A DNA stretch of 64,000 bases from Oxalobacteraceae bacterium UBA6018 (GCA_002428015.1 DIZW01000042.1:222-64221), one strand, 5' to 3'. Positions 1 to 64,000 are shown, counted from the stretch's first letter. A program made the numbers and translations. The notes: generated from the sequence alone by a model not told the origin.

Positions 1-87
1 CGCAGGGCTGCGCAAGGATTTAAGCCTGGCCTAGCGTGTTATCCAGGTCTCTCGCCCCTTTTCGCAATTCACCAGGGAACACAAACA

Positions 88-1117
88 ATGAAAGCACTAG
101 TCCTGAAACGCTACGGCGGCGCAAAGAATGTCGAGTTCGCGGACCTGCCTCGGCCCACCGTCAAGCCGGATGAGATCCTGGTCCAGGTTCCACGCAGCAG
201 GTCTCAATCCCATCGATAACATGATTCCAACGGGGAGCTTCAAACCCATTATCAAACTCCAACTGCCGGCCACCATGGGCAGTGACCTTGCTGGCGTCGT
301 GGTCGACATTGGGAGCCGGGTGACCCGCTTTAAGGTCGGCGACGCCGTATTTGCCAGCACTTTTGACCTGGGCGTCGGCGCGCTTGCCGAGTACGCGGCT
401 GTACCTGAGCGCGTAGCAGCGCTTAAGCCGGACAAGCTGGACTTTGTTCAGGCCGCATCGATACCGATGGTGGGACTCACTTCCTGGCAAGCCTTGGTCG
501 AACGTGCCCAGCTGCAGCCTGGCCAGAAGGTATTTGTTCCTGCAGGTGCCGGCGGGATTGGCAGCTTTGCCATCCAGTTGGCGAAACTGTTTGGTGCCAA
601 GGTGGCGACGACGACCAGCACCGCCAACGTGGAATTTGTGCGTCAGCTTGGTGCTGACGAAGTGATCGATTATAAAAAACAGGAATTTGAAGCGCTGCTG
701 CGCGATTACGACGTGGTTCTTGCAACATTGCGCGGCGGCGAGCTGGAGAAATCCCTGCAGGTTGTTGGGCGAGGCAGCAAGATCGTATCGTTGATTGGCC
801 CGCCGGATGCGGCATTCGCGCGCAACCGCGGGATGAATTTTCTGATGACGTTCGTATTCGGCCTGCTGAGCGGCAAGATCATTCGCCTCGCGAAACGGCG
901 AAAGGCCAGCTACTCCTTCCTGTTCGTGCGTCCGGATGGCCAGCAATTGAGCAAGATCGGCGATCATCTTGCAGCGTCGCGGCTGCATCCTGTAGTCGAT
1001 AAAATATTTCCGTTCACTCAGGCCAAAGAGGGGCTGGCTTACCTCGAGCAAGGCAGGGCGAGAGGCAAGGTGGTTGTGCAGCTCGTGAATTCCGCCGGGG
1101 AAAGGGTGGCCCTGTGA
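88..1117 (+). pseudogene. NADP-dependent oxidoreductase (zinc-type ADH / quinone oxidoreductase family), interrupted by a +1 frameshift near 190
   Basis: ATG at 88 reads MKALVLKRYGG...DEILVQV and stops at 217-219. The 128..1117 frame resumes at 191 with HAAGLNPID, AGAGGIG and GRARGKVV. One extra C in gttccac explains the shift; it could be a sequencing error. Confidence 0.8.
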
Positions 1118-1294
1118 AGCGTCCGTATCGTCTCGCCTGACATGCAACAATCTCAATGTGGCATTTTTTTATGGGATTAAGCGATTCGTCAGTTACCGCG
1201 CCTTGTTTTTTTTAAGTGATTTCTTCCTTCGTTGGCAATCGAATGAGCGTGGCCGGGATTGGGCAAGTGATTGAATTTGAAGGTGTGACTTAAG

Positions 1295-1332
1295 GCCATC
1301 GATGATTAGAACGAATCATCGATGGCTTTTTT
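1295..1332 (+). terminator. Rho-independent terminator
   Basis: 13-bp perfect stem GCCATCGATGATT (1295-1307) / AATCATCGATGGC (1314-1326) followed by TTTTTT. Confidence 0.75.
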
Positions 1333-1511
1333 GTTTTTGGTACTGTATTTGACATGGATATCTCTTTCGGTATCGAATTCGCCAAATAAGTTATTGGCTA
1401 TCTGCTAAGTAAACCTTTACATTTTCCATTGGTCTTGATCGTGCCGGGCACGAGCATATGCAGCTGCGCACCTCATGAAAACGATCATTGCTGCTGAAAG
1501 GAATCGCCTCG

Positions 1512-2909
1512 ATGAAAAGACGTTGGAAGTTGGTCCCGCTGATCGTATTAATGCTTATATCCGGGTCGGACTGGGCGGCCAATCCTATCATCCAGACCAA
1601 CTTCACTGCCGACCCGGCGCCGCTGGTGCACGATGGGGTGGTGTACCTGTATGCCAGTCACGATGAGGACGATGCCGACGGCTTCAAGATGCTGAACTGG
1701 ATGTTGTACTCGTCCACCGACATGGTGAACTGGACCGATCATGGTACGGTCGCCTCACTGGCCACCTTTCCCTGGGCGGTGCAGAGCAACGACGCCTGGG
1801 CGCCGCAAGTCGTCGCGCGCAATGGCAAGTTTTATCTGTATGCGCCGGTCAGTGTCGCGGGCTGGCCCAAGAATGTTATCGGCGTGGCGGTGGCGGACAA
1901 TCCGGCCGGCCCTTTCAAGGATGCGCTTGGCAAGCCGCTGATTGACAAGGGCGAGGGCTTTTTCGATCCTACGGTCGCCATCGACGACGATGGCCAAGCT
2001 TATCTGTATTGGGGCAACCCTGATCTCTGGTACGTCAAGCTGAACAAGGACATGATCTCCTATGCCGGCACCATCATGAAAAGCAGCAGTAAGCCCGCCA
2101 AGTATCAGGAAGGGCCGTGGTTCTACAAGCGCAACGAGCACTATTATCTGGCCTACGCGTCGACCTGCTGTCCAGAGGGGATCGGATACGCCATGAGTAC
2201 CTCGCCGGTCGGCCCTTGGCAAGACAAGGGCGCCCTCATGGCGCCGAATGCCGCGTCGAGCGGCAACCATCCCGGCATCATCGATTACAAGGGACGCTCC
2301 TATGTGTTCGGCTTTAACTACCAACTCAACTTTGCACAGACGCCGCTGCATCGCGAGCGCCGTTCGATCAATGTGGCCAGCTTCAGCTACAACGCCGACG
2401 GCAGCATTCCCGAACTGCCATGGTGGGACCCGCGTGGGGTAGAGCAGGTCGGGCGTCTCGATCCGTATCGCAGGGTGGAGGCGGAAACCATCGCTTGGAC
2501 TTCGCGCATCAAGCGCGACTGGGATCACCCGTTCGACTGGGCGCCAGGCGTGCGCACGGCCAGCGGCCCGGATAAGGGCATGCATGTGGCCGATATCGTC
2601 GATCGCACGTATATCAAGGTCGCCGGGGTCGATTTCGGTGCACAGGGCGCCTCGCGATTTGCCGCGCGCGTGGCCAGCGGCAATAAGAATGGCGGCCAGA
2701 TAGAGATGCGGCTGGGCAGCGTGGAAGGAAAGCTGATCGGAACCCTGTTGGTGCCCGACACGGGGGGCTGGCAGCGCTGGCGAACCGTCGACACCCCGGT
2801 GCATGGCGCCACCGGCGTCGAGGATCTGTTTTTCGTCTTCAAAGGTAAGTGGCGCGATCCGCTGTTTAATTTTGACTACTGGCAGTTCTTTGCAACGCCA
2901 GGACAATAA
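1512..2909 (+). CDS. Secreted GH43 glycoside hydrolase (arabinofuranosidase/xylosidase type) with C-terminal CBM6
   Basis: Signal peptide MKRRWKLVPLIVLMLISG; ANPII..FTADPAP, DAWAPQV, FFDPTV, YQEGPW, NHPGI motifs; C-terminal VEAET...GVDFG...FNFDYWQF CBM6-like module. Start trimmed from 1488 to ATG 1512. Confidence 0.9.
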   Translation: MKRRWKLVPLIVLMLISGSDWAANPIIQTNFTADPAPLVHDGVVYLYASHDEDDADGFKMLNWMLYSSTDMVNWTDHGTVASLATFPWAVQSNDAWAPQVVARNGKFYLYAPVSVAGWPKNVIGVAVADNPAGPFKDALGKPLIDKGEGFFDPTVAIDDDGQAYLYWGNPDLWYVKLNKDMISYAGTIMKSSSKPAKYQEGPWFYKRNEHYYLAYASTCCPEGIGYAMSTSPVGPWQDKGALMAPNAASSGNHPGIIDYKGRSYVFGFNYQLNFAQTPLHRERRSINVASFSYNADGSIPELPWWDPRGVEQVGRLDPYRRVEAETIAWTSRIKRDWDHPFDWAPGVRTASGPDKGMHVADIVDRTYIKVAGVDFGAQGASRFAARVASGNKNGGQIEMRLGSVEGKLIGTLLVPDTGGWQRWRTVDTPVHGATGVEDLFFVFKGKWRDPLFNFDYWQFFATPGQ

Positions 2910-3227
2910 GACACCATGCATGAGCCAATATCGTGGAGGACTGGCAATGCTGGGAATGGGACAGGGACAGCAGTTGGCGCGTCATGAGCTGGGATCCGGT
3001 GGGCTATCCCGACCAGCGGAAATGGCCATGGCGATACACCAGTTGAACATGAAATTGATGGTTCCCATCTGACCCTCGATCGGCAACGACACGGCACTGG
3101 CCCATGAACCGGACCATCGTGTCCAGGGGAGTGCATCGAGTACTACCAGAGCATCGGAAATCGTTCTCTGCCAGAAGCGCGACTTGGGACGCAACTGATG
3201 AAAGTAGCGCTCAAAGCAATGAGCATG

Positions 3228-6200
3228 TCAGTACGCCGCCGCGTCTTCCCAGGCGGGCGCGCCGCCGATCGAGGTTTTCATGATGACCTTGCCCGCGGCT
3301 AGCGCGCGCTGCGGATGGCCGGCCAGCTCATCAAAACCGAGCTCGCTTCCTGGCGCAAAATACAGCCCCATCCAGCCATTGCGCTGCAGCCGCTTTACCT
3401 GGTACAGGCAACGGTCCGCAATGTCGATCACCTGCTCGACGCTGAACTGTTCCGGCGCGTCCAGATTGAACGGGAAGCAGGCAAATCCGATCGAACAGGT
3501 CTTGTGCACGGTGCGGCCCTGGCCCAGCACGAAGGCGTGGCTTTGTACCGCGGCCCGGAAGCGCTCTGCGATCTCGGGCGCCTGCGCGCGGTCGATGAAG
3601 CGGCTCACCACCAGGAACTCTTCGCCGCCCCAGCGCAATACCATGTCGCCCTCGCGGCAAGCATGGCGCAGCAGCGCGGCCATCTGGACCAGTACCGCGT
3701 CGCCGCTGGCGTGGCCATAGCTGTCGTTGACCGCCTTGAAGTGGTCGACATCCATGATGAAGAACAGCAGGTTCTGTTCGCTCGCTCCGAGCGCCGCCTC
3801 GTCACCTGGGCGGCGCTGAAAGGCGCGCACCGCCATCGCGCTGTCGGCCCCGATGCACTTGGACAGATAGCGGCGGTTGTTCAGGCCGGTGAGCGGATCG
3901 CACAGGCTGATGTCTTCCAGCTTGCGATTGCTGCTTTCGAGCTCCACATTCTTGACCGCCAGCTCTTGCGTGCGCTCCTGGACCTTCTGTTCGAGCATGC
4001 GGTTGATCTCGATCTGGCGCAGGACCTTGCGGCGCTGCGAACGCACGAACGCTGCGATGGCGCCGGCCAGCAGCAAGCCATACAGCGTCCAGGCCCACCA
4101 GCTCGCCCACGGCGGCGGCAGTACATGGATGCGCAGCGCGGTCGGGCGGTCGTTCCACAAGCCCTCGTCATTGCTGGCCTTGACCATGAAGGTGTAGTCG
4201 CCCGGGTCCAGATTGGTGTAGGTGGCCGAGCGCCGGGTGCCGACCTCGTTCCAGTCGCGGTCGAAGCCGGCCAGGCGATAGGCATAGCGGTTCTTGTCGG
4301 CGTTGCGATAGCCGAGCGCGGCGTACTCGATCGTAAAGACCGACTGCCGGTAGTTAAGCGTGATCTCGCGCGTCTGTTCGATTACCTGCCGCAGCGGCGA
4401 ACCGGCGATGCCGACGGCGACCGGCTTGTTGAAGATCTGGAAGTCCCGCAACACCACCGGCGGGCGCTGGCCGTTGCTGGTCACGTCGGCGGGGAAGAAG
4501 TGGGTGTAGCCCTGGGTACCGCCGAACACCAGTTCGCCCGAGCGTAGCCGCAGCGCCGCGCCGATGTTGAACTGGTTGCCCTGCACCCCGTCGTTGCGGG
4601 TGAAGGTACGCATCCGCGCGCTGGCCGGATCGAACACGGTCAAGCCGTTGAGCGTGCCGAGCCACAGCCGGCCCTTGGCGTCGCTCACGATCGACACCAC
4701 CGCGTCGCTCGGCAGGCCGTCCCGGTGGCCGTAGCGCCGGACTTGGCCGGTGGCCGGGTCGAAATGGTCTAGCCCGCCGCCACGGGTGCCGAGCCAGAAC
4801 ATGCCGTCGTCCGCCCGGTACACGGCCAGCACGTTGTCGGCCGACACGCTGTGCGGGTCGCCGGGGCGGTGCCGGTAGTGGGTGAACTTGCCGCTGGACC
4901 GATCGAGACTGTCCAGCCCGTTGCCGGTGCCCAGCCACAGCCGGCCGGCGCGGTCCTCGTCGATCGCCCAGACCAAGGGCGAGCCGATGCTGGCGCCATC
5001 GCCCGGCCGCGGCAGGAAGCGCGTGAAGCTGTTCTGGTCGCGATCATACCGGTTCAGGCCGCCGCCGACGGTGCCGATCCACAGCGTGCCGGTGCGGTCG
5101 TTGAACACGCGCCAGGTATCGTTGTTGCTGATGGTGGTGGGGAGATTGTAGTCGACGAAATAGGCACCGGCCTTGCCGCTGCGCGGGTCAAACCGTCCCA
5201 GGCCGCCTTCCCAGGTGCCGAGCCACAGCGTGCCCTCGCGATCTTCGGCGATCGACAGGATCACGTTGGCGCTCAGGCTGCCGGGCTGGTCCGGTGCATG
5301 TTGGTAGACCGTCATGCGGCCGCTGTGCGGGTCGAGCTTGTCGAGTCCGCCGCCATCGGTGCCGAACCACAGGGCGCCGCCGGCATCCTCGTGCAGCGAT
5401 AGCACCGAGCGATGGCTCAGGCCGCCCTCGCGCTTGCCGTAGGAATGGAAGGCGAGCGTTCCGGTGTTCAGGAAGCTGATCCCGTTCGGAAAGGTACCGA
5501 CCCACATGTCGCCATTGTTGTCCTGGAAGATGCTGCGCACGTTGCCGCTCGGTAGAGCGTTCCGGACTTTCTCGTCGGCGCGCAGGTGCACGAAGCTGGT
5601 GGCGCCCGGCTGCAGCACGTCGATCCCCGCCGGCGTGGCGACCCAGGTCGCGCCATCGCGGTCCTGCACGACGGTGGCAATGTTGTTGTCGGTGAGGCTG
5701 CCGGGCTGTTGCGCTTCGTGCACGTAGCGCGCGAACTTGCCGCTGCGCGGATCGAACATGTCCACACCGCCGCCGCCGGTGCCCAGCCACAGGTGGTGGG
5801 CACTGTCGGCGGCCAGACTGGTGACGACGTTGTGGCTCAGACTATCCGGGGCGGCACCGGCCCTGTAGTTGGTAAAGGCGCCGCTGGCAGGGTCAAAGCG
5901 CAGCAGGCCGGCGCCGTCGGTCCCGATCCAGACCACACCCTGCTGGTCCACCAGCAGGGCCTTGATCTGATCCGCGTTCGGTGCGCCGTTGCGGTATGTC
6001 GTGAAACTGTTCCGGTCCCGATTTAAGCGCGCCAGCCCGCCGTAGGTGCCGACCCACAGCGTGCCGGCGCCGTCGCGCCCGAGGCTGCGCACGGTATTGT
6101 TGACCAGGCTGCCGCGCTGGCCGTCGGCATGCTGGAAGCGGGCAAAGCGCTTGGTCGCCCGGTCGAACCGATTCAGGCCGCCATCGGTGGCGGCCCACAG

Positions 6201-6500
6201 ATCGCCGGCGCCGTCTTCGGCGATCGCCCACACGGCATTGTTGCTGATGCTCGTGGCATCGGCCGGCAGGTTGTGGAACACCTCGAACGCGTAGCCGTCG
6301 TAGCGGGCCAGCCCGTCGGTGCCACCGAGCCAGATGTAGCCTTCGTGGTCCTGGTAAATGGCATTGACGGCGCCCACGGTCGCGCCATCTTCGGTCAGCT
6401 TGGCCAAGAACTGGCTGTCGGGCGACGGAACCACCGCAAGGCAAGGCGCGCAGGCGCAAAGCAGTGTGATCGCCCGGATGAAGCGATGGAACAGCGGCAT
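3228..6500 (-). CDS. Membrane-anchored diguanylate cyclase with periplasmic two-component-regulator beta-propeller repeats and Y_Y_Y domain
   Basis: Signal peptide from ATG 6500; many LWVGTxGGL repeats; YRLAGFDRDW..ATYTNLDPGDYTFMVKA (Y_Y_Y); TM helix PWWASWWAW; coiled coil; DPLTGLNNRR, DVDHFKAVNDSYGHASGD, RWGGEEF. Confidence 0.92.
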   Translation of the reverse strand: MPLFHRFIRAITLLCACAPCLAVVPSPDSQFLAKLTEDGATVGAVNAIYQDHEGYIWLGGTDGLARYDGYAFEVFHNLPADATSISNNAVWAIAEDGAGDLWAATDGGLNRFDRATKRFARFQHADGQRGSLVNNTVRSLGRDGAGTLWVGTYGGLARLNRDRNSFTTYRNGAPNADQIKALLVDQQGVVWIGTDGAGLLRFDPASGAFTNYRAGAAPDSLSHNVVTSLAADSAHHLWLGTGGGGVDMFDPRSGKFARYVHEAQQPGSLTDNNIATVVQDRDGATWVATPAGIDVLQPGATSFVHLRADEKVRNALPSGNVRSIFQDNNGDMWVGTFPNGISFLNTGTLAFHSYGKREGGLSHRSVLSLHEDAGGALWFGTDGGGLDKLDPHSGRMTVYQHAPDQPGSLSANVILSIAEDREGTLWLGTWEGGLGRFDPRSGKAGAYFVDYNLPTTISNNDTWRVFNDRTGTLWIGTVGGGLNRYDRDQNSFTRFLPRPGDGASIGSPLVWAIDEDRAGRLWLGTGNGLDSLDRSSGKFTHYRHRPGDPHSVSADNVLAVYRADDGMFWLGTRGGGLDHFDPATGQVRRYGHRDGLPSDAVVSIVSDAKGRLWLGTLNGLTVFDPASARMRTFTRNDGVQGNQFNIGAALRLRSGELVFGGTQGYTHFFPADVTSNGQRPPVVLRDFQIFNKPVAVGIAGSPLRQVIEQTREITLNYRQSVFTIEYAALGYRNADKNRYAYRLAGFDRDWNEVGTRRSATYTNLDPGDYTFMVKASNDEGLWNDRPTALRIHVLPPPWASWWAWTLYGLLLAGAIAAFVRSQRRKVLRQIEINRMLEQKVQERTQELAVKNVELESSNRKLEDISLCDPLTGLNNRRYLSKCIGADSAMAVRAFQRRPGDEAALGASEQNLLFFIMDVDHFKAVNDSYGHASGDAVLVQMAALLRHACREGDMVLRWGGEEFLVVSRFIDRAQAPEIAERFRAAVQSHAFVLGQGRTVHKTCSIGFACFPFNLDAPEQFSVEQVIDIADRCLYQVKRLQRNGWMGLYFAPGSELGFDELAGHPQRALAAGKVIMKTSIGGAPAWEDAAAY

Positions 6501-6718
6501 CGTGATTACCTGGCAAGTGTGGAATATCTGGCAGCACGTATGTATGCCCCATGTGCCGATGCTATCCCAGAGTGGAAGCGAGGGCAAATAGTTATTTTCC
6601 TAAGGGAAACACTATCCGGGGCGGTCAGGGCTTGAGAGCGTATGACCCGGTGAGCCGGCGAACTGCGTGATGCCTTTCCGGCCGGGACCGCCGCTGACAC
6701 CAAATTCGAAGTTGGAAT

Positions 6719-7927
6719 CTATTGCCGGGTGTCCTTGAAGGAGCGCCAGAGAGCCAGGTCGTAGGCGATTTTCAGCGCGCCGCACATTACCAGCGGGGCG
6801 GCGAGAAATCCGGCCGCGAAGAGGCTGGCGCCGATGACGGGGCCGGCGGCGGAAGCCAGGCTTCGAGGAACTGCGGTGAAGCTCGCCGCGGCGGCGCGCT
6901 CGGCCGGTGTCACGACAGACATGACGAAGGCGCTGCGTGCGGGAACGTCCATCGACGATAGGAGAGAGCGGACAATGAGCAGTCCCAGGGCGGGCCAGAT
7001 CGATGGCGCCAAGGCGGCGCCAATGAGGCATAGGCTTGCGGGTATGTGGGTGAACACCATCGTGTTCACCAGGCCGATCCTGCGCGCAAGCGGCGGGGCC
7101 GCAAGTTGCGACGCGGCGGCGCACAGCCCCGACCAGAAGAAGAACTGGCCGGCCGACGCCACGGACATGTCGAACCGCTTGAACAGCCAGAGCGCCAGCA
7201 GGGCGTTGACGACGAGCCCTCCGGCAAACGAGTCGACGGAGAACAGCGCCGCCAGGCGGACGACCATGGGGCGCGACCGCCCGAGGGGAGTCCTTGGCTT
7301 CGGCGCCGCTTCGTGTGGAGCTGGAATTGATCGGTAAAGCATCCACACCGCGCAGCCGATCAGGCCGTACAGCCCGAACATGCAGCGCAGGCCATCGACA
7401 GTCGAGATCCCGGCCGTTGCCGAGATATACACTGGCAGCGCCGCCGCTAAGGCGCCCAGGGCAGCCGACAGCGAGCCAAGCAGGCTGTAGCGGGCGAACA
7501 GTGCGATGCGGGCATCGCCGTCGGCGGACTCGGCCAGGCGCGCGTGCTCGAGCGGGAGGAACACGCTCACGTCTCCTGTGCTGGGGTTGAGGGTTCCGAC
7601 GAAGGCGACCAGGAGCATCGGCCAGAACGTCGACGTGATACCGAAGGCGAAGCCGGTGGCCGCCATCAGCGCTGCGGCGCCGCAGATGAGGCGGTGGTGG
7701 TGGATGCGGTAGCCCCATGCGCCGACGGCCAAGGTCGCGCAGGCCGACCCGAGCAAGGTGGCCGTCGCCAGCACGCCAACCTCCCATGCGCCGAACCCCA
7801 ACGCGATCAGATACGCCGGCAGCAGGACAGCGACGTAGCCGTCGGCGAACGCCCTCAGCGCCCGCGCCAGGAGCAGCGGTAGCGCAGACGCATGGGCACC
7901 TTCTGGAAGCAGCAAGCGGCCGATCAT
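6719..7927 (-). CDS. MFS transporter
   Basis: 402 aa with about 12 hydrophobic segments; LLARALRAFADG N-terminal pattern of an MFS subfamily. Confidence 0.85.
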   Translation of the reverse strand: MIGRLLLPEGAHASALPLLLARALRAFADGYVAVLLPAYLIALGFGAWEVGVLATATLLGSACATLAVGAWGYRIHHHRLICGAAALMAATGFAFGITSTFWPMLLVAFVGTLNPSTGDVSVFLPLEHARLAESADGDARIALFARYSLLGSLSAALGALAAALPVYISATAGISTVDGLRCMFGLYGLIGCAVWMLYRSIPAPHEAAPKPRTPLGRSRPMVVRLAALFSVDSFAGGLVVNALLALWLFKRFDMSVASAGQFFFWSGLCAAASQLAAPPLARRIGLVNTMVFTHIPASLCLIGAALAPSIWPALGLLIVRSLLSSMDVPARSAFVMSVVTPAERAAAASFTAVPRSLASAAGPVIGASLFAAGFLAAPLVMCGALKIAYDLALWRSFKDTRQ

Positions 7928-8435
7928 CGGCCGGCGGCACTGGCAAAAGGCCGATGGGACGCGGTATTTCGACAGGAACGGGTGGGCGGATTTTGTTGAA
8001 TTGGCATACGCGCTAATTTACGGGCTTGCCGAAGGAGTGACAAGCGAAACCGTCCCCGAAGGTGAGGGCAAAAAAGCCGGCCGAACCGATGCCGACGGCC
8101 AGCCTGAACCATCTGGCCAACGGGGAGGGCGCTGGCAGCCATCGCAACGGCAGCAGCCGGAAGACTGTGCTCACGCCTGGCGCCGAGATGCGGCTCACTA
8201 TTCCACGCGACGGCCTGGGCAGCTTCGAGCTCAAGCTGGTGGCGAACCATCAACGGCGGATGGCTGGATTTTACGGCCACGCATTCGGAATGGGCGCGCG
8301 CGGCATGAATCGCCTTCCGATAGCGTGCCAGGAATTAACTCATGTTGGCATTAAGATCACTCAGCCCCTGTTTTATGTAGTGAAATTACGGAGTTCTCCA
8401 CATGAAAAAAGATTTTTGCCGTAAGATTCGGTCTT

Positions 8436-8449
8436 TGTAATCGATAACA
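8436..8449. promoter_or_regulatory. LacI-type operator (TGTAATCGATAACA) upstream of the lacI-family gene
   Basis: One mismatch to the palindrome TGTTATCGATAACA, 37 bp before ATG 8486; the motif recurs at five other intergenic sites. Confidence 0.7.
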
Positions 8450-8485
8450 TCGCTGGCGCCAAGACAGCGAAAAAGGGATCTGACG

Positions 8486-9535
8486 ATGCGTAGCGAATCT
8501 AAGCAAAACGAGCGCGGGGCGGGAGGTGCAACCGTATGGGACGTGGCGAGCAAGGCCGGGGTTTCCGCGATGACGGTGTCGCGGGTAATCAATGGCAACG
8601 CCAGTGTCAGCGAAAAAACCCGTGAAAAGGTCAACCGCGCGATCGCCGAGTTAAATTATCAAGTCAACGTGGCTGCACGCGCGGCGCGCATCGGAACCCT
8701 GCGCGTGGGCCTGCTGTACAGTAACCCGAGCGCCGCCTACCTTAGCGCATTCCTGGTCGGTGCGTTGGGTGAATGCGGGAAGACTGGCGCTCACCTTATT
8801 CTCGAAAACTGCGACAACATCCGCAGCCAGCGCAAGGCCATTGAGCGCCTGGTCGCCGACGGCGCCGACGGTATCCTGGTGCCGCCGCCGCTATGTGATT
8901 CCAAGAGCGCGATCAAGCAGTTGTCCGAGCTGGGAATTCCCACGCTCGCGGTCGCGACGGCGCGCCCATCGCCCCAGATGTCGGCGGTGCGCATCGACGA
9001 TTATGAGGGCGCAATGACGATGACCAATTATTTGTTGTCGCTCGGGCACACGGATATCGGATTCATCAAGGGAGACCCCGAGCACACGCCCGCCCAGTTG
9101 CGCTATCAGGCTTTTATTGACGGCATGCGTCAGGCTGGGCATAACGTTCCAGCCGAGCGCGTCGCACAGGGCATGTTCACCTACCGATCAGGCCTGACGG
9201 CGGCGCGGGAGCTGCTGTCGCGCCCGAATCGTCCAACCGCGATCTTTGCCAGTAACGATGATATGGCGGCCGCTGTGGTGGCGGTCGCCCATGGCATGCA
9301 TTTGCACGTGCCGGACGACGTCGCGGTCTGTGGATTTGATGACACCCCTGTCGCCACGACGGTCTGGCCCGAACTGACCACCATTCATCAGCCGATCACT
9401 GAAATGGCGCGCAGTGCGGTAGCCCAACTGATCGAGCATATTCGCGCACGCCGTTCGGGACAGTCATATATGCCCCAGCATCGGTTGATGCCGTACACGC
9501 TCGTGGTGCGCGAGTCGACCACCGGGCAAGAGTGA
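8486..9535 (+). CDS. LacI-family transcriptional regulator
   Basis: ATVWDVASKAGVSAMTVSRVIN HTH, hinge YQVNVAARA, sugar-binding domain with PTAIFASNDDMA and VAVCGFDD. Confidence 0.95.
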   Translation: MRSESKQNERGAGGATVWDVASKAGVSAMTVSRVINGNASVSEKTREKVNRAIAELNYQVNVAARAARIGTLRVGLLYSNPSAAYLSAFLVGALGECGKTGAHLILENCDNIRSQRKAIERLVADGADGILVPPPLCDSKSAIKQLSELGIPTLAVATARPSPQMSAVRIDDYEGAMTMTNYLLSLGHTDIGFIKGDPEHTPAQLRYQAFIDGMRQAGHNVPAERVAQGMFTYRSGLTAARELLSRPNRPTAIFASNDDMAAAVVAVAHGMHLHVPDDVAVCGFDDTPVATTVWPELTTIHQPITEMARSAVAQLIEHIRARRSGQSYMPQHRLMPYTLVVRESTTGQE

Positions 9536-9558
9536 GGGGCGCTGCGCCACCGTCGCGC

Positions 9559-10374
9559 TTATACCGGGAGTATGCCCTGTAGCGACGAAATGCGCTCCGG
9601 GGACGACCAGGTGCCGATCACGCGAGCGCTGGTGTCAAACTCCAGAAGTTGCTGCCCTTTGTGGCCATTGTCGGCCCCGTGTCCCTGCCAGTTCGCGACC
9701 AACAGGTGGCCGTTTGCCAGGTGCTGGAAGGTCGCGTAGAAAAACGGTGCTACGCGCGCTGACACCTGGGCCGCGGCGCCGAAGCGCCGCAGGACGTTCC
9801 CAGCCCGGTCGAACAAGACCAGGAAGGCGCCGTAACCTGCCGAAACGAGTGTCGTGCCGTCCTGGAGCCGTTCCGCCTTCCATGCGTGTTCTAGGCCGTC
9901 GACGGCGAATCGGCGAATGGCTGTCAACTCTGGCGTCGTTTCGAGGATATGGTCGTTGGTGCACAATAGGTAGCTGCCATCGGGCGTGACGCGCATGAGG
10001 CGGACGTAGTCGCCGTCACGTCGTGCCACGCCCGAAAGGCGCGCGGCGGCGTCCAAAGTCAGCACGTTGACGCCTCCCGACCCATCAAGGTTGAAGCCGG
10101 TTACCAGCGTGCTGCCATCCGCGCGGCGGTGGGCCGATGTGACTTCGGTCCAGCGGTCGCACATTGCCAGCACGCGACCCGTTTCAATCTCCAGCTCGAA
10201 GAAGCCGCGATCAAAACCGACCAGCACGCGGTGGCGGTCCAGGCGCTGCAGATCCCGGGCCAGGGGATAGTCGGACAAGTCCAGCGTCCAATGAAAAGTA
10301 TTGGTGCTCGTGTCGATCAAGGACATCTGTTGACGTCCCTCGTCGATGCCTAAAAAACGGCAAGAAATATTCAT
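9559..10374 (-). CDS. Hypothetical cytoplasmic beta-propeller-like protein
   Basis: 271 aa with repeated short beta-strand units (HAWKAERLQDGTTLVS, FQHLANGHLLVANWQGHG, QLLEFD); no signal peptide. Confidence 0.7.
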   Translation of the reverse strand: MNISCRFLGIDEGRQQMSLIDTSTNTFHWTLDLSDYPLARDLQRLDRHRVLVGFDRGFFELEIETGRVLAMCDRWTEVTSAHRRADGSTLVTGFNLDGSGGVNVLTLDAAARLSGVARRDGDYVRLMRVTPDGSYLLCTNDHILETTPELTAIRRFAVDGLEHAWKAERLQDGTTLVSAGYGAFLVLFDRAGNVLRRFGAAAQVSARVAPFFYATFQHLANGHLLVANWQGHGADNGHKGQQLLEFDTSARVIGTWSSPERISSLQGILPV

Positions 10375-10459
10375 GATTTTTATGAAGGAATGTTGGCATG
10401 GGCTAGCCGGGCACCTCGCGCCGGCAACTTATCCGAATGCTAGCACGTTTTGTGCGGCA

Positions 10460-10473
10460 AGTTATCGATATCT
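10460..10473. promoter_or_regulatory. Weaker LacI-type operator (AGTTATCGATATCT) upstream of the 10374 gene
   Basis: Core GTTATCGATA intact, three mismatches to the consensus. Confidence 0.5.
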
Positions 10474-10550
10474 CAATGGCGCTTCGAAGATCGATTTCTT
10501 GCTGAGTTGCTGCCTGGATGCGTATATTTAGCCCAAAAGAAAGGAAAGCA

Positions 10551-10585
10551 TTGACTTTGTCCAGGGATATTTGTTATCGTTAACT
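10551..10585 (+). promoter_or_regulatory. sigma70 promoter (TTGACT-N18-TATCGT, extended -10 TG) overlapped by operator TGTTATCGTTAACT (10572-10585)
   Basis: -35 at 10551-10556, TG at 10572-10573, -10 at 10575-10580; same TTGACT-N18 layout as the dgoK promoter. Confidence 0.65.
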
Positions 10586-10586
10586 T

Positions 10587-10730
10587 GTTGATGCGATGCC
10601 GGATGTACGGGCATTTCATCGGCCTTAGGATGGCAGCTCGCGCCGCAGTCCTAATGGCGTTGGTCTCTTCCGCGGGGTGGGGTCTCCTCCCGCGTTCGAC
10701 CCGCTCCCTCAGACGGGGCGGGTTTTTTTT
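10587..10730 (+). ncRNA. Candidate small regulatory RNA (~145 nt) with duplicated anti-SD seeds
   Basis: Lies between two minus-strand genes yet has a plus-strand promoter and a plus-strand terminator. Contains stem-loops (ATGCC/GGCAT, TTAGGA/TCCTAA) and the repeats GGTCTCTTCC (10662-10671) and GGTCTCCTCC (10681-10690). No RBS-led ORF is apparent. Confidence 0.6.
10699..10730 (+). terminator. Rho-independent terminator of the candidate sRNA
   Basis: Stem ACCCGCTCC (10699-10707) / GGGGCGGGT (10715-10723) running into T8 on the plus strand only. Confidence 0.8.
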
Positions 10731-10862
10731 CGCCGCTGCGGCGCGCGTCATGCTCATGAGAAGGGGCGTACCGCCGGGCCGCCGTTCTGCCGCCATTGTT
10801 CAAGCCCGTGGCCGCGCCGCAGCGCTCATCGGGGACGAGCCGGCTCCAGCGGACCGTGCTGG

Positions 10863-12512
10863 TCAGTAGGGTCCGGCGCCGGGAGCGGTCAGCCGGAACG
10901 CGAGTACGTCGAGCCAGGATCCCGCGTGCTTGCCGACGCTGAACAGGCCGACCTGGGCGCCGACCCAGGTGCCGCGCGTCACCGGGAAGGGGGCGCCAGC
11001 CGGCTTGAACGTCTTGCCATCGACGCTATACGCGAAGTTGACGAAGGCGTTTTCGTTCATATGCGCGCGCAGCGTCAGCTCCGGCGGCGCCGGCGACAGG
11101 ACCACCGTCGACTGCTCCTTGCAGCGCGCGGCGAACGGGCCACACACCGTCGCAATGAGCTCGGTCACGCCATGCGCCCGGCGCAAGCCTACCCAGGCAT
11201 ACTGCATGCCGTTGACGATCAAGCCGGCACGGTCGCCATCGGTCGCGTGTTCCAGGCGCAGCCGCGTGGTGGCGAGAAAGCGCGCCGCTGGCGCCTTCTG
11301 TGCCAGGATGGCCGGTGAGGCGCGCACGTAATCGTCGGCATCCGCGACGACCTGGGTGTACAGGCGCAAGGTTCCGGGCCGGGCGCTGAGCGAATACCAG
11401 CCCGGCTGCGGATTGCCGCTCCATTGCCACTGCAAGCCCAGATTGGCCGCACGGAAGTCGTCGCTGGTAGGCGGGGTCGCCGTGGCTTGGCCCTGTACCG
11501 GCTTTTCATAGGTAATGACGGGCTCGCCCGTGCCTGGCTTGCGGCCCGGCTGGCCGATGAGTGGCCACCCATCCTTCCATTGCATGGGCTCCAGGTGGAC
11601 CACGCGGCCATAAGGTCCTTTGTCCTGGAAGTGCAGGAACCAGTCCCGTCCGTCGGGCGCGGAGACCCAGGCGCCCTGGTGCGGCCCGTTGACCGGCGTG
11701 TCGCCCTGGTCCAGCACATCGCGCGCCTCGTAGGGGCCGGTCAGCGCGCGTGAACGGAACACGGCTTGCCAGCCCTGTTCGACGCCGCCGGCGGGCGCGA
11801 AGACGTAGTAATAGCCGTTCGCCTTGTAGATCTTCGGGCCCTCCACCGTGTGGTAGCCGGGGTAGTCCGCCCCGCGGATGATGTCCACGCCCGCGTCGTC
11901 GAGCATGCGCGTCGCGCGTGTGTCCATGCGACGCAGGGTGACCAGGTTGTTCTTGCCGGCGCGGCTGAAGGCCCAGGCGTGCACCAGATAAGCCTGGCCG
12001 TCGTCGTCCCACAGGGGGGCTGGATCGATCAGGCCGCGGCCCGCGAGCAGAAGGCGCGGTGGGCTCCACGGGCCCGCGAAATGCTCGGCCTCGACCACGT
12101 AGATACCGGCGTCGGGGTCCGGATAGAAGATGTAGAAGCGCCCGTCATGGTAGCGCAGGCAGGGTGCCCATACTCCCTTTCCGTACTGCGGCGTGGCGAA
12201 CCTTTCCTCCGGCAGTATTCTTGGCAGGGCATGGCCGACCAGCGTCCAGTTGACCAGGTCCGGGGATTCCAGCAGGGGCAGGCCAGGGACGTTGGTGAAG
12301 CTGGAGGCCGTCATGTAGAAGCGGTCGCCAACCCGGATCGCGTCCGGGTCCGAATAGTCCGCATGCAGGACGGGATTGCGGTAGCGGCCATCGCCCAGGT
12401 CGGCGACCCAGGGCGCGTCCGCCGGCGCCGGCGACTGCGCCTGCGCGACCGGGGCGACGACGGCCGACAAGGGAGCGGCCATCGCGGCCGCGAGGACGAT
12501 CCGTATGCTCAC
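10863..12512 (-). CDS. Secreted GH43 glycoside hydrolase (beta-xylosidase-like) with C-terminal beta-sandwich
   Basis: Signal peptide; YRNPVLHADYSDPD, GVWAP, LIDPAPLWDDDG, VEGPKIYK, GPHQGAWV, FHFQDKG-like motifs; GTG start overlapping the GH88 stop. Confidence 0.9.
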   Translation of the reverse strand: MSIRIVLAAAMAAPLSAVVAPVAQAQSPAPADAPWVADLGDGRYRNPVLHADYSDPDAIRVGDRFYMTASSFTNVPGLPLLESPDLVNWTLVGHALPRILPEERFATPQYGKGVWAPCLRYHDGRFYIFYPDPDAGIYVVEAEHFAGPWSPPRLLLAGRGLIDPAPLWDDDGQAYLVHAWAFSRAGKNNLVTLRRMDTRATRMLDDAGVDIIRGADYPGYHTVEGPKIYKANGYYYVFAPAGGVEQGWQAVFRSRALTGPYEARDVLDQGDTPVNGPHQGAWVSAPDGRDWFLHFQDKGPYGRVVHLEPMQWKDGWPLIGQPGRKPGTGEPVITYEKPVQGQATATPPTSDDFRAANLGLQWQWSGNPQPGWYSLSARPGTLRLYTQVVADADDYVRASPAILAQKAPAARFLATTRLRLEHATDGDRAGLIVNGMQYAWVGLRRAHGVTELIATVCGPFAARCKEQSTVVLSPAPPELTLRAHMNENAFVNFAYSVDGKTFKPAGAPFPVTRGTWVGAQVGLFSVGKHAGSWLDVLAFRLTAPGAGPY

Positions 12513-13717
12513 CAGTAGGGCTCCCAGATGCGGGTCAGGCGCGTGAGCGCTTCGAGGTAGAAGTAGTCGCCCCAGATGCAGCTTTCGTCCACGCCGATCC
12601 GGTTTGGCTTGTGGTAAACCGCGTGGCGCAACAAGCCGGTGCCAGGCGCGCCCTCATGGTTGAAATAATGTTCCGACAGGGTCATCACCATGCCGGCGGC
12701 GGCACGTTCGTAGTCGGCGCGCAGCGGATCGAGCAGGGGCAGGCTGCTTGCCAGTTGCAGCAGGCCGCAGGCGGCGATCGCGGCGGCCGAGCTGTCGCGC
12801 TCTTCCGGTCCCTCGGTGAACACCAGGTCCCAGTGGCAGATTCCGTCCGAAGGGAGCCGGTTCAGGTAGTAATTGGCCAGCACCTTCGACAATCCCAGCA
12901 GCCGCGTGTCGCCGTTGTGGCGCGCCACCAGCGGGAAGCCCGCGATGCCCCAGGCCTGCCCGCGCGCCCAGCAGGAATCGTCGGCGAAGCCCTGGTGGGT
13001 CTTGCCCTCGCGTGGCAGGCCGGTGTCGGTGTCGAAGAAGAAGGTGTGGTAAGTGGAGCCGTCGGCGCGCACGATGTGGCGCGCCGCCTGTTCGATGTGG
13101 CGGTCGGCGGCGTCTGAAAAACGCGCCTCGCCGCTGGTGGCGCCGGCCCAGTACAGCAAGGGCAGGTTCAGGTTGCAGTCGATGATCATGCGGCCGCGCT
13201 GGGCCGGTTCGTTCAGGTCGCCCCAGGCCTGGATGATGCCGGCGCCTGGATGGAAGCGTTCCATCAACAGGCCGGCGGCGCCAAGCGCGGCGTCGCGCGC
13301 CTGTTCGCTGCCCGTCAATTGGTAGCCTGCGACGCAGGACAGGCTGTACAGGAAGCCGAGGTCATGGTGGTTGGTCGCGATGCGGTCACGCTGGCGCTGG
13401 TCGAAGCTTGCCACGTGCACGTCGGCGGCACGCCGGAAGTTCGCGTCACCCGACAATTCGTAAGCCAGCCACAGCATGCCGGTCCAGAAGCCGTTGGTCC
13501 ATTCGGTGTTGTCCATGGCCGGGTAGGCGCCGCCTATGCTGGAGGGCATAGGGAAGCGCTGGCCGAAATGCGCGAGGTTGCGGGCCACGGCGGCCAGCGC
13601 TTGCCCGATGGCCCGGTCGACGGCGGCGCGTTCGGGCAGGCGCTGCCACGCGGCGGGCAGGCGTTCGGTGCGCAGCGTTTCCGGAACGGCCAGTGGTAGA
13701 GGTTCGAAGATGCTCAT
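12509..13717 (-). CDS. GH88 unsaturated glucuronyl hydrolase (cytoplasmic)
   Basis: WTNGFWTG, HHDLGFLY, MIIDCNLNL, THQG..DSCWARGQAW, DSSAAAIAACG, IWGDYFYLEAL; no signal peptide. Confidence 0.92.
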   Translation of the reverse strand: MSIFEPLPLAVPETLRTERLPAAWQRLPERAAVDRAIGQALAAVARNLAHFGQRFPMPSSIGGAYPAMDNTEWTNGFWTGMLWLAYELSGDANFRRAADVHVASFDQRQRDRIATNHHDLGFLYSLSCVAGYQLTGSEQARDAALGAAGLLMERFHPGAGIIQAWGDLNEPAQRGRMIIDCNLNLPLLYWAGATSGEARFSDAADRHIEQAARHIVRADGSTYHTFFFDTDTGLPREGKTHQGFADDSCWARGQAWGIAGFPLVARHNGDTRLLGLSKVLANYYLNRLPSDGICHWDLVFTEGPEERDSSAAAIAACGLLQLASSLPLLDPLRADYERAAAGMVMTLSEHYFNHEGAPGTGLLRHAVYHKPNRIGVDESCIWGDYFYLEALTRLTRIWEPYW

Positions 13718-13727
13718 CGGTAATGGC

Positions 13728-14993
13728 TCATTGGGTGAGGTTGGCGCCGTCGGAGGCGATCGCGCCTGCGCGGTCCCGCTTTGGCGGCGTTGGATGTTCC
13801 GGCGGGGTGGGCGCGAGCACGAAGGCCGATACGACTAGGCAGAATGCGCCGGTCAAGGCGAGCAGGAGATAGGTGCTGGGGAAGCCGATCCTGTCGTAGC
13901 CGTAACCGACCAGCGGGGACAGCAGGGACAGGCCGAGCGAGTGTCCAAAGCTGACGCCGACCATGTACACGGTCGACGTCAGGCGCTTGTCGAAGTGATA
14001 GGCGACGTAGCGGAAGATCGACACGACCAGGATCGGCAGTTCGAGCGAATGCAGCAGCTTCATCGCGGAGATCCAGATCGGCCCGCCCGGCAGGCTGGAT
14101 CCGCCGATCCTTAGCATCATGATCGTACCGGCGAGCAGCAGGCCGTTTTTAGCGCCGATGCGGCGCACCACCAAGGGCGCCACGAACAGGCCGCCAGCCT
14201 CCAGAAAAATTTGCGCCGAGCTCAAGTCGCCAAACATGACGGCCCCGGTCTCCTTGTCCGGAAACTGCGCCGCGAAATACCGCGAGAACTGCGAATCGTA
14301 GACGAGGTAGAGGTTGGTCACCGTCAGGATGAAGGCCATGAAGCGCCAGAACGTGGGACTGCGCAGCAGGAGAAGGGCGTCCGCGAGGCGGGGACCGGCC
14401 GCGCTGGCTGCCGTCGTCTCATGCGCGGGAAGGCGCCAGACGGCCAGCATGGCGACGAGCACGAGGCCCGCCCCCGAGGCCAGCATGAAGTTGATATGGG
14501 GATTCAGATTGTACAAGCGGCCCGTCATGAACGCGGCGCTCGCGAAGCCGAGCGAGCCCCACATGCGTACCCGGCTATACTCGAAACCGTAGGCGCGGCC
14601 AATGCGGTCGACGTAGGACTCGACGGCGTAGCTGCCGGCGATGAACGTAACGCCAAGAAAGGCGCCGCCCAGCAGTGCCCCCAGTACCAGATGCGATTTC
14701 AGCAGGGGCGCATAGGCGTACACCAGGAACGGTCCGGACAGCATGCACAGTCCGGCGACCGTCCACAAGACGTTCTTGCGCATCCCGACCTTGTCGGACA
14801 GGTAGCCGTACGCGGGCTGGGAGCACATCGCCGCGACAAAGTTGGTGGACAGCACGATACCGGTTTGCGCGCCCGACAGGTGCAGGTCGGACCCCAGCCA
14901 GAGCACCAGCATCGACATGGTCATGGCCTGGCCAAAGAAGTACACGTACGCGAACGTGCAGAGGAAGCGGAAATGCGATTGCCGGGAGCTCAT
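13728..14993 (-). CDS. Oligosaccharide:H+ symporter (LacY/RafB-type MFS)
   Basis: YGYLSDKVGMRKNVLW, FEYSRVRMWGSLG, KLLHSLELP motifs; start trimmed to ATG 14993. Confidence 0.9.
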   Translation of the reverse strand: MSSRQSHFRFLCTFAYVYFFGQAMTMSMLVLWLGSDLHLSGAQTGIVLSTNFVAAMCSQPAYGYLSDKVGMRKNVLWTVAGLCMLSGPFLVYAYAPLLKSHLVLGALLGGAFLGVTFIAGSYAVESYVDRIGRAYGFEYSRVRMWGSLGFASAAFMTGRLYNLNPHINFMLASGAGLVLVAMLAVWRLPAHETTAASAAGPRLADALLLLRSPTFWRFMAFILTVTNLYLVYDSQFSRYFAAQFPDKETGAVMFGDLSSAQIFLEAGGLFVAPLVVRRIGAKNGLLLAGTIMMLRIGGSSLPGGPIWISAMKLLHSLELPILVVSIFRYVAYHFDKRLTSTVYMVGVSFGHSLGLSLLSPLVGYGYDRIGFPSTYLLLALTGAFCLVVSAFVLAPTPPEHPTPPKRDRAGAIASDGANLTQ

Positions 14994-15139
14994 CGTGCGC
15001 CCCGCGGGGCGCCGCCATCGGATCGATGTGTTGCGGCCCCGCCACGCGGCGGGACCTTTGAAATAGCGAGCATGGTGTCCCCTCAAGGTGGCCGGCCGAG
15101 CCGGCGCATTGTTGTGCACGTTCCGCTCCGGAGCGTGGT

Positions 15140-15179
15140 TGTTATCGATAACCATAGCGCGCCCCCGGCGATTTGTCAA
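15140..15179 (-). promoter_or_regulatory. sigma70 promoter TTGACA-N17-TATGGT with overlapping operator TGTTATCGATAACC (15140-15153), driving permease-GH88-GH43
   Basis: Plus strand tgtcaa 15174-15179 and accata 15151-15156, 17-bp spacer; the operator covers the -10 and start region. Confidence 0.8.
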
Positions 15180-15200
15180 GCGCGTCAGGTGCGCGCTATG

Positions 15201-17090
15201 TCAAGGGGCGGGGCGCAGCCAGATCGCCTGCCCGCCGGACGCGGCCAGGTCAAGCGCCAACACCGTCGACGCATCGACGACGCGGGTGTGGATGCCAACG
15301 TGGGTGCGCGTCGGTACGCGTGCATCGTCCACGTAGAACGTCGCCTCATAGCGCCGGCCAGGCGGCAGGAAGTCGAGGCGCACCGATACATGGCGCGCGT
15401 CGTCGTTGGTGATGCTGCCGATGAACCACTGCTCGCCGCTGCGGCGCGCCACCGTCACGTCCCGGCCGGGGTAGCCATCCAGTACGCGGGTTTCGTCCCA
15501 CACCGTCGGTATCCTGTCCCAGAACGCCAGTTCCGGCTCGTCTTGCGACAATTCCGGACGGTCATACCAGTATAGCGTCTGCAGCGGACTGTAGTAAACC
15601 ACGGCCAGCGCCAGCTGATGCGCGTGCGTCGTCTTGATGCGCGGGTCGTAGTAGCAGATGGTGTAGTCGGCGGCGCCGGCGAGGTAGCGCACGAAAGGGA
15701 GGACCGTGTTGTGGGTGGCGTCGGGCATTTCCTCGTTGCCGCGGATACCTTCCGCCGTCACCAGGTTGGGCCAGGTCCGTTGTTCGCCCGTCGGACGCCA
15801 GTCGTCGTGGATATTGACCATGATGCCAGCGGCCGCGGCCTGCTCGATGGCCTTTTCGATCCACGTGGTCCAGCGTTGCGAGCCCACCTGGACAAAACCG
15901 AATTTCACCCCTTTCACGCCCCAGTCGCGGTAGGTCTGGAACAGGGTGTCCGATTGCGCCAGCAGGGCCTGCTGGTTGACGTATAGCCACACCCCGATGC
16001 CGCGCTCCTTGGCGTAGGCGATGATGGCCGGCAGATCGAAGTCGGGAATCGCCACCTTGGTCGCGTCCGAGCTGAACGAGAAGGCGGGGCCGTACCACTT
16101 CCAGTCGAACAGGACGTACTGGAGCTTGTGGCGGGCGGCGAAGTCGATGTTGGCCTTGGCCGCGGCCGTCGTCAGCGTCATGACGCGCATGATCTTGCCG
16201 GGCTTGATGAAGGACGTGTCGGCGATGCGCGCGGGGTCGTTGAGGTTCAGGATGAAGAAGTTGTTCTCCACCAGCTGGCCTGGGCGGCGCGCGATCATGA
16301 TGCCGCGCCAGGGCGTGGCGAACGGCGAGATCAAGTCGGCCGGGTCGTTCATCGCGGTGACCAGCGTGTCGGGCTTGTCGGGGCTCAGTTTGAACTTGGT
16401 GCGCGCGTAGTCGACCATGCGCGCCTCGAGCAGCGCGACATGCAGGCCGTTGGGCAGCTCCAGCGTCAGCGGACGCTCGGACTGGTCCGGCCAGTCGCGC
16501 AGCGGCAGCAGTCGGTAGGGCCCCTGGGCCCAGCCGTGGAACCAGGCGCGGGTGCCGGCCGGCAGCGCGAATTCGGTATCCTCGCCGACGATGCGGTAGT
16601 ACGACCCCTTCGCGTTCTCCGGAAACGCGAAGCGCAGGGCGACGCCCTCGTCGTAGGCCCGGACTTCGACGGACAGCTTGTAGGTCGGGTTGTCGTCCTT
16701 TTCGAGGTCGACGGTGAGCGCCTGGTAGTGATCGCGAATCCGCGCGCGCTCGCCCGTGACTGGCGTCCAGATGCTGTCGTGGCCCGAGCGGCGCACCCCG
16801 GTCACACGAAGGTTCTCGAACCAGCGGGCGTGGCGGTCGATGGGCAGCGCCATCGCGCTTTCGGACAGGTGGTTGTCCAGCCGCAGCTCCAGCAGCGATT
16901 CGCGGATCACCGGCTCGCCGTCGTAGCTGACCTTGTAGACCAGCGTGCGCCTGCCGTCCTCCGCCATTTTTTGCTGGAGGCCGAGGACGATGTGCCCGTC
17001 GGGCGAGGCCAGGCGCTCGTCCAGGCCGGGCGGCGCACCGTGGGCGCAGGCGCAGGCCACCAGAAGCAGGGTGGCGATCAGGTGGCGCAT
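15201..17090 (-). CDS. Secreted GH97 glycoside hydrolase
   Basis: Signal peptide MRHLIATLLLVACACAHG; LASPDG, FIKPGK, NIHDDWRPTG, AEGIRGNEE, DYTICYY, PTVWDET motifs; real start ATG 17090 inside the 917-aa ORF. Confidence 0.9.
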   Translation of the reverse strand: MRHLIATLLLVACACAHGAPPGLDERLASPDGHIVLGLQQKMAEDGRRTLVYKVSYDGEPVIRESLLELRLDNHLSESAMALPIDRHARWFENLRVTGVRRSGHDSIWTPVTGERARIRDHYQALTVDLEKDDNPTYKLSVEVRAYDEGVALRFAFPENAKGSYYRIVGEDTEFALPAGTRAWFHGWAQGPYRLLPLRDWPDQSERPLTLELPNGLHVALLEARMVDYARTKFKLSPDKPDTLVTAMNDPADLISPFATPWRGIMIARRPGQLVENNFFILNLNDPARIADTSFIKPGKIMRVMTLTTAAAKANIDFAARHKLQYVLFDWKWYGPAFSFSSDATKVAIPDFDLPAIIAYAKERGIGVWLYVNQQALLAQSDTLFQTYRDWGVKGVKFGFVQVGSQRWTTWIEKAIEQAAAAGIMVNIHDDWRPTGEQRTWPNLVTAEGIRGNEEMPDATHNTVLPFVRYLAGAADYTICYYDPRIKTTHAHQLALAVVYYSPLQTLYWYDRPELSQDEPELAFWDRIPTVWDETRVLDGYPGRDVTVARRSGEQWFIGSITNDDARHVSVRLDFLPPGRRYEATFYVDDARVPTRTHVGIHTRVVDASTVLALDLAASGGQAIWLRPAP

Positions 17091-18031
17091 CGTCCGGTCT
17101 TTGACATGCGGGTCGTGACGACGGTGCTCGCCAGCGCGGCGACCTGCCGGACAGTGGGCGGCGCGGCGCCGGGCCGGGTACAGGCGGCGGCCCCGGCCGC
17201 GACGGCGTAGCGCAGGTGCTCGACACCGTCGGCGTCGGGCTGTTCCATCAGACTGAACAGCAACGCCGCGATGCTGGCGTCGCCGGCGCCTACCGTGTCC
17301 GCGACCGTGATCGCGGGTGCCGAGGCACGCCATGCCCCGCCGTTGGTATGATATTCGGCCCCAGCCGCGCCGCGCGTGAACAGGATCCGGGCGTCCGGGT
17401 TGAGCGCTTGAAGGTGGGACAGGGCTGCTGCGGTCTGCGCGGTGCGGAACAGGCCGTGCAGGTCCTCGTCCGACACCTTGATGACGTCCGCCAGGCTGGC
17501 CATCGCGTGCAGCATCCGGTCGTAGCCCGCTTCCATCACGTTGCGGAAATTGGGGTCGTAGCTGATGCTCACGCCGGCGACCTTTAAGCGGACCGCAAGG
17601 TTGAGCAGGCGCGTGGCGAGTGGCTCGCGCGTCAGGCTGATCCCGCCAAAGTGGACCCACCGCGCCGCGCTTTCCCACCCAGATGGAAGCGCGTCGGGCT
17701 GGAATTGCAGGTCGGCGCTGTCGCTGCCGATAAAGAAATAGGCGGGCGGGTCGGTCTCGAAGACCGCCGCCACCAGGGGCGCTCGCGCATGTTGTTGGAC
17801 GAAGCGCGTATCGAGCCCGGCCTGCGTGGCGCTTTCCAGCAGCGTCTGTCCAAAAACGTCGGACGACACGGCGCCGGCAAAGGCGCTCGGCACGCCCAGG
17901 CTCGCCATCGCGCGCGCGACGTTCAAGCCGGCGCCGCCCGGGCGGCTCGCCCATTGGTCCGCGCCGGTCCTGATCAGGTCAGTCAAGGCTTCGCCGGCGG
18001 ACACGAATAGTGGCAGGCCGGGCGCGCTCAC
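17078..18031 (-). CDS. PfkB-family carbohydrate kinase (fructokinase-like)
   Basis: FVSAGEALTD, GGAGLNVA, SYDPNFR, IKVSDED, DTVGAGDA; GTG start coupled to the upstream TGA. Confidence 0.9.
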   Translation of the reverse strand: MSAPGLPLFVSAGEALTDLIRTGADQWASRPGGAGLNVARAMASLGVPSAFAGAVSSDVFGQTLLESATQAGLDTRFVQQHARAPLVAAVFETDPPAYFFIGSDSADLQFQPDALPSGWESAARWVHFGGISLTREPLATRLLNLAVRLKVAGVSISYDPNFRNVMEAGYDRMLHAMASLADVIKVSDEDLHGLFRTAQTAAALSHLQALNPDARILFTRGAAGAEYHTNGGAWRASAPAITVADTVGAGDASIAALLFSLMEQPDADGVEHLRYAVAAGAAACTRPGAAPPTVRQVAALASTVVTTRMSKTGRCAT

Positions 18032-19242
18032 GCTTGGCGCCCCATGGCGTTCAGGACCTCGTAGCAAGCGCCCATCGTGTGGTAGTCGGTCTTGCCCGCA
18101 GGGCTCTTCTGGTCGGACAGTTTGCGGTTGTCGGGGCCGAGGATGCGGTACCAGGCGCCATGCGCGTGATCGACCATGTGCGTCCAGCTGTACTGCCAGA
18201 TCCGGTCGTACCAGTGCCAGAATCGCGGCTCCCCCGTGCGCACGGCGAGCACCGCCGCCGCAGCGAGCGCCTCGGCCTGCACCCAGAAGTACTTGTCGGC
18301 GTCGCAGACACTGTCGTCCGGACCGATACCGTAAACGATGCCGCCGTGGGCATCGTCCCAGGCGTGGGCAAGCGCGTCGTCGAACAGGGCGACGGCACGC
18401 GGCAGCAGCCAGCCGGACGGTTGCGCCAACCGGTCGGCGTGGCGTTCCAGGTTCAGCAGCAGCTTCGCCCATTCCGCGAAATGTCCGGGCTGGTAGCCCC
18501 AGGGGCGGAAGATGTTGGTTTTGTCGTGGCGGTTATAGTCCCAGTCGACCTGCCAGTTGCGGTCGTAGTGTTCCCAGATGCGCCCGTCCGCCGCGCCGGC
18601 CTGGCGCACCGTGATGTTGTGGGCGACCGTTTCCGCACGCAGCAGGTAGCGCAGCTCGCCGGTGCACTCGTATGCCGCCAGCAGGGCTTCGCAGCTGTGC
18701 ATGTTCGCGTTCTGCCCCCGATATGGCAGCACACGCCAGTGCGCGCTGGCCTGGTCGGCGTACAGGCCGTGCTCGGGCTCCCAGAAGTGCGCCTCCATCA
18801 GTTCGTAGGTCTCGGCCACCCACTCGCGCGCTTCCTCGACACCCGCGGCCAGCGCGTGCGAATACGCCAGCAGGACAAAGGCCAGCCCGTAGCAGTGGTT
18901 ATCGGCGTCAAGCCGCGTCGCGCGCTTGTCGCGCCATGCCAGCTCCCACGCGTAGCCGCCCGTGGCCGGGTCGCGGTGGACGTCGCGCAGGAAGGCGACG
19001 CCATGGCGCACGGCCTGCAGATAGCCGTCGTCGGGAAGGTGGCGGTGCGCCATCGCATAATTGAACACGAAGCGGGTGCTGCTCACCAGGTGACGCGTCG
19101 TGCGATCGTAGACGCTGCCGTCGTCGCGAAAGAAATGGTAGAAGCCACCGCTCGGATCGATGCAGCGTGGATGGTAGAAGCGCATCGTTTGCGCTACATG
19201 CGCGGTCAGGAAATCGGGGCTGCGAAAGTTGGGCATGTTCAT
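18028..19242 (-). CDS. AGE-family epimerase/isomerase (mannose isomerase / YihS-like)
   Basis: HLVSSTRFVFNYA, HCYGLAF, YRGQNANMH, PGHFAEW, KYFWVQAE, KSPAGKTDYH. Confidence 0.9.
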   Translation of the reverse strand: MNMPNFRSPDFLTAHVAQTMRFYHPRCIDPSGGFYHFFRDDGSVYDRTTRHLVSSTRFVFNYAMAHRHLPDDGYLQAVRHGVAFLRDVHRDPATGGYAWELAWRDKRATRLDADNHCYGLAFVLLAYSHALAAGVEEAREWVAETYELMEAHFWEPEHGLYADQASAHWRVLPYRGQNANMHSCEALLAAYECTGELRYLLRAETVAHNITVRQAGAADGRIWEHYDRNWQVDWDYNRHDKTNIFRPWGYQPGHFAEWAKLLLNLERHADRLAQPSGWLLPRAVALFDDALAHAWDDAHGGIVYGIGPDDSVCDADKYFWVQAEALAAAAVLAVRTGEPRFWHWYDRIWQYSWTHMVDHAHGAWYRILGPDNRKLSDQKSPAGKTDYHTMGACYEVLNAMGRQA

Positions 19243-20309
19243 GGTCGGCGTCCGTCGGAGGTGGCAAAAATAGGAGGCTGGGCGCCGCTCCAGGCGCCGA
19301 TGCGGTAACGTGTGCGCCAGGGCCGGCCGGCCTGCAATGCGATGCCGGTCCGGTCGGCCAGTGGATGACCGAGCGGTGGCCGTGCGACCTGGCCCAGATC
19401 GAATACGCTGTTGACCGGTTCCGCGCCGAGCGCGAGATGGCGGCCGTCCCATGGGAACTCGGGGCGGCCGCGATTGCTTAGCCAGAGCATCAGGTCGGGA
19501 AACTGGCGCGTGTCCCACCACAAGCCGACGCGTGCGTCATAGTCGAGGTAGTGCAGGCTGAACGGTGCGGCGCGGTCGTTCCCCACGGCCCGCACCTGCA
19601 ACAGCTCTTCGCTGTCGGCGCCCAGTGGCAGGTGGCTCAAGTCGATGGCGCCGTTGGCGCCAGCCATTGCATCGAGGCTTTCCGAGCGCGTGTCGGGCCG
19701 CAGGTGGCTGATCGCGCCGGCACTGCGGCTCGGGTAGGTAAAAATGCCTTCGTGCGAACCCAGTTCAAGCCGCACCCGCCCGTTCGGTTGCGGCAAACGG
19801 AAGGTCGGATGTAGCCCGGCCGGCAATCGCACACTTTGCCTGGACCAGATCACGAGGTCGATGTCCAGGGCGGGCGCATCGGCTACCGCCCGCACATGGC
19901 GCTCGATACGTGCGATGGGCGAGCCTGCGGGATACTCGATCGCCAGCGACACCCGGTCGCTGCTCTGATAGTCGCACTCCCAGCGATGGTTGGAACTGTA
20001 GCCATGGGCCCAGGCGTCGTCGAGTGCCAGCGGTTCCCAGCCGGGCGGCAGGTCCGGCGGCAGGTCGATGCGGCCGAACGGCACGCACGGCCATTCGCCG
20101 CGCATGCGGCGCAGGATGCCGGGAAGGGCGAGCGAGTCGGTGGTGCCGGACCACGGGGCGACATGCATCACTTGCAGTTCGCGTTCCGCGTCGAGCCGGA
20201 AATGCAGGGGGCCCAGCATGCCGCCCAGCGCCTGGACCTCCGCGCGCCCGCAGGACCATTCAAGGCGCCAGCCCAGTGGCGCCAGCGCCGGCGACTTAGC
20301 CGCGGACAT
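19239..20309 (-). CDS. Galactose-mutarotase (aldose 1-epimerase) superfamily protein
   Basis: GEWPCVPFG, WAHG, GLHPTFRLP and LGAEPVNS motifs; ATG 20309 (20318 possible). Confidence 0.65.
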   Translation of the reverse strand: MSAAKSPALAPLGWRLEWSCGRAEVQALGGMLGPLHFRLDAERELQVMHVAPWSGTTDSLALPGILRRMRGEWPCVPFGRIDLPPDLPPGWEPLALDDAWAHGYSSNHRWECDYQSSDRVSLAIEYPAGSPIARIERHVRAVADAPALDIDLVIWSRQSVRLPAGLHPTFRLPQPNGRVRLELGSHEGIFTYPSRSAGAISHLRPDTRSESLDAMAGANGAIDLSHLPLGADSEELLQVRAVGNDRAAPFSLHYLDYDARVGLWWDTRQFPDLMLWLSNRGRPEFPWDGRHLALGAEPVNSVFDLGQVARPPLGHPLADRTGIALQAGRPWRTRYRIGAWSGAQPPIFATSDGRRP

Positions 20310-20327
20310 CGTTCTCACCTTCGGCCA

Positions 20328-21092
20328 TCATCGCGCCAACCATCCGCCGTCGACGGGAAGCACGACGCCGTGCACGTAGTCGCTGGCCCGGCTGGCGAGG
20401 AACACGGCCGCCCCGGCAAGGTCCGTCGGGCGCCCCCAGCGGCCCGCCGGTATCCGGGCCAGGATCTGCGGCGCGCGCGCCTCATCGCTGCGCAAGGCCG
20501 CCGTGTTATTGGTCTCGAAATAGCCGGGAGCGATGGCATTGACGTTGATGCCGCGTTGCGCCCATTCGTTGGCCAAGGCGTGGGTGAGCCCGGCGACGGC
20601 GCTCTTGCTGGCGGCATAGGCGGGCACCCGGATCCCGCCCTGGAACGATAGCAGGGAGGCGATGTTGATGATCTTCCCCCCCGTCGCCAGCATGTGGCGC
20701 GCAGCCGCCTGCGACAAGAAGAACAGCGACTTCAGGTTGGTGTCGAGCACCTCGTCCCAATTGGCTTCGTCGACGTCGAACGCGTCGGCGCGCCGGATGA
20801 CGCCCGCGTTGTTGACCAGGATGTCGAGGCGTCCAAGGGTGGCCACCGTCTGGTCGGCCAGGTGGGACAGCGACGAGGACTGGGACAGGTCCGCCTCCAG
20901 GGCGAGGAAACGGCGGCCGAGGGCGCGCACGGCGGCCGCGGTGTCGCCCGGGTCGCTGCGCCCGGCCACGGCGATGTCGGCCCCGGCCTCGGCCAAGGCG
21001 ATCGCGATGGCCTGGCCGAGGCCCGTGTTCGCGCCGGTCACCAGCGCGACCCGGCCGCTGAGATCGAATAGTTCGCGCATCATGTCATTCAT
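20328..21092 (-). CDS. kduD: 2-dehydro-3-deoxy-D-gluconate 5-dehydrogenase
   Basis: [44 protein letters not shown]; ATGA overlap with the kduI stop. Confidence 0.92.
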
Positions 21093-21937
21093 TTCAGTTG
21101 GCAGATGTCGACGACCTGCATGTCCGTGTAGTCGAGGTTTTCGCCTCCCATGGCCCAGATGAACGCGTAGTTGGCGGTGCCCGACCCCATGTGGATGGAC
21201 CATGGCGGCGACAGCACCGCCTGTTCGTTTTCGATCACGAGGTGGCGCGCGCCGCCTGGCTCACCCATGAAATGAAAGACGCGTTGAGACTGGTCCAAGT
21301 CGAAATAGAAATACACCTCGGAGCGGCGGGTATGCACGTGCGGCGGCATGGTGTTCCAAACGCTGCCCGGCTTCAGTTCAGTCAGCCCGAGCAGCAGCTG
21401 GGCCGATTGGCACACGCCAGGGACGACGTATTGGTAGATGGTGCGGGCGTTTGACGTCTCCAGGCTGCCGCGCTCCAGCGGTACCGCGTCGGCGTGCGTG
21501 ATCTTCTTCAATTCGAAACGTGCGTGGGCCGGGGTGGACGCGAGGTAGAACCGGGCCGGATTTGCGGCGTCGTCCGAGCTGAACTCGACCGATTGGCTCC
21601 CCATCGGCACGTACAGGCCGTCGCGCGGCGCCAGCGTCGTTGTCGTGCCGTCCACCGTCACCCGTCCCACGCCCCGTCCCACGTTGATCACGCCAAGTTC
21701 GCGGCGGGCGAGGAAGGGGAGGACGCCGTCGCCGGGCGTGGCCGCTTGCGCGGGCAGGGAGAGCGGCGTCGCGGTCGGGACCGCCCCGCCGATGACGAAG
21801 CGCTCATCGTGGCAGTAGTTCAGCGTGATCCGGTTCGGGACGATGAGCTCGTCGATCAGGTAGCGGCGGCGCAGGTCGTCGTTGCTGGCCTGGGCCATCA
21901 TGTCGGGATGGGTCGCAAAAAGGGTTTTGTCGTACAT
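21089..21937 (-). CDS. kduI: 5-dehydro-4-deoxy-D-glucuronate isomerase
   Basis: [55 protein letters not shown]. Confidence 0.95.
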
Positions 21938-21976
21938 GGCGTGTCTCCGGAGGGCGCGCCAGGCTTGGTCTGGCGC

Positions 21977-22019
21977 TGTTATCGATCACATTATAGTGGA
22001 TGTCTGCGCAGAAAGTAAA
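21977..22019 (-). promoter_or_regulatory. kduI promoter (TTTACT-N18-TATAAT) with operator TGTTATCGATCACA (21977-21990) just downstream of the -10
   Basis: Perfect TATAAT on the minus strand at 21990-21995; operator has one mismatch to the consensus. Confidence 0.75.
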
Positions 22020-22065
22020 GGCTTAGCCCTATTCCGGTCGGACCAATTTCTGTTGGAAACTGGCC

Positions 22066-22095
22066 TTGACTTTTCTGTTATCGATAACCTATCAT
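22066..22095 (+). promoter_or_regulatory. dgoK promoter (TTGACT-N18-TATCAT) with operator TGTTATCGATAACC (22076-22089) in the spacer
   Basis: -35 at 22066-22071, -10 at 22090-22095. Confidence 0.75.
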
Positions 22096-22142
22096 GCTAT
22101 GTGGTAACCACGCTCAACGACAACAATATCGGGATCCTCAAG

Positions 22143-23078
22143 ATGCAGCAGACAGCCGTGTCGTCCAATCCGTCCGCGGTCCCTGCCCGCGCGAGCTCGG
22201 TCGGCATCGACTGGGGGGCAAGCTGCCGGCGCGTGTACGTGTTCGGGACCGACGGTGCGCGTCTCGCCCTGCACGAAGATCGCGAAGGAACCCTCGCCGC
22301 CCGCGGCAGCATCGCGGTGTCGCTTGACGCGCTGGTTGGCCGGCTGGGAATCGACTGGAGAGTCCCGGTCATTGTCTCGGGTATCGCGGGCTATGGGCAC
22401 AGGGCGCAGCTGGTTCCTTGCCTCGACCTGGAAGTGCCGTTGACCTTGCTCGCTCGGCAGTTGGTGCAATTGGGAGCGCGTCGGATCGCGGTGCCCGGCT
22501 ATGTGCAGGTGACGCCGCACGCCGACGTGATGCGCGGACAGAGCACCCATCTTCTTGGACTTGTCGTCGGCGGGGGCGGAGACGGCTGGGCGGTACTGCC
22601 GGGCACCTACAGCAAGTGGGTCTACCTGCGACGAGGACGCGTGGTCCATTGGCGAACCTTCGTCACCGGTGAGCTTTTCGATTCGCAGCGTCACTTGGGC
22701 ACTGTGGCCCCGCTGCTGGAATCACAATGGTCGGATGATCCGGCAGGGTTCGATCTCGGACTGGAACTTGCCCGCAGCGGCATGTCTCTGAGCCAGGCGC
22801 TGTATTCCATGCGCGCCGCGATCGCCAATGGCGCCGTGGCGGCCGGGTTGGCGGCTCCCATGTTGAGTGGCTTGCTGATCGGCGCCGAGTTCCAGGCGAT
22901 CTGTCAGGCGGGCGTGCGCGACCGAAGCCTGCAACTGATCGCGCATGCCCCGCAGCGTGCGCTCTACGAGCGTGCCGCCGCAGCTTTTGGTTGGGAGACC
23001 GAGGCGCTTGACGCCCACGGCGTGTTCGGCGCCGCGGTGCGCCATTTGGCCCAGTCGGCCGAGGTCTGGACGAGGTAG
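22143..23078 (+). CDS. dgoK: 2-dehydro-3-deoxygalactonokinase family protein
   Basis: GIDWGASC, DVMRGQ (E/Q variant), LPGTYSKWV, TFVTGELF, LSGLLIGAE; start trimmed to ATG 22143. Confidence 0.8.
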   Translation: MQQTAVSSNPSAVPARASSVGIDWGASCRRVYVFGTDGARLALHEDREGTLAARGSIAVSLDALVGRLGIDWRVPVIVSGIAGYGHRAQLVPCLDLEVPLTLLARQLVQLGARRIAVPGYVQVTPHADVMRGQSTHLLGLVVGGGGDGWAVLPGTYSKWVYLRRGRVVHWRTFVTGELFDSQRHLGTVAPLLESQWSDDPAGFDLGLELARSGMSLSQALYSMRAAIANGAVAAGLAAPMLSGLLIGAEFQAICQAGVRDRSLQLIAHAPQRALYERAAAAFGWETEALDAHGVFGAAVRHLAQSAEVWTR

Positions 23079-23264
23079 TTGTGCCCTCGATGACACCAAA
23101 ACCAAGGAGACAAGCCGGAACGCGAACCCGCATCGCGACGACGTTGTCGACACCATGCGCCTGAAAGTCGGTGCCAGCTCGGTATACGGCTCGGAGGAAC
23201 GAACTTGCGTATGCGGGGCCGCTGAACTGGCGGCGTGATCGATCAGGCCGCGCGTGGACGGGGC

Positions 23265-26200
23265 TTACAGTCCCGTGTCCAGCGTGAGCCCCATCAGCCC
23301 GATCACGACGTCATTGGCGAGCGCGCGCACGGTCAGGCTCTTCAACTGGCGGGACGGGTCGAGCGCTACCTCGACCACGGTCGCGGCGCCGCCCTCGACC
23401 GCGCGTCCCGCGCCCTTGAACGTGGCCGGATCGAGCACACGCACGCGCGCCGTCTTCAGGTCCACCCGCACCGGCAGGCGGCCGCACAGGGGAAACTGGT
23501 AGTCGTCGACGAAGTAGTCTTGCTCGATCGGCCACCAGTTTTCCGGGTTGCGCAGCGCCGTGCGCGCCTGGCTGCCGTCGGCGTACGTGATCACGATTTC
23601 GCCGTTGTCGATCCGGCTCTGCATGAAGTTGGTGGAGCCGGCCATCAGCAGGAAGGCGCGGCGCGCCTGGCCGTGCAGCGCAACGGTCGCGGCGCGTGGA
23701 TAGTTATCCCATTGTGAAGTGAAGACGACGTTGTCGCCCGCGCCAGCCGGGATGGCGAAGCGCAAGCCGTTCGGCAGGGCCAGCGTGCCGCCCAGCGCGC
23801 GCAGGCCGCCATCGTCGATGGTGGGCAGGGTGTTCAGGTGGCCGGCCCAGGCGCCGATGCCTTGCGCCGGCAGAGCCAGCGTGACGTAAGGCGCGCGCGG
23901 TGCCTGGTACTTTCCTTCCTCGAAAATGGCGCTCACACGGTCGTTGAACCAGGGCGCAAGGTCGACCGGCGCGGCGCCGATGGGGGCGCCGCCGGTCCAG
24001 TCCGGGCCGAGCAGCGCGCAGCCGCCGGCGTCGCCGTCGGCCGCCTCCGCCGGGCCTTGCCACCAGCTGAAGTCGCCCTGGCGCACTTGCCTGAAACCGT
24101 CGCGCGTGGCGCCGGTGGCGCCGCCACCGGACCGGGCGTCGGGCTCGGCGCCGCCCCATGCGACGTCAATCCTGGCCGGATGGGCGAACGGCACGTCGAT
24201 GCGCAGCCTGGGCGCGCCCACGGCGTCGGGCTCGGCTTGCCAGGCCACCGGCCGGCCGTCGAACCGCACCTGCGCCACCTTGGCGCCGCGGGCCGGCAGC
24301 ACCAGGACCAGGCGTTTGAAGCGCGCGCCGCTCTGGCTGACGGTCCAGCTGTCTTGCCTGCCGGTGCGGCGGTAGGACAGGACCAGGTCCGGATGCGTGA
24401 GCGTGGCGTGGTCCCATGCCGCCGGCAAGCCTGGGCGCAGCGTCAGCACGCCGGCCAGGGCGTCCGGCCGCACGCCGAACAGGCCTTCGACGATGGCGCG
24501 CGACATCACGCCGATGCCGTCGGCGAAATCGCGCTGCGCTTCGCGCCGGTAGACGTCGAGGTAGTTCAGCGTGCCGATGTTTCCTGGGCTGACGCCCATG
24601 TAGAGGCTGGCCAGCATGGCGCCTTTGGCGATGTCGTACGCGGTCTCGGCGCGGCCCGCCTGCCAGTACGCCAGGGCCGTGTGCAGGTTCTCGTCCAACA
24701 CGACGTTGTTGATCGACCAGGAGTAGGGCATCCAATCGGTTTCAGCGAGCAGGTGGTAGGGGCGGTCGGCGGGAACGCCGGGGCCGGTCACGGGGATGGC
24801 GCGCAGGTGGCGGTCAAGATCGGCGGCCATGCGCGCCGCCTCGAACGCGGTCGGCACCCGCGAATCGATGGTGTGATAGAAGGTCCACAGGCCGTAGCTC
24901 GGGTGCAGCGGCGCGCCTCCCAGCAGGTCGCGGTATTCGGCGAACGCGCCGCGCTCCGGCATCCATAGCTGTTGGCGCATGGCGCGCCCGATCGCGTCGG
25001 CTTCGCGCTGGTAAGGTGCGGGATCCTTGCCGATCAGGCGGGCGATCCGCGCCGCCATCGTGTTGTGCCAGGCGTTATAGGCCGACGCGTGGGTCACGCC
25101 GCCGCCGTCGTAATACAGGTCGTCGCTGGCCCAGATGGCGGCGTAGGCGTCATACAGCGGCAGCCGATCCGGGCCGAAGGGGCGCCGGAACAGCCTGCGT
25201 TCCCAGGCCAGGTGGCGCTCGAGCACGGGCCAGACCTCGCGCGCGTAGGCGACATCGCCCGTCCACAGCAGGTGGCGCAGCAGGGCGTCGATGAACACGA
25301 GGTTCATGTCATAGTGCGAGCCGCTCATGGCGCCGTTCGAATGCAAACCTGGTTCGTTGCGCGCGAGCTTGGCCTTGGGGTCGGCGCCCGGCGGTCGCGA
25401 CGGGATCGGGGAGCTGTCCTGGCGCGGCGTCCACACGCCGAAATTGGCGCGCGCGCGATCGTGCCACCCCAGCGCATCGAGCGCGTACGGGCCGCGCCAG
25501 CCGAGCAGCTTCATGCGCCAGGCGATCGCGCCGTGCATGATGGCGTGCTGCTCCTCGTCCCAGACGGCGTCGGCGGCCACGTTGAGCGCCCCCATGGCCG
25601 CGTTCAGCCAGGGATCGGGCGTGTCCACGCGCACCCGGTCGCGCAGCAGGGCGAAATGGGCGCGGGCCTCGGCGAAACGGCGCGCCAGGTCGGCGCCGGC
25701 TAGGCGGGCGAGCAAGGCTGGGCCGGCGTGCGGCGAGCCAGGCGTCGTCTTCGGCGGCGCCAGCGCCGTGACCTGGAGCGCGAGATCGATCGTCTGCTCG
25801 CCCAGCGGCACGGTACCGACCATCACCGCCGGGCCGGGGCCAGCGGCCGAGGACAGCAAGGCCGCCGGGTCGTCCCACAAGCGGGCGTCGGCCAGGCGCA
25901 GTTGCGCGGCGCCGCCGACGGTCGCGCTGACGGTCGCGTGCCGGCCGGCCGCCACGAAGCCGTGTTCGTCCAGCTCATAGCGCGTGTCGCGCGCGAAGTC
26001 GGGCTTGAACTGGAAGAACTGGCTGATCGGCACGCGCTCGCTGCCGATGTCGCCGCCGCGCTGCCCCTTCTGGCCATTGCCCGGGCCGAAGGCGAACACC
26101 AGTTCGGCGCCCGCGGGCAGGTGCTCGCCGCGCACCTGGACGCCCAGGCCTTCGGTGGCGGCATAGGCCACAGCGGCCAGGTGGAGGCGTCCCTGCGGCC

Positions 26201-26588
26201 CCAGCAGCGGGTCGGCGATCTCGTACAGCAGTTCGCCCGGCCGGTAACGCATGGAGATGTTGGCGGCCGCGTGCAGCCAGGTCGTGCCGGCCGCGGTGCG
26301 CAGGCCCAGCCGCAGGTTGCCGCCGCGTCCGGGCAGGTACAGCGAGAACTCCGGCCGGTCGCCGCCGTCGACCCGGAACGCGTCATTGCCGCCGTACAGC
26401 GAGCGGTTGAAAAACTCGGTCCCGTTCTCGATGACGAAATCTTCGCCTTCCGGGTGATAACGCAAGGGCTGGGCCAGTTGGCCGCGCAGGTTAGGATGCA
26501 GCGCGGCGTTACGGGTTTCGGGCGAATCGTCCGCGTGGGCCAGACCCAGGCAGAGGGTGATCGAGATGAGGGGAAAGAGTTTTTTCAA
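23265..26588 (-). CDS. Large secreted putative glycoside hydrolase (DUF4450-like N-terminus, six-hairpin-type middle, C-terminal beta-sandwich)
   Basis: TTG start and signal peptide. LRYHPEGEDFVIENG..FNRSLYG..GDRPEF recalled as DUF4450-like; AIWASD, HYDMNLVFID, DFADGIG in the catalytic-looking region. Family assignment is from memory, not a search. Confidence 0.65.
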   Translation of the reverse strand: MKKLFPLISITLCLGLAHADDSPETRNAALHPNLRGQLAQPLRYHPEGEDFVIENGTEFFNRSLYGGNDAFRVDGGDRPEFSLYLPGRGGNLRLGLRTAAGTTWLHAAANISMRYRPGELLYEIADPLLGPQGRLHLAAVAYAATEGLGVQVRGEHLPAGAELVFAFGPGNGQKGQRGGDIGSERVPISQFFQFKPDFARDTRYELDEHGFVAAGRHATVSATVGGAAQLRLADARLWDDPAALLSSAAGPGPAVMVGTVPLGEQTIDLALQVTALAPPKTTPGSPHAGPALLARLAGADLARRFAEARAHFALLRDRVRVDTPDPWLNAAMGALNVAADAVWDEEQHAIMHGAIAWRMKLLGWRGPYALDALGWHDRARANFGVWTPRQDSSPIPSRPPGADPKAKLARNEPGLHSNGAMSGSHYDMNLVFIDALLRHLLWTGDVAYAREVWPVLERHLAWERRLFRRPFGPDRLPLYDAYAAIWASDDLYYDGGGVTHASAYNAWHNTMAARIARLIGKDPAPYQREADAIGRAMRQQLWMPERGAFAEYRDLLGGAPLHPSYGLWTFYHTIDSRVPTAFEAARMAADLDRHLRAIPVTGPGVPADRPYHLLAETDWMPYSWSINNVVLDENLHTALAYWQAGRAETAYDIAKGAMLASLYMGVSPGNIGTLNYLDVYRREAQRDFADGIGVMSRAIVEGLFGVRPDALAGVLTLRPGLPAAWDHATLTHPDLVLSYRRTGRQDSWTVSQSGARFKRLVLVLPARGAKVAQVRFDGRPVAWQAEPDAVGAPRLRIDVPFAHPARIDVAWGGAEPDARSGGGATGATRDGFRQVRQGDFSWWQGPAEAADGDAGGCALLGPDWTGGAPIGAAPVDLAPWFNDRVSAIFEEGKYQAPRAPYVTLALPAQGIGAWAGHLNTLPTIDDGGLRALGGTLALPNGLRFAIPAGAGDNVVFTSQWDNYPRAATVALHGQARRAFLLMAGSTNFMQSRIDNGEIVITYADGSQARTALRNPENWWPIEQDYFVDDYQFPLCGRLPVRVDLKTARVRVLDPATFKGAGRAVEGGAATVVEVALDPSRQLKSLTVRALANDVVIGLMGLTLDTGL

Positions 26589-26627
26589 GCTGCACCTGGA
26601 CTAGACGATTCGACGAAGCCGCAAATC

Positions 26628-26664
26628 AAAAAAAACTGTGTGCGCGCACTTGTCGCGAACACAG
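26628..26664 (-). terminator. Rho-independent terminator between the TonB receptor and the 26588 gene
   Basis: Minus strand CTGTGT-T-CGCG..CGCG-C-ACACAG followed by T8. Confidence 0.7.
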
Positions 26665-26713
26665 CCCAAAGGAGATCGGTTCAGCGCCGCCGCCGGCGCG
26701 GTGGCGGTCCAGG

Positions 26714-26810
26714 CCACGCCCGCTGCCACCTGCGCCGTCCGTGCGCCTGGCAAGCCAGACCACACCCGCCGCCTGCGCCAGCCGTGTGCCTGGCTTGCCG
26801 GCGGGCGTGG
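26714..26810. repeat. Nested inverted repeat (REP-like, possible mRNA-stabilising hairpin) directly after the TonB receptor stop
   Basis: CCACGCCCGC (26714-23)/GCGGGCGTGG (26801-10), GGCAAGCCAG (26749-58)/CTGGCTTGCC (26790-99), CACAC/GTGTG. Confidence 0.6.
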
Positions 26811-26818
26811 GCCGCCGC

Positions 26819-29800
26819 TTAGAGGGTACGGAAGTTCACGCCGACCATGATGCGCCTTCCCGCATACGCGTAGTCGAGCAGGTTCGGGGTGCCATCGGAG
26901 AACGGCGTGAACTGGCGCTGGCTGTGCGAGGTGGTCACGTTGCCCAGGTTGCGCCCTTCGATGAAGACTTCGATCTGCGGCGTCCACTTGTAGGAGACCT
27001 TGCCGTCGATGAAGCGGGTGGCGTCCGTGAAGTTGGGCGAGCCGGGGTTGTACGGCATGCCGGTACGGCCGCCGCCGACGTTCGGGTAGTTCAGCATGCT
27101 CGTCGACTTGCCGCAGGCGGCGATGCAGTTGAAGTAGGAGTCGACGGCCTGCACGGCGATCCGTGCCGACAGCCGGCCGTCGTCGTACCACAAGGCCAGG
27201 TTGTACGTGTAGTTGGACTCGTTTTGCGGCGGCAAGGGCGTGCCCGTCAGCAGGTCGACGATATTCACCGTCGTCGTGGCCGAGTGCATCTTCGTGTAGT
27301 TGGCGTCGAAGCCGGTATAGCGCAGCAGCCAGGGCAGGAAGGTGAACGCGGTCTTGGTGCTGAACTCGAGGCCCTTGCGGCCCGTCGTGGCGCCGTTCAT
27401 CCAGGTCGAATAGTCGAACAGCGCCTGGCCCAGGGACACGCCGGTCGCGGGATCGACCAGGTTCGTGTTGGCGAACAAAGGCGAACGCGACACGCCTTCC
27501 GCGATCGCGGGGCCGATCTTGCCCTGCTGCCTGAAGGCGGCGATCGATACCATCGTATCCTTGTTCGGATAGTACTCGAGCGACAGGTTTTGGTTGACGT
27601 TCTTTTGCGCCTTCAAGGCCGGGTTACCCACGGTGCCAGAGCATTTTTGCGGGTCGTCCCCCTGGCCGGCGAGGACCTCGTTATACGTGCACGAACCGGA
27701 CGCCAGCAGGCGCGACACGGGAGGGCGGGCGACGGTCTTGGCCACGCTGTAGCGCAGCACCAGCTGGTCCGGCAGCACCCAGGTGGCCAGGTTCAAGCTG
27801 GGCAGGATGTCCGTCGTCTTGGCATCGGTCTGGGTGCTTTGCTGTACCGTGGTGGTCGCCGTGCCGCCGGGCGCGTCCGGGATGTCGGGATTGAAGTTCG
27901 CCGTCTTGGTGATGGAGGTGAAGCTCATCATGCCGGTCCCGTGGACCCGGGTGCGCACGTAGCGCACGCCCACGTTGCCTTCCACATCCCAGCCGAAGGG
28001 CAGGGCGCGGTCCGTGAACGGGATGTGGTCCAGGCCGAAGTCGCCCATCAGGTAGAACGCGTCCGAGCGTTCCTTGAGGTGCTGGGCCGGCTGGTCGTAG
28101 ACCTTGCCGTCGTTGGCGGTGCACTGCTTGACGCAATTGAAGTCGGTGTTGGGAATATTCACCAGGCCGAACAGCTTCTCGACGTCGATCTGGGTCCAGT
28201 TGTCGATCAGGCCGGATGGACGGCCTTTGGCGCCGTAGAAGAATTGCGTCGGTGTGGCCTTCAGGGTCATGGTCTGCTTCAGGAGGGAAGCGAACTGATC
28301 CATCGTCAAGACGGTGGCGCCATCCATCGCCTTGCGGATATCGCCTTTCGGAATCCAGCCGTACACGCATGCGTTGCCTCCGGCCGCCAGCGAGCCGGGC
28401 GTATCGGCGCAGCCGTACATGGTGCTGCGCAGGGTCGGCGAGGGCATCACGAGCGGCGCGACGTAGCCGGCCGTCCCGAACGTGCCGACCGGATTGCGCA
28501 GGACGTAGCCGCCGTTGTTGACGTTCCAGTTGTCATTGCGCGTGTCGCGCAGGTTGTAGCCGGTCTTGAAGCGCTTGAAGAACGGGACCGAATCGGGCGT
28601 CGCCCAGGTGACGTCGATTTTTGCGGTGCGCTCCTCGTTGAAGAACATCGTCGGGACCCAGGTCAGGTTCGGCGAGGACGTGACCGCGTTCTGCTGGGCG
28701 GCCGTGTAGGCGGGGGCGCGGGTGCTGGTGTAGGTGGTCGGGACCACGGCCGCGCTCGCGCCGACCGGGTAGAGCTTGGCGAAGCGGGACAGGTCGGAAT
28801 TGTCGGTCGGGTTAAAGCCCGGGAACGTGTAGCCCCACAGGCCGTTGGGCAACACCTGCAGCGTGCCGGAGCCGTAATAGTCGTTCAGCGTCAGGTCCTT
28901 GACACCCTTCTTGAAATTGGACCGTGCGTCACCGATGAAGAACTCCGAGGTCAGCCCGCCGCGCCTGAAGGCGCCGCCCAGTTGCAGGTAGCGCGCGGTG
29001 GTCACGCCGATGCCATGGCTCTGGCCGGTCTTGGCCACGCCATTGCTGTTGGTATTGTCGAAGGTGTATTTCAGCAGGTGGTGATCGGCGTCGACGACGG
29101 CGGAGCCCGGCTCTACGTTGGCCACGCCGTTCTTCACGCTGAAGTTGCCCATCGAGAAGGACAACGAGTTGATGTCATCATGGCGCTTGTTGTAGCTGCC
29201 CTTGGCGTACACGGTGAGCTCGTCGTTCACCTTGAAGTCGGCGCGCAGGTCGAGGTTCTGGCGGCGGTCGATCTCGCGCCTGACGACGTAGCGCGGGCCC
29301 GACGGGGTGTAGTCATTCCACTGGTTCAGGCAGGTGCTCAGTTCATTGCTGCGCTGGCTCTGCGCGGCGCTGCGCGATGACGCCGAGATCGCATTGAGCT
29401 GGGCCGCGGCCAGGGCGGGAAAGGCCGCCTGGCAGTCGGCCTTGCTCTGGGCGGCGGCCGACCTGGTGATCAGATCGAACGGCGTGGCCGAGTTGAAGGA
29501 GCCGCCGCCGACCAGCGGCGACTGCAGGATCGGCGTGGCGGTCGACGCGTCGGCCCGGTTGACCGTGCCCGGCTGGAAGCTGAAGGTCTTCTGCGGCGAG
29601 TTGTCGAAGTCGAACAGGCGGTAATAGCCCTGGTTGCCGCCGCCGGCCACCTCGGCCAGGTGGCCTTCGTTGTCCAACGTGGTGGTGGAGGCGTTGAGCA
29701 GCAGGCCCAGGCGCCCGTTCATGAACTTGTTCGCCAGGATCAGGTTGGCGTCCGGCTCCCACTTCTTGTTCAGGCTGCCCTGGCTGGCGGCCATGCGCAG

Positions 29801-30763
29801 CGAGGCGAACGGCTTCTTGAAGTCGAGGCCGGTGCGGGTCTTGATCTGGATGCCGCCGCCGAGGGCGCCTTCGGTCATGTCCGCGGTCGAGCCCTTGATC
29901 ACGTCCACGCTCTTGATCAGGTCGGCGGACAACTGGCGGAACTCGACGGCGCGGCCATCGCCGCCGCCGGACATGTCGCTGCCGCCGGCGGACTGGACGG
30001 CCTGGCCGTCGAGTTCGACCCGGGTCAGTTCGGGGCCGTTGCCGCGCACGGAGGCGGTGACGCCCTCGCCGAAGTCGCCCCGGTCCAGCGCGACGCCGGC
30101 CATGCGCGAGATCGCCTCGCCGACGTTACGGTCGGGCAGGGAGCCCACGTCCTCGGCGACGATCGAATCGATCGCGGTGGCGGCGTTCTTCTTGCGCTCG
30201 ATACTCGATTGCTGGGACGCGCGCGTGCCCACCACCATCACCTGCGTCACCGGGCCGGTACTGCCCGGCGCCGCCTGGACCTGCTGATCCGTGCCCTGTG
30301 CCTGCGCCAATGGCGCGCCCATCAACATGACCGCTGCCGATACCGCACAACAGGTCGCTTTTCGTTGGCTGGGAATATCTGATTGTTTCATCGTCTCCTC
30401 CGTCATCTTTGAATCATTCGACGCGTTTTCTCGCTCGCCCGGGGGCCGCTTCAAAATCACGACGGTGCCGCTAGTGCTGACCCTACCGACCAGGTTGGTA
30501 CCTTTAAGCAATCGGTCGACTGCCTCGGAGATGACGAACGTGCCCACCAGTGCATTGGCCCTCACGCCATCCAGAACATCGGCCGCGGCCAGGACGTTAA
30601 CGCCGGCCTGTTTCGCAAACTCCGCAATGGAATGCGTCGCTGCGCCCGCCGGTATGTTGAATGCTTGGGGGACTTCCTGGGAATGCGCGGCGCCCGCGTG
30701 AGCTGCCATGCCCACGGCCAGGACGATGCCCGCCTTCCCGGTATATTCATGCAACTGGGTCAT
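26819..30763 (-). CDS. TonB-dependent receptor with N-terminal STN signalling domain; internal in-frame start at 30391
   Basis: Signal peptide, STN-like AFNIPAG..SIAEFAKQAG..LLKGT, TonB box VMVVGTR, plug DSIVAEDVGSLPDRNVGE..VIKG, C-terminal RRIMVGVNFRTL. Confidence 0.93.
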   Translation of the reverse strand: MTQLHEYTGKAGIVLAVGMAAHAGAAHSQEVPQAFNIPAGAATHSIAEFAKQAGVNVLAAADVLDGVRANALVGTFVISEAVDRLLKGTNLVGRVSTSGTVVILKRPPGERENASNDSKMTEETMKQSDIPSQRKATCCAVSAAVMLMGAPLAQAQGTDQQVQAAPGSTGPVTQVMVVGTRASQQSSIERKKNAATAIDSIVAEDVGSLPDRNVGEAISRMAGVALDRGDFGEGVTASVRGNGPELTRVELDGQAVQSAGGSDMSGGGDGRAVEFRQLSADLIKSVDVIKGSTADMTEGALGGGIQIKTRTGLDFKKPFASLRMAASQGSLNKKWEPDANLILANKFMNGRLGLLLNASTTTLDNEGHLAEVAGGGNQGYYRLFDFDNSPQKTFSFQPGTVNRADASTATPILQSPLVGGGSFNSATPFDLITRSAAAQSKADCQAAFPALAAAQLNAISASSRSAAQSQRSNELSTCLNQWNDYTPSGPRYVVRREIDRRQNLDLRADFKVNDELTVYAKGSYNKRHDDINSLSFSMGNFSVKNGVANVEPGSAVVDADHHLLKYTFDNTNSNGVAKTGQSHGIGVTTARYLQLGGAFRRGGLTSEFFIGDARSNFKKGVKDLTLNDYYGSGTLQVLPNGLWGYTFPGFNPTDNSDLSRFAKLYPVGASAAVVPTTYTSTRAPAYTAAQQNAVTSSPNLTWVPTMFFNEERTAKIDVTWATPDSVPFFKRFKTGYNLRDTRNDNWNVNNGGYVLRNPVGTFGTAGYVAPLVMPSPTLRSTMYGCADTPGSLAAGGNACVYGWIPKGDIRKAMDGATVLTMDQFASLLKQTMTLKATPTQFFYGAKGRPSGLIDNWTQIDVEKLFGLVNIPNTDFNCVKQCTANDGKVYDQPAQHLKERSDAFYLMGDFGLDHIPFTDRALPFGWDVEGNVGVRYVRTRVHGTGMMSFTSITKTANFNPDIPDAPGGTATTTVQQSTQTDAKTTDILPSLNLATWVLPDQLVLRYSVAKTVARPPVSRLLASGSCTYNEVLAGQGDDPQKCSGTVGNPALKAQKNVNQNLSLEYYPNKDTMVSIAAFRQQGKIGPAIAEGVSRSPLFANTNLVDPATGVSLGQALFDYSTWMNGATTGRKGLEFSTKTAFTFLPWLLRYTGFDANYTKMHSATTTVNIVDLLTGTPLPPQNESNYTYNLALWYDDGRLSARIAVQAVDSYFNCIAACGKSTSMLNYPNVGGGRTGMPYNPGSPNFTDATRFIDGKVSYKWTPQIEVFIEGRNLGNVTTSHSQRQFTPFSDGTPNLLDYAYAGRRIMVGVNFRTL

Positions 30764-30819
30764 GTCTCTGTCTCCTGACCTAACCTGATTTTCGGAACTA
30801 TGCTGACCCGTTATAAGTA

Positions 30820-30846
30820 AAGACGCGCGGCGTTCCGGTTTTCCTC
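30820..30846 (-). promoter_or_regulatory. Candidate ECF-sigma promoter GAGGAAAA-N13-CGTCTT upstream of the TonB receptor
   Basis: Near-identical motif GAGGAGAA-N12-CGTCTT occurs upstream of the sigma gene. Confidence 0.55.
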
Positions 30847-30998
30847 GGATATCCGGGGCGACGACGTCATTCGCTCAACAATATGATCGGAGCATAGGGG
30901 GGCGTCCCATCGGCCGACGCGAACGACACCGGGGCCGCGGGCGATTGAGCCCGCCGTTGCAGGGGGAGGTGACGCGGACGGTGCGAACAGTCCATCCG

Positions 30999-31973
30999 TC
31001 AGATGGCGCGGGGATGGGATTGGCTTGCCTGACCAATGAGGATCTTCTCCGCGGTGACGACAACCGGCACATCCAGAATCGTGCTGACGTCTTTTGCGAA
31101 CAATTCAGGCGCGTCCAGCTGATACTGGCCTATCAGGCGTTTGTCGCGCAGCGCGGGATCGACGATCACGATGGTCTTGGCGCTGTAGCGGTTGAAATCG
31201 GCGACCGCTTCGTCCAAGGTTTGACGGGCCAGGACCAGTTTGCCTTCGCGCCAGGCCAGCCTTCGGTTGACCTCGTCGGGCTGGCGCGTCACGGGAATCG
31301 ACTTGGCGTGCCGCGCCAGGAAGGCGTGTTCGCCCGCTGTTACCAGACACCGTTGGGCGCTGCCGGCCTTGCTCCAGACTTCGACCGTACCTTCCGTGAC
31401 CAGCACTTCCGACCCGGCCGCCAGGCGCCGGACGGAAAACGCGGTGCCGACGGCGCGCACCAGCGCGTCGCCCGCTTCGACGATGAAAGGCTTTGATTTA
31501 TCCTTCGCCACCTCGAACCACGCTTCGCCTTGGCGCAGATTGATCCGGCGCTGCTGTGGGGTATACGCCACCTCGACCTGGCTACCGCTGTTGATGCTCG
31601 CGATCGACTCATCCTGCAGCGGCACCCGGCGAAATTCACCTTTCGCCGTGGTCAGCACCGTTCCGGCCTGCATGGCCGAGTAGCCCAATTTGCCGGCCAT
31701 TGCCACCACGCTGGCGGCCAGGCCGCCGAGGATCAGGTTTCTGCGCTTGGGCGCCGGGTGAGCGCTCGTGAATTCTCCTGGATTGGCAGGGAAGGCGCTG
31801 TCGCCGGCCGCCAGGCGCAGCGCGTTATGCATTGCCATGGCCCGGGCATACGCGCCCAGATGCCTGGTGTCGGCCTCGCACCACGCGTCCAGTTCCGCTA
31901 TTTCCGCCTCATTCAGGCCGCGCGCATGTTTGCGCACGACCCAGGTGAAGGCTTGGTTATCTATCGTTGACAT
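30999..31973 (-). CDS. FecR-family anti-sigma factor
   Basis: QAFTWVVR..AELDAWCEAD..HLGAY N-terminus, TM helix, TTAKGEFRRVPLQDES, GEAWFEVAKD, AVGTAFSV, AWREGKL. Confidence 0.93.
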   Translation of the reverse strand: MSTIDNQAFTWVVRKHARGLNEAEIAELDAWCEADTRHLGAYARAMAMHNALRLAAGDSAFPANPGEFTSAHPAPKRRNLILGGLAASVVAMAGKLGYSAMQAGTVLTTAKGEFRRVPLQDESIASINSGSQVEVAYTPQQRRINLRQGEAWFEVAKDKSKPFIVEAGDALVRAVGTAFSVRRLAAGSEVLVTEGTVEVWSKAGSAQRCLVTAGEHAFLARHAKSIPVTRQPDEVNRRLAWREGKLVLARQTLDEAVADFNRYSAKTIVIVDPALRDKRLIGQYQLDAPELFAKDVSTILDVPVVVTAEKILIGQASQSHPRAI

Positions 31974-32556
31974 TGCTCGTCTTCACTGCACGTTTGGTTG
32001 TGGCGCCTGGGCGCTTTTCGTGCGCTGGCCGCATGCCATGCTTGGAAATCATTTCCGACATCAGCCGCATGGCTCTCATCATTTCATGTTCGACCACGCT
32101 GTCGGTCAGGCCCAGGGTATGCGCGGTCTCGTCCTGCGACATGCCGTGCACGCGGCGCGCGCGAAATACCGACTTGCACCGGTCGGGGAGGTTGGCGATC
32201 AGGCCGAACACCCATTTCAACTCGTCCCGTGCGAAGACCACGCGCTCCGGCGACGGGGCGGTGTCCGCGATTTCCAGTTCATCCAGATTGGCCATGGTTT
32301 CGATGCTGACGACCGCGTCCCGCCGGATACGGTCGAGCACAATATTCTTCGCCGTGCGAAAGACGAAGGGCTTGGGGTTGCGCACATGGTCGAGTCCCTG
32401 CATGAGGAGGATCTTGCAATAAGCTTCCTGGATCACATCATCTATCTCCGCGGCGCTATTGCAGACCCGGCGCAGCATGCGGCGCAATTCCGCCTCGTGG
32501 GGCAGAAAATGTAGGGTCAGCCAGTCGACGACCTCGTTGTCCATCCGCTTGCTCAT
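31957..32556 (-). CDS. ECF RNA polymerase sigma-70 factor (FecI-like)
   Basis: DDVIQEAY, FRTAKNIVLDRIRR, LPDRCKSVF..GMSQDETA; overlaps the fecR-like gene by 17 nt. Confidence 0.93.
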   Translation of the reverse strand: MSKRMDNEVVDWLTLHFLPHEAELRRMLRRVCNSAAEIDDVIQEAYCKILLMQGLDHVRNPKPFVFRTAKNIVLDRIRRDAVVSIETMANLDELEIADTAPSPERVVFARDELKWVFGLIANLPDRCKSVFRARRVHGMSQDETAHTLGLTDSVVEHEMMRAMRLMSEMISKHGMRPAHEKRPGATTKRAVKTSNVNDR

Positions 32557-32574
32557 CCGTGGTCCCTCTCTGTT

Positions 32575-32600
32575 AAGACGAACGCCATGAACTTCTCCTC
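32575..32600 (-). promoter_or_regulatory. Candidate ECF-sigma autoregulatory promoter GAGGAGAA-N12-CGTCTT
   Basis: Matches the motif at 30820-30846; both are followed by WAC. Confidence 0.5.
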
Positions 32601-32630
32601 AAGATTTTCTTAAAAGCCCGGCCGGCTCTG

Positions 32631-34448
32631 TCACGCCGAAAATGTTTTGTTGATGACCTTGCCTGCGATGGTCACGTTGCTCAGCACCACGTTGCGGGCG
32701 TTGTACAGGTAGATCGGCTCCTTGCCGTTGCGCGGCGTGCCGAAGTCGCTATCGGTGATCGTCACGTTCGACACCGGCGGGATCGGGGTGCCGGGCGGTC
32801 CGTTGAAACTGGCGGCGACCGGGCCGAGGATGAGCAGCGCCTGCCAGCCGGAAAACTCGCCGTCCGCCATCCTGACGTTGTTGGCGCGCAGGTTTGAAAT
32901 GTGCACCTCCGACACCACGGTCGGGCGGGTGCGCACGCCGTCGTCTTCTGCCGCGTAGTTGCAGTCGATCGTGACGATCGCCCCGGCGCCCGTTGCCAGG
33001 CCCTTGAACGGCTTGTCCGGGTCCGGCGGCGCCACCTTGCGTGCGCGCGCGTCGACCCCGTTGGGCAGGACCACGTCGCGCACGTACAGGTGGCGCAGGA
33101 AGCCGCCGCGGTTCATGTTGGCTTTGAGGCGGATCGCCGAACCCAGCGGAGCGGTGGACCAATGCGCGTTGCGGAACTCGATGCGCTGCGCGTACACGTG
33201 CTCGATCCCGCCGGCCATCTCGCTGCCGAGCGTGATGCCGCCATGGCCGCTGTTCATCACGCTGTCCTGGATGACGACGTTGCGCGTCGCCCCGTACTGG
33301 GTGTCGCGGTCCTTGCCGGACTTGATGGCGATGCAGTCATCCCCCGTGTTGAAGGTGCAGCGCTCGACCAGCACCGTGTCGCAGGATTCGGGATCGAAGC
33401 CATCGTTGTTCGGTCCCAGGCTTTCCATGTTCACCCCACGGATGCGCAGGTTGCGGCAGTCGACTGGGTGGTGCTGCCAGAACGGCGAGTCGGCCACCTG
33501 GTAGCCCTCGAGCACGACGTCGTTGCAGCCGATCAGTTCGATCATGCAGGGGCGCAGGTGGTGGCCGATGCCGAAGATGCGCTGCGCGACCGGGACCCCG
33601 GCTTCCGAGAGCGCGGGAAGGTAGCGCGGGTCGCCGTTCCAGCGCGGGTGGGTGCCCTGGATCCGTGCGCGCTGCTCCGCCGTCAGCGCCGGCGCCACCG
33701 ACTCCAGCGCCGCGTTGAGCGGGTTGGCGGTGGCCGCGTTGACCTGGCCTTCCTTGCGGTCGACCCAGTCCCACCACGGGCCGGCGCCGGCGTCCACGTG
33801 CACGCCGGCCTGGCCGTTGAGCACGCTGGTCCAGTCCTCGCCGGTCAGCGCGATATTCGACGCGTTGCGGGCGTACACCAGCGGCGAATAATTGAGCAGG
33901 TCGTTGCCCTGCCAGCGCGACAGCACCAGCTTGCCGGCCTTGCCGCAGTCGACGTCGCCGTACTTGGCGTAGTGCGCAGGGTCGGCGCTGAAGTAGACCT
34001 GGGCGTTGGCCGCCAGGTGCACGTGCACGTTCGAGCGCAGCACGATCGGCCCCTTGCAGTGCCAGCTGCCGGCCGGGATCAGCACGCGCCCGCCACCGGC
34101 CTGGCTGGCGGCGGCGATGGCTGCGGCGATCGCCGGATAGCAGTCGGGGGCGCCGGCGGCGGGCGTCTGCACCTGCCTGCGCGCGTTGCGCCAGACCGAT
34201 TCGGCAGGCACCAGCGCGCAGCGCTCGGCGCCAAACGCGGTGATCGGGAAATCCACCTTGGGGAAGGTGAGCGGCCGCGAGCAGCGCTCGACAATCTGGC
34301 GCGCGCGCTCCCATGGATCGCCCGGGGCGGCGGCTGCTCCGGCCGACGTGGGCGCGGCCAGGGCGAGCGGCAGCGTGCCGGTCGCCAGCAGGGCGCCGGC
34401 CGCCGTGGTGCCGCGCAGGAAACGGCGGCGTTGTGGATCGTTTGTCAT
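32631..34448 (-). CDS. Tat-exported GH28 polygalacturonase
   Basis: Twin-arginine leader QRRRFLRG; NNDGFDPES, GDDCIAIKSG, GHGGITLGSE, IRLKA motifs; start ATG 34448. Confidence 0.92.
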   Translation of the reverse strand: MTNDPQRRRFLRGTTAAGALLATGTLPLALAAPTSAGAAAAPGDPWERARQIVERCSRPLTFPKVDFPITAFGAERCALVPAESVWRNARRQVQTPAAGAPDCYPAIAAAIAAASQAGGGRVLIPAGSWHCKGPIVLRSNVHVHLAANAQVYFSADPAHYAKYGDVDCGKAGKLVLSRWQGNDLLNYSPLVYARNASNIALTGEDWTSVLNGQAGVHVDAGAGPWWDWVDRKEGQVNAATANPLNAALESVAPALTAEQRARIQGTHPRWNGDPRYLPALSEAGVPVAQRIFGIGHHLRPCMIELIGCNDVVLEGYQVADSPFWQHHPVDCRNLRIRGVNMESLGPNNDGFDPESCDTVLVERCTFNTGDDCIAIKSGKDRDTQYGATRNVVIQDSVMNSGHGGITLGSEMAGGIEHVYAQRIEFRNAHWSTAPLGSAIRLKANMNRGGFLRHLYVRDVVLPNGVDARARKVAPPDPDKPFKGLATGAGAIVTIDCNYAAEDDGVRTRPTVVSEVHISNLRANNVRMADGEFSGWQALLILGPVAASFNGPPGTPIPPVSNVTITDSDFGTPRNGKEPIYLYNARNVVLSNVTIAGKVINKTFSA

Positions 34449-34479
34449 GGCTTGACCCTCGTCTCTAGGCGGCGGCGGT

Positions 34480-36618
34480 TCAAGGCAGCGCCTTGAACCC
34501 CTCGGCCCGCACGGTCCAGCTGCCGTCGGCGGGGAACCCCGGTGCGGGGCGCGCCGGCGCCCCATCCCAGCCGCCCGCCATCATGGCCACGGCGGCCAGC
34601 AGCGCGCCGTTACCCGGGAGGTAGACCGGCAGCTTGGTGTTCGGATTGTGGCCGGCCTGGGTATACGTGTTGTTCGGGCCGTCCGACTTGAGCAGCACGT
34701 CCACGGCCGTCTGCGGTTCGCCCAGCCGCGCCGCCGTCATCGCAATCATCGGGTAGTCCCAGCCCCATATCTTGGTTTTCCAGTCCCATGTGGCCAGCAC
34801 GGCGTGCAGGGTGCGGCGCATGGTCTCGCGGTCCACGCCGTCGCCCGGCAACTGGCCCAGCGCCATCAGGAACGAGGGGTGGTCGTGGCGGCTGTCGACG
34901 TTGTCCCAGGTGTCCGGATGCGACTCCAGCGCGACGTACTTGCCATCTTTTTGCGGCAGCGCCGCCAGATGGGTGCGGCGCCGCTCCCACTCCGGGTCGC
35001 GCGGCAGGCCCAGGCGTTCACGCCACTGCTGGGCGATCTCCAGGCCGCGCGCCCAGTAGCTCAGTTCATAGCTTGGATTCATGCTGGTGGACTGGTCGTA
35101 GATCTCCTGCGCGATCCACAGCGGCGGGCCGAGCACGTAACGCTGGCCTTTCTCGTCCCAATGCAGCATCGAGGCCATGCACTGCGCCGTCTCGAACACC
35201 AGGTCGCGGTAGCGCTCCAGCGTCGCGCGGGTTGGATCGGCGCGGTACAGCAGTTCGGCCAGGTGGATTGGGTGCGGCTGGTTCCAGATGATGAGCGGAT
35301 TGCCGCCCGGGCTCTCACGGCCGCCCGGGCCGGTCATCTTCATCCAGCGCGCGCCTTGCAGGCCACGCTCGGCGGCGACGGCACGCGCCGCCGGCAGCGT
35401 GCGCTGGAACCAGCCCAGCGTGCGCGCCGTGAATTCGGGACGGCCCCACAGCGCGAAGTGGGCCGTATGCCACCACACCATCTCGGTATGGTGCTTGCCG
35501 TACCAGGTGGACGTGGTCAGGCCACTCTCCGAGGCTGGGGTCTCGTCGCCCAACTGGATCGCCGTCAGGTACTGCGACAGCACCACGCGGCGCTCAAGCT
35601 CGGCCGCGCGCGGGTCGCGGCTGCCGCTGAAGTCGATTGCGGCGCCGCTGCGCCAGAAGCGGTCCCAATACGCGCCGCTGGCCTGGAACACGGCGGCGGC
35701 GGCCGGCGCCGGCGCGCGACCGTCGCGAACGAAGGTGATGGTCAGCTCCAGCGCCTGGCCCGACCTGGGGGCGATCTCGAACACGTGGGCGCTCGGATGG
35801 GCGATCGAAAGCGCCGTGCCGCTGGCCAGCGTCATCGCGTAGCGCGCGCCGTCGCGCGTCTCTTCGAGCGCCAGGGTATCGGCGGTTTGCGCCAGCACCC
35901 GGGTCTGGTGTCCGTCCGGGTGCGACCAGTCCAGCGGCGGATTGTGGTGGTCGTTCATCTTGTAGCCGTAGGGCAGGGCGATGCGCAGCGCGACGCGTCC
36001 GCTGGCCAGCAGCGGCGAGCGGATGCGCAGCGCGAGCGTATCGCTGTCCGGGCTGACGGCGCTGCTCACGCTCACCGGCTGGCCCAGGAGCCGCACGCGG
36101 CTGTCAAGCCGTCCATGCCACAGGTCGAGGCGCTGGTCGACGGCGCTCACATCGGCGCTCGACAGCGCGCGCGCGCCGGCGCCCGTCAGCACGAAACCGA
36201 TCTGCGGCAAGGGCTGCAGGTGCGGGTTCTCGCGCAGCCACTGGCCGGCAGCCGTCCTGGTATTGGTCGGGAAGCCGACGGTCTTGCCCCAGGCCGTGTA
36301 GTCGCGGTTCGCGTCACTGAGCTTGTAGCCTTTCGGGTTCGGATCCTCATGCCACGACCAGCGCGCCTGCGTCTCGATCGGGGTGCCCTGGCCGTGGTAC
36401 AGGTCGGGCAGGGACTGCAAGCCGGTCACGTCGGCCGTGAACGCGAAGCGGCCGTTGCCCACGCTGAGTGGCGACATCGGGTCGATCGCGGTCAGGTGCG
36501 GGTTGTGGCGTTCGACCACGGCTTGCCGATCGATCGTGGCCGCGGCGTGCGCGCCCTGCAGCGCGAACAGCAGCGTGACCCAGCCCAGGCCTGGGCGCCG
36601 CGTGAGACGGCCGGTCAT
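34480..36618 (-). CDS. Secreted unassigned six-hairpin-type glycosidase (GH65/GH95-like fold)
   Basis: Signal peptide; IDRQAVVERHNP..LSVGNGRFAFTADVTGLQ; WYGKHHTEMVWWHTAHFALWGR, DHPSFLMALG, WGWDYPMIAMTAARLG, YLPGNGALL. Confidence 0.65.
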   Translation of the reverse strand: MTGRLTRRPGLGWVTLLFALQGAHAAATIDRQAVVERHNPHLTAIDPMSPLSVGNGRFAFTADVTGLQSLPDLYHGQGTPIETQARWSWHEDPNPKGYKLSDANRDYTAWGKTVGFPTNTRTAAGQWLRENPHLQPLPQIGFVLTGAGARALSSADVSAVDQRLDLWHGRLDSRVRLLGQPVSVSSAVSPDSDTLALRIRSPLLASGRVALRIALPYGYKMNDHHNPPLDWSHPDGHQTRVLAQTADTLALEETRDGARYAMTLASGTALSIAHPSAHVFEIAPRSGQALELTITFVRDGRAPAPAAAAVFQASGAYWDRFWRSGAAIDFSGSRDPRAAELERRVVLSQYLTAIQLGDETPASESGLTTSTWYGKHHTEMVWWHTAHFALWGRPEFTARTLGWFQRTLPAARAVAAERGLQGARWMKMTGPGGRESPGGNPLIIWNQPHPIHLAELLYRADPTRATLERYRDLVFETAQCMASMLHWDEKGQRYVLGPPLWIAQEIYDQSTSMNPSYELSYWARGLEIAQQWRERLGLPRDPEWERRRTHLAALPQKDGKYVALESHPDTWDNVDSRHDHPSFLMALGQLPGDGVDRETMRRTLHAVLATWDWKTKIWGWDYPMIAMTAARLGEPQTAVDVLLKSDGPNNTYTQAGHNPNTKLPVYLPGNGALLAAVAMMAGGWDGAPARPAPGFPADGSWTVRAEGFKALP

Positions 36619-38006
36619 CCTTGCTTCTCCGGCGCGCTGACGACGAAGGTCCCGGACGGCAGTCCGTTCACGCGGCTGTCCCCGCCCACCTGCACCGGCG
36701 CATCGGCGGGCAGGCGCAGCCTGGTGGTGCCAAACTGCCAGTCCTGGGCATCGCGGATGTAGCCGCCGCCCTTGGCTTCGATGTCGATCCCGTCGAACCG
36801 GAAGTTCTGCAGCGGCGCCTGCGCGAAGGCTGCCACCTCGAAGGCGGTTTTCGCACCGCTGGCCTTGATGTTCCAGATCTTCACGTCGCGGAAGTGGGCG
36901 ATGCCTTGCTCCGCCGGCACCGGGGTTGCCATCACCTTCCAGTGTTCCGGCACCAGTTTCACGTCGGCCGGAATGCTGGCGTAGCTGTAGGCCGGATTCC
37001 AGTTCATGGTGACGCGCATGACCACCGGCGTCCCCGTCATCGTGATGTCATGCAGCCGGATGTTCTCGCCCCAGCCGCCGCGCGTGTGCGCGGACTTGAA
37101 CAGGATGCCGACCGGCGTGTTCTGGTCGAACGTCAGCCGGTAGGCCTCGATGTTGCGAAACCCGCCCGAGGTCTCGCTGCCGAACACGATGCCGCCCTTC
37201 GAGAAGCGCACCTTGACGTCATGGATCACCACGTCCTCGGTGGGGCGGTTCACGCGCAGGCCGTCGGCGTCGCGGCCCGACTTGAGCACCACCGCATCGT
37301 CGTTGACGGCGATGTCGGCGTTCGCCACCAGCACCTGGCGCGACGAATCGATATCGATGCCGTCGGTGGAGGGCCCATGGCCTTCCTCGTTGTTGTCGAT
37401 CGTGACCCCGTCCACGGTCACTTTGTTCGAGTAGCAGACATGCACCGTCCAGAAGCCCGAGCGGCGCAGCAGCAGGCCGCCGCCGACTTTCACGCCGGAC
37501 GAGTCGAACACCTGCACCAGGCGCGGGCGGCGTGCGTCGTAGTCCGCCGCCCAGCGCAGGCCGCGCGGGGCGTAGTCCTTGCGCAGCGCCCAGTACTGGT
37601 CCCAGAACACCTTGCCATCGCCGTCGATGGTGCCTTCGCCGACGATCGCCGCGTTCTCCTGGCGGTAGACGTTGACCAGCGCCGCCGGCCAGCGCATCTC
37701 GATGCCGGCGATCCGGGTCGGCATCATCGGATAGTCGTCGATGTTGCGCGAGCCCAGCAAGGTTACGCCCTTGTCGAGCTTGAGCGTGACGCCGGATTTC
37801 ACGAAGATGGCGCCGGTCAGGTAGACCCCCGGCGGGAACACGACCGTGCCGGCATGCCCGGCGGCGGCGTCGATGGCGTGCTGCAGCGCGGCGGTGTTGC
37901 TGGTCATGCCGTCGCCCTTGGCACCGTAATCGCGCACGTTGAAGTCCGCTGCCAGGCCGCGCGCGGTCGCGAAGGCGAGAACGGCGGCGATGATCGCTTG
38001 TTGCAT
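36615..38006 (-). CDS. Secreted GH28 glycoside hydrolase (exo-galacturonidase / rhamnogalacturonan type)
   Basis: FNVRDYGAKGDG, GPSTDGIDIDSS, NDDAVVLKSG, GGIVFGSE, GILFKS. Confidence 0.9.
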   Translation of the reverse strand: MQQAIIAAVLAFATARGLAADFNVRDYGAKGDGMTSNTAALQHAIDAAAGHAGTVVFPPGVYLTGAIFVKSGVTLKLDKGVTLLGSRNIDDYPMMPTRIAGIEMRWPAALVNVYRQENAAIVGEGTIDGDGKVFWDQYWALRKDYAPRGLRWAADYDARRPRLVQVFDSSGVKVGGGLLLRRSGFWTVHVCYSNKVTVDGVTIDNNEEGHGPSTDGIDIDSSRQVLVANADIAVNDDAVVLKSGRDADGLRVNRPTEDVVIHDVKVRFSKGGIVFGSETSGGFRNIEAYRLTFDQNTPVGILFKSAHTRGGWGENIRLHDITMTGTPVVMRVTMNWNPAYSYASIPADVKLVPEHWKVMATPVPAEQGIAHFRDVKIWNIKASGAKTAFEVAAFAQAPLQNFRFDGIDIEAKGGGYIRDAQDWQFGTTRLRLPADAPVQVGGDSRVNGLPSGTFVVSAPEKQG

Positions 38007-38344
38007 TGTCTTTCCTTTTGCGGGGAACGCGGGTGCGCTCGGCAGTTTTTAATAAATTATGAACACAGTGTAGTCGTGTTCGTCCGCATTGGAGCAGGGA
38101 AAGCGTCATTGCTCAACAAGGTGATCATCCGGCGCGCGGGCGGCCAGCGATGACGGCGCCCCAGGCCGTTACCATGGCGCGGGTGCGGCGGACGCAGCCA
38201 GGATTCGGCCAAAGACGGCATAAGTATCGAAAAATGATACTTGCGGGGGAGTTCTACGAACCCTTGCAGATCAAAGGCAATCGTCCTCCGGCTTGCTGGC
38301 ATGCTGACAACTCGAGTGATCAACAATACGTGAATGGACGAACT

Positions 38345-39172
38345 ATGAAATTCTTGAAATGGTTAGTGTTTGCGTGTCTCGTCCTGGGGCTCGCGAGTTG
38401 CGCATCATGGCTACCCCAAGGCGGGACAAAGCGCGTGGCCAGCATTGTCGATTATCTCTACCCGGACGCCAAGGAGCCTCCCGCCATGCAGCCGACCGTC
38501 ACACGTCTACGGCTGCCAATCCGGGTCGGAATCGCTTTTGTTCCCGGCGGGTCGCGATCGGCGCTGTCTGAAACTGAGAAGGCGAAGCTGTTGGAACGGG
38601 TCAAGGCTTCATTTTCCAACCGCGCCTATATCGGCGGCATTGAGCTCATTCCCACCGAATATCTTCGACCGCGGGGTGGATTCGCTAACCTGGAACAGGT
38701 GGCGCGGATGTTTAACGTCGACGTGGTGACCCTGCTTTCCTACGATCAGGTTCAGTTCAACGACACCAACGCGCTATCCATGCTGTACTGGACGATCATC
38801 GGCGCCTACGTCATTCAGGGCGACAAATACGATATTCAAACCATGGTCGATGCGTCGGTATTTGATGTGAACAGCCGCAAGCTGTTGTTTCGTGCGCCTG
38901 GAACAAGCCAAGTCAGGGGCAACGCCACCATGGCTGGTTTCAGCGAGCGCGCGCGGGTCGCGCAACTCGATGGATACTCCCAGGCGGTCGACCAGCTCAT
39001 TCCGCGATTGCAGATGGAACTAGACGCTTTCAGGGCGCGGGTGAAATCCGATGCCAATTTCAAGGTCGAAAACAAACCGGGATATAGCGGTGGCGGCAGC
39101 CTTGGCTGGTGGAGCTTGATGATGACTTTTGTCCTCGTCGGCCTCGCATATGGGAAGCGCCGTGCATCGTAG
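38345..39172 (+). CDS. rhlP: Rhombotarget lipoprotein with C-terminal GlyGly-CTERM
   Basis: Lipobox LASC (Cys19); SIVDYLYP, LPIRVGIAFVP, LFRAPGTS; C-terminus SGGGSLGW + hydrophobic helix + KRR. Confidence 0.85.
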   Translation: MKFLKWLVFACLVLGLASCASWLPQGGTKRVASIVDYLYPDAKEPPAMQPTVTRLRLPIRVGIAFVPGGSRSALSETEKAKLLERVKASFSNRAYIGGIELIPTEYLRPRGGFANLEQVARMFNVDVVTLLSYDQVQFNDTNALSMLYWTIIGAYVIQGDKYDIQTMVDASVFDVNSRKLLFRAPGTSQVRGNATMAGFSERARVAQLDGYSQAVDQLIPRLQMELDAFRARVKSDANFKVENKPGYSGGGSLGWWSLMMTFVLVGLAYGKRRAS

Positions 39173-39776
39173 CGCCGCGCCGGCGATCAGCGTCGTGGCG
39201 CTAAGCTGCCTCGGGTTGGCGTTTGCTCCCGCATCCGTCATTCATTGTTTGGCGTTTGATCGCCAGGCGATTATTGCCGGCCAAATCTGGCGTCTGTGGA
39301 CAGGGCATGTAGTGCATTTTTCGGCGCAACACGCGCTTGTCGATACCACCGTTCTTTTTATGCTCGGCGCCTTGGTGGAAAAAGAAATCGGGGCACGACG
39401 CTTAAGCCTCGCATTGTTACTGGGCGCTCCCATCATTTCGATGGGGCTGATTGTTACGGTACCGGGCTTGCAGTTCTACCGTGGCGCCTCGGGGATTGCC
39501 ACCATGGCGGCGATTCTGGCCGGTGTTTTGCTTTGGACGACAAGCGCCGCAAGCAGGATGATTCTCGCTTTTCTGGCCGTTGGACTCGTCATCAAGACCG
39601 TATGTGAAGCCTTCGGCATTTCCGTAGGCTTGTCCAGTCTGCCGCAGAATGTCGCGATAACGTGGCAGGCGCATGTGCTCGGCGCGATCTGTGGGGCGCT
39701 GATGGCTTTCCTGAACCGCAGCCCGACAATTCACTGCTACGGCTCGCCAACGCTACCCAGCCCCGCGCGCCGATGA
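39162..39776 (+). CDS. rrtA: Rhombosortase (rhomboid-family intramembrane protease)
   Basis: GQIWRLWTGHVVH, catalytic YRGASG and AHVLG motifs; GTG start overlapping the GlyGly-CTERM gene. Confidence 0.85.
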   Translation: MHRSAAPAISVVALSCLGLAFAPASVIHCLAFDRQAIIAGQIWRLWTGHVVHFSAQHALVDTTVLFMLGALVEKEIGARRLSLALLLGAPIISMGLIVTVPGLQFYRGASGIATMAAILAGVLLWTTSAASRMILAFLAVGLVIKTVCEAFGISVGLSSLPQNVAITWQAHVLGAICGALMAFLNRSPTIHCYGSPTLPSPARR

Positions 39777-39899
39777 AAGCCGGATCGGCCGGGCACGTAC
39801 GAAGCGACGACCGAACTTTTATGGGCTTGCGCAGTCTGATGACTGAGTATACTTTTCCTTCGCAATGCTCCGCCGTCGACTATCTGAGGGGATGGGAAT

Positions 39900-40118
39900 A
39901 TGTCATCTGAGAGCTATCAAAAGGGCAAATGGCGGGCGGACGTCGGTGTCGAGGAACTGGCAAGTGGAAAGTTTCAAGGTTTTGTCATGCTTGTCCACGA
40001 GGATGGAGCCGCCAATCGCCAGCAAGCCTTGCACAGGGCGCTAGGCGTCTTGGATACCATGGATGCCGCATTGGCCGAAGCGAAAATGCTCGCCCGTCAT
40101 TTGCTGGGGAATCTATAG
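39900..40118 (+). CDS. Small hypothetical protein
   Basis: 72-aa ORF with GGGA upstream and plausible composition. Confidence 0.55.
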   Translation: MSSESYQKGKWRADVGVEELASGKFQGFVMLVHEDGAANRQQALHRALGVLDTMDAALAEAKMLARHLLGNL

Positions 40119-40168
40119 CTCTATGTTGGACTTATTGTCTTGACTGCATTTCCGAACAGGAGGCGAAC

Positions 40169-40702
40169 ATGGCGATTGATGTCGACACTCATCGCGATCC
40201 GGAAGGCTTTCCGGTAGATCATCCGCTGGACGCACTCAAGCGCGATCACGATATCGTGCGGCGCTTGTTCGAGCGCTACCACGAGGTCCCGCAGGCAGAA
40301 GACGAACGCCAAGATATTGCGCGTGAAATCCTGTTGCGGCTGGATCGCCACATGGATATGGAGGAAACCGTTTTGTATCCACGCGTGCGCAGCATCGATT
40401 CCGAACTCGTGCAGCAGTGCGAAGCTACCCATCATCAAACCAGAAATTGCATGAAGCCGATCCGCACAATGGCCGATAGCGCTGAAAAGAGTGCAGCACT
40501 ACTGGATTTGGCCAGCATGTTCGACGTGCACGTCGAGCTCCAGGAGAAGCAACTTTTTCCGCTCGTAATGCAATCGACGCTCGACCTGGTCCGGCTCGGG
40601 ACCGACATGCAGGCGTTTGAGTTAAGCCAGATTGCAGCGGAAGCGCCAGCTTTACGGTCTGGTCAGCGGCCGCCAGGCGGAGGGCGCGCCAACGCGGCAT
40701 AG
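40169..40702 (+). CDS. Hemerythrin-domain protein
   Basis: RBS CAGGAGG; LKRDHDIV, HMDMEETVLYP, HH, HVELQEKQLFP. Confidence 0.8.
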   Translation: MAIDVDTHRDPEGFPVDHPLDALKRDHDIVRRLFERYHEVPQAEDERQDIAREILLRLDRHMDMEETVLYPRVRSIDSELVQQCEATHHQTRNCMKPIRTMADSAEKSAALLDLASMFDVHVELQEKQLFPLVMQSTLDLVRLGTDMQAFELSQIAAEAPALRSGQRPPGGGRANAA

Positions 40703-40820
40703 GCCGGGCCTGTTCGGCGCGGGGGGCGACCAGTCCATATGTCGCGGATGGCGGGCAGCGACGGCTTGGCGCCGGGCTGCCTTTTTCCCCCTAGCAGAAC
40801 GCCAAACAGGGTTCGCAGAT

Positions 40821-40839
40821 GCTGCCAATAATTGGCGGT
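40821..40839. promoter_or_regulatory. Candidate WYL-regulator site GCTGCCA-N5-TGGCGGT
   Basis: Same geometry as ACTGCCA-N5-TGACAGT at 41560-41578. Confidence 0.45.
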
Positions 40840-40867
40840 ATCCATGAGATGTGAGTAAGATTCTGGT

Positions 40868-41590
40868 ATGTCAAGATCAGAACGCCTTCTCCGCCTCTTG
40901 CAGGTTTTGCGAAACCATCGCCGTCCCGTGAGCGGACAAGCCTTGGCTGCCGAAATCGGCGTTAGCATCCGCACGCTGTACAGAGACATCGCCAGCCTGC
41001 AAGCACAGGGCGCCGCCATTGAGGGAGCACCGGGTGTCGGCTACGTCATGAAGTCTGGTTTCATGCTTCCGCCCTTGATGTTTGGGTCTGAAGAACTCGA
41101 TGCGCTAGTGCTAGGCATGCGCTGGGTGGCAGACCGCGGCGACCGTATCTTGGCGAATGCCGCATTGAGCACGCTTGCGAAAATTTCCGACGTATTGCCG
41201 CCTCAATTGCGGCGAGAACTTCAAGAATCTTCGCTGCTCGTGGGTGCCGGACTTAAGACTTCGAGGCATTCGATTGCTCCCGACCTGCTGCGCGTTGCGA
41301 TACGTGAGGAGCGCAAACTCCAGATCACCTACGGCGACGCTTCAGGCGCAGTCTCGCAACGTGTGGTTTGGCCGTTCGCGCTGGTGTACTTCGACCAGTC
41401 GCGCGTGCTGATGTGTTGGTGCGAACTGCGGGGCGACCTACGCAACTTCCGCACTGACCGAATTTCCGAAGCCGCACTACTGGAAGTGGGGTACCCGACG
41501 CACCGACAGGCACTTCTCAGGCAATGGCGACGGTCCCAACCTGCAGTTGATCATTTGATACTGCCAGATTCTGACAGTGACTTCGGATAA
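40868..41590 (+). CDS. YafY-family HTH-WYL transcriptional regulator
   Basis: SRSERLLRLLQVLR, SIRTLYRDIASL, GYVM..LPPLMF, WPFAL, WCELRGDLRNFRTDRI. Confidence 0.93.
   Translation: MSRSERLLRLLQVLRNHRRPVSGQALAAEIGVSIRTLYRDIASLQAQGAAIEGAPGVGYVMKSGFMLPPLMFGSEELDALVLGMRWVADRGDRILANAALSTLAKISDVLPPQLRRELQESSLLVGAGLKTSRHSIAPDLLRVAIREERKLQITYGDASGAVSQRVVWPFALVYFDQSRVLMCWCELRGDLRNFRTDRISEAALLEVGYPTHRQALLRQWRRSQPAVDHLILPDSDSDFG
41560..41578. promoter_or_regulatory. Candidate WYL-regulator site ACTGCCAG-ATT-CTGACAGT upstream of the VOC gene
   Basis: Inverted repeat with one mismatch, inside the 3' end of the regulator gene. Confidence 0.55.
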
Positions 41591-41622
41591 GCTGAACTTC
41601 TCTTTTCACCGTGGAGTTCATC

Positions 41623-41991
41623 ATGAAGTTCGCATCCATCCGCCTCGTCACCAACGAGTTCGAGCGCCTTGTCGCGTTTTACGAAATGCTGTCGGGCCTT
41701 GAGTCCGCGCGCCTTGCCGACGGTTTTGCCGAAGTGCGCTTCGAGGGGGCGGTCTTGGCCATCTCGTCGGAGCAACTGATTCAGCGCTTTAACACCGGAG
41801 CCGCGACAGCTGCTGCCAACCGGTCTGCGATCCTGGAGTTCCAGGTGGACGACGTGGATGCCGTGTGCGAGCGTATGCGCGCTGCAGATGCAGAAATCGT
41901 CATGGCCGCCACTGTCATGCCTTGGGGCAATCGTTCCCTGCTCCTGCGTGATCCCGATGGAAGTTTGGTAAACGTTTTTTCCAAACCTTAA
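41623..41991 (+). CDS. VOC / glyoxalase family protein
   Basis: LEFQVDDVD, MPWGNRSLLLRDPDGSLVN. Confidence 0.9.
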   Translation: MKFASIRLVTNEFERLVAFYEMLSGLESARLADGFAEVRFEGAVLAISSEQLIQRFNTGAATAAANRSAILEFQVDDVDAVCERMRAADAEIVMAATVMPWGNRSLLLRDPDGSLVNVFSKP

Positions 41992-42099
41992 TCCATCACC
42001 GATCGTGAAAATCAACGCGTACTGAGGTGCACTGTCAATAATGGACACGTCCGTGATGACGTACCATCCTCGGTCGGCTCAACTCGGCCGCGGAACGCA

Positions 42100-43731
42100 T
42101 TATTCAGCGCTTGGCGCGGCGCGGTGGTCATGATGCGCAATATGGCTCATCGCGTGTTCGGTGAGCGCGGTGATGGTCAAGCTGGGATTGACGCCCAGGT
42201 TGGCCCCCAGCATGGAGCCGTCGCAGATGTACATATTGTGGTAGCCGAAGACACGATTTTTTCCATCGCATACCCCCTCGGCAGGGGTACGCCCCATCAC
42301 CGCGCCACCCATGCAATGGGCGGTCATCGGAACGTTGAGCAGGATTTCTGTAATTGAAGTTGTCGGCACGCCTCCGGTCGCTCTTGCGGCCTTGATGGCG
42401 AAGTCGTTCGCAGCCGGAATGAAGGTCGGGATGTGGTCGCCATGACTGCTCAACTGCTTGGAGAAAGGCCAGAACCAGCGCCGCTGCAACTTCATCGTCA
42501 GGCTCCCGTCCAGCGTTTGCATGCACAGGAAAATCATCGTTTCGCGGGCAAAGCCGTTCGGGGTCAACACGCGCAAGGTGGCCACTGGCTTGGTCAACAT
42601 GAGTTTGAGTAGGGTGCCCATCCACGTCACGATGCGCGTCCAGCCGGGCCGTCCTAGCGTCATCACGGTGGTCAGCAATCCCATGGCGTCGGAGCCTGCG
42701 GGGTAGCGCACGGCCTCGATATGCGTGTGTTCGTCGATGTAGATGCCGGACCCGATGGCGACGCCGCGGGAAAGGTCTGTCTTCGATCCCGGGAAACGAA
42801 CGCCGATCAGCGACTCGGCGTTCGTGCGGACGTGCTTGCCCAAGGCATCGGAGATGTGCGGCAGCGATCCTCTTTCCTTGAGGCGGAACAGGAGCTCCTG
42901 CGTGCCCAGGGACGACGCGGCAAAGACGATGCCACGGCAGCGGATGCGCCGCCGTTGACCACGCGTTGGACCGGCAAGACTGAGCACTTCCACTTCATAG
43001 CCCGCTGAGCCGTCCGGTTTGCCGGCGAGGGGGACCACGTTCACCACCTTTGTCTCGGCGTGCAGTTCGGCGCCTCGTTTTTCGGCCAGGTACAGGTAGT
43101 TCTTGTCGAGCGTGTTCTTGGCGTTCTTGCCGCATCCGACCATGCAGGCGCCACACCCGACGCAGGAGGTGCGCGCCGGGCCTTCGCCGCCAAAGTAGGG
43201 ATCGGCGTAGGTGGTGCCCGGCTCGGCGCCCAGTTCGCCGAAGAACACGCCGACCTCGGTCGGATAAAATGATCCCTCCGCGCCAACCGCCCGGGCCATC
43301 TCCTTCAAGCGCAGGTCCGCCGGTCCAAGGAGCTGGTTGGTCGTCACGCCCAGCATGCGCTTGGCCGTCGCATAGTGACCGGGCATGACGGCGCCCCAGT
43401 CGTTGAGCCCGGTCCAGCTTCCCTGGCGCCAGACCTTGTCGGGCGGCACCAGCAATGTGTTGCCATAAGTTATAGAACCGCCGCCGACCGCATTCCCATG
43501 CAGGACCACGACATGGCGGAAGAACTGCATGCCGAAGAAACCGTTCAAGCCGAGCGAGGGCCGCCAGATCCACTTGGCGAGCGACCAGTTTGACTTCGGG
43601 AGCTTATCGGGAGTCCAGCGGCGTCCCTGTTCGATGACGCCGACACGGTAGCCCTTTTCGGTGAGCCGCAGCGCGGAGACGCTCCCGCCAAAGCCCGAGC
43701 CGATGACGACAAAGTCGTAGTCCCATTCCAT
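42100..43731 (-). CDS. GMC-family oxidoreductase (cholesterol-oxidase-like)
   Basis: VVIGSGFGGSV, AVGGGSITY, CVGCGACMVGC, TAHCMGG, GVNPSLTITA; start ATG 43731. Confidence 0.88.
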   Translation of the reverse strand: MEWDYDFVVIGSGFGGSVSALRLTEKGYRVGVIEQGRRWTPDKLPKSNWSLAKWIWRPSLGLNGFFGMQFFRHVVVLHGNAVGGGSITYGNTLLVPPDKVWRQGSWTGLNDWGAVMPGHYATAKRMLGVTTNQLLGPADLRLKEMARAVGAEGSFYPTEVGVFFGELGAEPGTTYADPYFGGEGPARTSCVGCGACMVGCGKNAKNTLDKNYLYLAEKRGAELHAETKVVNVVPLAGKPDGSAGYEVEVLSLAGPTRGQRRRIRCRGIVFAASSLGTQELLFRLKERGSLPHISDALGKHVRTNAESLIGVRFPGSKTDLSRGVAIGSGIYIDEHTHIEAVRYPAGSDAMGLLTTVMTLGRPGWTRIVTWMGTLLKLMLTKPVATLRVLTPNGFARETMIFLCMQTLDGSLTMKLQRRWFWPFSKQLSSHGDHIPTFIPAANDFAIKAARATGGVPTTSITEILLNVPMTAHCMGGAVMGRTPAEGVCDGKNRVFGYHNMYICDGSMLGANLGVNPSLTITALTEHAMSHIAHHDHRAAPSAE

Positions 43732-43849
43732 GCAGCGTCTCCCGGTGAAGTGCTCGACAATCCAGCGTGAACGCACGTTCATGCGTTTAGCCAATCAATT
43801 ATCCATCATCCACTGGAACTGTAATTTCTGTGCGGAATATTTAGGTCAA

Positions 43850-44983
43850 TCAGACGCGCGCGAGCCGGCGCCGGGCCATGCCTTCCGCATCGAACAGGTG
43901 CAGGGCGGTGGGCGGAAAGCCGAACGGCAGGGTGTCCCCGACCCGGATAGCCTCGTTCTGCGTCTTGGCGACGAGGATAGGCTGCTGGTCCGAAAACTTC
44001 AGGTGGACGTGGCTCAGTTCGCCCAGTGCTTCGATGTGGATGACGGTGGCGCGCCACGGCCCCTGGCCCAGGACCACATGCTCGGGGCGTATGCCCAGCG
44101 TCACCGCCTGGCCAGGCGCCAGTCCCGCCGGCGTCACCAGGGCGCTGCAGGGCTGTCCTTCGAAGTCGAGCACGACGGCCGCGTCGGCCAGCGTCGCCAC
44201 GGTGGCGGCGAACAGGTTCATGCCCGGCGACCCGATGAAGCGCGCGGCGAACAGGTTGGCCGGATGGTGATAGAGCGCCATCGGGGTGCCGACCTGGGCC
44301 ACGCTCGAGCCGCCGCGCGCCTCGGCCGCGGGACGCAGCAGGACGACCTGCTCGGCCAGCGTCATCGCCTCGACCTGGTCGTGGGTGACGTAGATCATGC
44401 TGGCCGAGGCGACCTTGCGGTGCAGCTTGGCGATCTCGAAGCGGGTCTGGGCGCGCAGCGACGCGTCCAGGTTCGACAGCGGCTCGTCGAACAGGAACAC
44501 CTTGGGCTGCTTGACGATGGCGCGGCCGATCGCCACGCGCTGGCGCTGGCCGCCCGACAGCACGCCGGGCTTGCGCGCCAGGAGCGCGTCGAGCTGCAGG
44601 ATCTGGGACGCCTCGGCCACGCGCCGGTCGATCTCGGCGCCGGGCAGGCCCTTGCGCTGCAGGCCGAACGCCATGTTGTCGAACACCGTCATATGCGGAT
44701 ACAAGGCGTAGCTCTGGAACACCATCGCGAGATTGCGCTCGGCCGGCGGGGTGTCGTTGATGACCACGCCGTCGATCTCGATCGATCCGCCGGAGACCGG
44801 TTCGAGCCCGGCGATCAGGCGCAGCAGGGACGACTTGCCGCAGCCGGAAGGGCCGATGAAGACGCAGAACTGGCCTGCGTCGATGGTCAGGTTGACGTCA
44901 CTGAGCACGCGCGTGTTCTCGTAGGACAGTTCGATATTGCGTAGACACACTTGCGTCATGGGGGAGGGCTCCGGGGTGGGCAT
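43850..44983 (-). CDS. Sugar ABC transporter ATP-binding protein (MalK type)
   Basis: GPSGCGKS, LSGGQRQR, FLFDEPLSNLD, YVTHDQ, TOBE region; 44959 is an alternative start. Confidence 0.95.
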   Translation of the reverse strand: MPTPEPSPMTQVCLRNIELSYENTRVLSDVNLTIDAGQFCVFIGPSGCGKSSLLRLIAGLEPVSGGSIEIDGVVINDTPPAERNLAMVFQSYALYPHMTVFDNMAFGLQRKGLPGAEIDRRVAEASQILQLDALLARKPGVLSGGQRQRVAIGRAIVKQPKVFLFDEPLSNLDASLRAQTRFEIAKLHRKVASASMIYVTHDQVEAMTLAEQVVLLRPAAEARGGSSVAQVGTPMALYHHPANLFAARFIGSPGMNLFAATVATLADAAVVLDFEGQPCSALVTPAGLAPGQAVTLGIRPEHVVLGQGPWRATVIHIEALGELSHVHLKFSDQQPILVAKTQNEAIRVGDTLPFGFPPTALHLFDAEGMARRRLARV

Positions 44984-44987
44984 GGGC

Positions 44988-45824
44988 TTACTTGCTGCCG
45001 CTGGTCTGGTCGTTGAGCGTCACGAAATAGCGGTTGAGCGCGATGTACATGAACAGGATGGGCAGCACCGAAATGATGGAGCCGGCCATGATCAGGTTCC
45101 ACGACGAGGACTTGGCGTACTGCTTGGCCACCGCGTTGAGCCCCTGGGGCAGCAGGTAGCGGTCGACCGAGGAGATGAACAGCAGCGGCTTCATGAATTC
45201 GTTCCAGATGCCCATGAACACGAAGATGGCCTGGGTGGCCAGCGCCGGCCTGGCCATCGGCAGCACGATGCGGAAAAAGCGGCCGAACGGGCCGACGCCG
45301 TCGAGCATGGCCGCCTCCTCGATCTCGACCGGGAAGTTGATGAAGAACTGGCGCATCATGAAGATATAGGCGATCGATACGGCCGAGGTCAGCACCACCG
45401 ACAAGTGGGTGTCCACCAGCCCCATCCTGGCCACGATCATGAAGGCCGGGATCATCGTCACCTGGCTGGGCACCATCACCAGCAACATCAGGCCCTGGAA
45501 GATGAGCGCGCGGCCGCGGAAGCGAAAGCGCGCCAGCGCGTAGCCGGCCATGGTGTTGAAGATGACGTTGAGCAGGGTGACGGCCAGGGCGACCGTCAGC
45601 GAATTCCACAGCCAGTGGGTGAACGAGCCGTGCAGCACGAGCTGGTAGGCTGACCAGTCGGCCTGGGCCGGCAGCACGCTGTCGGCGTTGGCGATCTCGC
45701 GCGTGCTCTTGAGCGAGGTCAGGATCGCCCAGGCGAAGGGCACCAGCGTGAGCAGGCAATATGCGCCCAGAAAACCATACAGACCGGCGCCTTGGAGCAG
45801 GGCGCCCACTTTCCTGTTTTTCAT
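44988..45824 (-). CDS. Carbohydrate ABC transporter permease (MalG type)
   Basis: IEEAAMLDG EAA loop, WNEFMKPL. Confidence 0.93.
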   Translation of the reverse strand: MKNRKVGALLQGAGLYGFLGAYCLLTLVPFAWAILTSLKSTREIANADSVLPAQADWSAYQLVLHGSFTHWLWNSLTVALAVTLLNVIFNTMAGYALARFRFRGRALIFQGLMLLVMVPSQVTMIPAFMIVARMGLVDTHLSVVLTSAVSIAYIFMMRQFFINFPVEIEEAAMLDGVGPFGRFFRIVLPMARPALATQAIFVFMGIWNEFMKPLLFISSVDRYLLPQGLNAVAKQYAKSSSWNLIMAGSIISVLPILFMYIALNRYFVTLNDQTSGSK

Positions 45825-46759
45825 CGGCCGTTCGCTCCATCCGGTTTGACGATGCGGTTGAGGATCAGCGTCACGCAGAAGATGATCAGGGTGAGCACCA
45901 TCGCCAGCGCGCAGGCGAGGCCCATGGTGTTGTAGTTTTTGAAGGCAAAGTGATAGATCAGCAGGGTGAAGGTCAAGGTGGCGTTCTCCGGGCCGCCTTC
46001 GCCGCCGGACAGGATGAACGCCTGGTCGAACACCTGGAAGCAGCCGATCACGCCCATCGTGAGCACGTAGCAGGTGATAGGCGTGAGCTGGGGCACGCTG
46101 ATCTCCCAGTGCTTGCGGAAGGGCCCGGCGCCGTCGAGCACGGCCGCTTCGTACAGCGCCTGGGGGACTTCCTGCAGGCCGGCCATGTAGACCACCAGGA
46201 AGCCCGGGATGGTCGAATACACGTTCATCAGCATGATGATGCCGAGGGCCCATTTCGGGTCGGTCAGGAAATGGATGGTGACGCCGAGATGGTCTTGCAG
46301 CAGATGCACCACCACCCCGTTATTATTGAACAGCCACATGAAGATCATCGTCATCGCCGCCGATGACGTCAGCGTGGGGAGAAACAGCAGCGTCAGGAAG
46401 GCGCGCTTGAACTTGATCCGCCCGTTCAGCAGGCAGGCGAGGAACAGGGCGATTCCCGTCTGCAGGGGGACGACCACCATCACGTAGTGGAAGGTGTTGC
46501 TGCAGGCGGCCCAGAATTTGTCGTCTTCGACCAGGTAGCGCAGGTTGCGCAGGCCGATGAAGCTGTGGCGGCCCGACACGATGTCCATTTTCTGGAGCGA
46601 GACGAACAGCGCGTAGGCGATCGGCAGCAGCGTGAAGATGCCAACCAGTAGCAGGGTCGGCAGCAGGAAAGCGTAGGCGCTGATGGTGACGCCGCGTGGC
46701 AGGCGCCATGTGCGCGCCATGCCGGCGCGCAAAGGCGGGGCGGACGGGGCGCGCGTCAT
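45821..46759 (-). CDS. Carbohydrate ABC transporter permease (MalF type)
   Basis: FIGLRN, LYEAAVLDGA, FQVFDQ. Confidence 0.93.
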   Translation of the reverse strand: MTRAPSAPPLRAGMARTWRLPRGVTISAYAFLLPTLLLVGIFTLLPIAYALFVSLQKMDIVSGRHSFIGLRNLRYLVEDDKFWAACSNTFHYVMVVVPLQTGIALFLACLLNGRIKFKRAFLTLLFLPTLTSSAAMTMIFMWLFNNNGVVVHLLQDHLGVTIHFLTDPKWALGIIMLMNVYSTIPGFLVVYMAGLQEVPQALYEAAVLDGAGPFRKHWEISVPQLTPITCYVLTMGVIGCFQVFDQAFILSGGEGGPENATLTFTLLIYHFAFKNYNTMGLACALAMVLTLIIFCVTLILNRIVKPDGANGR

Positions 46760-47982
46760 TTCTGGCGCTCGATTTCGCGGTTCGATACGGTTTGCGCCTG
46801 CTCGAGCGCCTGCGTCAGCGACTTGTTGCCGTTGAAGGCGGCGAGGAACTGGTTGCCAAAGTTGGTGTTGACGATCGGCAGGCTGATCCCGCGCGACCAG
46901 ACCGTGGCGTAGGCCGCGCCCAGCACGTGCGCCTGCAGTCGCGTATTGTCTTTGATGCGCATGGCGCTCTCGACGCTCCTGCGGGTGGGCAGGGTGCCCG
47001 ACTCGGTGGCCCACAACTGCTGGCCTTCGCCGGTCATGAAGCGGGCGAACTGCAGGCCGGCGGCGCGGTTCTTCGCCTTGCGCGGCACCACGTAGCCGAC
47101 GACGAAGGCCATGGTTTGCCGCTTGCCGTTCACCGTGGGCATTTCGCGGGCGATGAAATGGACGCCGGAGAAGTCCTTCATGAGCGCGGGCAGAATCCAG
47201 TTCCCCTCCATCATCATGGCGGCCCGCTGGGTGCCGAAGGCCGAGCCCGGCCAGTCGGCGCCCAGGTCGTCCTTGGGCGAGGCGAGGTAGTGCTGGGCGT
47301 GGCCGGTCACCAGCTGGTTCAGATAGTCGTAGGCCTTGGGGTTGTTGACGAAATGGGCATTGCCGGCGGCGTCGATGACGGGCTGGCCCGAGCTCTCCAG
47401 CGCCGACAGGTGGCGCGCCAGTTCCTTTTCGACGATCATCGCCGCCACGCCCTTGGGCAGGTGAGCCTGTAAGGTGCGCGCAAAGCGCATCAGCCCCTCG
47501 AAGTCGTGCGGCACGGCGGCCGGACCGAAGCCGGCCTGTTTGAGCAGAACCGGATTAATGTAGAGCGCCAGGGTCGAATAGTCCTTCGGCAGCCCGTACA
47601 GCTTGCCGTCGCCGCCACGGAAGGCGTCGAGGAACTGCGGGTAGAAGTCGCCCGGCTTGTCGACCTTGCCGTCGAGCGGTTCCAGCACGCCGCTCTCGAT
47701 CAGCAGCGGCGCGTCGAGCGCGTCGACATAGCAGACATCGGGCGGATTGCCGGCCGCGAAGCGCGACTTGAGCACGTCGATGTATTTGTCCTCGATCACC
47801 TGCTTGTTGACGGCGATGCCAGTGCGGCGCGTGAAGGCGGCGCTGGCCTTGTCGAAGGCGGCCGCCTCGCCGGGCGAGGAGGCCCAGATCGTCACGGTGA
47901 CCTGGCCGGCGCCGCGCACGCACAAGGGCAGCAGCAGGGCGGCGGCCAGCGCGGCGCGCTGCAGTGTGCGGAAGCGGAGCAT
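46756..47982 (-). CDS. Sugar ABC transporter substrate-binding protein
   Basis: Signal peptide; PPDVCYVD, YGLPKDYSTLALY, AAMMMEGNW. Confidence 0.92.
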   Translation of the reverse strand: MLRFRTLQRAALAAALLLPLCVRGAGQVTVTIWASSPGEAAAFDKASAAFTRRTGIAVNKQVIEDKYIDVLKSRFAAGNPPDVCYVDALDAPLLIESGVLEPLDGKVDKPGDFYPQFLDAFRGGDGKLYGLPKDYSTLALYINPVLLKQAGFGPAAVPHDFEGLMRFARTLQAHLPKGVAAMIVEKELARHLSALESSGQPVIDAAGNAHFVNNPKAYDYLNQLVTGHAQHYLASPKDDLGADWPGSAFGTQRAAMMMEGNWILPALMKDFSGVHFIAREMPTVNGKRQTMAFVVGYVVPRKAKNRAAGLQFARFMTGEGQQLWATESGTLPTRRSVESAMRIKDNTRLQAHVLGAAYATVWSRGISLPIVNTNFGNQFLAAFNGNKSLTQALEQAQTVSNREIERQK

Positions 47983-48046
47983 GCGGTAGCCTTTCGTGTG
48001 CGCTGGGCCAGTGAAGCGGCGGGCCAGGCCGGGCGCGTGGTCCATG

Positions 48047-50044
48047 TCAGTTGTCCATTCTAGCAGCGCCATCGGCGTGCGGCGGCTGCACCGCCAGGTA
48101 CACGGTGCTCCACAGCTGGGCCGCGTTCGATTCGTCGGCGGTGGCGCAGCCCGGGCCGAAGGCGCGCGTCTCGTAGGCGCCCTCGTGCCAGCGCCAGGAC
48201 CACAGCTCCGAGTTGCCGCGCGCCTGGGTGGCCGCGATCGTCGGCCACAAAAGCGCTTCGGCGGCGGCCAGCATCGCCTGCGTGCTCGCCGGCAGGTCGC
48301 GGCGTTGGCGTTGGCGCGCCAGGCCGGCCGCCAGCAGCGCCTGCTGCCAGGACCAGATGACGGCGCCATGGTAGCGGTCCGGGCCGAACATGGGGCGCAC
48401 CGCGTCGCCGGCGTAGGCGCCGTTGGCCACCAGCAGGCCCACGCCGGTCATCAGGCCGGCCGGGAAGGGGCGCATGATGGCGCCCAGTTCCTCCTCGATC
48501 ATGTCCGCCGGCGGCGCCTGCAGCATCAGGGCGAAGCCGAAGTCCGAGTGCATCACGGGAATCGGTGTTCCGTCCGCGTCGAGCGCGATGGCGTAAAACC
48601 GCAGCGGGGCCGGCGCCAGACTGGCCAGGGCCGCGGCCGGGTCCAGCGCGGTTTCGGCGGCATGGACCCGCACGGCCTGGCTGGCCTGGCCGGGATCGCG
48701 CTCGACCTGGAAGTAGGCCGGCGCGTGCGCTTCCCAGGTGCTGGCCATGGCGCCCGCGTCGGCGCGCCCGCGCACGGTGTACGGCACCAGCAAGCCGCTG
48801 TCGGCCAGGGCGGCGATGGCGCGCAGGGCCGCCGGGACCAGCACCGCGTTGACGTTGTACGAGACCGTGCCGCCACCGAGGCCGTCGGCGCTGTCGCGCC
48901 AGTCGCCGGTCACCTGGCCCGCTTTCAGGTGGATCAGGGTGTCGACGCCGGGCTGGCGTGCGAACGGCGTGGCGCGCTCGATGACCAGCTTGAGGTTCCT
49001 GGCCAGGGCCGCGCCGCAGCTCAGGTCCGTGCCGGTGGGCCGGGCCAGGAAGGCCGCGGCGCGGGTGCGGTCCGCGTCCGGCCCGAGCAGGTAGGCGGCG
49101 GCGACCGGCGCGAGCATGAAGTCGTCGTCGACCATCTTGTAGTCGTAGCTTGGGGCGCCGCCGGCGCTGCCGTGCAGCACCGCCCATTCGCCGATGTCCT
49201 CCTCATGGGCGACCGCGCCGTGCGGGTCCAGGCGCGCCAGCACGGCGGCCAGGCCCGCCTCCACGGCCTGCGCGGTCAGGGCCGGCATCAGCAGCAGCAG
49301 CGACATCAGGGTGTCGCGGCCGAAGTAGGTGTTGAAGCGCCAGGAGCCGGCCAGCAGCTTGTCTTCGTAGCTGAGGAAGGCCAGGCTCTGGCGCGCGCGC
49401 AGGCTGCCGGCGTCGCTCTGGCGCAGCAGGGCTGGGACGTTCATCGGCGTGAGCGGCGTTTCGCCGGTCAGCGCCACCAGGCGCAGGCGCAGGCGCTGGC
49501 CGGGTTCGGCGGCGAAGGTGATGCGACCATGCTGGTCGGTGGCGACGCTGCCCGCGATCACGTGCAGCTGGACGGCGTAGCCGGGCGCGCCGTCGACCCG
49601 GTCGCGCGACCAGCTGGCGTGGTGCGCGCCGAAGCCGACATGGTTGTGGGTGCCGGCCGGCAGGCGCGCGTCGATCTGGTAGTCGCGCAGGGCGCGCGCG
49701 CTGCCGAGCACGGCGGCGTGGACGGTCAGGCGGTCGCGGTCGACCTCGAACTCGGCCTCGATGCCGTACAGGGCGCGCCCGGCGGCGTCGCTGGCCTGCA
49801 CGGCGCGCATCGCGTACACCTGGCCCCACGTCAGGGGCGCGGCCTCGGGCGTGAACCACAGGCCGACTGCGCTATTGCCCGCGGGGAAGGCAACCAGTGC
49901 GCGCGCCGCCTCGCCCGAGGTGAGCAGCAGGTGGGCCGCGACGGGCCCCTGGCGCAGGAATTCGTTGTCGACTTGCCCTTCGGCGATCGAGAAACGCAGC
50001 AGCGGCGTGGCGGGGTCGTCTTGCAACGGTAAAATCTGTTTCAT
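48047..50044 (-). CDS. Putative cytoplasmic glycoside hydrolase (amylo-alpha-1,6-glucosidase / six-hairpin type)
   Basis: LLAGSWRFNTYFGRDT, AHEEDIGE, GDWRDS, YHGAVIWSWQQ, SNAAQLWS; no signal peptide; start ATG 50044. Confidence 0.65.
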   Translation of the reverse strand: MKQILPLQDDPATPLLRFSIAEGQVDNEFLRQGPVAAHLLLTSGEAARALVAFPAGNSAVGLWFTPEAAPLTWGQVYAMRAVQASDAAGRALYGIEAEFEVDRDRLTVHAAVLGSARALRDYQIDARLPAGTHNHVGFGAHHASWSRDRVDGAPGYAVQLHVIAGSVATDQHGRITFAAEPGQRLRLRLVALTGETPLTPMNVPALLRQSDAGSLRARQSLAFLSYEDKLLAGSWRFNTYFGRDTLMSLLLLMPALTAQAVEAGLAAVLARLDPHGAVAHEEDIGEWAVLHGSAGGAPSYDYKMVDDDFMLAPVAAAYLLGPDADRTRAAAFLARPTGTDLSCGAALARNLKLVIERATPFARQPGVDTLIHLKAGQVTGDWRDSADGLGGGTVSYNVNAVLVPAALRAIAALADSGLLVPYTVRGRADAGAMASTWEAHAPAYFQVERDPGQASQAVRVHAAETALDPAAALASLAPAPLRFYAIALDADGTPIPVMHSDFGFALMLQAPPADMIEEELGAIMRPFPAGLMTGVGLLVANGAYAGDAVRPMFGPDRYHGAVIWSWQQALLAAGLARQRQRRDLPASTQAMLAAAEALLWPTIAATQARGNSELWSWRWHEGAYETRAFGPGCATADESNAAQLWSTVYLAVQPPHADGAARMDN

Positions 50045-50063
50045 TGATACATTCCAGGACGAT
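50042..50063 (-). repeat. Copy 1 of a 22-nt translation-initiation repeat ATCGT(C/T)CTGGAA(T/C)GTATCAATG
   Basis: 20/22 identical to 52278-52299; ends in the start codon. Confidence 0.75.
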
Positions 50064-50177
50064 GATGGAAAAGCTGGCCGGCGCCGGGCGCCGACCTGGA
50101 TGGGCAACATGAGGGACAAGCGGCGCGGCGGCCTGCCGTGGCGCGACGCTGGCCAATGTTGGGAGCCGAAGCGTGGA

Positions 50178-52280
50178 TCACTGTACGACGTAGTCCTGGC
50201 GCGCCGGGCCGACGCCGCGCAGCTCGATCCGTTTCAGCCCGGTGGGCAGCTTGACCGCGCCCTGGCTGATGCCATCGTCGCCGATACGCAGGCCGCCCAA
50301 ACCGAACAGCAAGGCCTGCAGGGCGCCGCCGGCCCCGGTGACGAAGTAGGGATTGCTGCCGCCGGCCGTCTCGGCCAGGACCCCGAACGGCGCCAGCTCG
50401 TTGGGCTGGTAGCTGCGCTTGAACAGGGCCCAGGCCTGGTCGGGCTGGCCGATGCGGGCGTACAGGGTGGCCAGGATGGCGTGCGACATGGCCGGGCCGT
50501 CCGGCGCCAGGCGACCCTCGTAGTAGGCCAGGTCCTGGGCGATGCGGCGCGGGTCGCGCACGATGTCGAGCGGGTAGGCCAGCAGGTTGGCGTCGGCCTG
50601 CTTGATGGGCACGCCGTCGTAGCTGGCGTTTTCACGCGTGGTGCCGTCGGCGAAGCGCAGGATGGGGATGTTGGCCGCCACCACGGCCCAGTCCGGGTCC
50701 GGCGCCAGGCCCAGCTCGCGCGCGGCCTGGGTGGCATAGCCGAGCACGGTGATGGCCATGCCGTTGGTGAAGGCGTTGTTGTCGATGTTCTCCTGCCACT
50801 CGTTGGCGCCGATCACGTTGTCGATGTCGAAGTGGCCGGGGCCGCGCCGCGTCACCCGGCTGGCCCAGAAATCGGCCACGTCCTTGAGCACGGGGTAGCC
50901 GCGCTCGCGCAGCCAGGTCTTGTCGTGGGTCACCTGGTAGTACTTCCAGAAGGCCCAGCCCACGTCGCCCGTGATGTGCTGCTGGAACGGACCGGTCAGG
51001 GCCCACACCGGGGTCGTCTCCTGGCCCTCGCTGGCCGATTCCCACGGGAACATGGCGCCGCGGTAGCCGTGGCTGAAGGCGTTCTGGCGCGCCGCGCCCA
51101 GGCGTGCGTAGCGGTATTCGAGCAGGGATTTGGCCAGCTCGGGATGCAGGGCCAGCAGCGGCGGATACATCCATAGTTCGCTGTCCCAGAACACGTGGCC
51201 GTTGTAGCCCAGGCCGGACAGGCCCATCGGCGACAGGCTGTAGGCGGTGCCTTCACGCGCGAACGAGTACAGGTGGTACAGGGCCAGGCGCACCTCGCGC
51301 TGGACCCGCTCGTCGCCGGCGATGACGATGTCGCCCCGCCACAGCGCGGCCCAGGCCGCGGCGTGGTCCTGCTGCAGGCGGGCGCGCCCCTGCAAGGCGG
51401 CGTAGATGGTCAGGCGCTCGGCCTCGTTGTGCGGGTCGGCCGTGTGGGCCGAGGAGATCACCGAGCCGACGACGGCAAAGCGGAAAGTCTCGCCGGCCTT
51501 GAGGCGGCGGCTGAACTTGGTCAGGTGGGTGTTGTAGTCCCAGTCCTCGTGCACCAGGGCCGGCCCGGCGCGCTCGTCGAACAGCAGGCTGACCGAGGCG
51601 GCCACGGTGTGCTTGCCCGTCGGGCTCTTGCCGACCGAGGTCATGAGGGGAATGCTGACGTGGGGGCGGTCGATGACGGCGTACAGGTTCTTCACTTCGC
51701 GCAGGATGTCCGGCGCCTCGATCACGGCGGCGGGGGTGACCAGCACATCCTGGCGCGCCTGCAGTTCCACCGTGGCCAGGGCGCTAAAGGGCAGGTTGCG
51801 CAGGGCGGCGATGCTGTGGCGCACGTGCAGCTTGGCGCCCACGTCGAATTCGGTGACCAGGGTGGCCGTTTTCATGTCCAGGCGCTGGCGTAGGTTCGAC
51901 ACGCTGGCGGCGTCGGCGCGCCGTCCGTCGACGTCGAGCGTGATGTTCATGAAGTTGAAGCCCTTCAGGATGTTGTCGACCCGGCCGCGGCCGTAGTTGT
52001 CGAAGGCGCCGTTGAGCACCACCTCCGTGATCTTCATCGGTTCGGGCGAGGACACCAGGCCGATCATGCCGTTGGCGACGCTCACGCCGTGGTAGTGCGC
52101 CGGATCGATCTTGCTGGCCGTGATGGTCCAGTCGTCCTGGCCGGCGGCGCGGGCGAGGGCGCAGGCTCCCAGCAGCGCGAGCGCGGCGGCCGCGACGTGT
52201 TTGATGCCAATGCCGATGCCGATGCCGCTGGCGCGCTTGCGGGCCGCGGCTTGCTGATCCGGTGATATAAGCTGATCCAT
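50178..52280 (-). CDS. Secreted GH65 glycoside hydrolase (hydrolase type; kojibiose hydrolase / trehalase-like)
   Basis: Signal peptide; VANGMIG, GYNGHVFWDSELW, VIGANEW, IKQADANLL, PFGVLAET, FVTGAGG. Confidence 0.88.
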   Translation of the reverse strand: MDQLISPDQQAAARKRASGIGIGIGIKHVAAAALALLGACALARAAGQDDWTITASKIDPAHYHGVSVANGMIGLVSSPEPMKITEVVLNGAFDNYGRGRVDNILKGFNFMNITLDVDGRRADAASVSNLRQRLDMKTATLVTEFDVGAKLHVRHSIAALRNLPFSALATVELQARQDVLVTPAAVIEAPDILREVKNLYAVIDRPHVSIPLMTSVGKSPTGKHTVAASVSLLFDERAGPALVHEDWDYNTHLTKFSRRLKAGETFRFAVVGSVISSAHTADPHNEAERLTIYAALQGRARLQQDHAAAWAALWRGDIVIAGDERVQREVRLALYHLYSFAREGTAYSLSPMGLSGLGYNGHVFWDSELWMYPPLLALHPELAKSLLEYRYARLGAARQNAFSHGYRGAMFPWESASEGQETTPVWALTGPFQQHITGDVGWAFWKYYQVTHDKTWLRERGYPVLKDVADFWASRVTRRGPGHFDIDNVIGANEWQENIDNNAFTNGMAITVLGYATQAARELGLAPDPDWAVVAANIPILRFADGTTRENASYDGVPIKQADANLLAYPLDIVRDPRRIAQDLAYYEGRLAPDGPAMSHAILATLYARIGQPDQAWALFKRSYQPNELAPFGVLAETAGGSNPYFVTGAGGALQALLFGLGGLRIGDDGISQGAVKLPTGLKRIELRGVGPARQDYVVQ

Positions 52281-52299
52281 TGATACGTTCCAGAACGAT
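52278..52299 (-). repeat. Copy 2 of the 22-nt translation-initiation repeat
   Basis: ATCGTTCTGGAACGTATCAATG on the minus strand, ending at the GH65 ATG. Confidence 0.75.
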
Positions 52300-52307
52300 A
52301 AAAAGCC

Positions 52308-52337
52308 AAAAAAACCGGCTGACCCACGGCCAGCCGG
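52308..52337 (-). terminator. Rho-independent terminator between the TonB receptor and GH65
   Basis: CCGGCTG/CAGCCGG stem followed by T7 on the minus strand. Confidence 0.75.
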
Positions 52338-52352
52338 CAAAGGAGGTACTGT

Positions 52353-54848
52353 TTAGAACGACGCGGTGAGGCTGGCCTGCATGTTGCGCCCCAGGATAGA
52401 GCGGGCGAAGAAGTAGTTGCCCGCCAGTTCACTGAAGCTCGAACGGGGATTGCCCTCGGTCAGACCGATCGTGTTGGTCAGGTTCTGCACGCTCACGTTG
52501 AACGCCAGCTTGTCGTTGATCTGATAGCGCGCGCCCAGGTCGAAGGCGTGATACGCCGGCAGCACGATCGTGTTGCCGCCGTCGGCGTAGCGCTTGCCGA
52601 CCTGGTGGAAGCTGACGAACACCTCGCCCTTGTTGTCAGGCAACAGCAGGCTAGGCGTGACGGTGGCGTTGACCTCCGGCGAGCGCTCCGGCTTGCCGCC
52701 GATGCTGGACAGGTCCACCAGCGCGGCCGACGGGCCGGTCACGGAGTCGAAGTGGGTGCTGGCCTTCTGGAACACGCCGGTCGCCGTCACCTGGGCGAAC
52801 TTCACGGGACGCCACAACATATCGTATTCGACGCCGGTCACATTGATGCCGCCGTGGACCTTGGTGTCCAGCGTGTCGCCGGGGAACTGGCGGCTGTAGT
52901 TGAAGTTGTTGAAGTGGGTGCGGAACAAGGTCAGGCCGGTGGAGAAGCCGCGTTGCTTGTAGCGTGCGCCAATTTCCGTGAACGAGATCTTGGTCGGCTC
53001 CTCGCCGCCCTGTTCCTGGTAGCTTTGCGAGTAGCGTGCATAGCCGGCCAGGTAGTCGTTGAACAGGTAGTTGCCGCCGGCGGTGTAGGACGAATCGGTG
53101 CGCGCTTTCTTGGCGTCGACGCTGTAGTTGTCGAACACGTTCAGCTTGTTGTTGACCATGATGTTGTCGGCGTCGCTGCCATCCGGATTGAGCGCGCCTT
53201 CCGGCGTGATTTCCTTGCCGTTCGGGTTCCAGTTGGTGACCTTGGAGCGCTCCACGCGCACGCCGGCGTCCAGGCGCAGCTTGTCGTTGAACTTGAACTC
53301 GTCGTTCAGGTAGAGGTTGGTCGAGCTCAGCTGCTGCTTGCTCACGCCGGTGCCCCATGGCTGGTATTGCAGCACGCCCTGGCTGGTCAGCTGGCCGACC
53401 ACCTGGCCGGCCGGGTTGATGGCCACGATGTCCAGGCGCGAGGGATTGTTTCTCACCTCGCCGAGAAAGCGCATATTGCCGTCGCTGCTGTCCTGGCTGT
53501 CCTGGTGGATGGCCAGCATGCCGACCGTCATGCTGTTGTTGGGCAGGCTCCAGGTCAGGCTCACGTCGTTCATCAGCACTTGCTTGGCGTGCAGCTGGGA
53601 CGAGGACACGCTGTCGGCCACCAGGCCGTTGCCGCCCACGTTGGCCAGGCTCGCGCCGGTGTAGATGACGTGGCTGGCCACACCCTGCAGGGCGGCGCTG
53701 GCGCCCTTGAAGCGTGCCAGCATGGCGGCGACGTCGCTGTTCTTGCCCGGGTCCAGGCGGTCGGCGGCCGACACCAGGCTCGCGTTGTCATAAGTGAAGA
53801 TGGCGTTGAACTGGTTGTTGAAGTCGGTGTAGCGCCCCTTCGACCTGAACGTGACGTTGTCCATCACCTGCTTGTCGAAGGCGTAGCCGATGGCGGTGGC
53901 CTTGGTGTGGATGCCGTCGGTGGCGTTGTTGTCGCGCAGGCCGTTGGACGTGTGGCCGGCCTGGATCGCGTTGTCGAGGCTGATCATGGTGCCGTAGTTG
54001 CCGTCAAAGCCAGGAACGGCTTGCGGGTGGGACGGATTGAGGAAGGGCGTCGGCAGCAGGAAGGCGTTATGGTCGTCGATCACCTTGACATTGAGGTTGA
54101 ATTCGCCGTCGCTGAACTTGCGCCCGATGTAGGCGCGCAGCAGGCCGCCCTTGTCGGTGGTAAAGCCGGTGTTGCGCACGCCGTCGGAGGTGCGCATGTA
54201 GCCGCCGAAGCCGGCATACCAGCCGCCGCCGAGCGGGCCGCCGTAGCGGGCTTCGACCTTCTTGGTGCCATAGTCCGAGCCGGTCACGCGCAGCATGCCT
54301 TCGGCCTCGTCCTTGGCCTTGAAGGTCAGGAAGTTGACGGTGGCGCCGGCGCCGTTGGTGGTCAGGATGCCGGAGGTGCCGCCGCGTACCGCTTCCAGGC
54401 GGTCGATCGACAATTCCATGCGCACCATCTGGTCGGCGAAGCCGGCGCCGTAGAAGATCGGCAGGCCGTCTTCGGAGATCTGGATGAACGCCTGTCCGCC
54501 GCCGGCCAGGCCGCGCACGGAAAAGTTGTTCGATGCTTCGCCGCCCGAGTCCTCGACCATCACGCCAGGAATCAGTTCCAGGGCGGACGCCATGCTGCGC
54601 GGGGCCTTGCGGTCGAGGTCTTCGCGGTCGGCGACGGTCACCGCGACCGAGCTTTCGCGCACCGTACGCTTGAGCGAGGTGCTGCCGGTCACGACCACCT
54701 GGTTGAGTTTGTCTCCTGCAGTATCGCTCGTGGCAGCCGCGGCACCGTCGCTCGGGGCGGTCGCGCTATCGTCGGCGTGGGCCTGGTTGATCACCGTCAG
54801 CACGGCCAGCGTTATGGACGAGAGCAAATACTTCTTGTGGCTTTTCAT
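52353..54848 (-). CDS. TonB-dependent receptor (carbohydrate type, no STN domain)
   Basis: Signal peptide MKSHKKYLLSS..AHA, TonB box VVVTGS, plug LEAVRGG, C-terminal SLTASF. Confidence 0.93.
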   Translation of the reverse strand: MKSHKKYLLSSITLAVLTVINQAHADDSATAPSDGAAAATSDTAGDKLNQVVVTGSTSLKRTVRESSVAVTVADREDLDRKAPRSMASALELIPGVMVEDSGGEASNNFSVRGLAGGGQAFIQISEDGLPIFYGAGFADQMVRMELSIDRLEAVRGGTSGILTTNGAGATVNFLTFKAKDEAEGMLRVTGSDYGTKKVEARYGGPLGGGWYAGFGGYMRTSDGVRNTGFTTDKGGLLRAYIGRKFSDGEFNLNVKVIDDHNAFLLPTPFLNPSHPQAVPGFDGNYGTMISLDNAIQAGHTSNGLRDNNATDGIHTKATAIGYAFDKQVMDNVTFRSKGRYTDFNNQFNAIFTYDNASLVSAADRLDPGKNSDVAAMLARFKGASAALQGVASHVIYTGASLANVGGNGLVADSVSSSQLHAKQVLMNDVSLTWSLPNNSMTVGMLAIHQDSQDSSDGNMRFLGEVRNNPSRLDIVAINPAGQVVGQLTSQGVLQYQPWGTGVSKQQLSSTNLYLNDEFKFNDKLRLDAGVRVERSKVTNWNPNGKEITPEGALNPDGSDADNIMVNNKLNVFDNYSVDAKKARTDSSYTAGGNYLFNDYLAGYARYSQSYQEQGGEEPTKISFTEIGARYKQRGFSTGLTLFRTHFNNFNYSRQFPGDTLDTKVHGGINVTGVEYDMLWRPVKFAQVTATGVFQKASTHFDSVTGPSAALVDLSSIGGKPERSPEVNATVTPSLLLPDNKGEVFVSFHQVGKRYADGGNTIVLPAYHAFDLGARYQINDKLAFNVSVQNLTNTIGLTEGNPRSSFSELAGNYFFARSILGRNMQASLTASF

Positions 54849-54930
54849 GTGAACTCCGTTATAGATTTTATCAAGACTACCCGCCGCTCCGCGACATGTC
54901 ACGGAGTACTTCCAAACTATCAATGTGAAT

Positions 54931-54966
54931 GAACAACCGGTTGTTCTGTGTTGCGCAACCGGTTGC
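54931..54966. promoter_or_regulatory. Tandem LacI-type operators GAACAACCGGTTGTTC (54931-54946) and GCAACCGGTTGC (54955-54966)
   Basis: Perfect 16-bp and 12-bp palindromes sharing CAACCGGTTG, in the divergent receptor/halogenase spacer. Confidence 0.75.
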
Positions 54967-55105
54967 TCAACGTTAGAATTATGCTGCATATCAAAACGGA
55001 AAGCAACGACTTGAATGGAAGCACTGCAACATGTCGCATTTTTTCCAATTCGGCGGGCACGCCTCGTCGCTGTTCTATTAGTCGCAGTTCAACCTGGGAG
55101 CAAAC

Positions 55106-56608
55106 ATGAATGATCCGCGTATTGGCGACATCGTCATCGTCGGCGGCGGCACGGCCGGCTGGATGACGGCCGCCGCCCTGTCCAAGGCGCTCGGCGGCGC
55201 CTGCCGCATCCGCCTGATCGAGTCGGACGAGGTCGGCACCGTCGGGGTGGGCGAGGCGACGCTGCCCCATATCGCCCAGTTCAATGCCTTCCTCGGGATC
55301 GACGAGGACGACTTCGTCAGGAAAACCGGCGCCACCTTCAAGCTGGGCATTGAGTTCGTCGACTGGGACCGGATCGGCCAGCGCTACTTCCACAGCTTCG
55401 GCGCGATCGGGCGCGCGCGCGGCATGGTGCCCTTCTATCACTATTGGCTGCGCGCGGTCCAGGGCGGGGCCCAGCACGACCTGGCCGATTACTGCCTGAA
55501 CATGGCCGCCGCGAGAGACGGCAAGTTCATGCGCGCGGTGGACGCACCCGATTCGCCGTTCGCCACCCTGGCCCACGGTTTCCACTTCGACGCCGTCCTG
55601 TACGCGCGCTACCTGCGTGCCTATGCGGAGCGGGGCGGCGTGCTGCGCTGCGAGGGCAAGGTGGTCGACACGGTGCTGCGCGGCGCGGACGGCTTTATCG
55701 AAGCCGTGGTGCTGGAAGGCGGCGCGCGCGTCGGCGCGGACCTGTTCATCGACTGTTCCGGCTTTCGCGGCTTGTTGATCGAGCAGGCGCTGCACACCGG
55801 CTACGAGAGCTGGGACCACTGGCTCCCCTGCGACCGCGCCGTCGTGGCGCCCAGTGCGCTGGCCGACGCGCCGGCGCCCTACACGCGGGCGACGGCGCGC
55901 CCCGCCGGCTGGCAATGGCGCATCCCTTTGCAGCACAGGACCGGCAACGGCCACGTGTTTTCGAGCGCCTTCATGAGCGAGGATGAGGCCAGCGCCGTGC
56001 TGCTGGCGAACCTGGAGGGCGAGGCGCTGGGCGCTCCGCGCACGCTCAAGTTCGTCACCGGGCGGCGGCGCAAGGCGTGGAACCGCAACTGCTTCGCGAT
56101 CGGCCTGTCGAGCGGCTTCATGGAGCCGCTGGAATCGACCAGCATCCACATGATCCAGTCGAGCATCGCGCGTTTGCTGCAGTTTTTCCCCGACCGGCGC
56201 TTCCAGCAGCGCGATATCGACGAATGCAACGACCAGCTGGCGCGCGAAACCGAGCATATCCGCGATTTCCTGATCCTGCACTATAAGGCGGGCAGGCGAA
56301 CCGACTCGGCGTTCTGGAACCATTGCCGCCAGATGGAGATTCCCGCCACCCTGGCGCGGAAGATGGCCTTGTTCCAGACCCACGGACGCCTGGCGCGCGA
56401 AGCCGATGCGATGTTCGTCGAGGAGAACTGGCTGCACGTGATGGTGGGACAAGGCTTGCGGCCCGGCGGACACCACCCGCTCGCGCACTTGCTGGCGGCG
56501 CCAGAGCTGGAGGCGTTCATGGCCGACACGCGGGCCGTCGTCCGCGCCTGCGCGCAGGCGATGCCCACGCACGCCCAGTTCATCGCTGAGCATTGCCAGG
56601 CCAAATGA
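55106..56608 (+). CDS. Tryptophan halogenase-family flavoprotein
   Basis: GGGTAGW, GVGEAT, FIDCSGF, WQWRIPLQ, FMEPLESTSIH. Confidence 0.9.
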   Translation: MNDPRIGDIVIVGGGTAGWMTAAALSKALGGACRIRLIESDEVGTVGVGEATLPHIAQFNAFLGIDEDDFVRKTGATFKLGIEFVDWDRIGQRYFHSFGAIGRARGMVPFYHYWLRAVQGGAQHDLADYCLNMAAARDGKFMRAVDAPDSPFATLAHGFHFDAVLYARYLRAYAERGGVLRCEGKVVDTVLRGADGFIEAVVLEGGARVGADLFIDCSGFRGLLIEQALHTGYESWDHWLPCDRAVVAPSALADAPAPYTRATARPAGWQWRIPLQHRTGNGHVFSSAFMSEDEASAVLLANLEGEALGAPRTLKFVTGRRRKAWNRNCFAIGLSSGFMEPLESTSIHMIQSSIARLLQFFPDRRFQQRDIDECNDQLARETEHIRDFLILHYKAGRRTDSAFWNHCRQMEIPATLARKMALFQTHGRLAREADAMFVEENWLHVMVGQGLRPGGHHPLAHLLAAPELEAFMADTRAVVRACAQAMPTHAQFIAEHCQAK

Positions 56609-56750
56609 GGCCGGCAGGGGGAGGGCGACGGCCGCGCTGGCGGGGCGCCGCTTGCGCGCCGGTTCCATACCACTATGGCGTTTGCGCTATGATGCCGGGT
56701 TTGAGCAGCTAGCAACTGGCGCTCAGCCAGGCTGGCGGGGAAGGTGGGAA

Positions 56751-57713
56751 GTGAAGATAACGCTGGATCAATTGGCATTGAACCTGGGCCTGTCGAAGGG
56801 CACGGTGAGCCGCGCCATGAACGGCAAGGGCCGCATGTCCGAGGAAACGCGCACGCGCATCCTGGCCGCCATGCAGGAAGCCGGCTACACGCCCGATCCG
56901 ACCGCCCAGGAACTGAGCCGGCGCTCGGGCCACAGCATCGGCATCTCGCTCCAGCAGGGCGGCTTCGGCCCCTACTTCACGCTGTTCTGGCGTGCGCTGG
57001 TGCAGGTGACCAGTGAACGCGGCACCCGCTTCATCGAGATGAGCGAGCCGCTGGACAGCTACGCGCGCCTGCCCCACGCCGTCCTGCTGCACAACACCAT
57101 CGAAGTGCAGGAACGCCTGGCCCTGCTGGCGCGGCGCGGCGTGCCGGCGGTGGTGCTGGGGCATCAGCCTGACACGGCTTTCGTGGTGCCCGACGACGCC
57201 AACGGCGCGCGCGCCGCCACCGCCCACCTGCAGGCGCTCGGACACCGCGCCATCGCCTACGTCGGCATGGCCAGTTCGCAGCAGTCGGACCAGGACCGGC
57301 GCGCCGGCTACCGCGACGCCATGGCCGACATCGGCATCGGCGTGCGCGAGCAGTTCGAGCTCGATGGAGGGTTCACCGTGTTGGGAGGCTACCGCGCGGT
57401 GCGCCGCGCGTGGGAGGAGGGCGTGCGTTTCAGCGCGCTGTTCTGCGCCAGCGACGAAATGGCGGTCGGCGCCATCGGCGCGCTGGAGGATCTGGGCTTG
57501 AAGGTGCCGGACGATGTGTCGGTGGTCGGCTTCGACGGCCTGCCCGGGATGCCCTATGCCTTGACCACGGTGGTGCAGGATATCGGGCGCATCGCCGTGG
57601 AGGCCATTTCGCTGGCCGAGGCCTTGATCGATGGCGGCCCCAAGCGCGAGATCATCGTGCCGGTGACCTTGCGGGTGGGAGCGACGACGGCGCCGCCGCG
57701 GCACGCGCCATAG
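56751..57713 (+). CDS. LacI-family transcriptional regulator
   Basis: GTG start; ITLDQLALNLGLSKGTVSRAMN HTH; FCASDEMA, SVVGFDG. Confidence 0.93.
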   Translation: MKITLDQLALNLGLSKGTVSRAMNGKGRMSEETRTRILAAMQEAGYTPDPTAQELSRRSGHSIGISLQQGGFGPYFTLFWRALVQVTSERGTRFIEMSEPLDSYARLPHAVLLHNTIEVQERLALLARRGVPAVVLGHQPDTAFVVPDDANGARAATAHLQALGHRAIAYVGMASSQQSDQDRRAGYRDAMADIGIGVREQFELDGGFTVLGGYRAVRRAWEEGVRFSALFCASDEMAVGAIGALEDLGLKVPDDVSVVGFDGLPGMPYALTTVVQDIGRIAVEAISLAEALIDGGPKREIIVPVTLRVGATTAPPRHAP

Positions 57714-57755
57714 CAAGGGGCGGCGCGAAAGCGCTACCGGACGCCGTCAAACGTG

Positions 57756-58778
57756 CTAAAAGTGCTTCTTGAGCGCGACGTCGACAAACTCGTTGGTATA
57801 GGTGAGCGCGATCTTCACGTCCTTGTACGCCGGGTTGAATGCCGACAGCACGCCCAGTTCCTTGGCGGCGCCTTCGGCCGGCATGCGGCCATCGTTGGCG
57901 AACATCGGGATCTCCTGCTTGAGGATCGCCAGATAGGCCGCGCGGTCCTTGCCGCTGACTTCAACCGGAATCAGGGCCGCGATCTCCTCGGCGCTGTGGC
58001 TGTTGATGAAGCTGAGCGTGCGGACGAAGGCGTCGGCCAGGTGTTGGGCGATGTCGGGACGCTGCTTGACGCGCTCGCGGTTCATGAAGACTGTACTCGA
58101 CGGGAACAAGGCGCCAAGGTTCTTCCGCGTGCCTTCGACCGTCGTCAGGTCGGCGAACACGCTCGCCGCCCCTTGGGCCAGATAGAAGTCGCCATCCGGT
58201 GTCGGCGCGACGACGACGTCGGCGCTGCCGTCGCGCAGCGCCGCCAGGTTCTTCTCCTTGCCGCCAGCGCCGAGACGCTGGTAATCGGCGATCGCGTGGC
58301 CGCCGGCCAGCACCAGGTAGTTAGCCAGGGTGGTCTTGGACGAGCCGTCGCCGCCGGCGATGATGCGGCTGCCCTTGAGGTCGGCCACGCCGCGGTACTT
58401 GTCGCGCACCCGGTTGGCGACCAGCACCTTGGCGCCCGGCGTCACGCCCAAGGTCACGATCGCTTCCGAATACAGTCCTTTCGACTGGCTGACGATATTG
58501 TGGTGGTAGTACGCGAGCACGGCGTCGACCCTGCCGTCGGCCAGCATCTGGGCATGCGGCACTTCGTCGCGGATGTTCACGATCGTCACGTCCATGCCGT
58601 CACCCTTGAGGTAGCCGAGACGCTCGGCCAGGATGACGGGGAAGTTACGGATCGCCTTGACTTCATCGACCAGCAGCACGATGCGCTTGTCCATGGCGAC
58701 CGCTTCGGGCGCGGCGGCGTGCACCGCTCCGCCGCCGAGCAGGAACAGCAGCGACGCGAGCGCAAATGAGCTTTTCAT
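57756..58778 (-). CDS. Periplasmic substrate-binding protein (NMT1/SsuA-like), without cognate permease or ATPase nearby
   Basis: Signal peptide; LAERLGYLK.DG, ADLKG, FVRTLSFI motifs. Confidence 0.8.
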   Translation of the reverse strand: MKSSFALASLLFLLGGGAVHAAAPEAVAMDKRIVLLVDEVKAIRNFPVILAERLGYLKGDGMDVTIVNIRDEVPHAQMLADGRVDAVLAYYHHNIVSQSKGLYSEAIVTLGVTPGAKVLVANRVRDKYRGVADLKGSRIIAGGDGSSKTTLANYLVLAGGHAIADYQRLGAGGKEKNLAALRDGSADVVVAPTPDGDFYLAQGAASVFADLTTVEGTRKNLGALFPSSTVFMNRERVKQRPDIAQHLADAFVRTLSFINSHSAEEIAALIPVEVSGKDRAAYLAILKQEIPMFANDGRMPAEGAAKELGVLSAFNPAYKDVKIALTYTNEFVDVALKKHF

Positions 58779-58828
58779 GAGCTTCTTTCAGATTAGTTTG
58801 ACGGGGCGGCCCGATGCCGGCGCCGCGC

Positions 58829-60184
58829 TCAGCGCATTTGCGACAGCGCCACCAAGGCCAGCGTGACGGTGAGCGCGCCGCCGATGCGGGTGGCGATTTG
58901 CGCGAACGGCATCATCTGCATCCGGTTCGCCGCGGTCAGGATCGCCACGTCGCCGGTGCCGCCCTGGCCGCTGTGGCAGGCATTGACGATGGCGGTCTCG
59001 ATCGGGTGCATCTTGAGCCAGCGGCCCACCACGAAGCCGGTGCCGATCAGGGTGGCGACGGTGGCGACGATGGTGACCAGGTTGACGACGTTAAAGGCCG
59101 ACACCAGCTTGTCCCACGGCGTCATGGCCACGCCGATGGCAAACAGCAGCGGGTAGGTGACGGCGGTCGAGAAGAATTTGTAGACGACGTGGGAACCCTG
59201 CTGCAGTTGCGGCGATACCGCATGCGACAGCTTGAACACGACCGCCACGAACAGCATGACCACGGGCGCCGGAAAATCGAACAGGCGAGCCGCCATCAGG
59301 CCGACCATGTACAGCGCGATCGCGGTAATGCCGGCGGCGGCGACCTGGCCCACGTCCATCGGCCCTGAAGGCGCCTCGTGGACCGGCGCAAGTTCGTCGG
59401 TTTCATTGGGCTGCAGGCGGCCTTCGCCGCTCAGGTGGGGGTAGCGCTTGCCGACGAAATTGAGCGAGCCGGCGATGACGATGGCGCTCAGGCTGCCCAG
59501 CATGACGGGCGGGAGCACCTGCGCGAATACGTCGCCCTGCGCCACATGCAGGATGGTGGCGTAGCCGATCGACAGCGGGATCGCACCTTCGCCGACGCCG
59601 CCGGCCATGATCGGCACCACGACGAAGAAGAAGGTATGGTAGGCGCCCAGTCCCAGCACGGTGCCCACCAGGGTGCCGACCATGGCGGCGGCCACCGAGC
59701 CGGCCGCCAGCGGAATGAAGATCTTGAGGAAACCCTTGATGAGAATCGTCCGGTCCATGCTCATGATGCTGCCGACGATGATCGAGGCGATGAACAGGTA
59801 CAGGAAATTGGTCTGCTTGGTGAACTCCGTCACGTTCTTGACCACGCTGAGGGGAATCAGGTGGGCGAACGCCAGGTAGGAAGGAATGAAGGTGGCGAAG
59901 ATGGCCGCCGCGCCGATATGGCGGATCAGCGGAATGCGCTTGCCCAGTTCGGCGCAGGTGAAGCCGCCCACCGCGAGCACCGCGATCGACACCGAGATAT
60001 CGGTCGGCACCTTGCCGGTGGCGACGAAGCCGGCGATCAGGGCCACCAGCAGCACATAGACCGGCAGCGGGATGATCCCGATCCTGGTCTCCATCAGCTT
60101 CCACCAGCCGTGCGGCCAGAAGCCGGTGCTGGTGGTATCACTGGTGAGCGGGGCGCGGATTTCGGCGGGTAGCGATTTCATCAT
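58829..60184 (-). CDS. 2-hydroxycarboxylate (citrate/malate) transporter, CitS/MaeN family
   Basis: PIMAGGVGEGAIPLS, GQGGTGDVAIL, MPFAQIATRIGG. Confidence 0.93.
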   Translation of the reverse strand: MMKSLPAEIRAPLTSDTTSTGFWPHGWWKLMETRIGIIPLPVYVLLVALIAGFVATGKVPTDISVSIAVLAVGGFTCAELGKRIPLIRHIGAAAIFATFIPSYLAFAHLIPLSVVKNVTEFTKQTNFLYLFIASIIVGSIMSMDRTILIKGFLKIFIPLAAGSVAAAMVGTLVGTVLGLGAYHTFFFVVVPIMAGGVGEGAIPLSIGYATILHVAQGDVFAQVLPPVMLGSLSAIVIAGSLNFVGKRYPHLSGEGRLQPNETDELAPVHEAPSGPMDVGQVAAAGITAIALYMVGLMAARLFDFPAPVVMLFVAVVFKLSHAVSPQLQQGSHVVYKFFSTAVTYPLLFAIGVAMTPWDKLVSAFNVVNLVTIVATVATLIGTGFVVGRWLKMHPIETAIVNACHSGQGGTGDVAILTAANRMQMMPFAQIATRIGGALTVTLALVALSQMR

Positions 60185-60208
60185 GGTCTCCTGGCCTGTG
60201 CGGCACGA

Positions 60209-61285
60209 TTATTTTGAGTAGGTCAACACGCTGAAGGTGTTCGGCAGGAAGCTGGTTTGGGCCTCCTCACCGTCGCGATACTTCCTGACGTACTGCGCGT
60301 TCACCAGATAGATTTTTCCGCTGCGTTCGTCGAGCACGCCGGTGCGCGCCATCGGACGGGTGCCGACCGTCTCGGCGACCTGGTAGGCGTCGGCGGACAG
60401 TTGGCGGATCACGCTCATGCTGCCATCCTCGCCGTTGGCGGTGATGACCTCCTTGCCGCGCGGGTCGTACATGACTTCATCGACGCCGCGGCCGATCGGC
60501 ACCCACGCCACCTGCTTGCCGCTGGCGGCATCGAGCACCGCCAGGCGCGGGCTGCTCGCCCGGTCGCCGCGGCAGCCGACAAAAATGCGCTGGTTGACGG
60601 GGTCCAGCTCCAACGCCGCCGGCTTGGCGCAGTCCGCCACTGCCACGACGGCGCCGGCCTGCATGGTGCGCGCGTCGATGCTGGCGACCGATCCGTGGTC
60701 GCGCAGCGGCATCACGATGTTGCCCTTGCCATCGGCGCGCGGCGCGTCCACCTTGACGCTGTGCAGGAGCACCGAGCCGGCGGGCTTGCCGGTGCGCGCG
60801 TCGAAGAACAGCACTGGCGTGGTCTTGGTCGCGGGGTCGGCCTCGCCGACGGCGGCGAAACGCTTGCTCACCGGTTCGTAGGTGGCCCCGTCGAAGCCGT
60901 CGGTTGCGCTCTTGTAGCGTGCCACGGTCTGCAGGGTGGAGAGCTTGAACACGATGATGTAGCCGTCGGTGGTGCCGGCGATGCCGCGGTCGAATTCGGG
61001 CGCCAGCGCGGCGGTGTTGGCGTTGCTGGACCCGGCCAGGGTCTTGATCACCTTGCCGGACTTGATGTCGTACACGTGCAGGCCGTCCTGGCGGTGCGCG
61101 ATGAAGATGTGTCCATGCTGCGGGTCGATCGCGTTGTAGTCCCAGCCGGAGTCGCCGCCTGGGATGGTGACGCTTTTTTCCAGGTGATAGGTGCCTTCTG
61201 CGGCCGCCGGCAGCGCGGCGGCGGCCATGCACAGAGCCCCGCAAATGGCGGCGGCGCGGCGGGTTCGTTTCAGTGGTGTGAACAT
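60209..61285 (-). CDS. YncE-like secreted beta-propeller protein
   Basis: Signal peptide; GWDY, PIGRGVD, GTRPMARTGVLD repeats. Confidence 0.75.
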   Translation of the reverse strand: MFTPLKRTRRAAAICGALCMAAAALPAAAEGTYHLEKSVTIPGGDSGWDYNAIDPQHGHIFIAHRQDGLHVYDIKSGKVIKTLAGSSNANTAALAPEFDRGIAGTTDGYIIVFKLSTLQTVARYKSATDGFDGATYEPVSKRFAAVGEADPATKTTPVLFFDARTGKPAGSVLLHSVKVDAPRADGKGNIVMPLRDHGSVASIDARTMQAGAVVAVADCAKPAALELDPVNQRIFVGCRGDRASSPRLAVLDAASGKQVAWVPIGRGVDEVMYDPRGKEVITANGEDGSMSVIRQLSADAYQVAETVGTRPMARTGVLDERSGKIYLVNAQYVRKYRDGEEAQTSFLPNTFSVLTYSK

Positions 61286-61329
61286 ATCGTCTCCTTAATG
61301 CGTGAGAAGGTGGAAGTCCGGGCCGAGGA

Positions 61330-62115
61330 TCAGCCGCCGAAGGGCACGCCGATGATCGCCTTGAGCACCCACCGGTCCGAGGCCGCTGCGTTGCCCCGTC
61401 CGATGCCCAGGTTCAGGTCCCAGTCCCTTATTTTCGTATCGAGCACGGCATACAAGGTACGCGCCTGGCGTCCAAGCGGACCGAGATGGGACAGTTGACC
61501 GATGCCGTTGTAGCTCTCGATACCTATTTCGGTGTCCGGCGCGGTCCGGTAGGCGAGCTTCGCGGCCAGTTCGAGCGTCGTCGGGCTGGGGCTCGGTCCC
61601 GACACCTTGAAGTCGACATTGGCGTTCAGCGCAGCGGTCCAGCGCGCGCCCCGATAGCCGACGATGCCTTTCAATTCGCCGTTCCATGGATTGGGGTCGA
61701 GCCGGAAAGCGACCCGCCCCAGTTCCAGGTTGGCGCCGTAGAAGAAGGGATTGTCCTGCGCCGCCGGCGCGATGAACTTCAGGCGCAGCTTTTCGCCGTC
61801 CACGTGCAGCTGGCCGTCCGGGCCGCGCGAGGACAACAGGTAGGCGCCCAGCTCCAGGTTCGGTGTCCAGCCGTAGGAAAACTCGGGCGTGACGCGCAAG
61901 GTATGGCGCGCGACCTGGGCCCCCGCATAGTCGGCACTGGTGGCGCCTGAGAGCACGTAGTTGGTGTGCACGTCGAGGCCGAAGGCGCCGGGCGCGCTCA
62001 TTTCGTTCATGTAGACCTGGACTTCCTCGGGCGCCGCCTGGCTGGGCGCGGCCGCTGCGGCCAGCAGGACGCTGGCTGCGCAGCGCGCGAATGTCGATCG
62101 TGTGATGGCTGTCAT
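61330..62115 (-). CDS. Putative outer-membrane beta-barrel protein
   Basis: Signal peptide; amphipathic strands (PEFSYG, ELGAYL, WDLNLGIG); C-terminal IIGVPF. Start trimmed to ATG 62115. Confidence 0.65.
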   Translation of the reverse strand: MTAITRSTFARCAASVLLAAAAAPSQAAPEEVQVYMNEMSAPGAFGLDVHTNYVLSGATSADYAGAQVARHTLRVTPEFSYGWTPNLELGAYLLSSRGPDGQLHVDGEKLRLKFIAPAAQDNPFFYGANLELGRVAFRLDPNPWNGELKGIVGYRGARWTAALNANVDFKVSGPSPSPTTLELAAKLAYRTAPDTEIGIESYNGIGQLSHLGPLGRQARTLYAVLDTKIRDWDLNLGIGRGNAAASDRWVLKAIIGVPFGG

Positions 62116-62220
62116 ATTATGTAGTCGGGTCCGCGAAAAGATGGTTACTGGTGTGTGTAGCCTCATCATGCGCGGCTCGCCTAAAGCCATTCTGAAAATT
62201 GGATGAACGCGAATTCAGAT

Positions 62221-63999
62221 TCAGAGGTCCAGCACCAGCTCGGCGCCGCATGCGCGCGAACAGCAGGGCGCGAACTGGTCGTTCCGGGCGCGTTCGGCGT
62301 CGGTCAGGTACAGGTCGCGATGCTCGGGCACGCCCGCCAGGACGCGCGTGACGCAGGTACCGCACACGCCTTTCTCGCAGGAGCGCGGCACCTCGACGCC
62401 GGCGGCCAACAGCACTTCCAGCGCGGTCTTGTCGCTGGCCACGTGCAGTACCTTGCCGCTGGCGGCGAGCCTGATGTCGAAGGGCGCGTCGTCCGCCGTC
62501 CTGGTCGATTCGGCGGAGAAGTATTCCGTGTGCACGTGGCTGTCAGGCCAGCCGTTCTGGCGCGCCGTCGCGCACACCACGTTCAGGAAGCCCGGCGGGC
62601 CGCAGACATACAGGTGGGCGCCGGGGGAGGGCGCGTCCAGCAGCTTGGCGAAGTCGGCCAGCTGCTCGGCCGGGCCGTCGCTGAAGTGGAAGTGGGTGCG
62701 CGCGGCGTAGGGCGAACGGGCGATGCGGTCGCGAAACGCCGTGCGCGCGGCCGTGCGGGTGCAGTAGTGCAGCTCGAAGTCCGCGCCGCGGCGCGCAAGG
62801 TCCTCGGCCATGCTGATCAGCGGCGTGATGCCGATCCCGCCTGCGATCAGGAGCGAGCGCCGGCTCGCCGGGGCCAGCGCGAAGCGCGCCTTGGGCAGGC
62901 TGACGTCGATCAGCTGGCCCGCCCGCACGTCGTCGTGCATGGCGCGCGAGCCGCCGCGCGAGTGCGCTTCGCGCTGCACGCAGATCTGGTAGCGCCGTGT
63001 CTCGCTGGGGTCGTTGCAGAGCGAATACTGGCGCATCCGGCCGTCGCGCAAGAACACGTCCAGATGGGCGCCGGCGCCGAACGGCGGCAGCGGGCCGCCG
63101 CGCGGGTCCTCCAGGTCGAATACGCAGATGCCCTCGGCCTCCACGCTCTTATGCCTCACCTTCAGCGTCAGGCGTCCGCTGGGGCGGCGCCGCCGGCGCC
63201 GCCGCAGGTAGCCGCCGATGCCGCTGTAGGCCAGCACCGGGATGCACAGGGCGCCCAGCATGAGCACCAGCTGACCGGCCGTGCCGCCCACATGCCCGGT
63301 GTGCAGCGACAGGGTCCAGAAATACAGGCGGTGGCCCAGGCTGCTGGCGGCGTAAGGCGTGAAGCGCAGCACCTTGCCGCTGTAGGCGTCCAGGTCCAGC
63401 ATGGTGCGCGCGTTCACGTGGGGGGCGTCGGCGGCGATCAGGTACATCTCCACCGCCGCTTGCGGGCGGCTCGGATAGTGGATCAGCGCCTCCTGCGGAT
63501 GCGGCACCAGCGCCTGCGCGCGTTGCCACAGCTGCTCCAGCGGCAGGCGCGGCGCGCCGGCGGCGGGGCCGGAGCTGGGCGCCTTGGCCGGCTGGGCCGA
63601 GCCGGTCATGCTGTACAGGGCCCGCTTGGACCAGTCGAAGGCCTGCGGCAGGCCGGTCAGGGCGCTGGCAAGCACGATCACGCTGGCGTACAGCCCGACC
63701 GTCTTGTGCAGGCTGGCCGTGCGGGCTGCCCCCTGCAGGCGTGGATTGAAACGCATGGCCCGGCGCAGGCCACGCAGCGAGGGCGGCAGCCACAGGTACA
63801 GGCCGCCGCCGATCAGCACGATGGCGAACAGCAGCGCGCTGGTGCCGGTGATCAGCTCGCCGTTGGGCATGAAGCGGAAGCGGTGAATCTGCTCGAGCGT
63901 GCCCAGCAGGCCGCCCCAGCGGTGGCGCTGACCCAGCACGGCGCCGCTGCACGGGTCGAGATAGACGAAGCCCTGGTCGGTGAAGCGCACCATGGCGGC
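62221..63999 (-). CDS. PepSY-associated TM domain fused to a PDR/VanB-type FMN/NAD/[2Fe-2S] reductase (5' end beyond the window)
   Basis: EQIHRF, SLHKTVG, SGLPQAF-like, SLHTG; then RQYSLCN, AGGIGITP, YVCGP, CEKGVCGTC, PCCS in one frame; no stop before the window edge. Confidence 0.85.
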   Translation of the reverse strand, partial: AAMVRFTDQGFVYLDPCSGAVLGQRHRWGGLLGTLEQIHRFRFMPNGELITGTSALLFAIVLIGGGLYLWLPPSLRGLRRAMRFNPRLQGAARTASLHKTVGLYASVIVLASALTGLPQAFDWSKRALYSMTGSAQPAKAPSSGPAAGAPRLPLEQLWQRAQALVPHPQEALIHYPSRPQAAVEMYLIAADAPHVNARTMLDLDAYSGKVLRFTPYAASSLGHRLYFWTLSLHTGHVGGTAGQLVLMLGALCIPVLAYSGIGGYLRRRRRRRPSGRLTLKVRHKSVEAEGICVFDLEDPRGGPLPPFGAGAHLDVFLRDGRMRQYSLCNDPSETRRYQICVQREAHSRGGSRAMHDDVRAGQLIDVSLPKARFALAPASRRSLLIAGGIGITPLISMAEDLARRGADFELHYCTRTAARTAFRDRIARSPYAARTHFHFSDGPAEQLADFAKLLDAPSPGAHLYVCGPPGFLNVVCATARQNGWPDSHVHTEYFSAESTRTADDAPFDIRLAASGKVLHVASDKTALEVLLAAGVEVPRSCEKGVCGTCVTRVLAGVPEHRDLYLTDAERARNDQFAPCCSRACGAELVLDL

Positions 64000-64000
64000 C

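What the first reader, a model, noticed from the sequence alone, without database searches (positions are those of the whole stretch)
57756..63999. Possible metal-citrate reduction and uptake operon built on a PepSY-TM/VanB reductase fusion
One strand encodes, in order, a PepSY-TM membrane domain with His motifs fused in frame to an FMN/NAD/[2Fe-2S] reductase, an outer-membrane barrel, a periplasmic YncE propeller, a citrate/malate transporter and an orphan binding protein. PepSY-TM proteins such as FoxB are haem-containing ferric-siderophore reductases, whereas VanB/PDR reductases normally serve Rieske oxygenases, none of which is seen here. The fusion could be a self-contained NAD(P)H-to-periplasm electron wire that reduces Fe(III)- or Cu(II)-citrate, with the freed carboxylate imported by the 2-HCT carrier.
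Basis: partly seen in the sequence, partly recalled or inferred. Interest (0 to 1): 0.72.

Follow-up and report, generated by a model that had tools for sequence, protein, structure and literature searches.

The report
Self-powered PepSY membrane metal reductase locus
A soil betaproteobacterium carries two copies of a membrane haem protein of the ferric-siderophore-reductase type that is fused to its own NADH-flavin-iron-sulfur module. The fusion suggests where this enzyme family gets its electrons, and the genes sit in a larger, locally regulated metal-uptake locus whose substrate is still unknown.

Summary
Window 57756-63999 (minus strand) encodes an NMT1-type binding protein, a 2-HCT carrier, a beta-propeller, a 261/286-aa probable outer-membrane protein, and a PepSY_TM protein fused in frame to a phthalate-dioxygenase-reductase (PDR) type module.

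The fusion is not an assembly artefact. The 120 best relatives listed share the architecture. All four FoxB-type haem histidines, the flavin motif and the [2Fe-2S] cysteines are invariant in the 55 sequences aligned. No oxygenase gene lies nearby, here or in 18 related loci.

The window cuts the locus. Beyond base 64000 lie:
- a two-component system;
- a 50%-identical second fusion;
- a siderophore-type TonB receptor;
- a new periplasmic tandem ferredoxin-like protein;
- a second propeller and a small exported protein.

A direct repeat, CCTGAA-N5-CCTGAA, marks the promoters (4 sites, 0.01 expected). It recurs upstream of the fusion gene in other genera. I found no Fur box.

The best reading is a self-sufficient NAD(P)H-to-periplasm metal-chelate reductase, most likely ferric. 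The citrate-specific reading is weak: the 2-HCT gene accompanies only 4 of 12 comparable loci, whereas the "orphan" binding protein is one of the most constant partners.

This is a new variant of a known kind. This scan has already noted PepSY fusions to NqrF-like modules in other genomes.

The parts
62221..64000 (-). fusion1: PepSY_TM di-haem membrane domain fused to a PDR-type flavin/NAD/[2Fe-2S] reductase. The full gene runs to extrapolated window coordinate 64275 (L003 2443-4497), 684 aa.

Parts of the same locus BEYOND THE WINDOW cannot be listed as rows. Window coordinate = L003 coordinate + 59778.
- Operator-like repeat CCTGAACTCAACCTGAA: L003 4701-4717 (+).
- Response regulator: L003 about 4766-5635 (+).
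- Sensor kinase: L003 5635-7038 (+).
- fusion2: L003 7213-9252 (-).
- unk261, tandem ferredoxin-like exported protein: L003 9282-10067 (-).
- TonB siderophore-type receptor: L003 10155-12254 (-).
- Operator-like repeats: L003 12362-12378 (+) and 12408-12424 (-).
- Propeller 2: L003 about 12497-13528 (+).
- Operator-like repeat: L003 13578-13594 (-).
- unk258: L003 13677-14453 (+).
   Evidence: PF03929 156 bits, Fer2 and NAD_binding_1. 2PIA E 1e-74. FoxB 7ABW E 7e-6. H13, H131, H190, H325, R415xYS and C633, C638, C641, C671 invariant in 55 sequences. AF2 pLDDT 84.7. Foldseek TM 0.74 to both 2PIA and 7ABW. Parts beyond the window.
61330..62190 (-). Exported 261/286-aa protein, probably a small outer-membrane beta-barrel. 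Likely start at 62115, followed by a signal peptide.
   Evidence: No Pfam match. Large family of 1005 representatives. Weak OMP_b-brl and Phenol_MetA_deg matches in single members. hhalign probability 58% to the unk258 family. 65%-identical orthologue in the same position in L121.
60209..61285 (-). Periplasmic beta-propeller 1 (YVTN/YncE-like in the loose sense).
   Evidence: Only weak propeller profile matches; YncE equivalog 25.8 bits against cut-off 400. 24% identical to propeller 2. 63-70% orthologues in L102, L121, L124.
58829..60184 (-). 2-hydroxycarboxylate transporter family carrier (citrate/malate type; substrate not assigned).
   Evidence: PF03390 473.7 bits. TIGR00783 457.6 bits, below cut-off 549; CitS 211.8 against 600. 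Present in 4 of 12 type-A loci.
57756..58778 (-). Periplasmic NMT1/SsuA-fold binding protein with invariant AYYHHN, GSSK, VVAPxPDG and DGRMP motifs. A core partner of the fusion.
   Evidence: PF09084 46.7 bits. PDB 3QSL E 8.5e-33. 63-80% orthologues beside the fusion in 9 other loci. Motifs from the alignment.

Best explanation
fusion1, and its paralogue fusion2 about 3 kb beyond the window end, is a self-sufficient transmembrane reductase. The cytoplasmic PDR-type module takes a hydride from NAD(P)H onto its flavin and passes single electrons to its [2Fe-2S] cluster. The electrons then cross the inner membrane through two bis-histidine haems b in the four-helix PepSY_TM bundle. They reach a substrate held in the periplasmic PepSY cavity.

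That substrate is most likely a ferric chelate brought in by the neighbouring TonB-dependent receptor. Reduction would release Fe(II).

The enzyme belongs to one locus with a shared operator (CCTGAA-N5-CCTGAA), most likely the binding site of the local OmpR-type response regulator. The locus also encodes the receptor, an NMT1-fold binding protein, a new tandem ferredoxin-like periplasmic protein, two propellers, two small exported (probably outer-membrane) proteins and a 2-HCT carrier.

Shown here: domain composition, conservation of the ligands, topology by homology, gene context, the repeat and its conservation.

Inferred: cofactor binding, direction and donor of electron flow, the metal, the roles of the accessory proteins, and regulation by the two-component system.
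For: - Architecture and homology.
- Invariant residues in 55 sequences down to 48% identity: haem ligands H13, H131, H190, H325, flavin motif R415-x-Y417-S418, cluster cysteines C633, C638, C641, C671.
- The FoxB alignment places H13/R14 on FoxB H9/R10 and H190 on FoxB H198. The FoxB paper describes H198 as a ligand of the cytoplasmic haem, and R10 and K373 as binding its propionates (10.1101/2021.01.28.428567). The C-terminus, and so the reductase, is therefore cytoplasmic. A run of arginines follows TM4.
- The same PDR-type module is fused behind a haem domain in the self-sufficient P450s 6KBH and 6LAA.
- The 120 best relatives listed (800 at E <= 1e-10) keep the fusion.
- Neighbours are TonB siderophore-type receptors, TonB-ExbBD in L125 and an FbpA-type binding protein in L124.
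- No oxygenase gene in any of the loci read.
- The operator-like repeat is enriched here and conserved across genera.
- The FoxB paper already noted fusions of this family to sulfite-reductase-like proteins. None of the PepSY_TM papers read here names a physiological electron donor. The FoxB assay used DTT.
Against: - No biochemical data exist for any member of the fusion family.
- The AF2 model has pTM 0.56. The position of the [2Fe-2S] domain relative to the cytoplasmic haem is therefore not established, and I could not read the coordinates.
- No Fur box of 12/19 or better is present, and control appears to be by a two-component system of the heavy-metal/PmrA-like group. The metal might therefore not be iron.
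- The local receptor only just reaches the siderophore-receptor cut-off (223.6 against 223.5).
- PstS-like (PBP_like_2) and SsuA-like binding proteins, which elsewhere bind oxyanions, are enriched around relatives.
- CrpH shows that a PepSY_TM protein can be linked to copper (PMC13038864).
- The fusion1 operon itself has no receptor and no obvious Fe(II) importer.
Confidence: 0.62

Rival explanations
1. The enzyme reduces Fe(III)- or Cu(II)-citrate in the periplasm, and the 2-HCT carrier re-imports the freed citrate or malate. This is a special case of the best explanation, scored here as its own claim.
For: The 2-HCT gene lies 24 bp behind the propeller gene in the same apparent operon. It recurs at 76-81% identity in L102, L121 and L124. 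Other carboxylate-related genes occur near relatives: CitMHS in L123, and an MFS carrier plus a citrate-binding ATP-grasp protein on the P0036 contig.
Against: The 2-HCT gene is absent from 8 of 12 type-A loci and from all type-B loci. In L124 a malic-enzyme gene follows it, which suggests plain malate use. It does not reach the CitS or citrate:cation symporter cut-offs. The receptor resembles FemA, BauA and FhuA; FecA is not among the listed matches.
Confidence: 0.18
2. Same electron wire, different acceptor: Cu(II), as proposed for CrpH, or another redox-active metal or metal oxyanion handled by the PstS-like and SsuA-like binding proteins.
For: The kinase and regulator are closest to the heavy-metal, PmrA and CusR groups. 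No Fur box was found. PBP_like_2 proteins cluster around relatives, nine in L122. PMC13038864 links a PepSY_TM protein to copper.
Against: No copper-receptor model appears among the receptor's NCBIfam matches, whereas siderophore-receptor models do. No copper chaperone, multicopper oxidase or P-type ATPase gene lies in the locus. The kinase sensor domain has no conserved His, Cys or Met motif.
Confidence: 0.15
3. The fusion feeds electrons to a periplasmic partner protein rather than to a small chelate, as MsrQ does for MsrP. The partner could be unk261 (ABM/Cld/DyP-like fold) or a propeller.
For: unk261 accompanies the fusion in 8 other loci and has the fold of cofactor-dependent redox enzymes. 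MsrQ-type and PepSY-type cytochromes are structurally alike (PMC11334425).
Against: unk261 has no invariant His or Cys to hold haem or a metal. Type-B loci lack unk261, the binding protein and the propellers but keep the fusion next to a receptor.
Confidence: 0.08
4. The PDR module is an ordinary oxygenase reductase (VanB-like) that happens to be membrane-anchored, or the protein is a NOX-like superoxide generator.
For: Databases name relatives 'vanillate O-demethylase ferredoxin subunit'. Stand-alone reductases 50-58% identical to the reductase half are common in Halomonas and Pseudomonas. The fold resembles the SpNOX dehydrogenase domain.
Against: No oxygenase gene in any locus read. Invariant haem ligands in the membrane half would be pointless for an anchor. 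The context is metal uptake.
Confidence: 0.03

Closest known systems
FoxB of Pseudomonas aeruginosa (PDB 7ABW) and other four-helix PepSY_TM / COG3182 reductases (FpvG, FhuB, FsrB, HiuB)
   Same: Full-length homology of residues 5-364. Four TM helices with two periplasmic PepSY domains. The four haem-ligand histidines are conserved. It lies next to TonB-dependent receptors.
   Different: FoxB ends after TM4, and the papers read here name no physiological electron donor for it. This protein carries a complete NAD(P)H-flavin-[2Fe-2S] module on the cytoplasmic end. It is only 22% identical to FoxB. Control appears to be by a two-component system rather than by Fur or sigma/anti-sigma factors.
Phthalate dioxygenase reductase (2PIA) and VanB-type class IA reductases
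   Same: 41% identity over all about 320 residues. Same domain order (flavin, NAD, C-terminal plant-type [2Fe-2S]) and same motifs.
   Different: Those are soluble and serve Rieske or other oxygenases encoded nearby. This one is fused to a membrane cytochrome and has no oxygenase partner.
Self-sufficient CYP116B-type P450s (6KBH, 6LAA)
   Same: The same PDR-type module is fused behind a haem domain, so that NAD(P)H reduces the haem within one polypeptide.
   Different: The haem domain there is a soluble P450 monooxygenase. Here it is a di-haem transmembrane bundle that exports electrons.
Eukaryotic FRE/NOX ferric reductases and bacterial SpNOX; PepSY_TM fusions to CysJ-like (PiuB-type) or NqrF-like modules
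   Same: Same logic: a cytoplasmic NAD(P)H-flavin domain plus two transmembrane haems that reduce an extracytoplasmic acceptor. The FoxB paper notes sulfite-reductase-like fusions. Earlier notes of this scan describe NqrF-like ones.
   Different: The membrane fold differs (no Ferric_reduct PF01794 match). The reductase family differs, with an extra [2Fe-2S] step. The CysJ-like and NqrF-like fusions use other donor modules.
CrtA-CrpH copper system of Bordetella pertussis (PMC13038864)
   Same: A PepSY_TM protein with essential haem histidines in a TonB-receptor operon, and under metal-responsive control that is not Fur-dependent.
   Different: CrpH has no fused reductase. The receptor here is siderophore-type rather than copper-type. 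No link to haem-copper oxidases was seen here.

Membership tests
PepSY_TM / COG3182 di-haem reductases (FoxB type) | Pfam PF03929 above the gathering score over the whole membrane domain | tested here: met
   156.1 bits against 28.8, residues 12-359
PepSY_TM / COG3182 di-haem reductases (FoxB type) | Four TM helices with two periplasmic PepSY domains (FoxB fold) | tested here: met
   AF2 model, pLDDT 84.7. Foldseek against 7ABW: TM 0.74-0.75, E 2.6e-17.
PepSY_TM / COG3182 di-haem reductases (FoxB type) | [quoted passage not shown] | tested here: met
   H13, H131, H190, H325 invariant in 55 sequences. They align to the FoxB histidine positions, including H198.
PepSY_TM / COG3182 di-haem reductases (FoxB type) | Haem binding and ferric-siderophore reductase activity | not testable with these tools
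   Needs purified protein.
Phthalate dioxygenase reductase (class IA) family | Flavin-NAD-[2Fe-2S] order, with the RxYS, GGxGxxP and Cx4Cx2C...C motifs | tested here: met
   2PIA E 1e-74, residues 366-684 against 6-321. Motif residues invariant.
VanB / oxygenase-coupled reductase | A cognate oxygenase gene (VanA, Rieske or similar) in the same cluster | tested here: not met
   None within about 10 kb, here or in 18 related loci. The whole genome could not be scanned.
YncE (7-bladed propeller, NF052280) | Score above the equivalog cut-off | tested here: not met
   25.8 bits (propeller 1) and 58 bits (propeller 2) against cut-off 400.
2-hydroxycarboxylate transporter family | PF03390 over the full length | tested here: met
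   473.7 bits, profile positions 1-414 of 415.
CitS / citrate:cation symporter | NCBIfam cut-offs for NF047943 and TIGR00783 | tested here: not met
   211.8 against 600 and 457.6 against 549.
Fur-regulated siderophore uptake operon | A Fur box in the promoter regions | tested here: not met
   No 19-mer with 12/19 or more matches to GATAATGATAATCATTATC in L003 or in window 50001-64000.
TonB-dependent siderophore receptor (TIGR01783) | Score at or above the subfamily cut-off | tested here: met
   223.6 against 223.5 for the local receptor. 258.5 for the L124 orthologue, and 360.7 and 379.6 for type-B receptors.

The most novel reading that the evidence does not exclude
The locus is an undescribed, two-component-controlled reductive metal-acquisition pathway that spans the cell envelope. 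Its core is the self-powered PepSY_TM-PDR reductase, a binding protein with a YYHH motif, and a new tandem ferredoxin-like periplasmic protein family.

The fusion would then show that NAD(P)H -> flavin -> [2Fe-2S] is the missing physiological electron input of PepSY_TM reductases in general. The substrate could be a hydroxycarboxylate-type ferric chelate, such as a citrate-based fungal or plant chelator met by these soil bacteria. It could equally be a non-iron substrate bound by the oxyanion-type binding proteins.
Probability: 0.3. Interest if true: 0.75.

Novelty: new variant of a known kind. Interest (0 to 1): 0.6.

Why it matters
PepSY_TM proteins (FoxB, FpvG, FhuB, HiuB, CrpH) are now accepted as periplasmic metal reductases. 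The papers read here do not say which cell component reduces their cytoplasmic haem, and the FoxB assay used DTT.

A natural, conserved fusion to an NAD(P)H-flavin-[2Fe-2S] module gives a direct, testable answer. It also provides a single-polypeptide enzyme that can be assayed with NADH alone.

The locus further ties three unannotated protein families and an unassigned two-component system, with a readable operator, to this chemistry. This occurs in mineral-weathering and fungus-associated soil Burkholderiales.

Many relatives are annotated 'vanillate O-demethylase ferredoxin subunit' or 'flavodoxin reductase', which is misleading.

Tried and rejected
- Fur-box scan: nothing at 12/19 or better.
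- Assembly artefact: rejected by conserved full-length relatives.
- Tat export of the propellers: the RR motif is not conserved in orthologues.
- Metal-sensing motif in the kinase: the ExxE seen here is not conserved.
- Copper receptor: no copper-receptor model appears among the NCBIfam matches.
- Homology of the 286-aa and 258-aa proteins: BLASTP found nothing. A profile comparison gave only 58% probability.
- Pfam and PDB sequence searches for unk261, unk258 and the 286-aa protein gave nothing usable.
- The related-loci scan mostly returned stand-alone reductases, because its patterns came from the reductase half. Only three full fusions were among the loci kept.
- The third exact genome copy of the repeat (contig C84) lies between convergent gene ends and is probably not a promoter site.
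- Literature searches found no paper on a PepSY_TM-PDR fusion.
- The coordinates of the AF2 model cannot be read, so no cluster-to-haem distance was measured.

Full report
**Observation**

The minus strand of window 57756-63999 carries five consecutive genes. Pfam and NCBIfam give the following:
- 57756-58778: an NMT1/SsuA-fold binding protein.
- 58829-60184: a 2-hydroxycarboxylate transporter (PF03390, 473.7 bits).
- 60209-61285: a beta-propeller. It has only weak profile matches, and the YncE equivalog scores 25.8 bits against a cut-off of 400.
- 61330-62190: an exported protein with no family match.
- From 62221 to the window end: an open frame with PepSY_TM, NAD_binding_1 and Fer2.

The gaps between the genes are 105, 44, 24 and 50 bp. 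Terminator-like hairpins occur at chance level and lie inside genes.

**Beyond the window**

The window is C135:222-64221 of a 5.98-Mb assembly in 137 contigs. I fetched the next 16 kb as L003; window coordinate = L003 coordinate + 59778.

The fusion gene is 684 aa long (L003 2443-4497) and has an AGGAG ribosome-binding site.

Upstream and divergent lie an OmpR-family response regulator, of which 256 bases are withheld as N, and a HAMP/HisKA kinase. The kinase is closest to the heavy-metal sensor subfamily but scores below its cut-off (208 against 292 bits).

The following genes come next:
- on the minus strand, a second fusion that is 50% identical over its full length;
- a 261-aa exported protein with no family match (unk261);
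- a TonB-dependent receptor that just reaches the siderophore-receptor cut-off (223.6 against 223.5 bits);
- on the plus strand, a second propeller (24% identical to the first) and a 258-aa exported protein (unk258).

A CysB-like regulator and sulfate ABC transporter genes follow. I treat them as unrelated neighbours.

No Rieske or other oxygenase gene is present.

**The fusion protein**

Residues 366-684 match phthalate dioxygenase reductase 2PIA end to end (E 1e-74, 41% identity). They also match the reductase domains of the self-sufficient P450s 6KBH and 6LAA.

Residues 5-364 match FoxB (7ABW) end to end (E 7e-6).

An AF2 model built on 55 sequences has mean pLDDT 84.7 and pTM 0.56. Foldseek finds 2PIA (TM 0.74) and FoxB (TM 0.74-0.75) for the two halves.

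In the 55-sequence alignment, which goes down to 48% identity, these residues are invariant:
- H13, H131, H190 and H325, the proposed haem ligands;
- R415, Y417 and S418, the flavin motif;
- C633, C638, C641 and C671, the cluster ligands;
- C54, C109 and H286 in the periplasmic domain.

The FoxB alignment places H13/R14 on FoxB H9/R10 and H190 on FoxB H198. In the FoxB paper, H198 ligates the cytoplasmic haem, and R10 and K373 hold its propionates (10.1101/2021.01.28.428567). TM4 therefore ends in the cytoplasm. The reductase follows after a run of arginines, on the side where NAD(P)H is found.

What the sequence shows is a complete set of ligands for NAD(P)H -> flavin -> [2Fe-2S] -> haem -> haem. 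That the cofactors bind, and that electrons flow outward, is inferred. I could not measure the cluster-to-haem distance.

**Distribution**

The word-index search scored 800 proteins at E <= 1e-10. All 120 best (48-100% identity) carry PepSY_TM plus Fer2. They come from Telluria, Collimonas, Paraburkholderia, Burkholderia, Pandoraea, Caballeronia, Azoarcus, Casimicrobiaceae and many metagenomes. Their names include 'PepSY domain-containing protein', 'flavodoxin reductase' and 'vanillate O-demethylase ferredoxin subunit'.

The fusion is patchy. None of 400 other genomes sampled evenly across the order had a full-length match. In the family sample, 8 of 400 did, including 1 of 23 in the same genus.

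**Gene context in relatives**

I compared 18 other loci. They fall into two types.

Type A comprises 11 other loci (L004-6, L099/100, L102, L121-124), making 12 with this one. The partners occur in these numbers of the 11 other loci:

| Partner | Loci (of 11) | Identity |
|---|---|---|
| NMT1-fold binding protein | 9 | 63-80% |
| unk261 | 8 | |
| Receptor related to the local one | 8 | |
| The same kinase | 8 | |
| PstS-like PBP_like_2 proteins | 7 | |
| Propeller | 5 | |
| unk258 | 4 | |
| 2-HCT carrier | 3 | |

Other points on type A:
- L121 has the same layout as this locus.
- In L102 and L124 a stand-alone PepSY_TM gene, 60% identical to the membrane half in L102, directly precedes the fusion.
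- In L004-6 a paralogous SsuA-like binding protein sits beside a TauBC-like ABC importer.
- L124 has an FbpA-type binding protein, and a malic-enzyme gene follows its 2-HCT gene.

Type B (L101, L103-107, L125) has no two-component system. It pairs the fusion with an FhuA/FoxA-like siderophore receptor (TIGR01783 at 361-380 bits in the two scored), DUF4198 and, in most, a HupE/UreJ_2 permease. L125 adds TonB-ExbBD.

L108 has none of these partners.

The constant theme is therefore TonB-dependent metal uptake, not citrate.

**Regulation**

No 19-mer matches the Fur consensus at 12/19 or better. Instead the intergenic regions share a direct repeat, CCTGAA-N5-CCTGAA.
- With at most one mismatch there are four sites in L003, where 0.01 is expected, and all are intergenic.
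- There are none in the 64-kb window.
- Genome-wide there are 24 sites against 8 for the reversed control.
- Only 3 copies are exact, and 2 of them are in this locus. The third lies between convergent gene ends.
- The same repeat lies upstream of the fusion gene, and at other promoters, in the type-A loci that carry the two-component system: L004-6, L099/100, L102 and L121. L124 was not scanned.
- It is absent from the scanned type-B loci L101 and L103-107, and from L108.

An 11-bp direct repeat is the usual site type for OmpR-family regulators (my own knowledge). I infer that the local regulator controls the whole locus, and that the fusion1 operon is driven from the single site in the divergent promoter region.

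The signal is unknown. The kinase sensor domain has no conserved metal-ligand motif.

**Accessory proteins**

*unk261.* This family has 239 clusters, all named hypothetical, and no Pfam model.
- It folds with high confidence (pLDDT 91.6) into two ferredoxin-like repeats.
- It resembles tandem ABM-type 'putative monooxygenases' (3F44, 3MCS), chlorite dismutase/HemQ and DyP proteins (E about 1e-9 to 1e-6, TM 0.5-0.64).
- It has no invariant His or Cys but many invariant Tyr and Arg.
- I therefore favour a ligand-binding or cofactor-less role. This is a guess.

*The binding protein.* Its closest solved relative is 3QSL, an uncharacterised exported protein. It has invariant AYYHHN, GSSK, VVAPxPDG and DGRMP motifs.

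*The small exported proteins.*
- The 286-aa protein belongs to a large family of 1005 representatives.
- Both small exported proteins give only weak outer-membrane-barrel hints.
- A profile comparison of the two families gives only 58% probability of homology.

**Comparison with what is known**
- PiuB-type and Brucella examples with flavodoxin/FAD/NAD domains are mentioned in PMC10866019 and PMC9045290.
- Earlier notes of this scan describe NqrF-like fusions in other genomes. I did not check those.
- I found no paper on the PDR-type fusion.
- CrpH shows that the family is not restricted to iron (PMC13038864).

**Verdict**
- The metal is probably iron but is not settled.
- The citrate loop is a minority feature.
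- The real unit is a larger locus that the window truncates.
- It is a new variant of a known kind. Its main value is as a lead to the unidentified electron donor of PepSY_TM reductases.

Noticed in passing
L102 7830-8903 and L124 8868-9953 (related loci): A stand-alone PepSY_TM gene, 60% identical to the membrane half of fusion1 in L102, directly precedes the fusion gene. A reductase-less paralogue may work with, or be reduced by, the fused one.
   Followed up: partly
L101, L103-L107, L125 (related loci): A second context for the fusion (type B): an FhuA/FoxA-like TonB receptor, DUF4198, a HupE/UreJ_2 permease in most and a 189-aa protein with no family match. These loci have no two-component system, and the scanned ones (L101, L103-107) lack the CCTGAA repeat. 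L125 adds TonB-ExbB-ExbD.
   Followed up: partly
L122 and the P0036 contig (related loci): Up to nine PstS-like PBP_like_2 genes, an RND efflux pair and DUF3016 surround the fusion genes in Casimicrobiaceae-like contigs. I have no explanation for so many oxyanion-type binding proteins.
   Followed up: no
L003 4939-5194 (extrapolated window 64717-64972): A run of 256 N (withheld bases) inside the response-regulator gene. I classified the regulator from its orthologue in L004 instead.
   Followed up: yes
L007-L083 (related loci): Stand-alone PDR-type reductases 49-58% identical to the reductase half are common in Halomonas, Vreelandella, Pseudomonas, Psychrobacter and Comamonadaceae. They may mark the source of the fused module. 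Their neighbours were not examined.
   Followed up: no
window 52353-57713: A TonB receptor (878 aa), a tryptophan-halogenase-family flavoprotein and a LacI-family regulator lie next to the cluster. The LacI gene converges on the binding-protein gene. They look like part of the neighbouring glycan locus, not of this system.
   Followed up: no
L003 14601-19602 (extrapolated window 74379-79380): A CysB-like LysR regulator and cysA, cysW, cysT and a sulfate-binding-protein gene follow unk258. I took this adjacency to SsuA-fold proteins as coincidence but did not test it.
   Followed up: no
L003 7052-7074 (extrapolated window 66830-66852): A strong GC-rich hairpin with T runs on both sides lies between the converging kinase and fusion2 genes. 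It is a likely bidirectional terminator.
   Followed up: no
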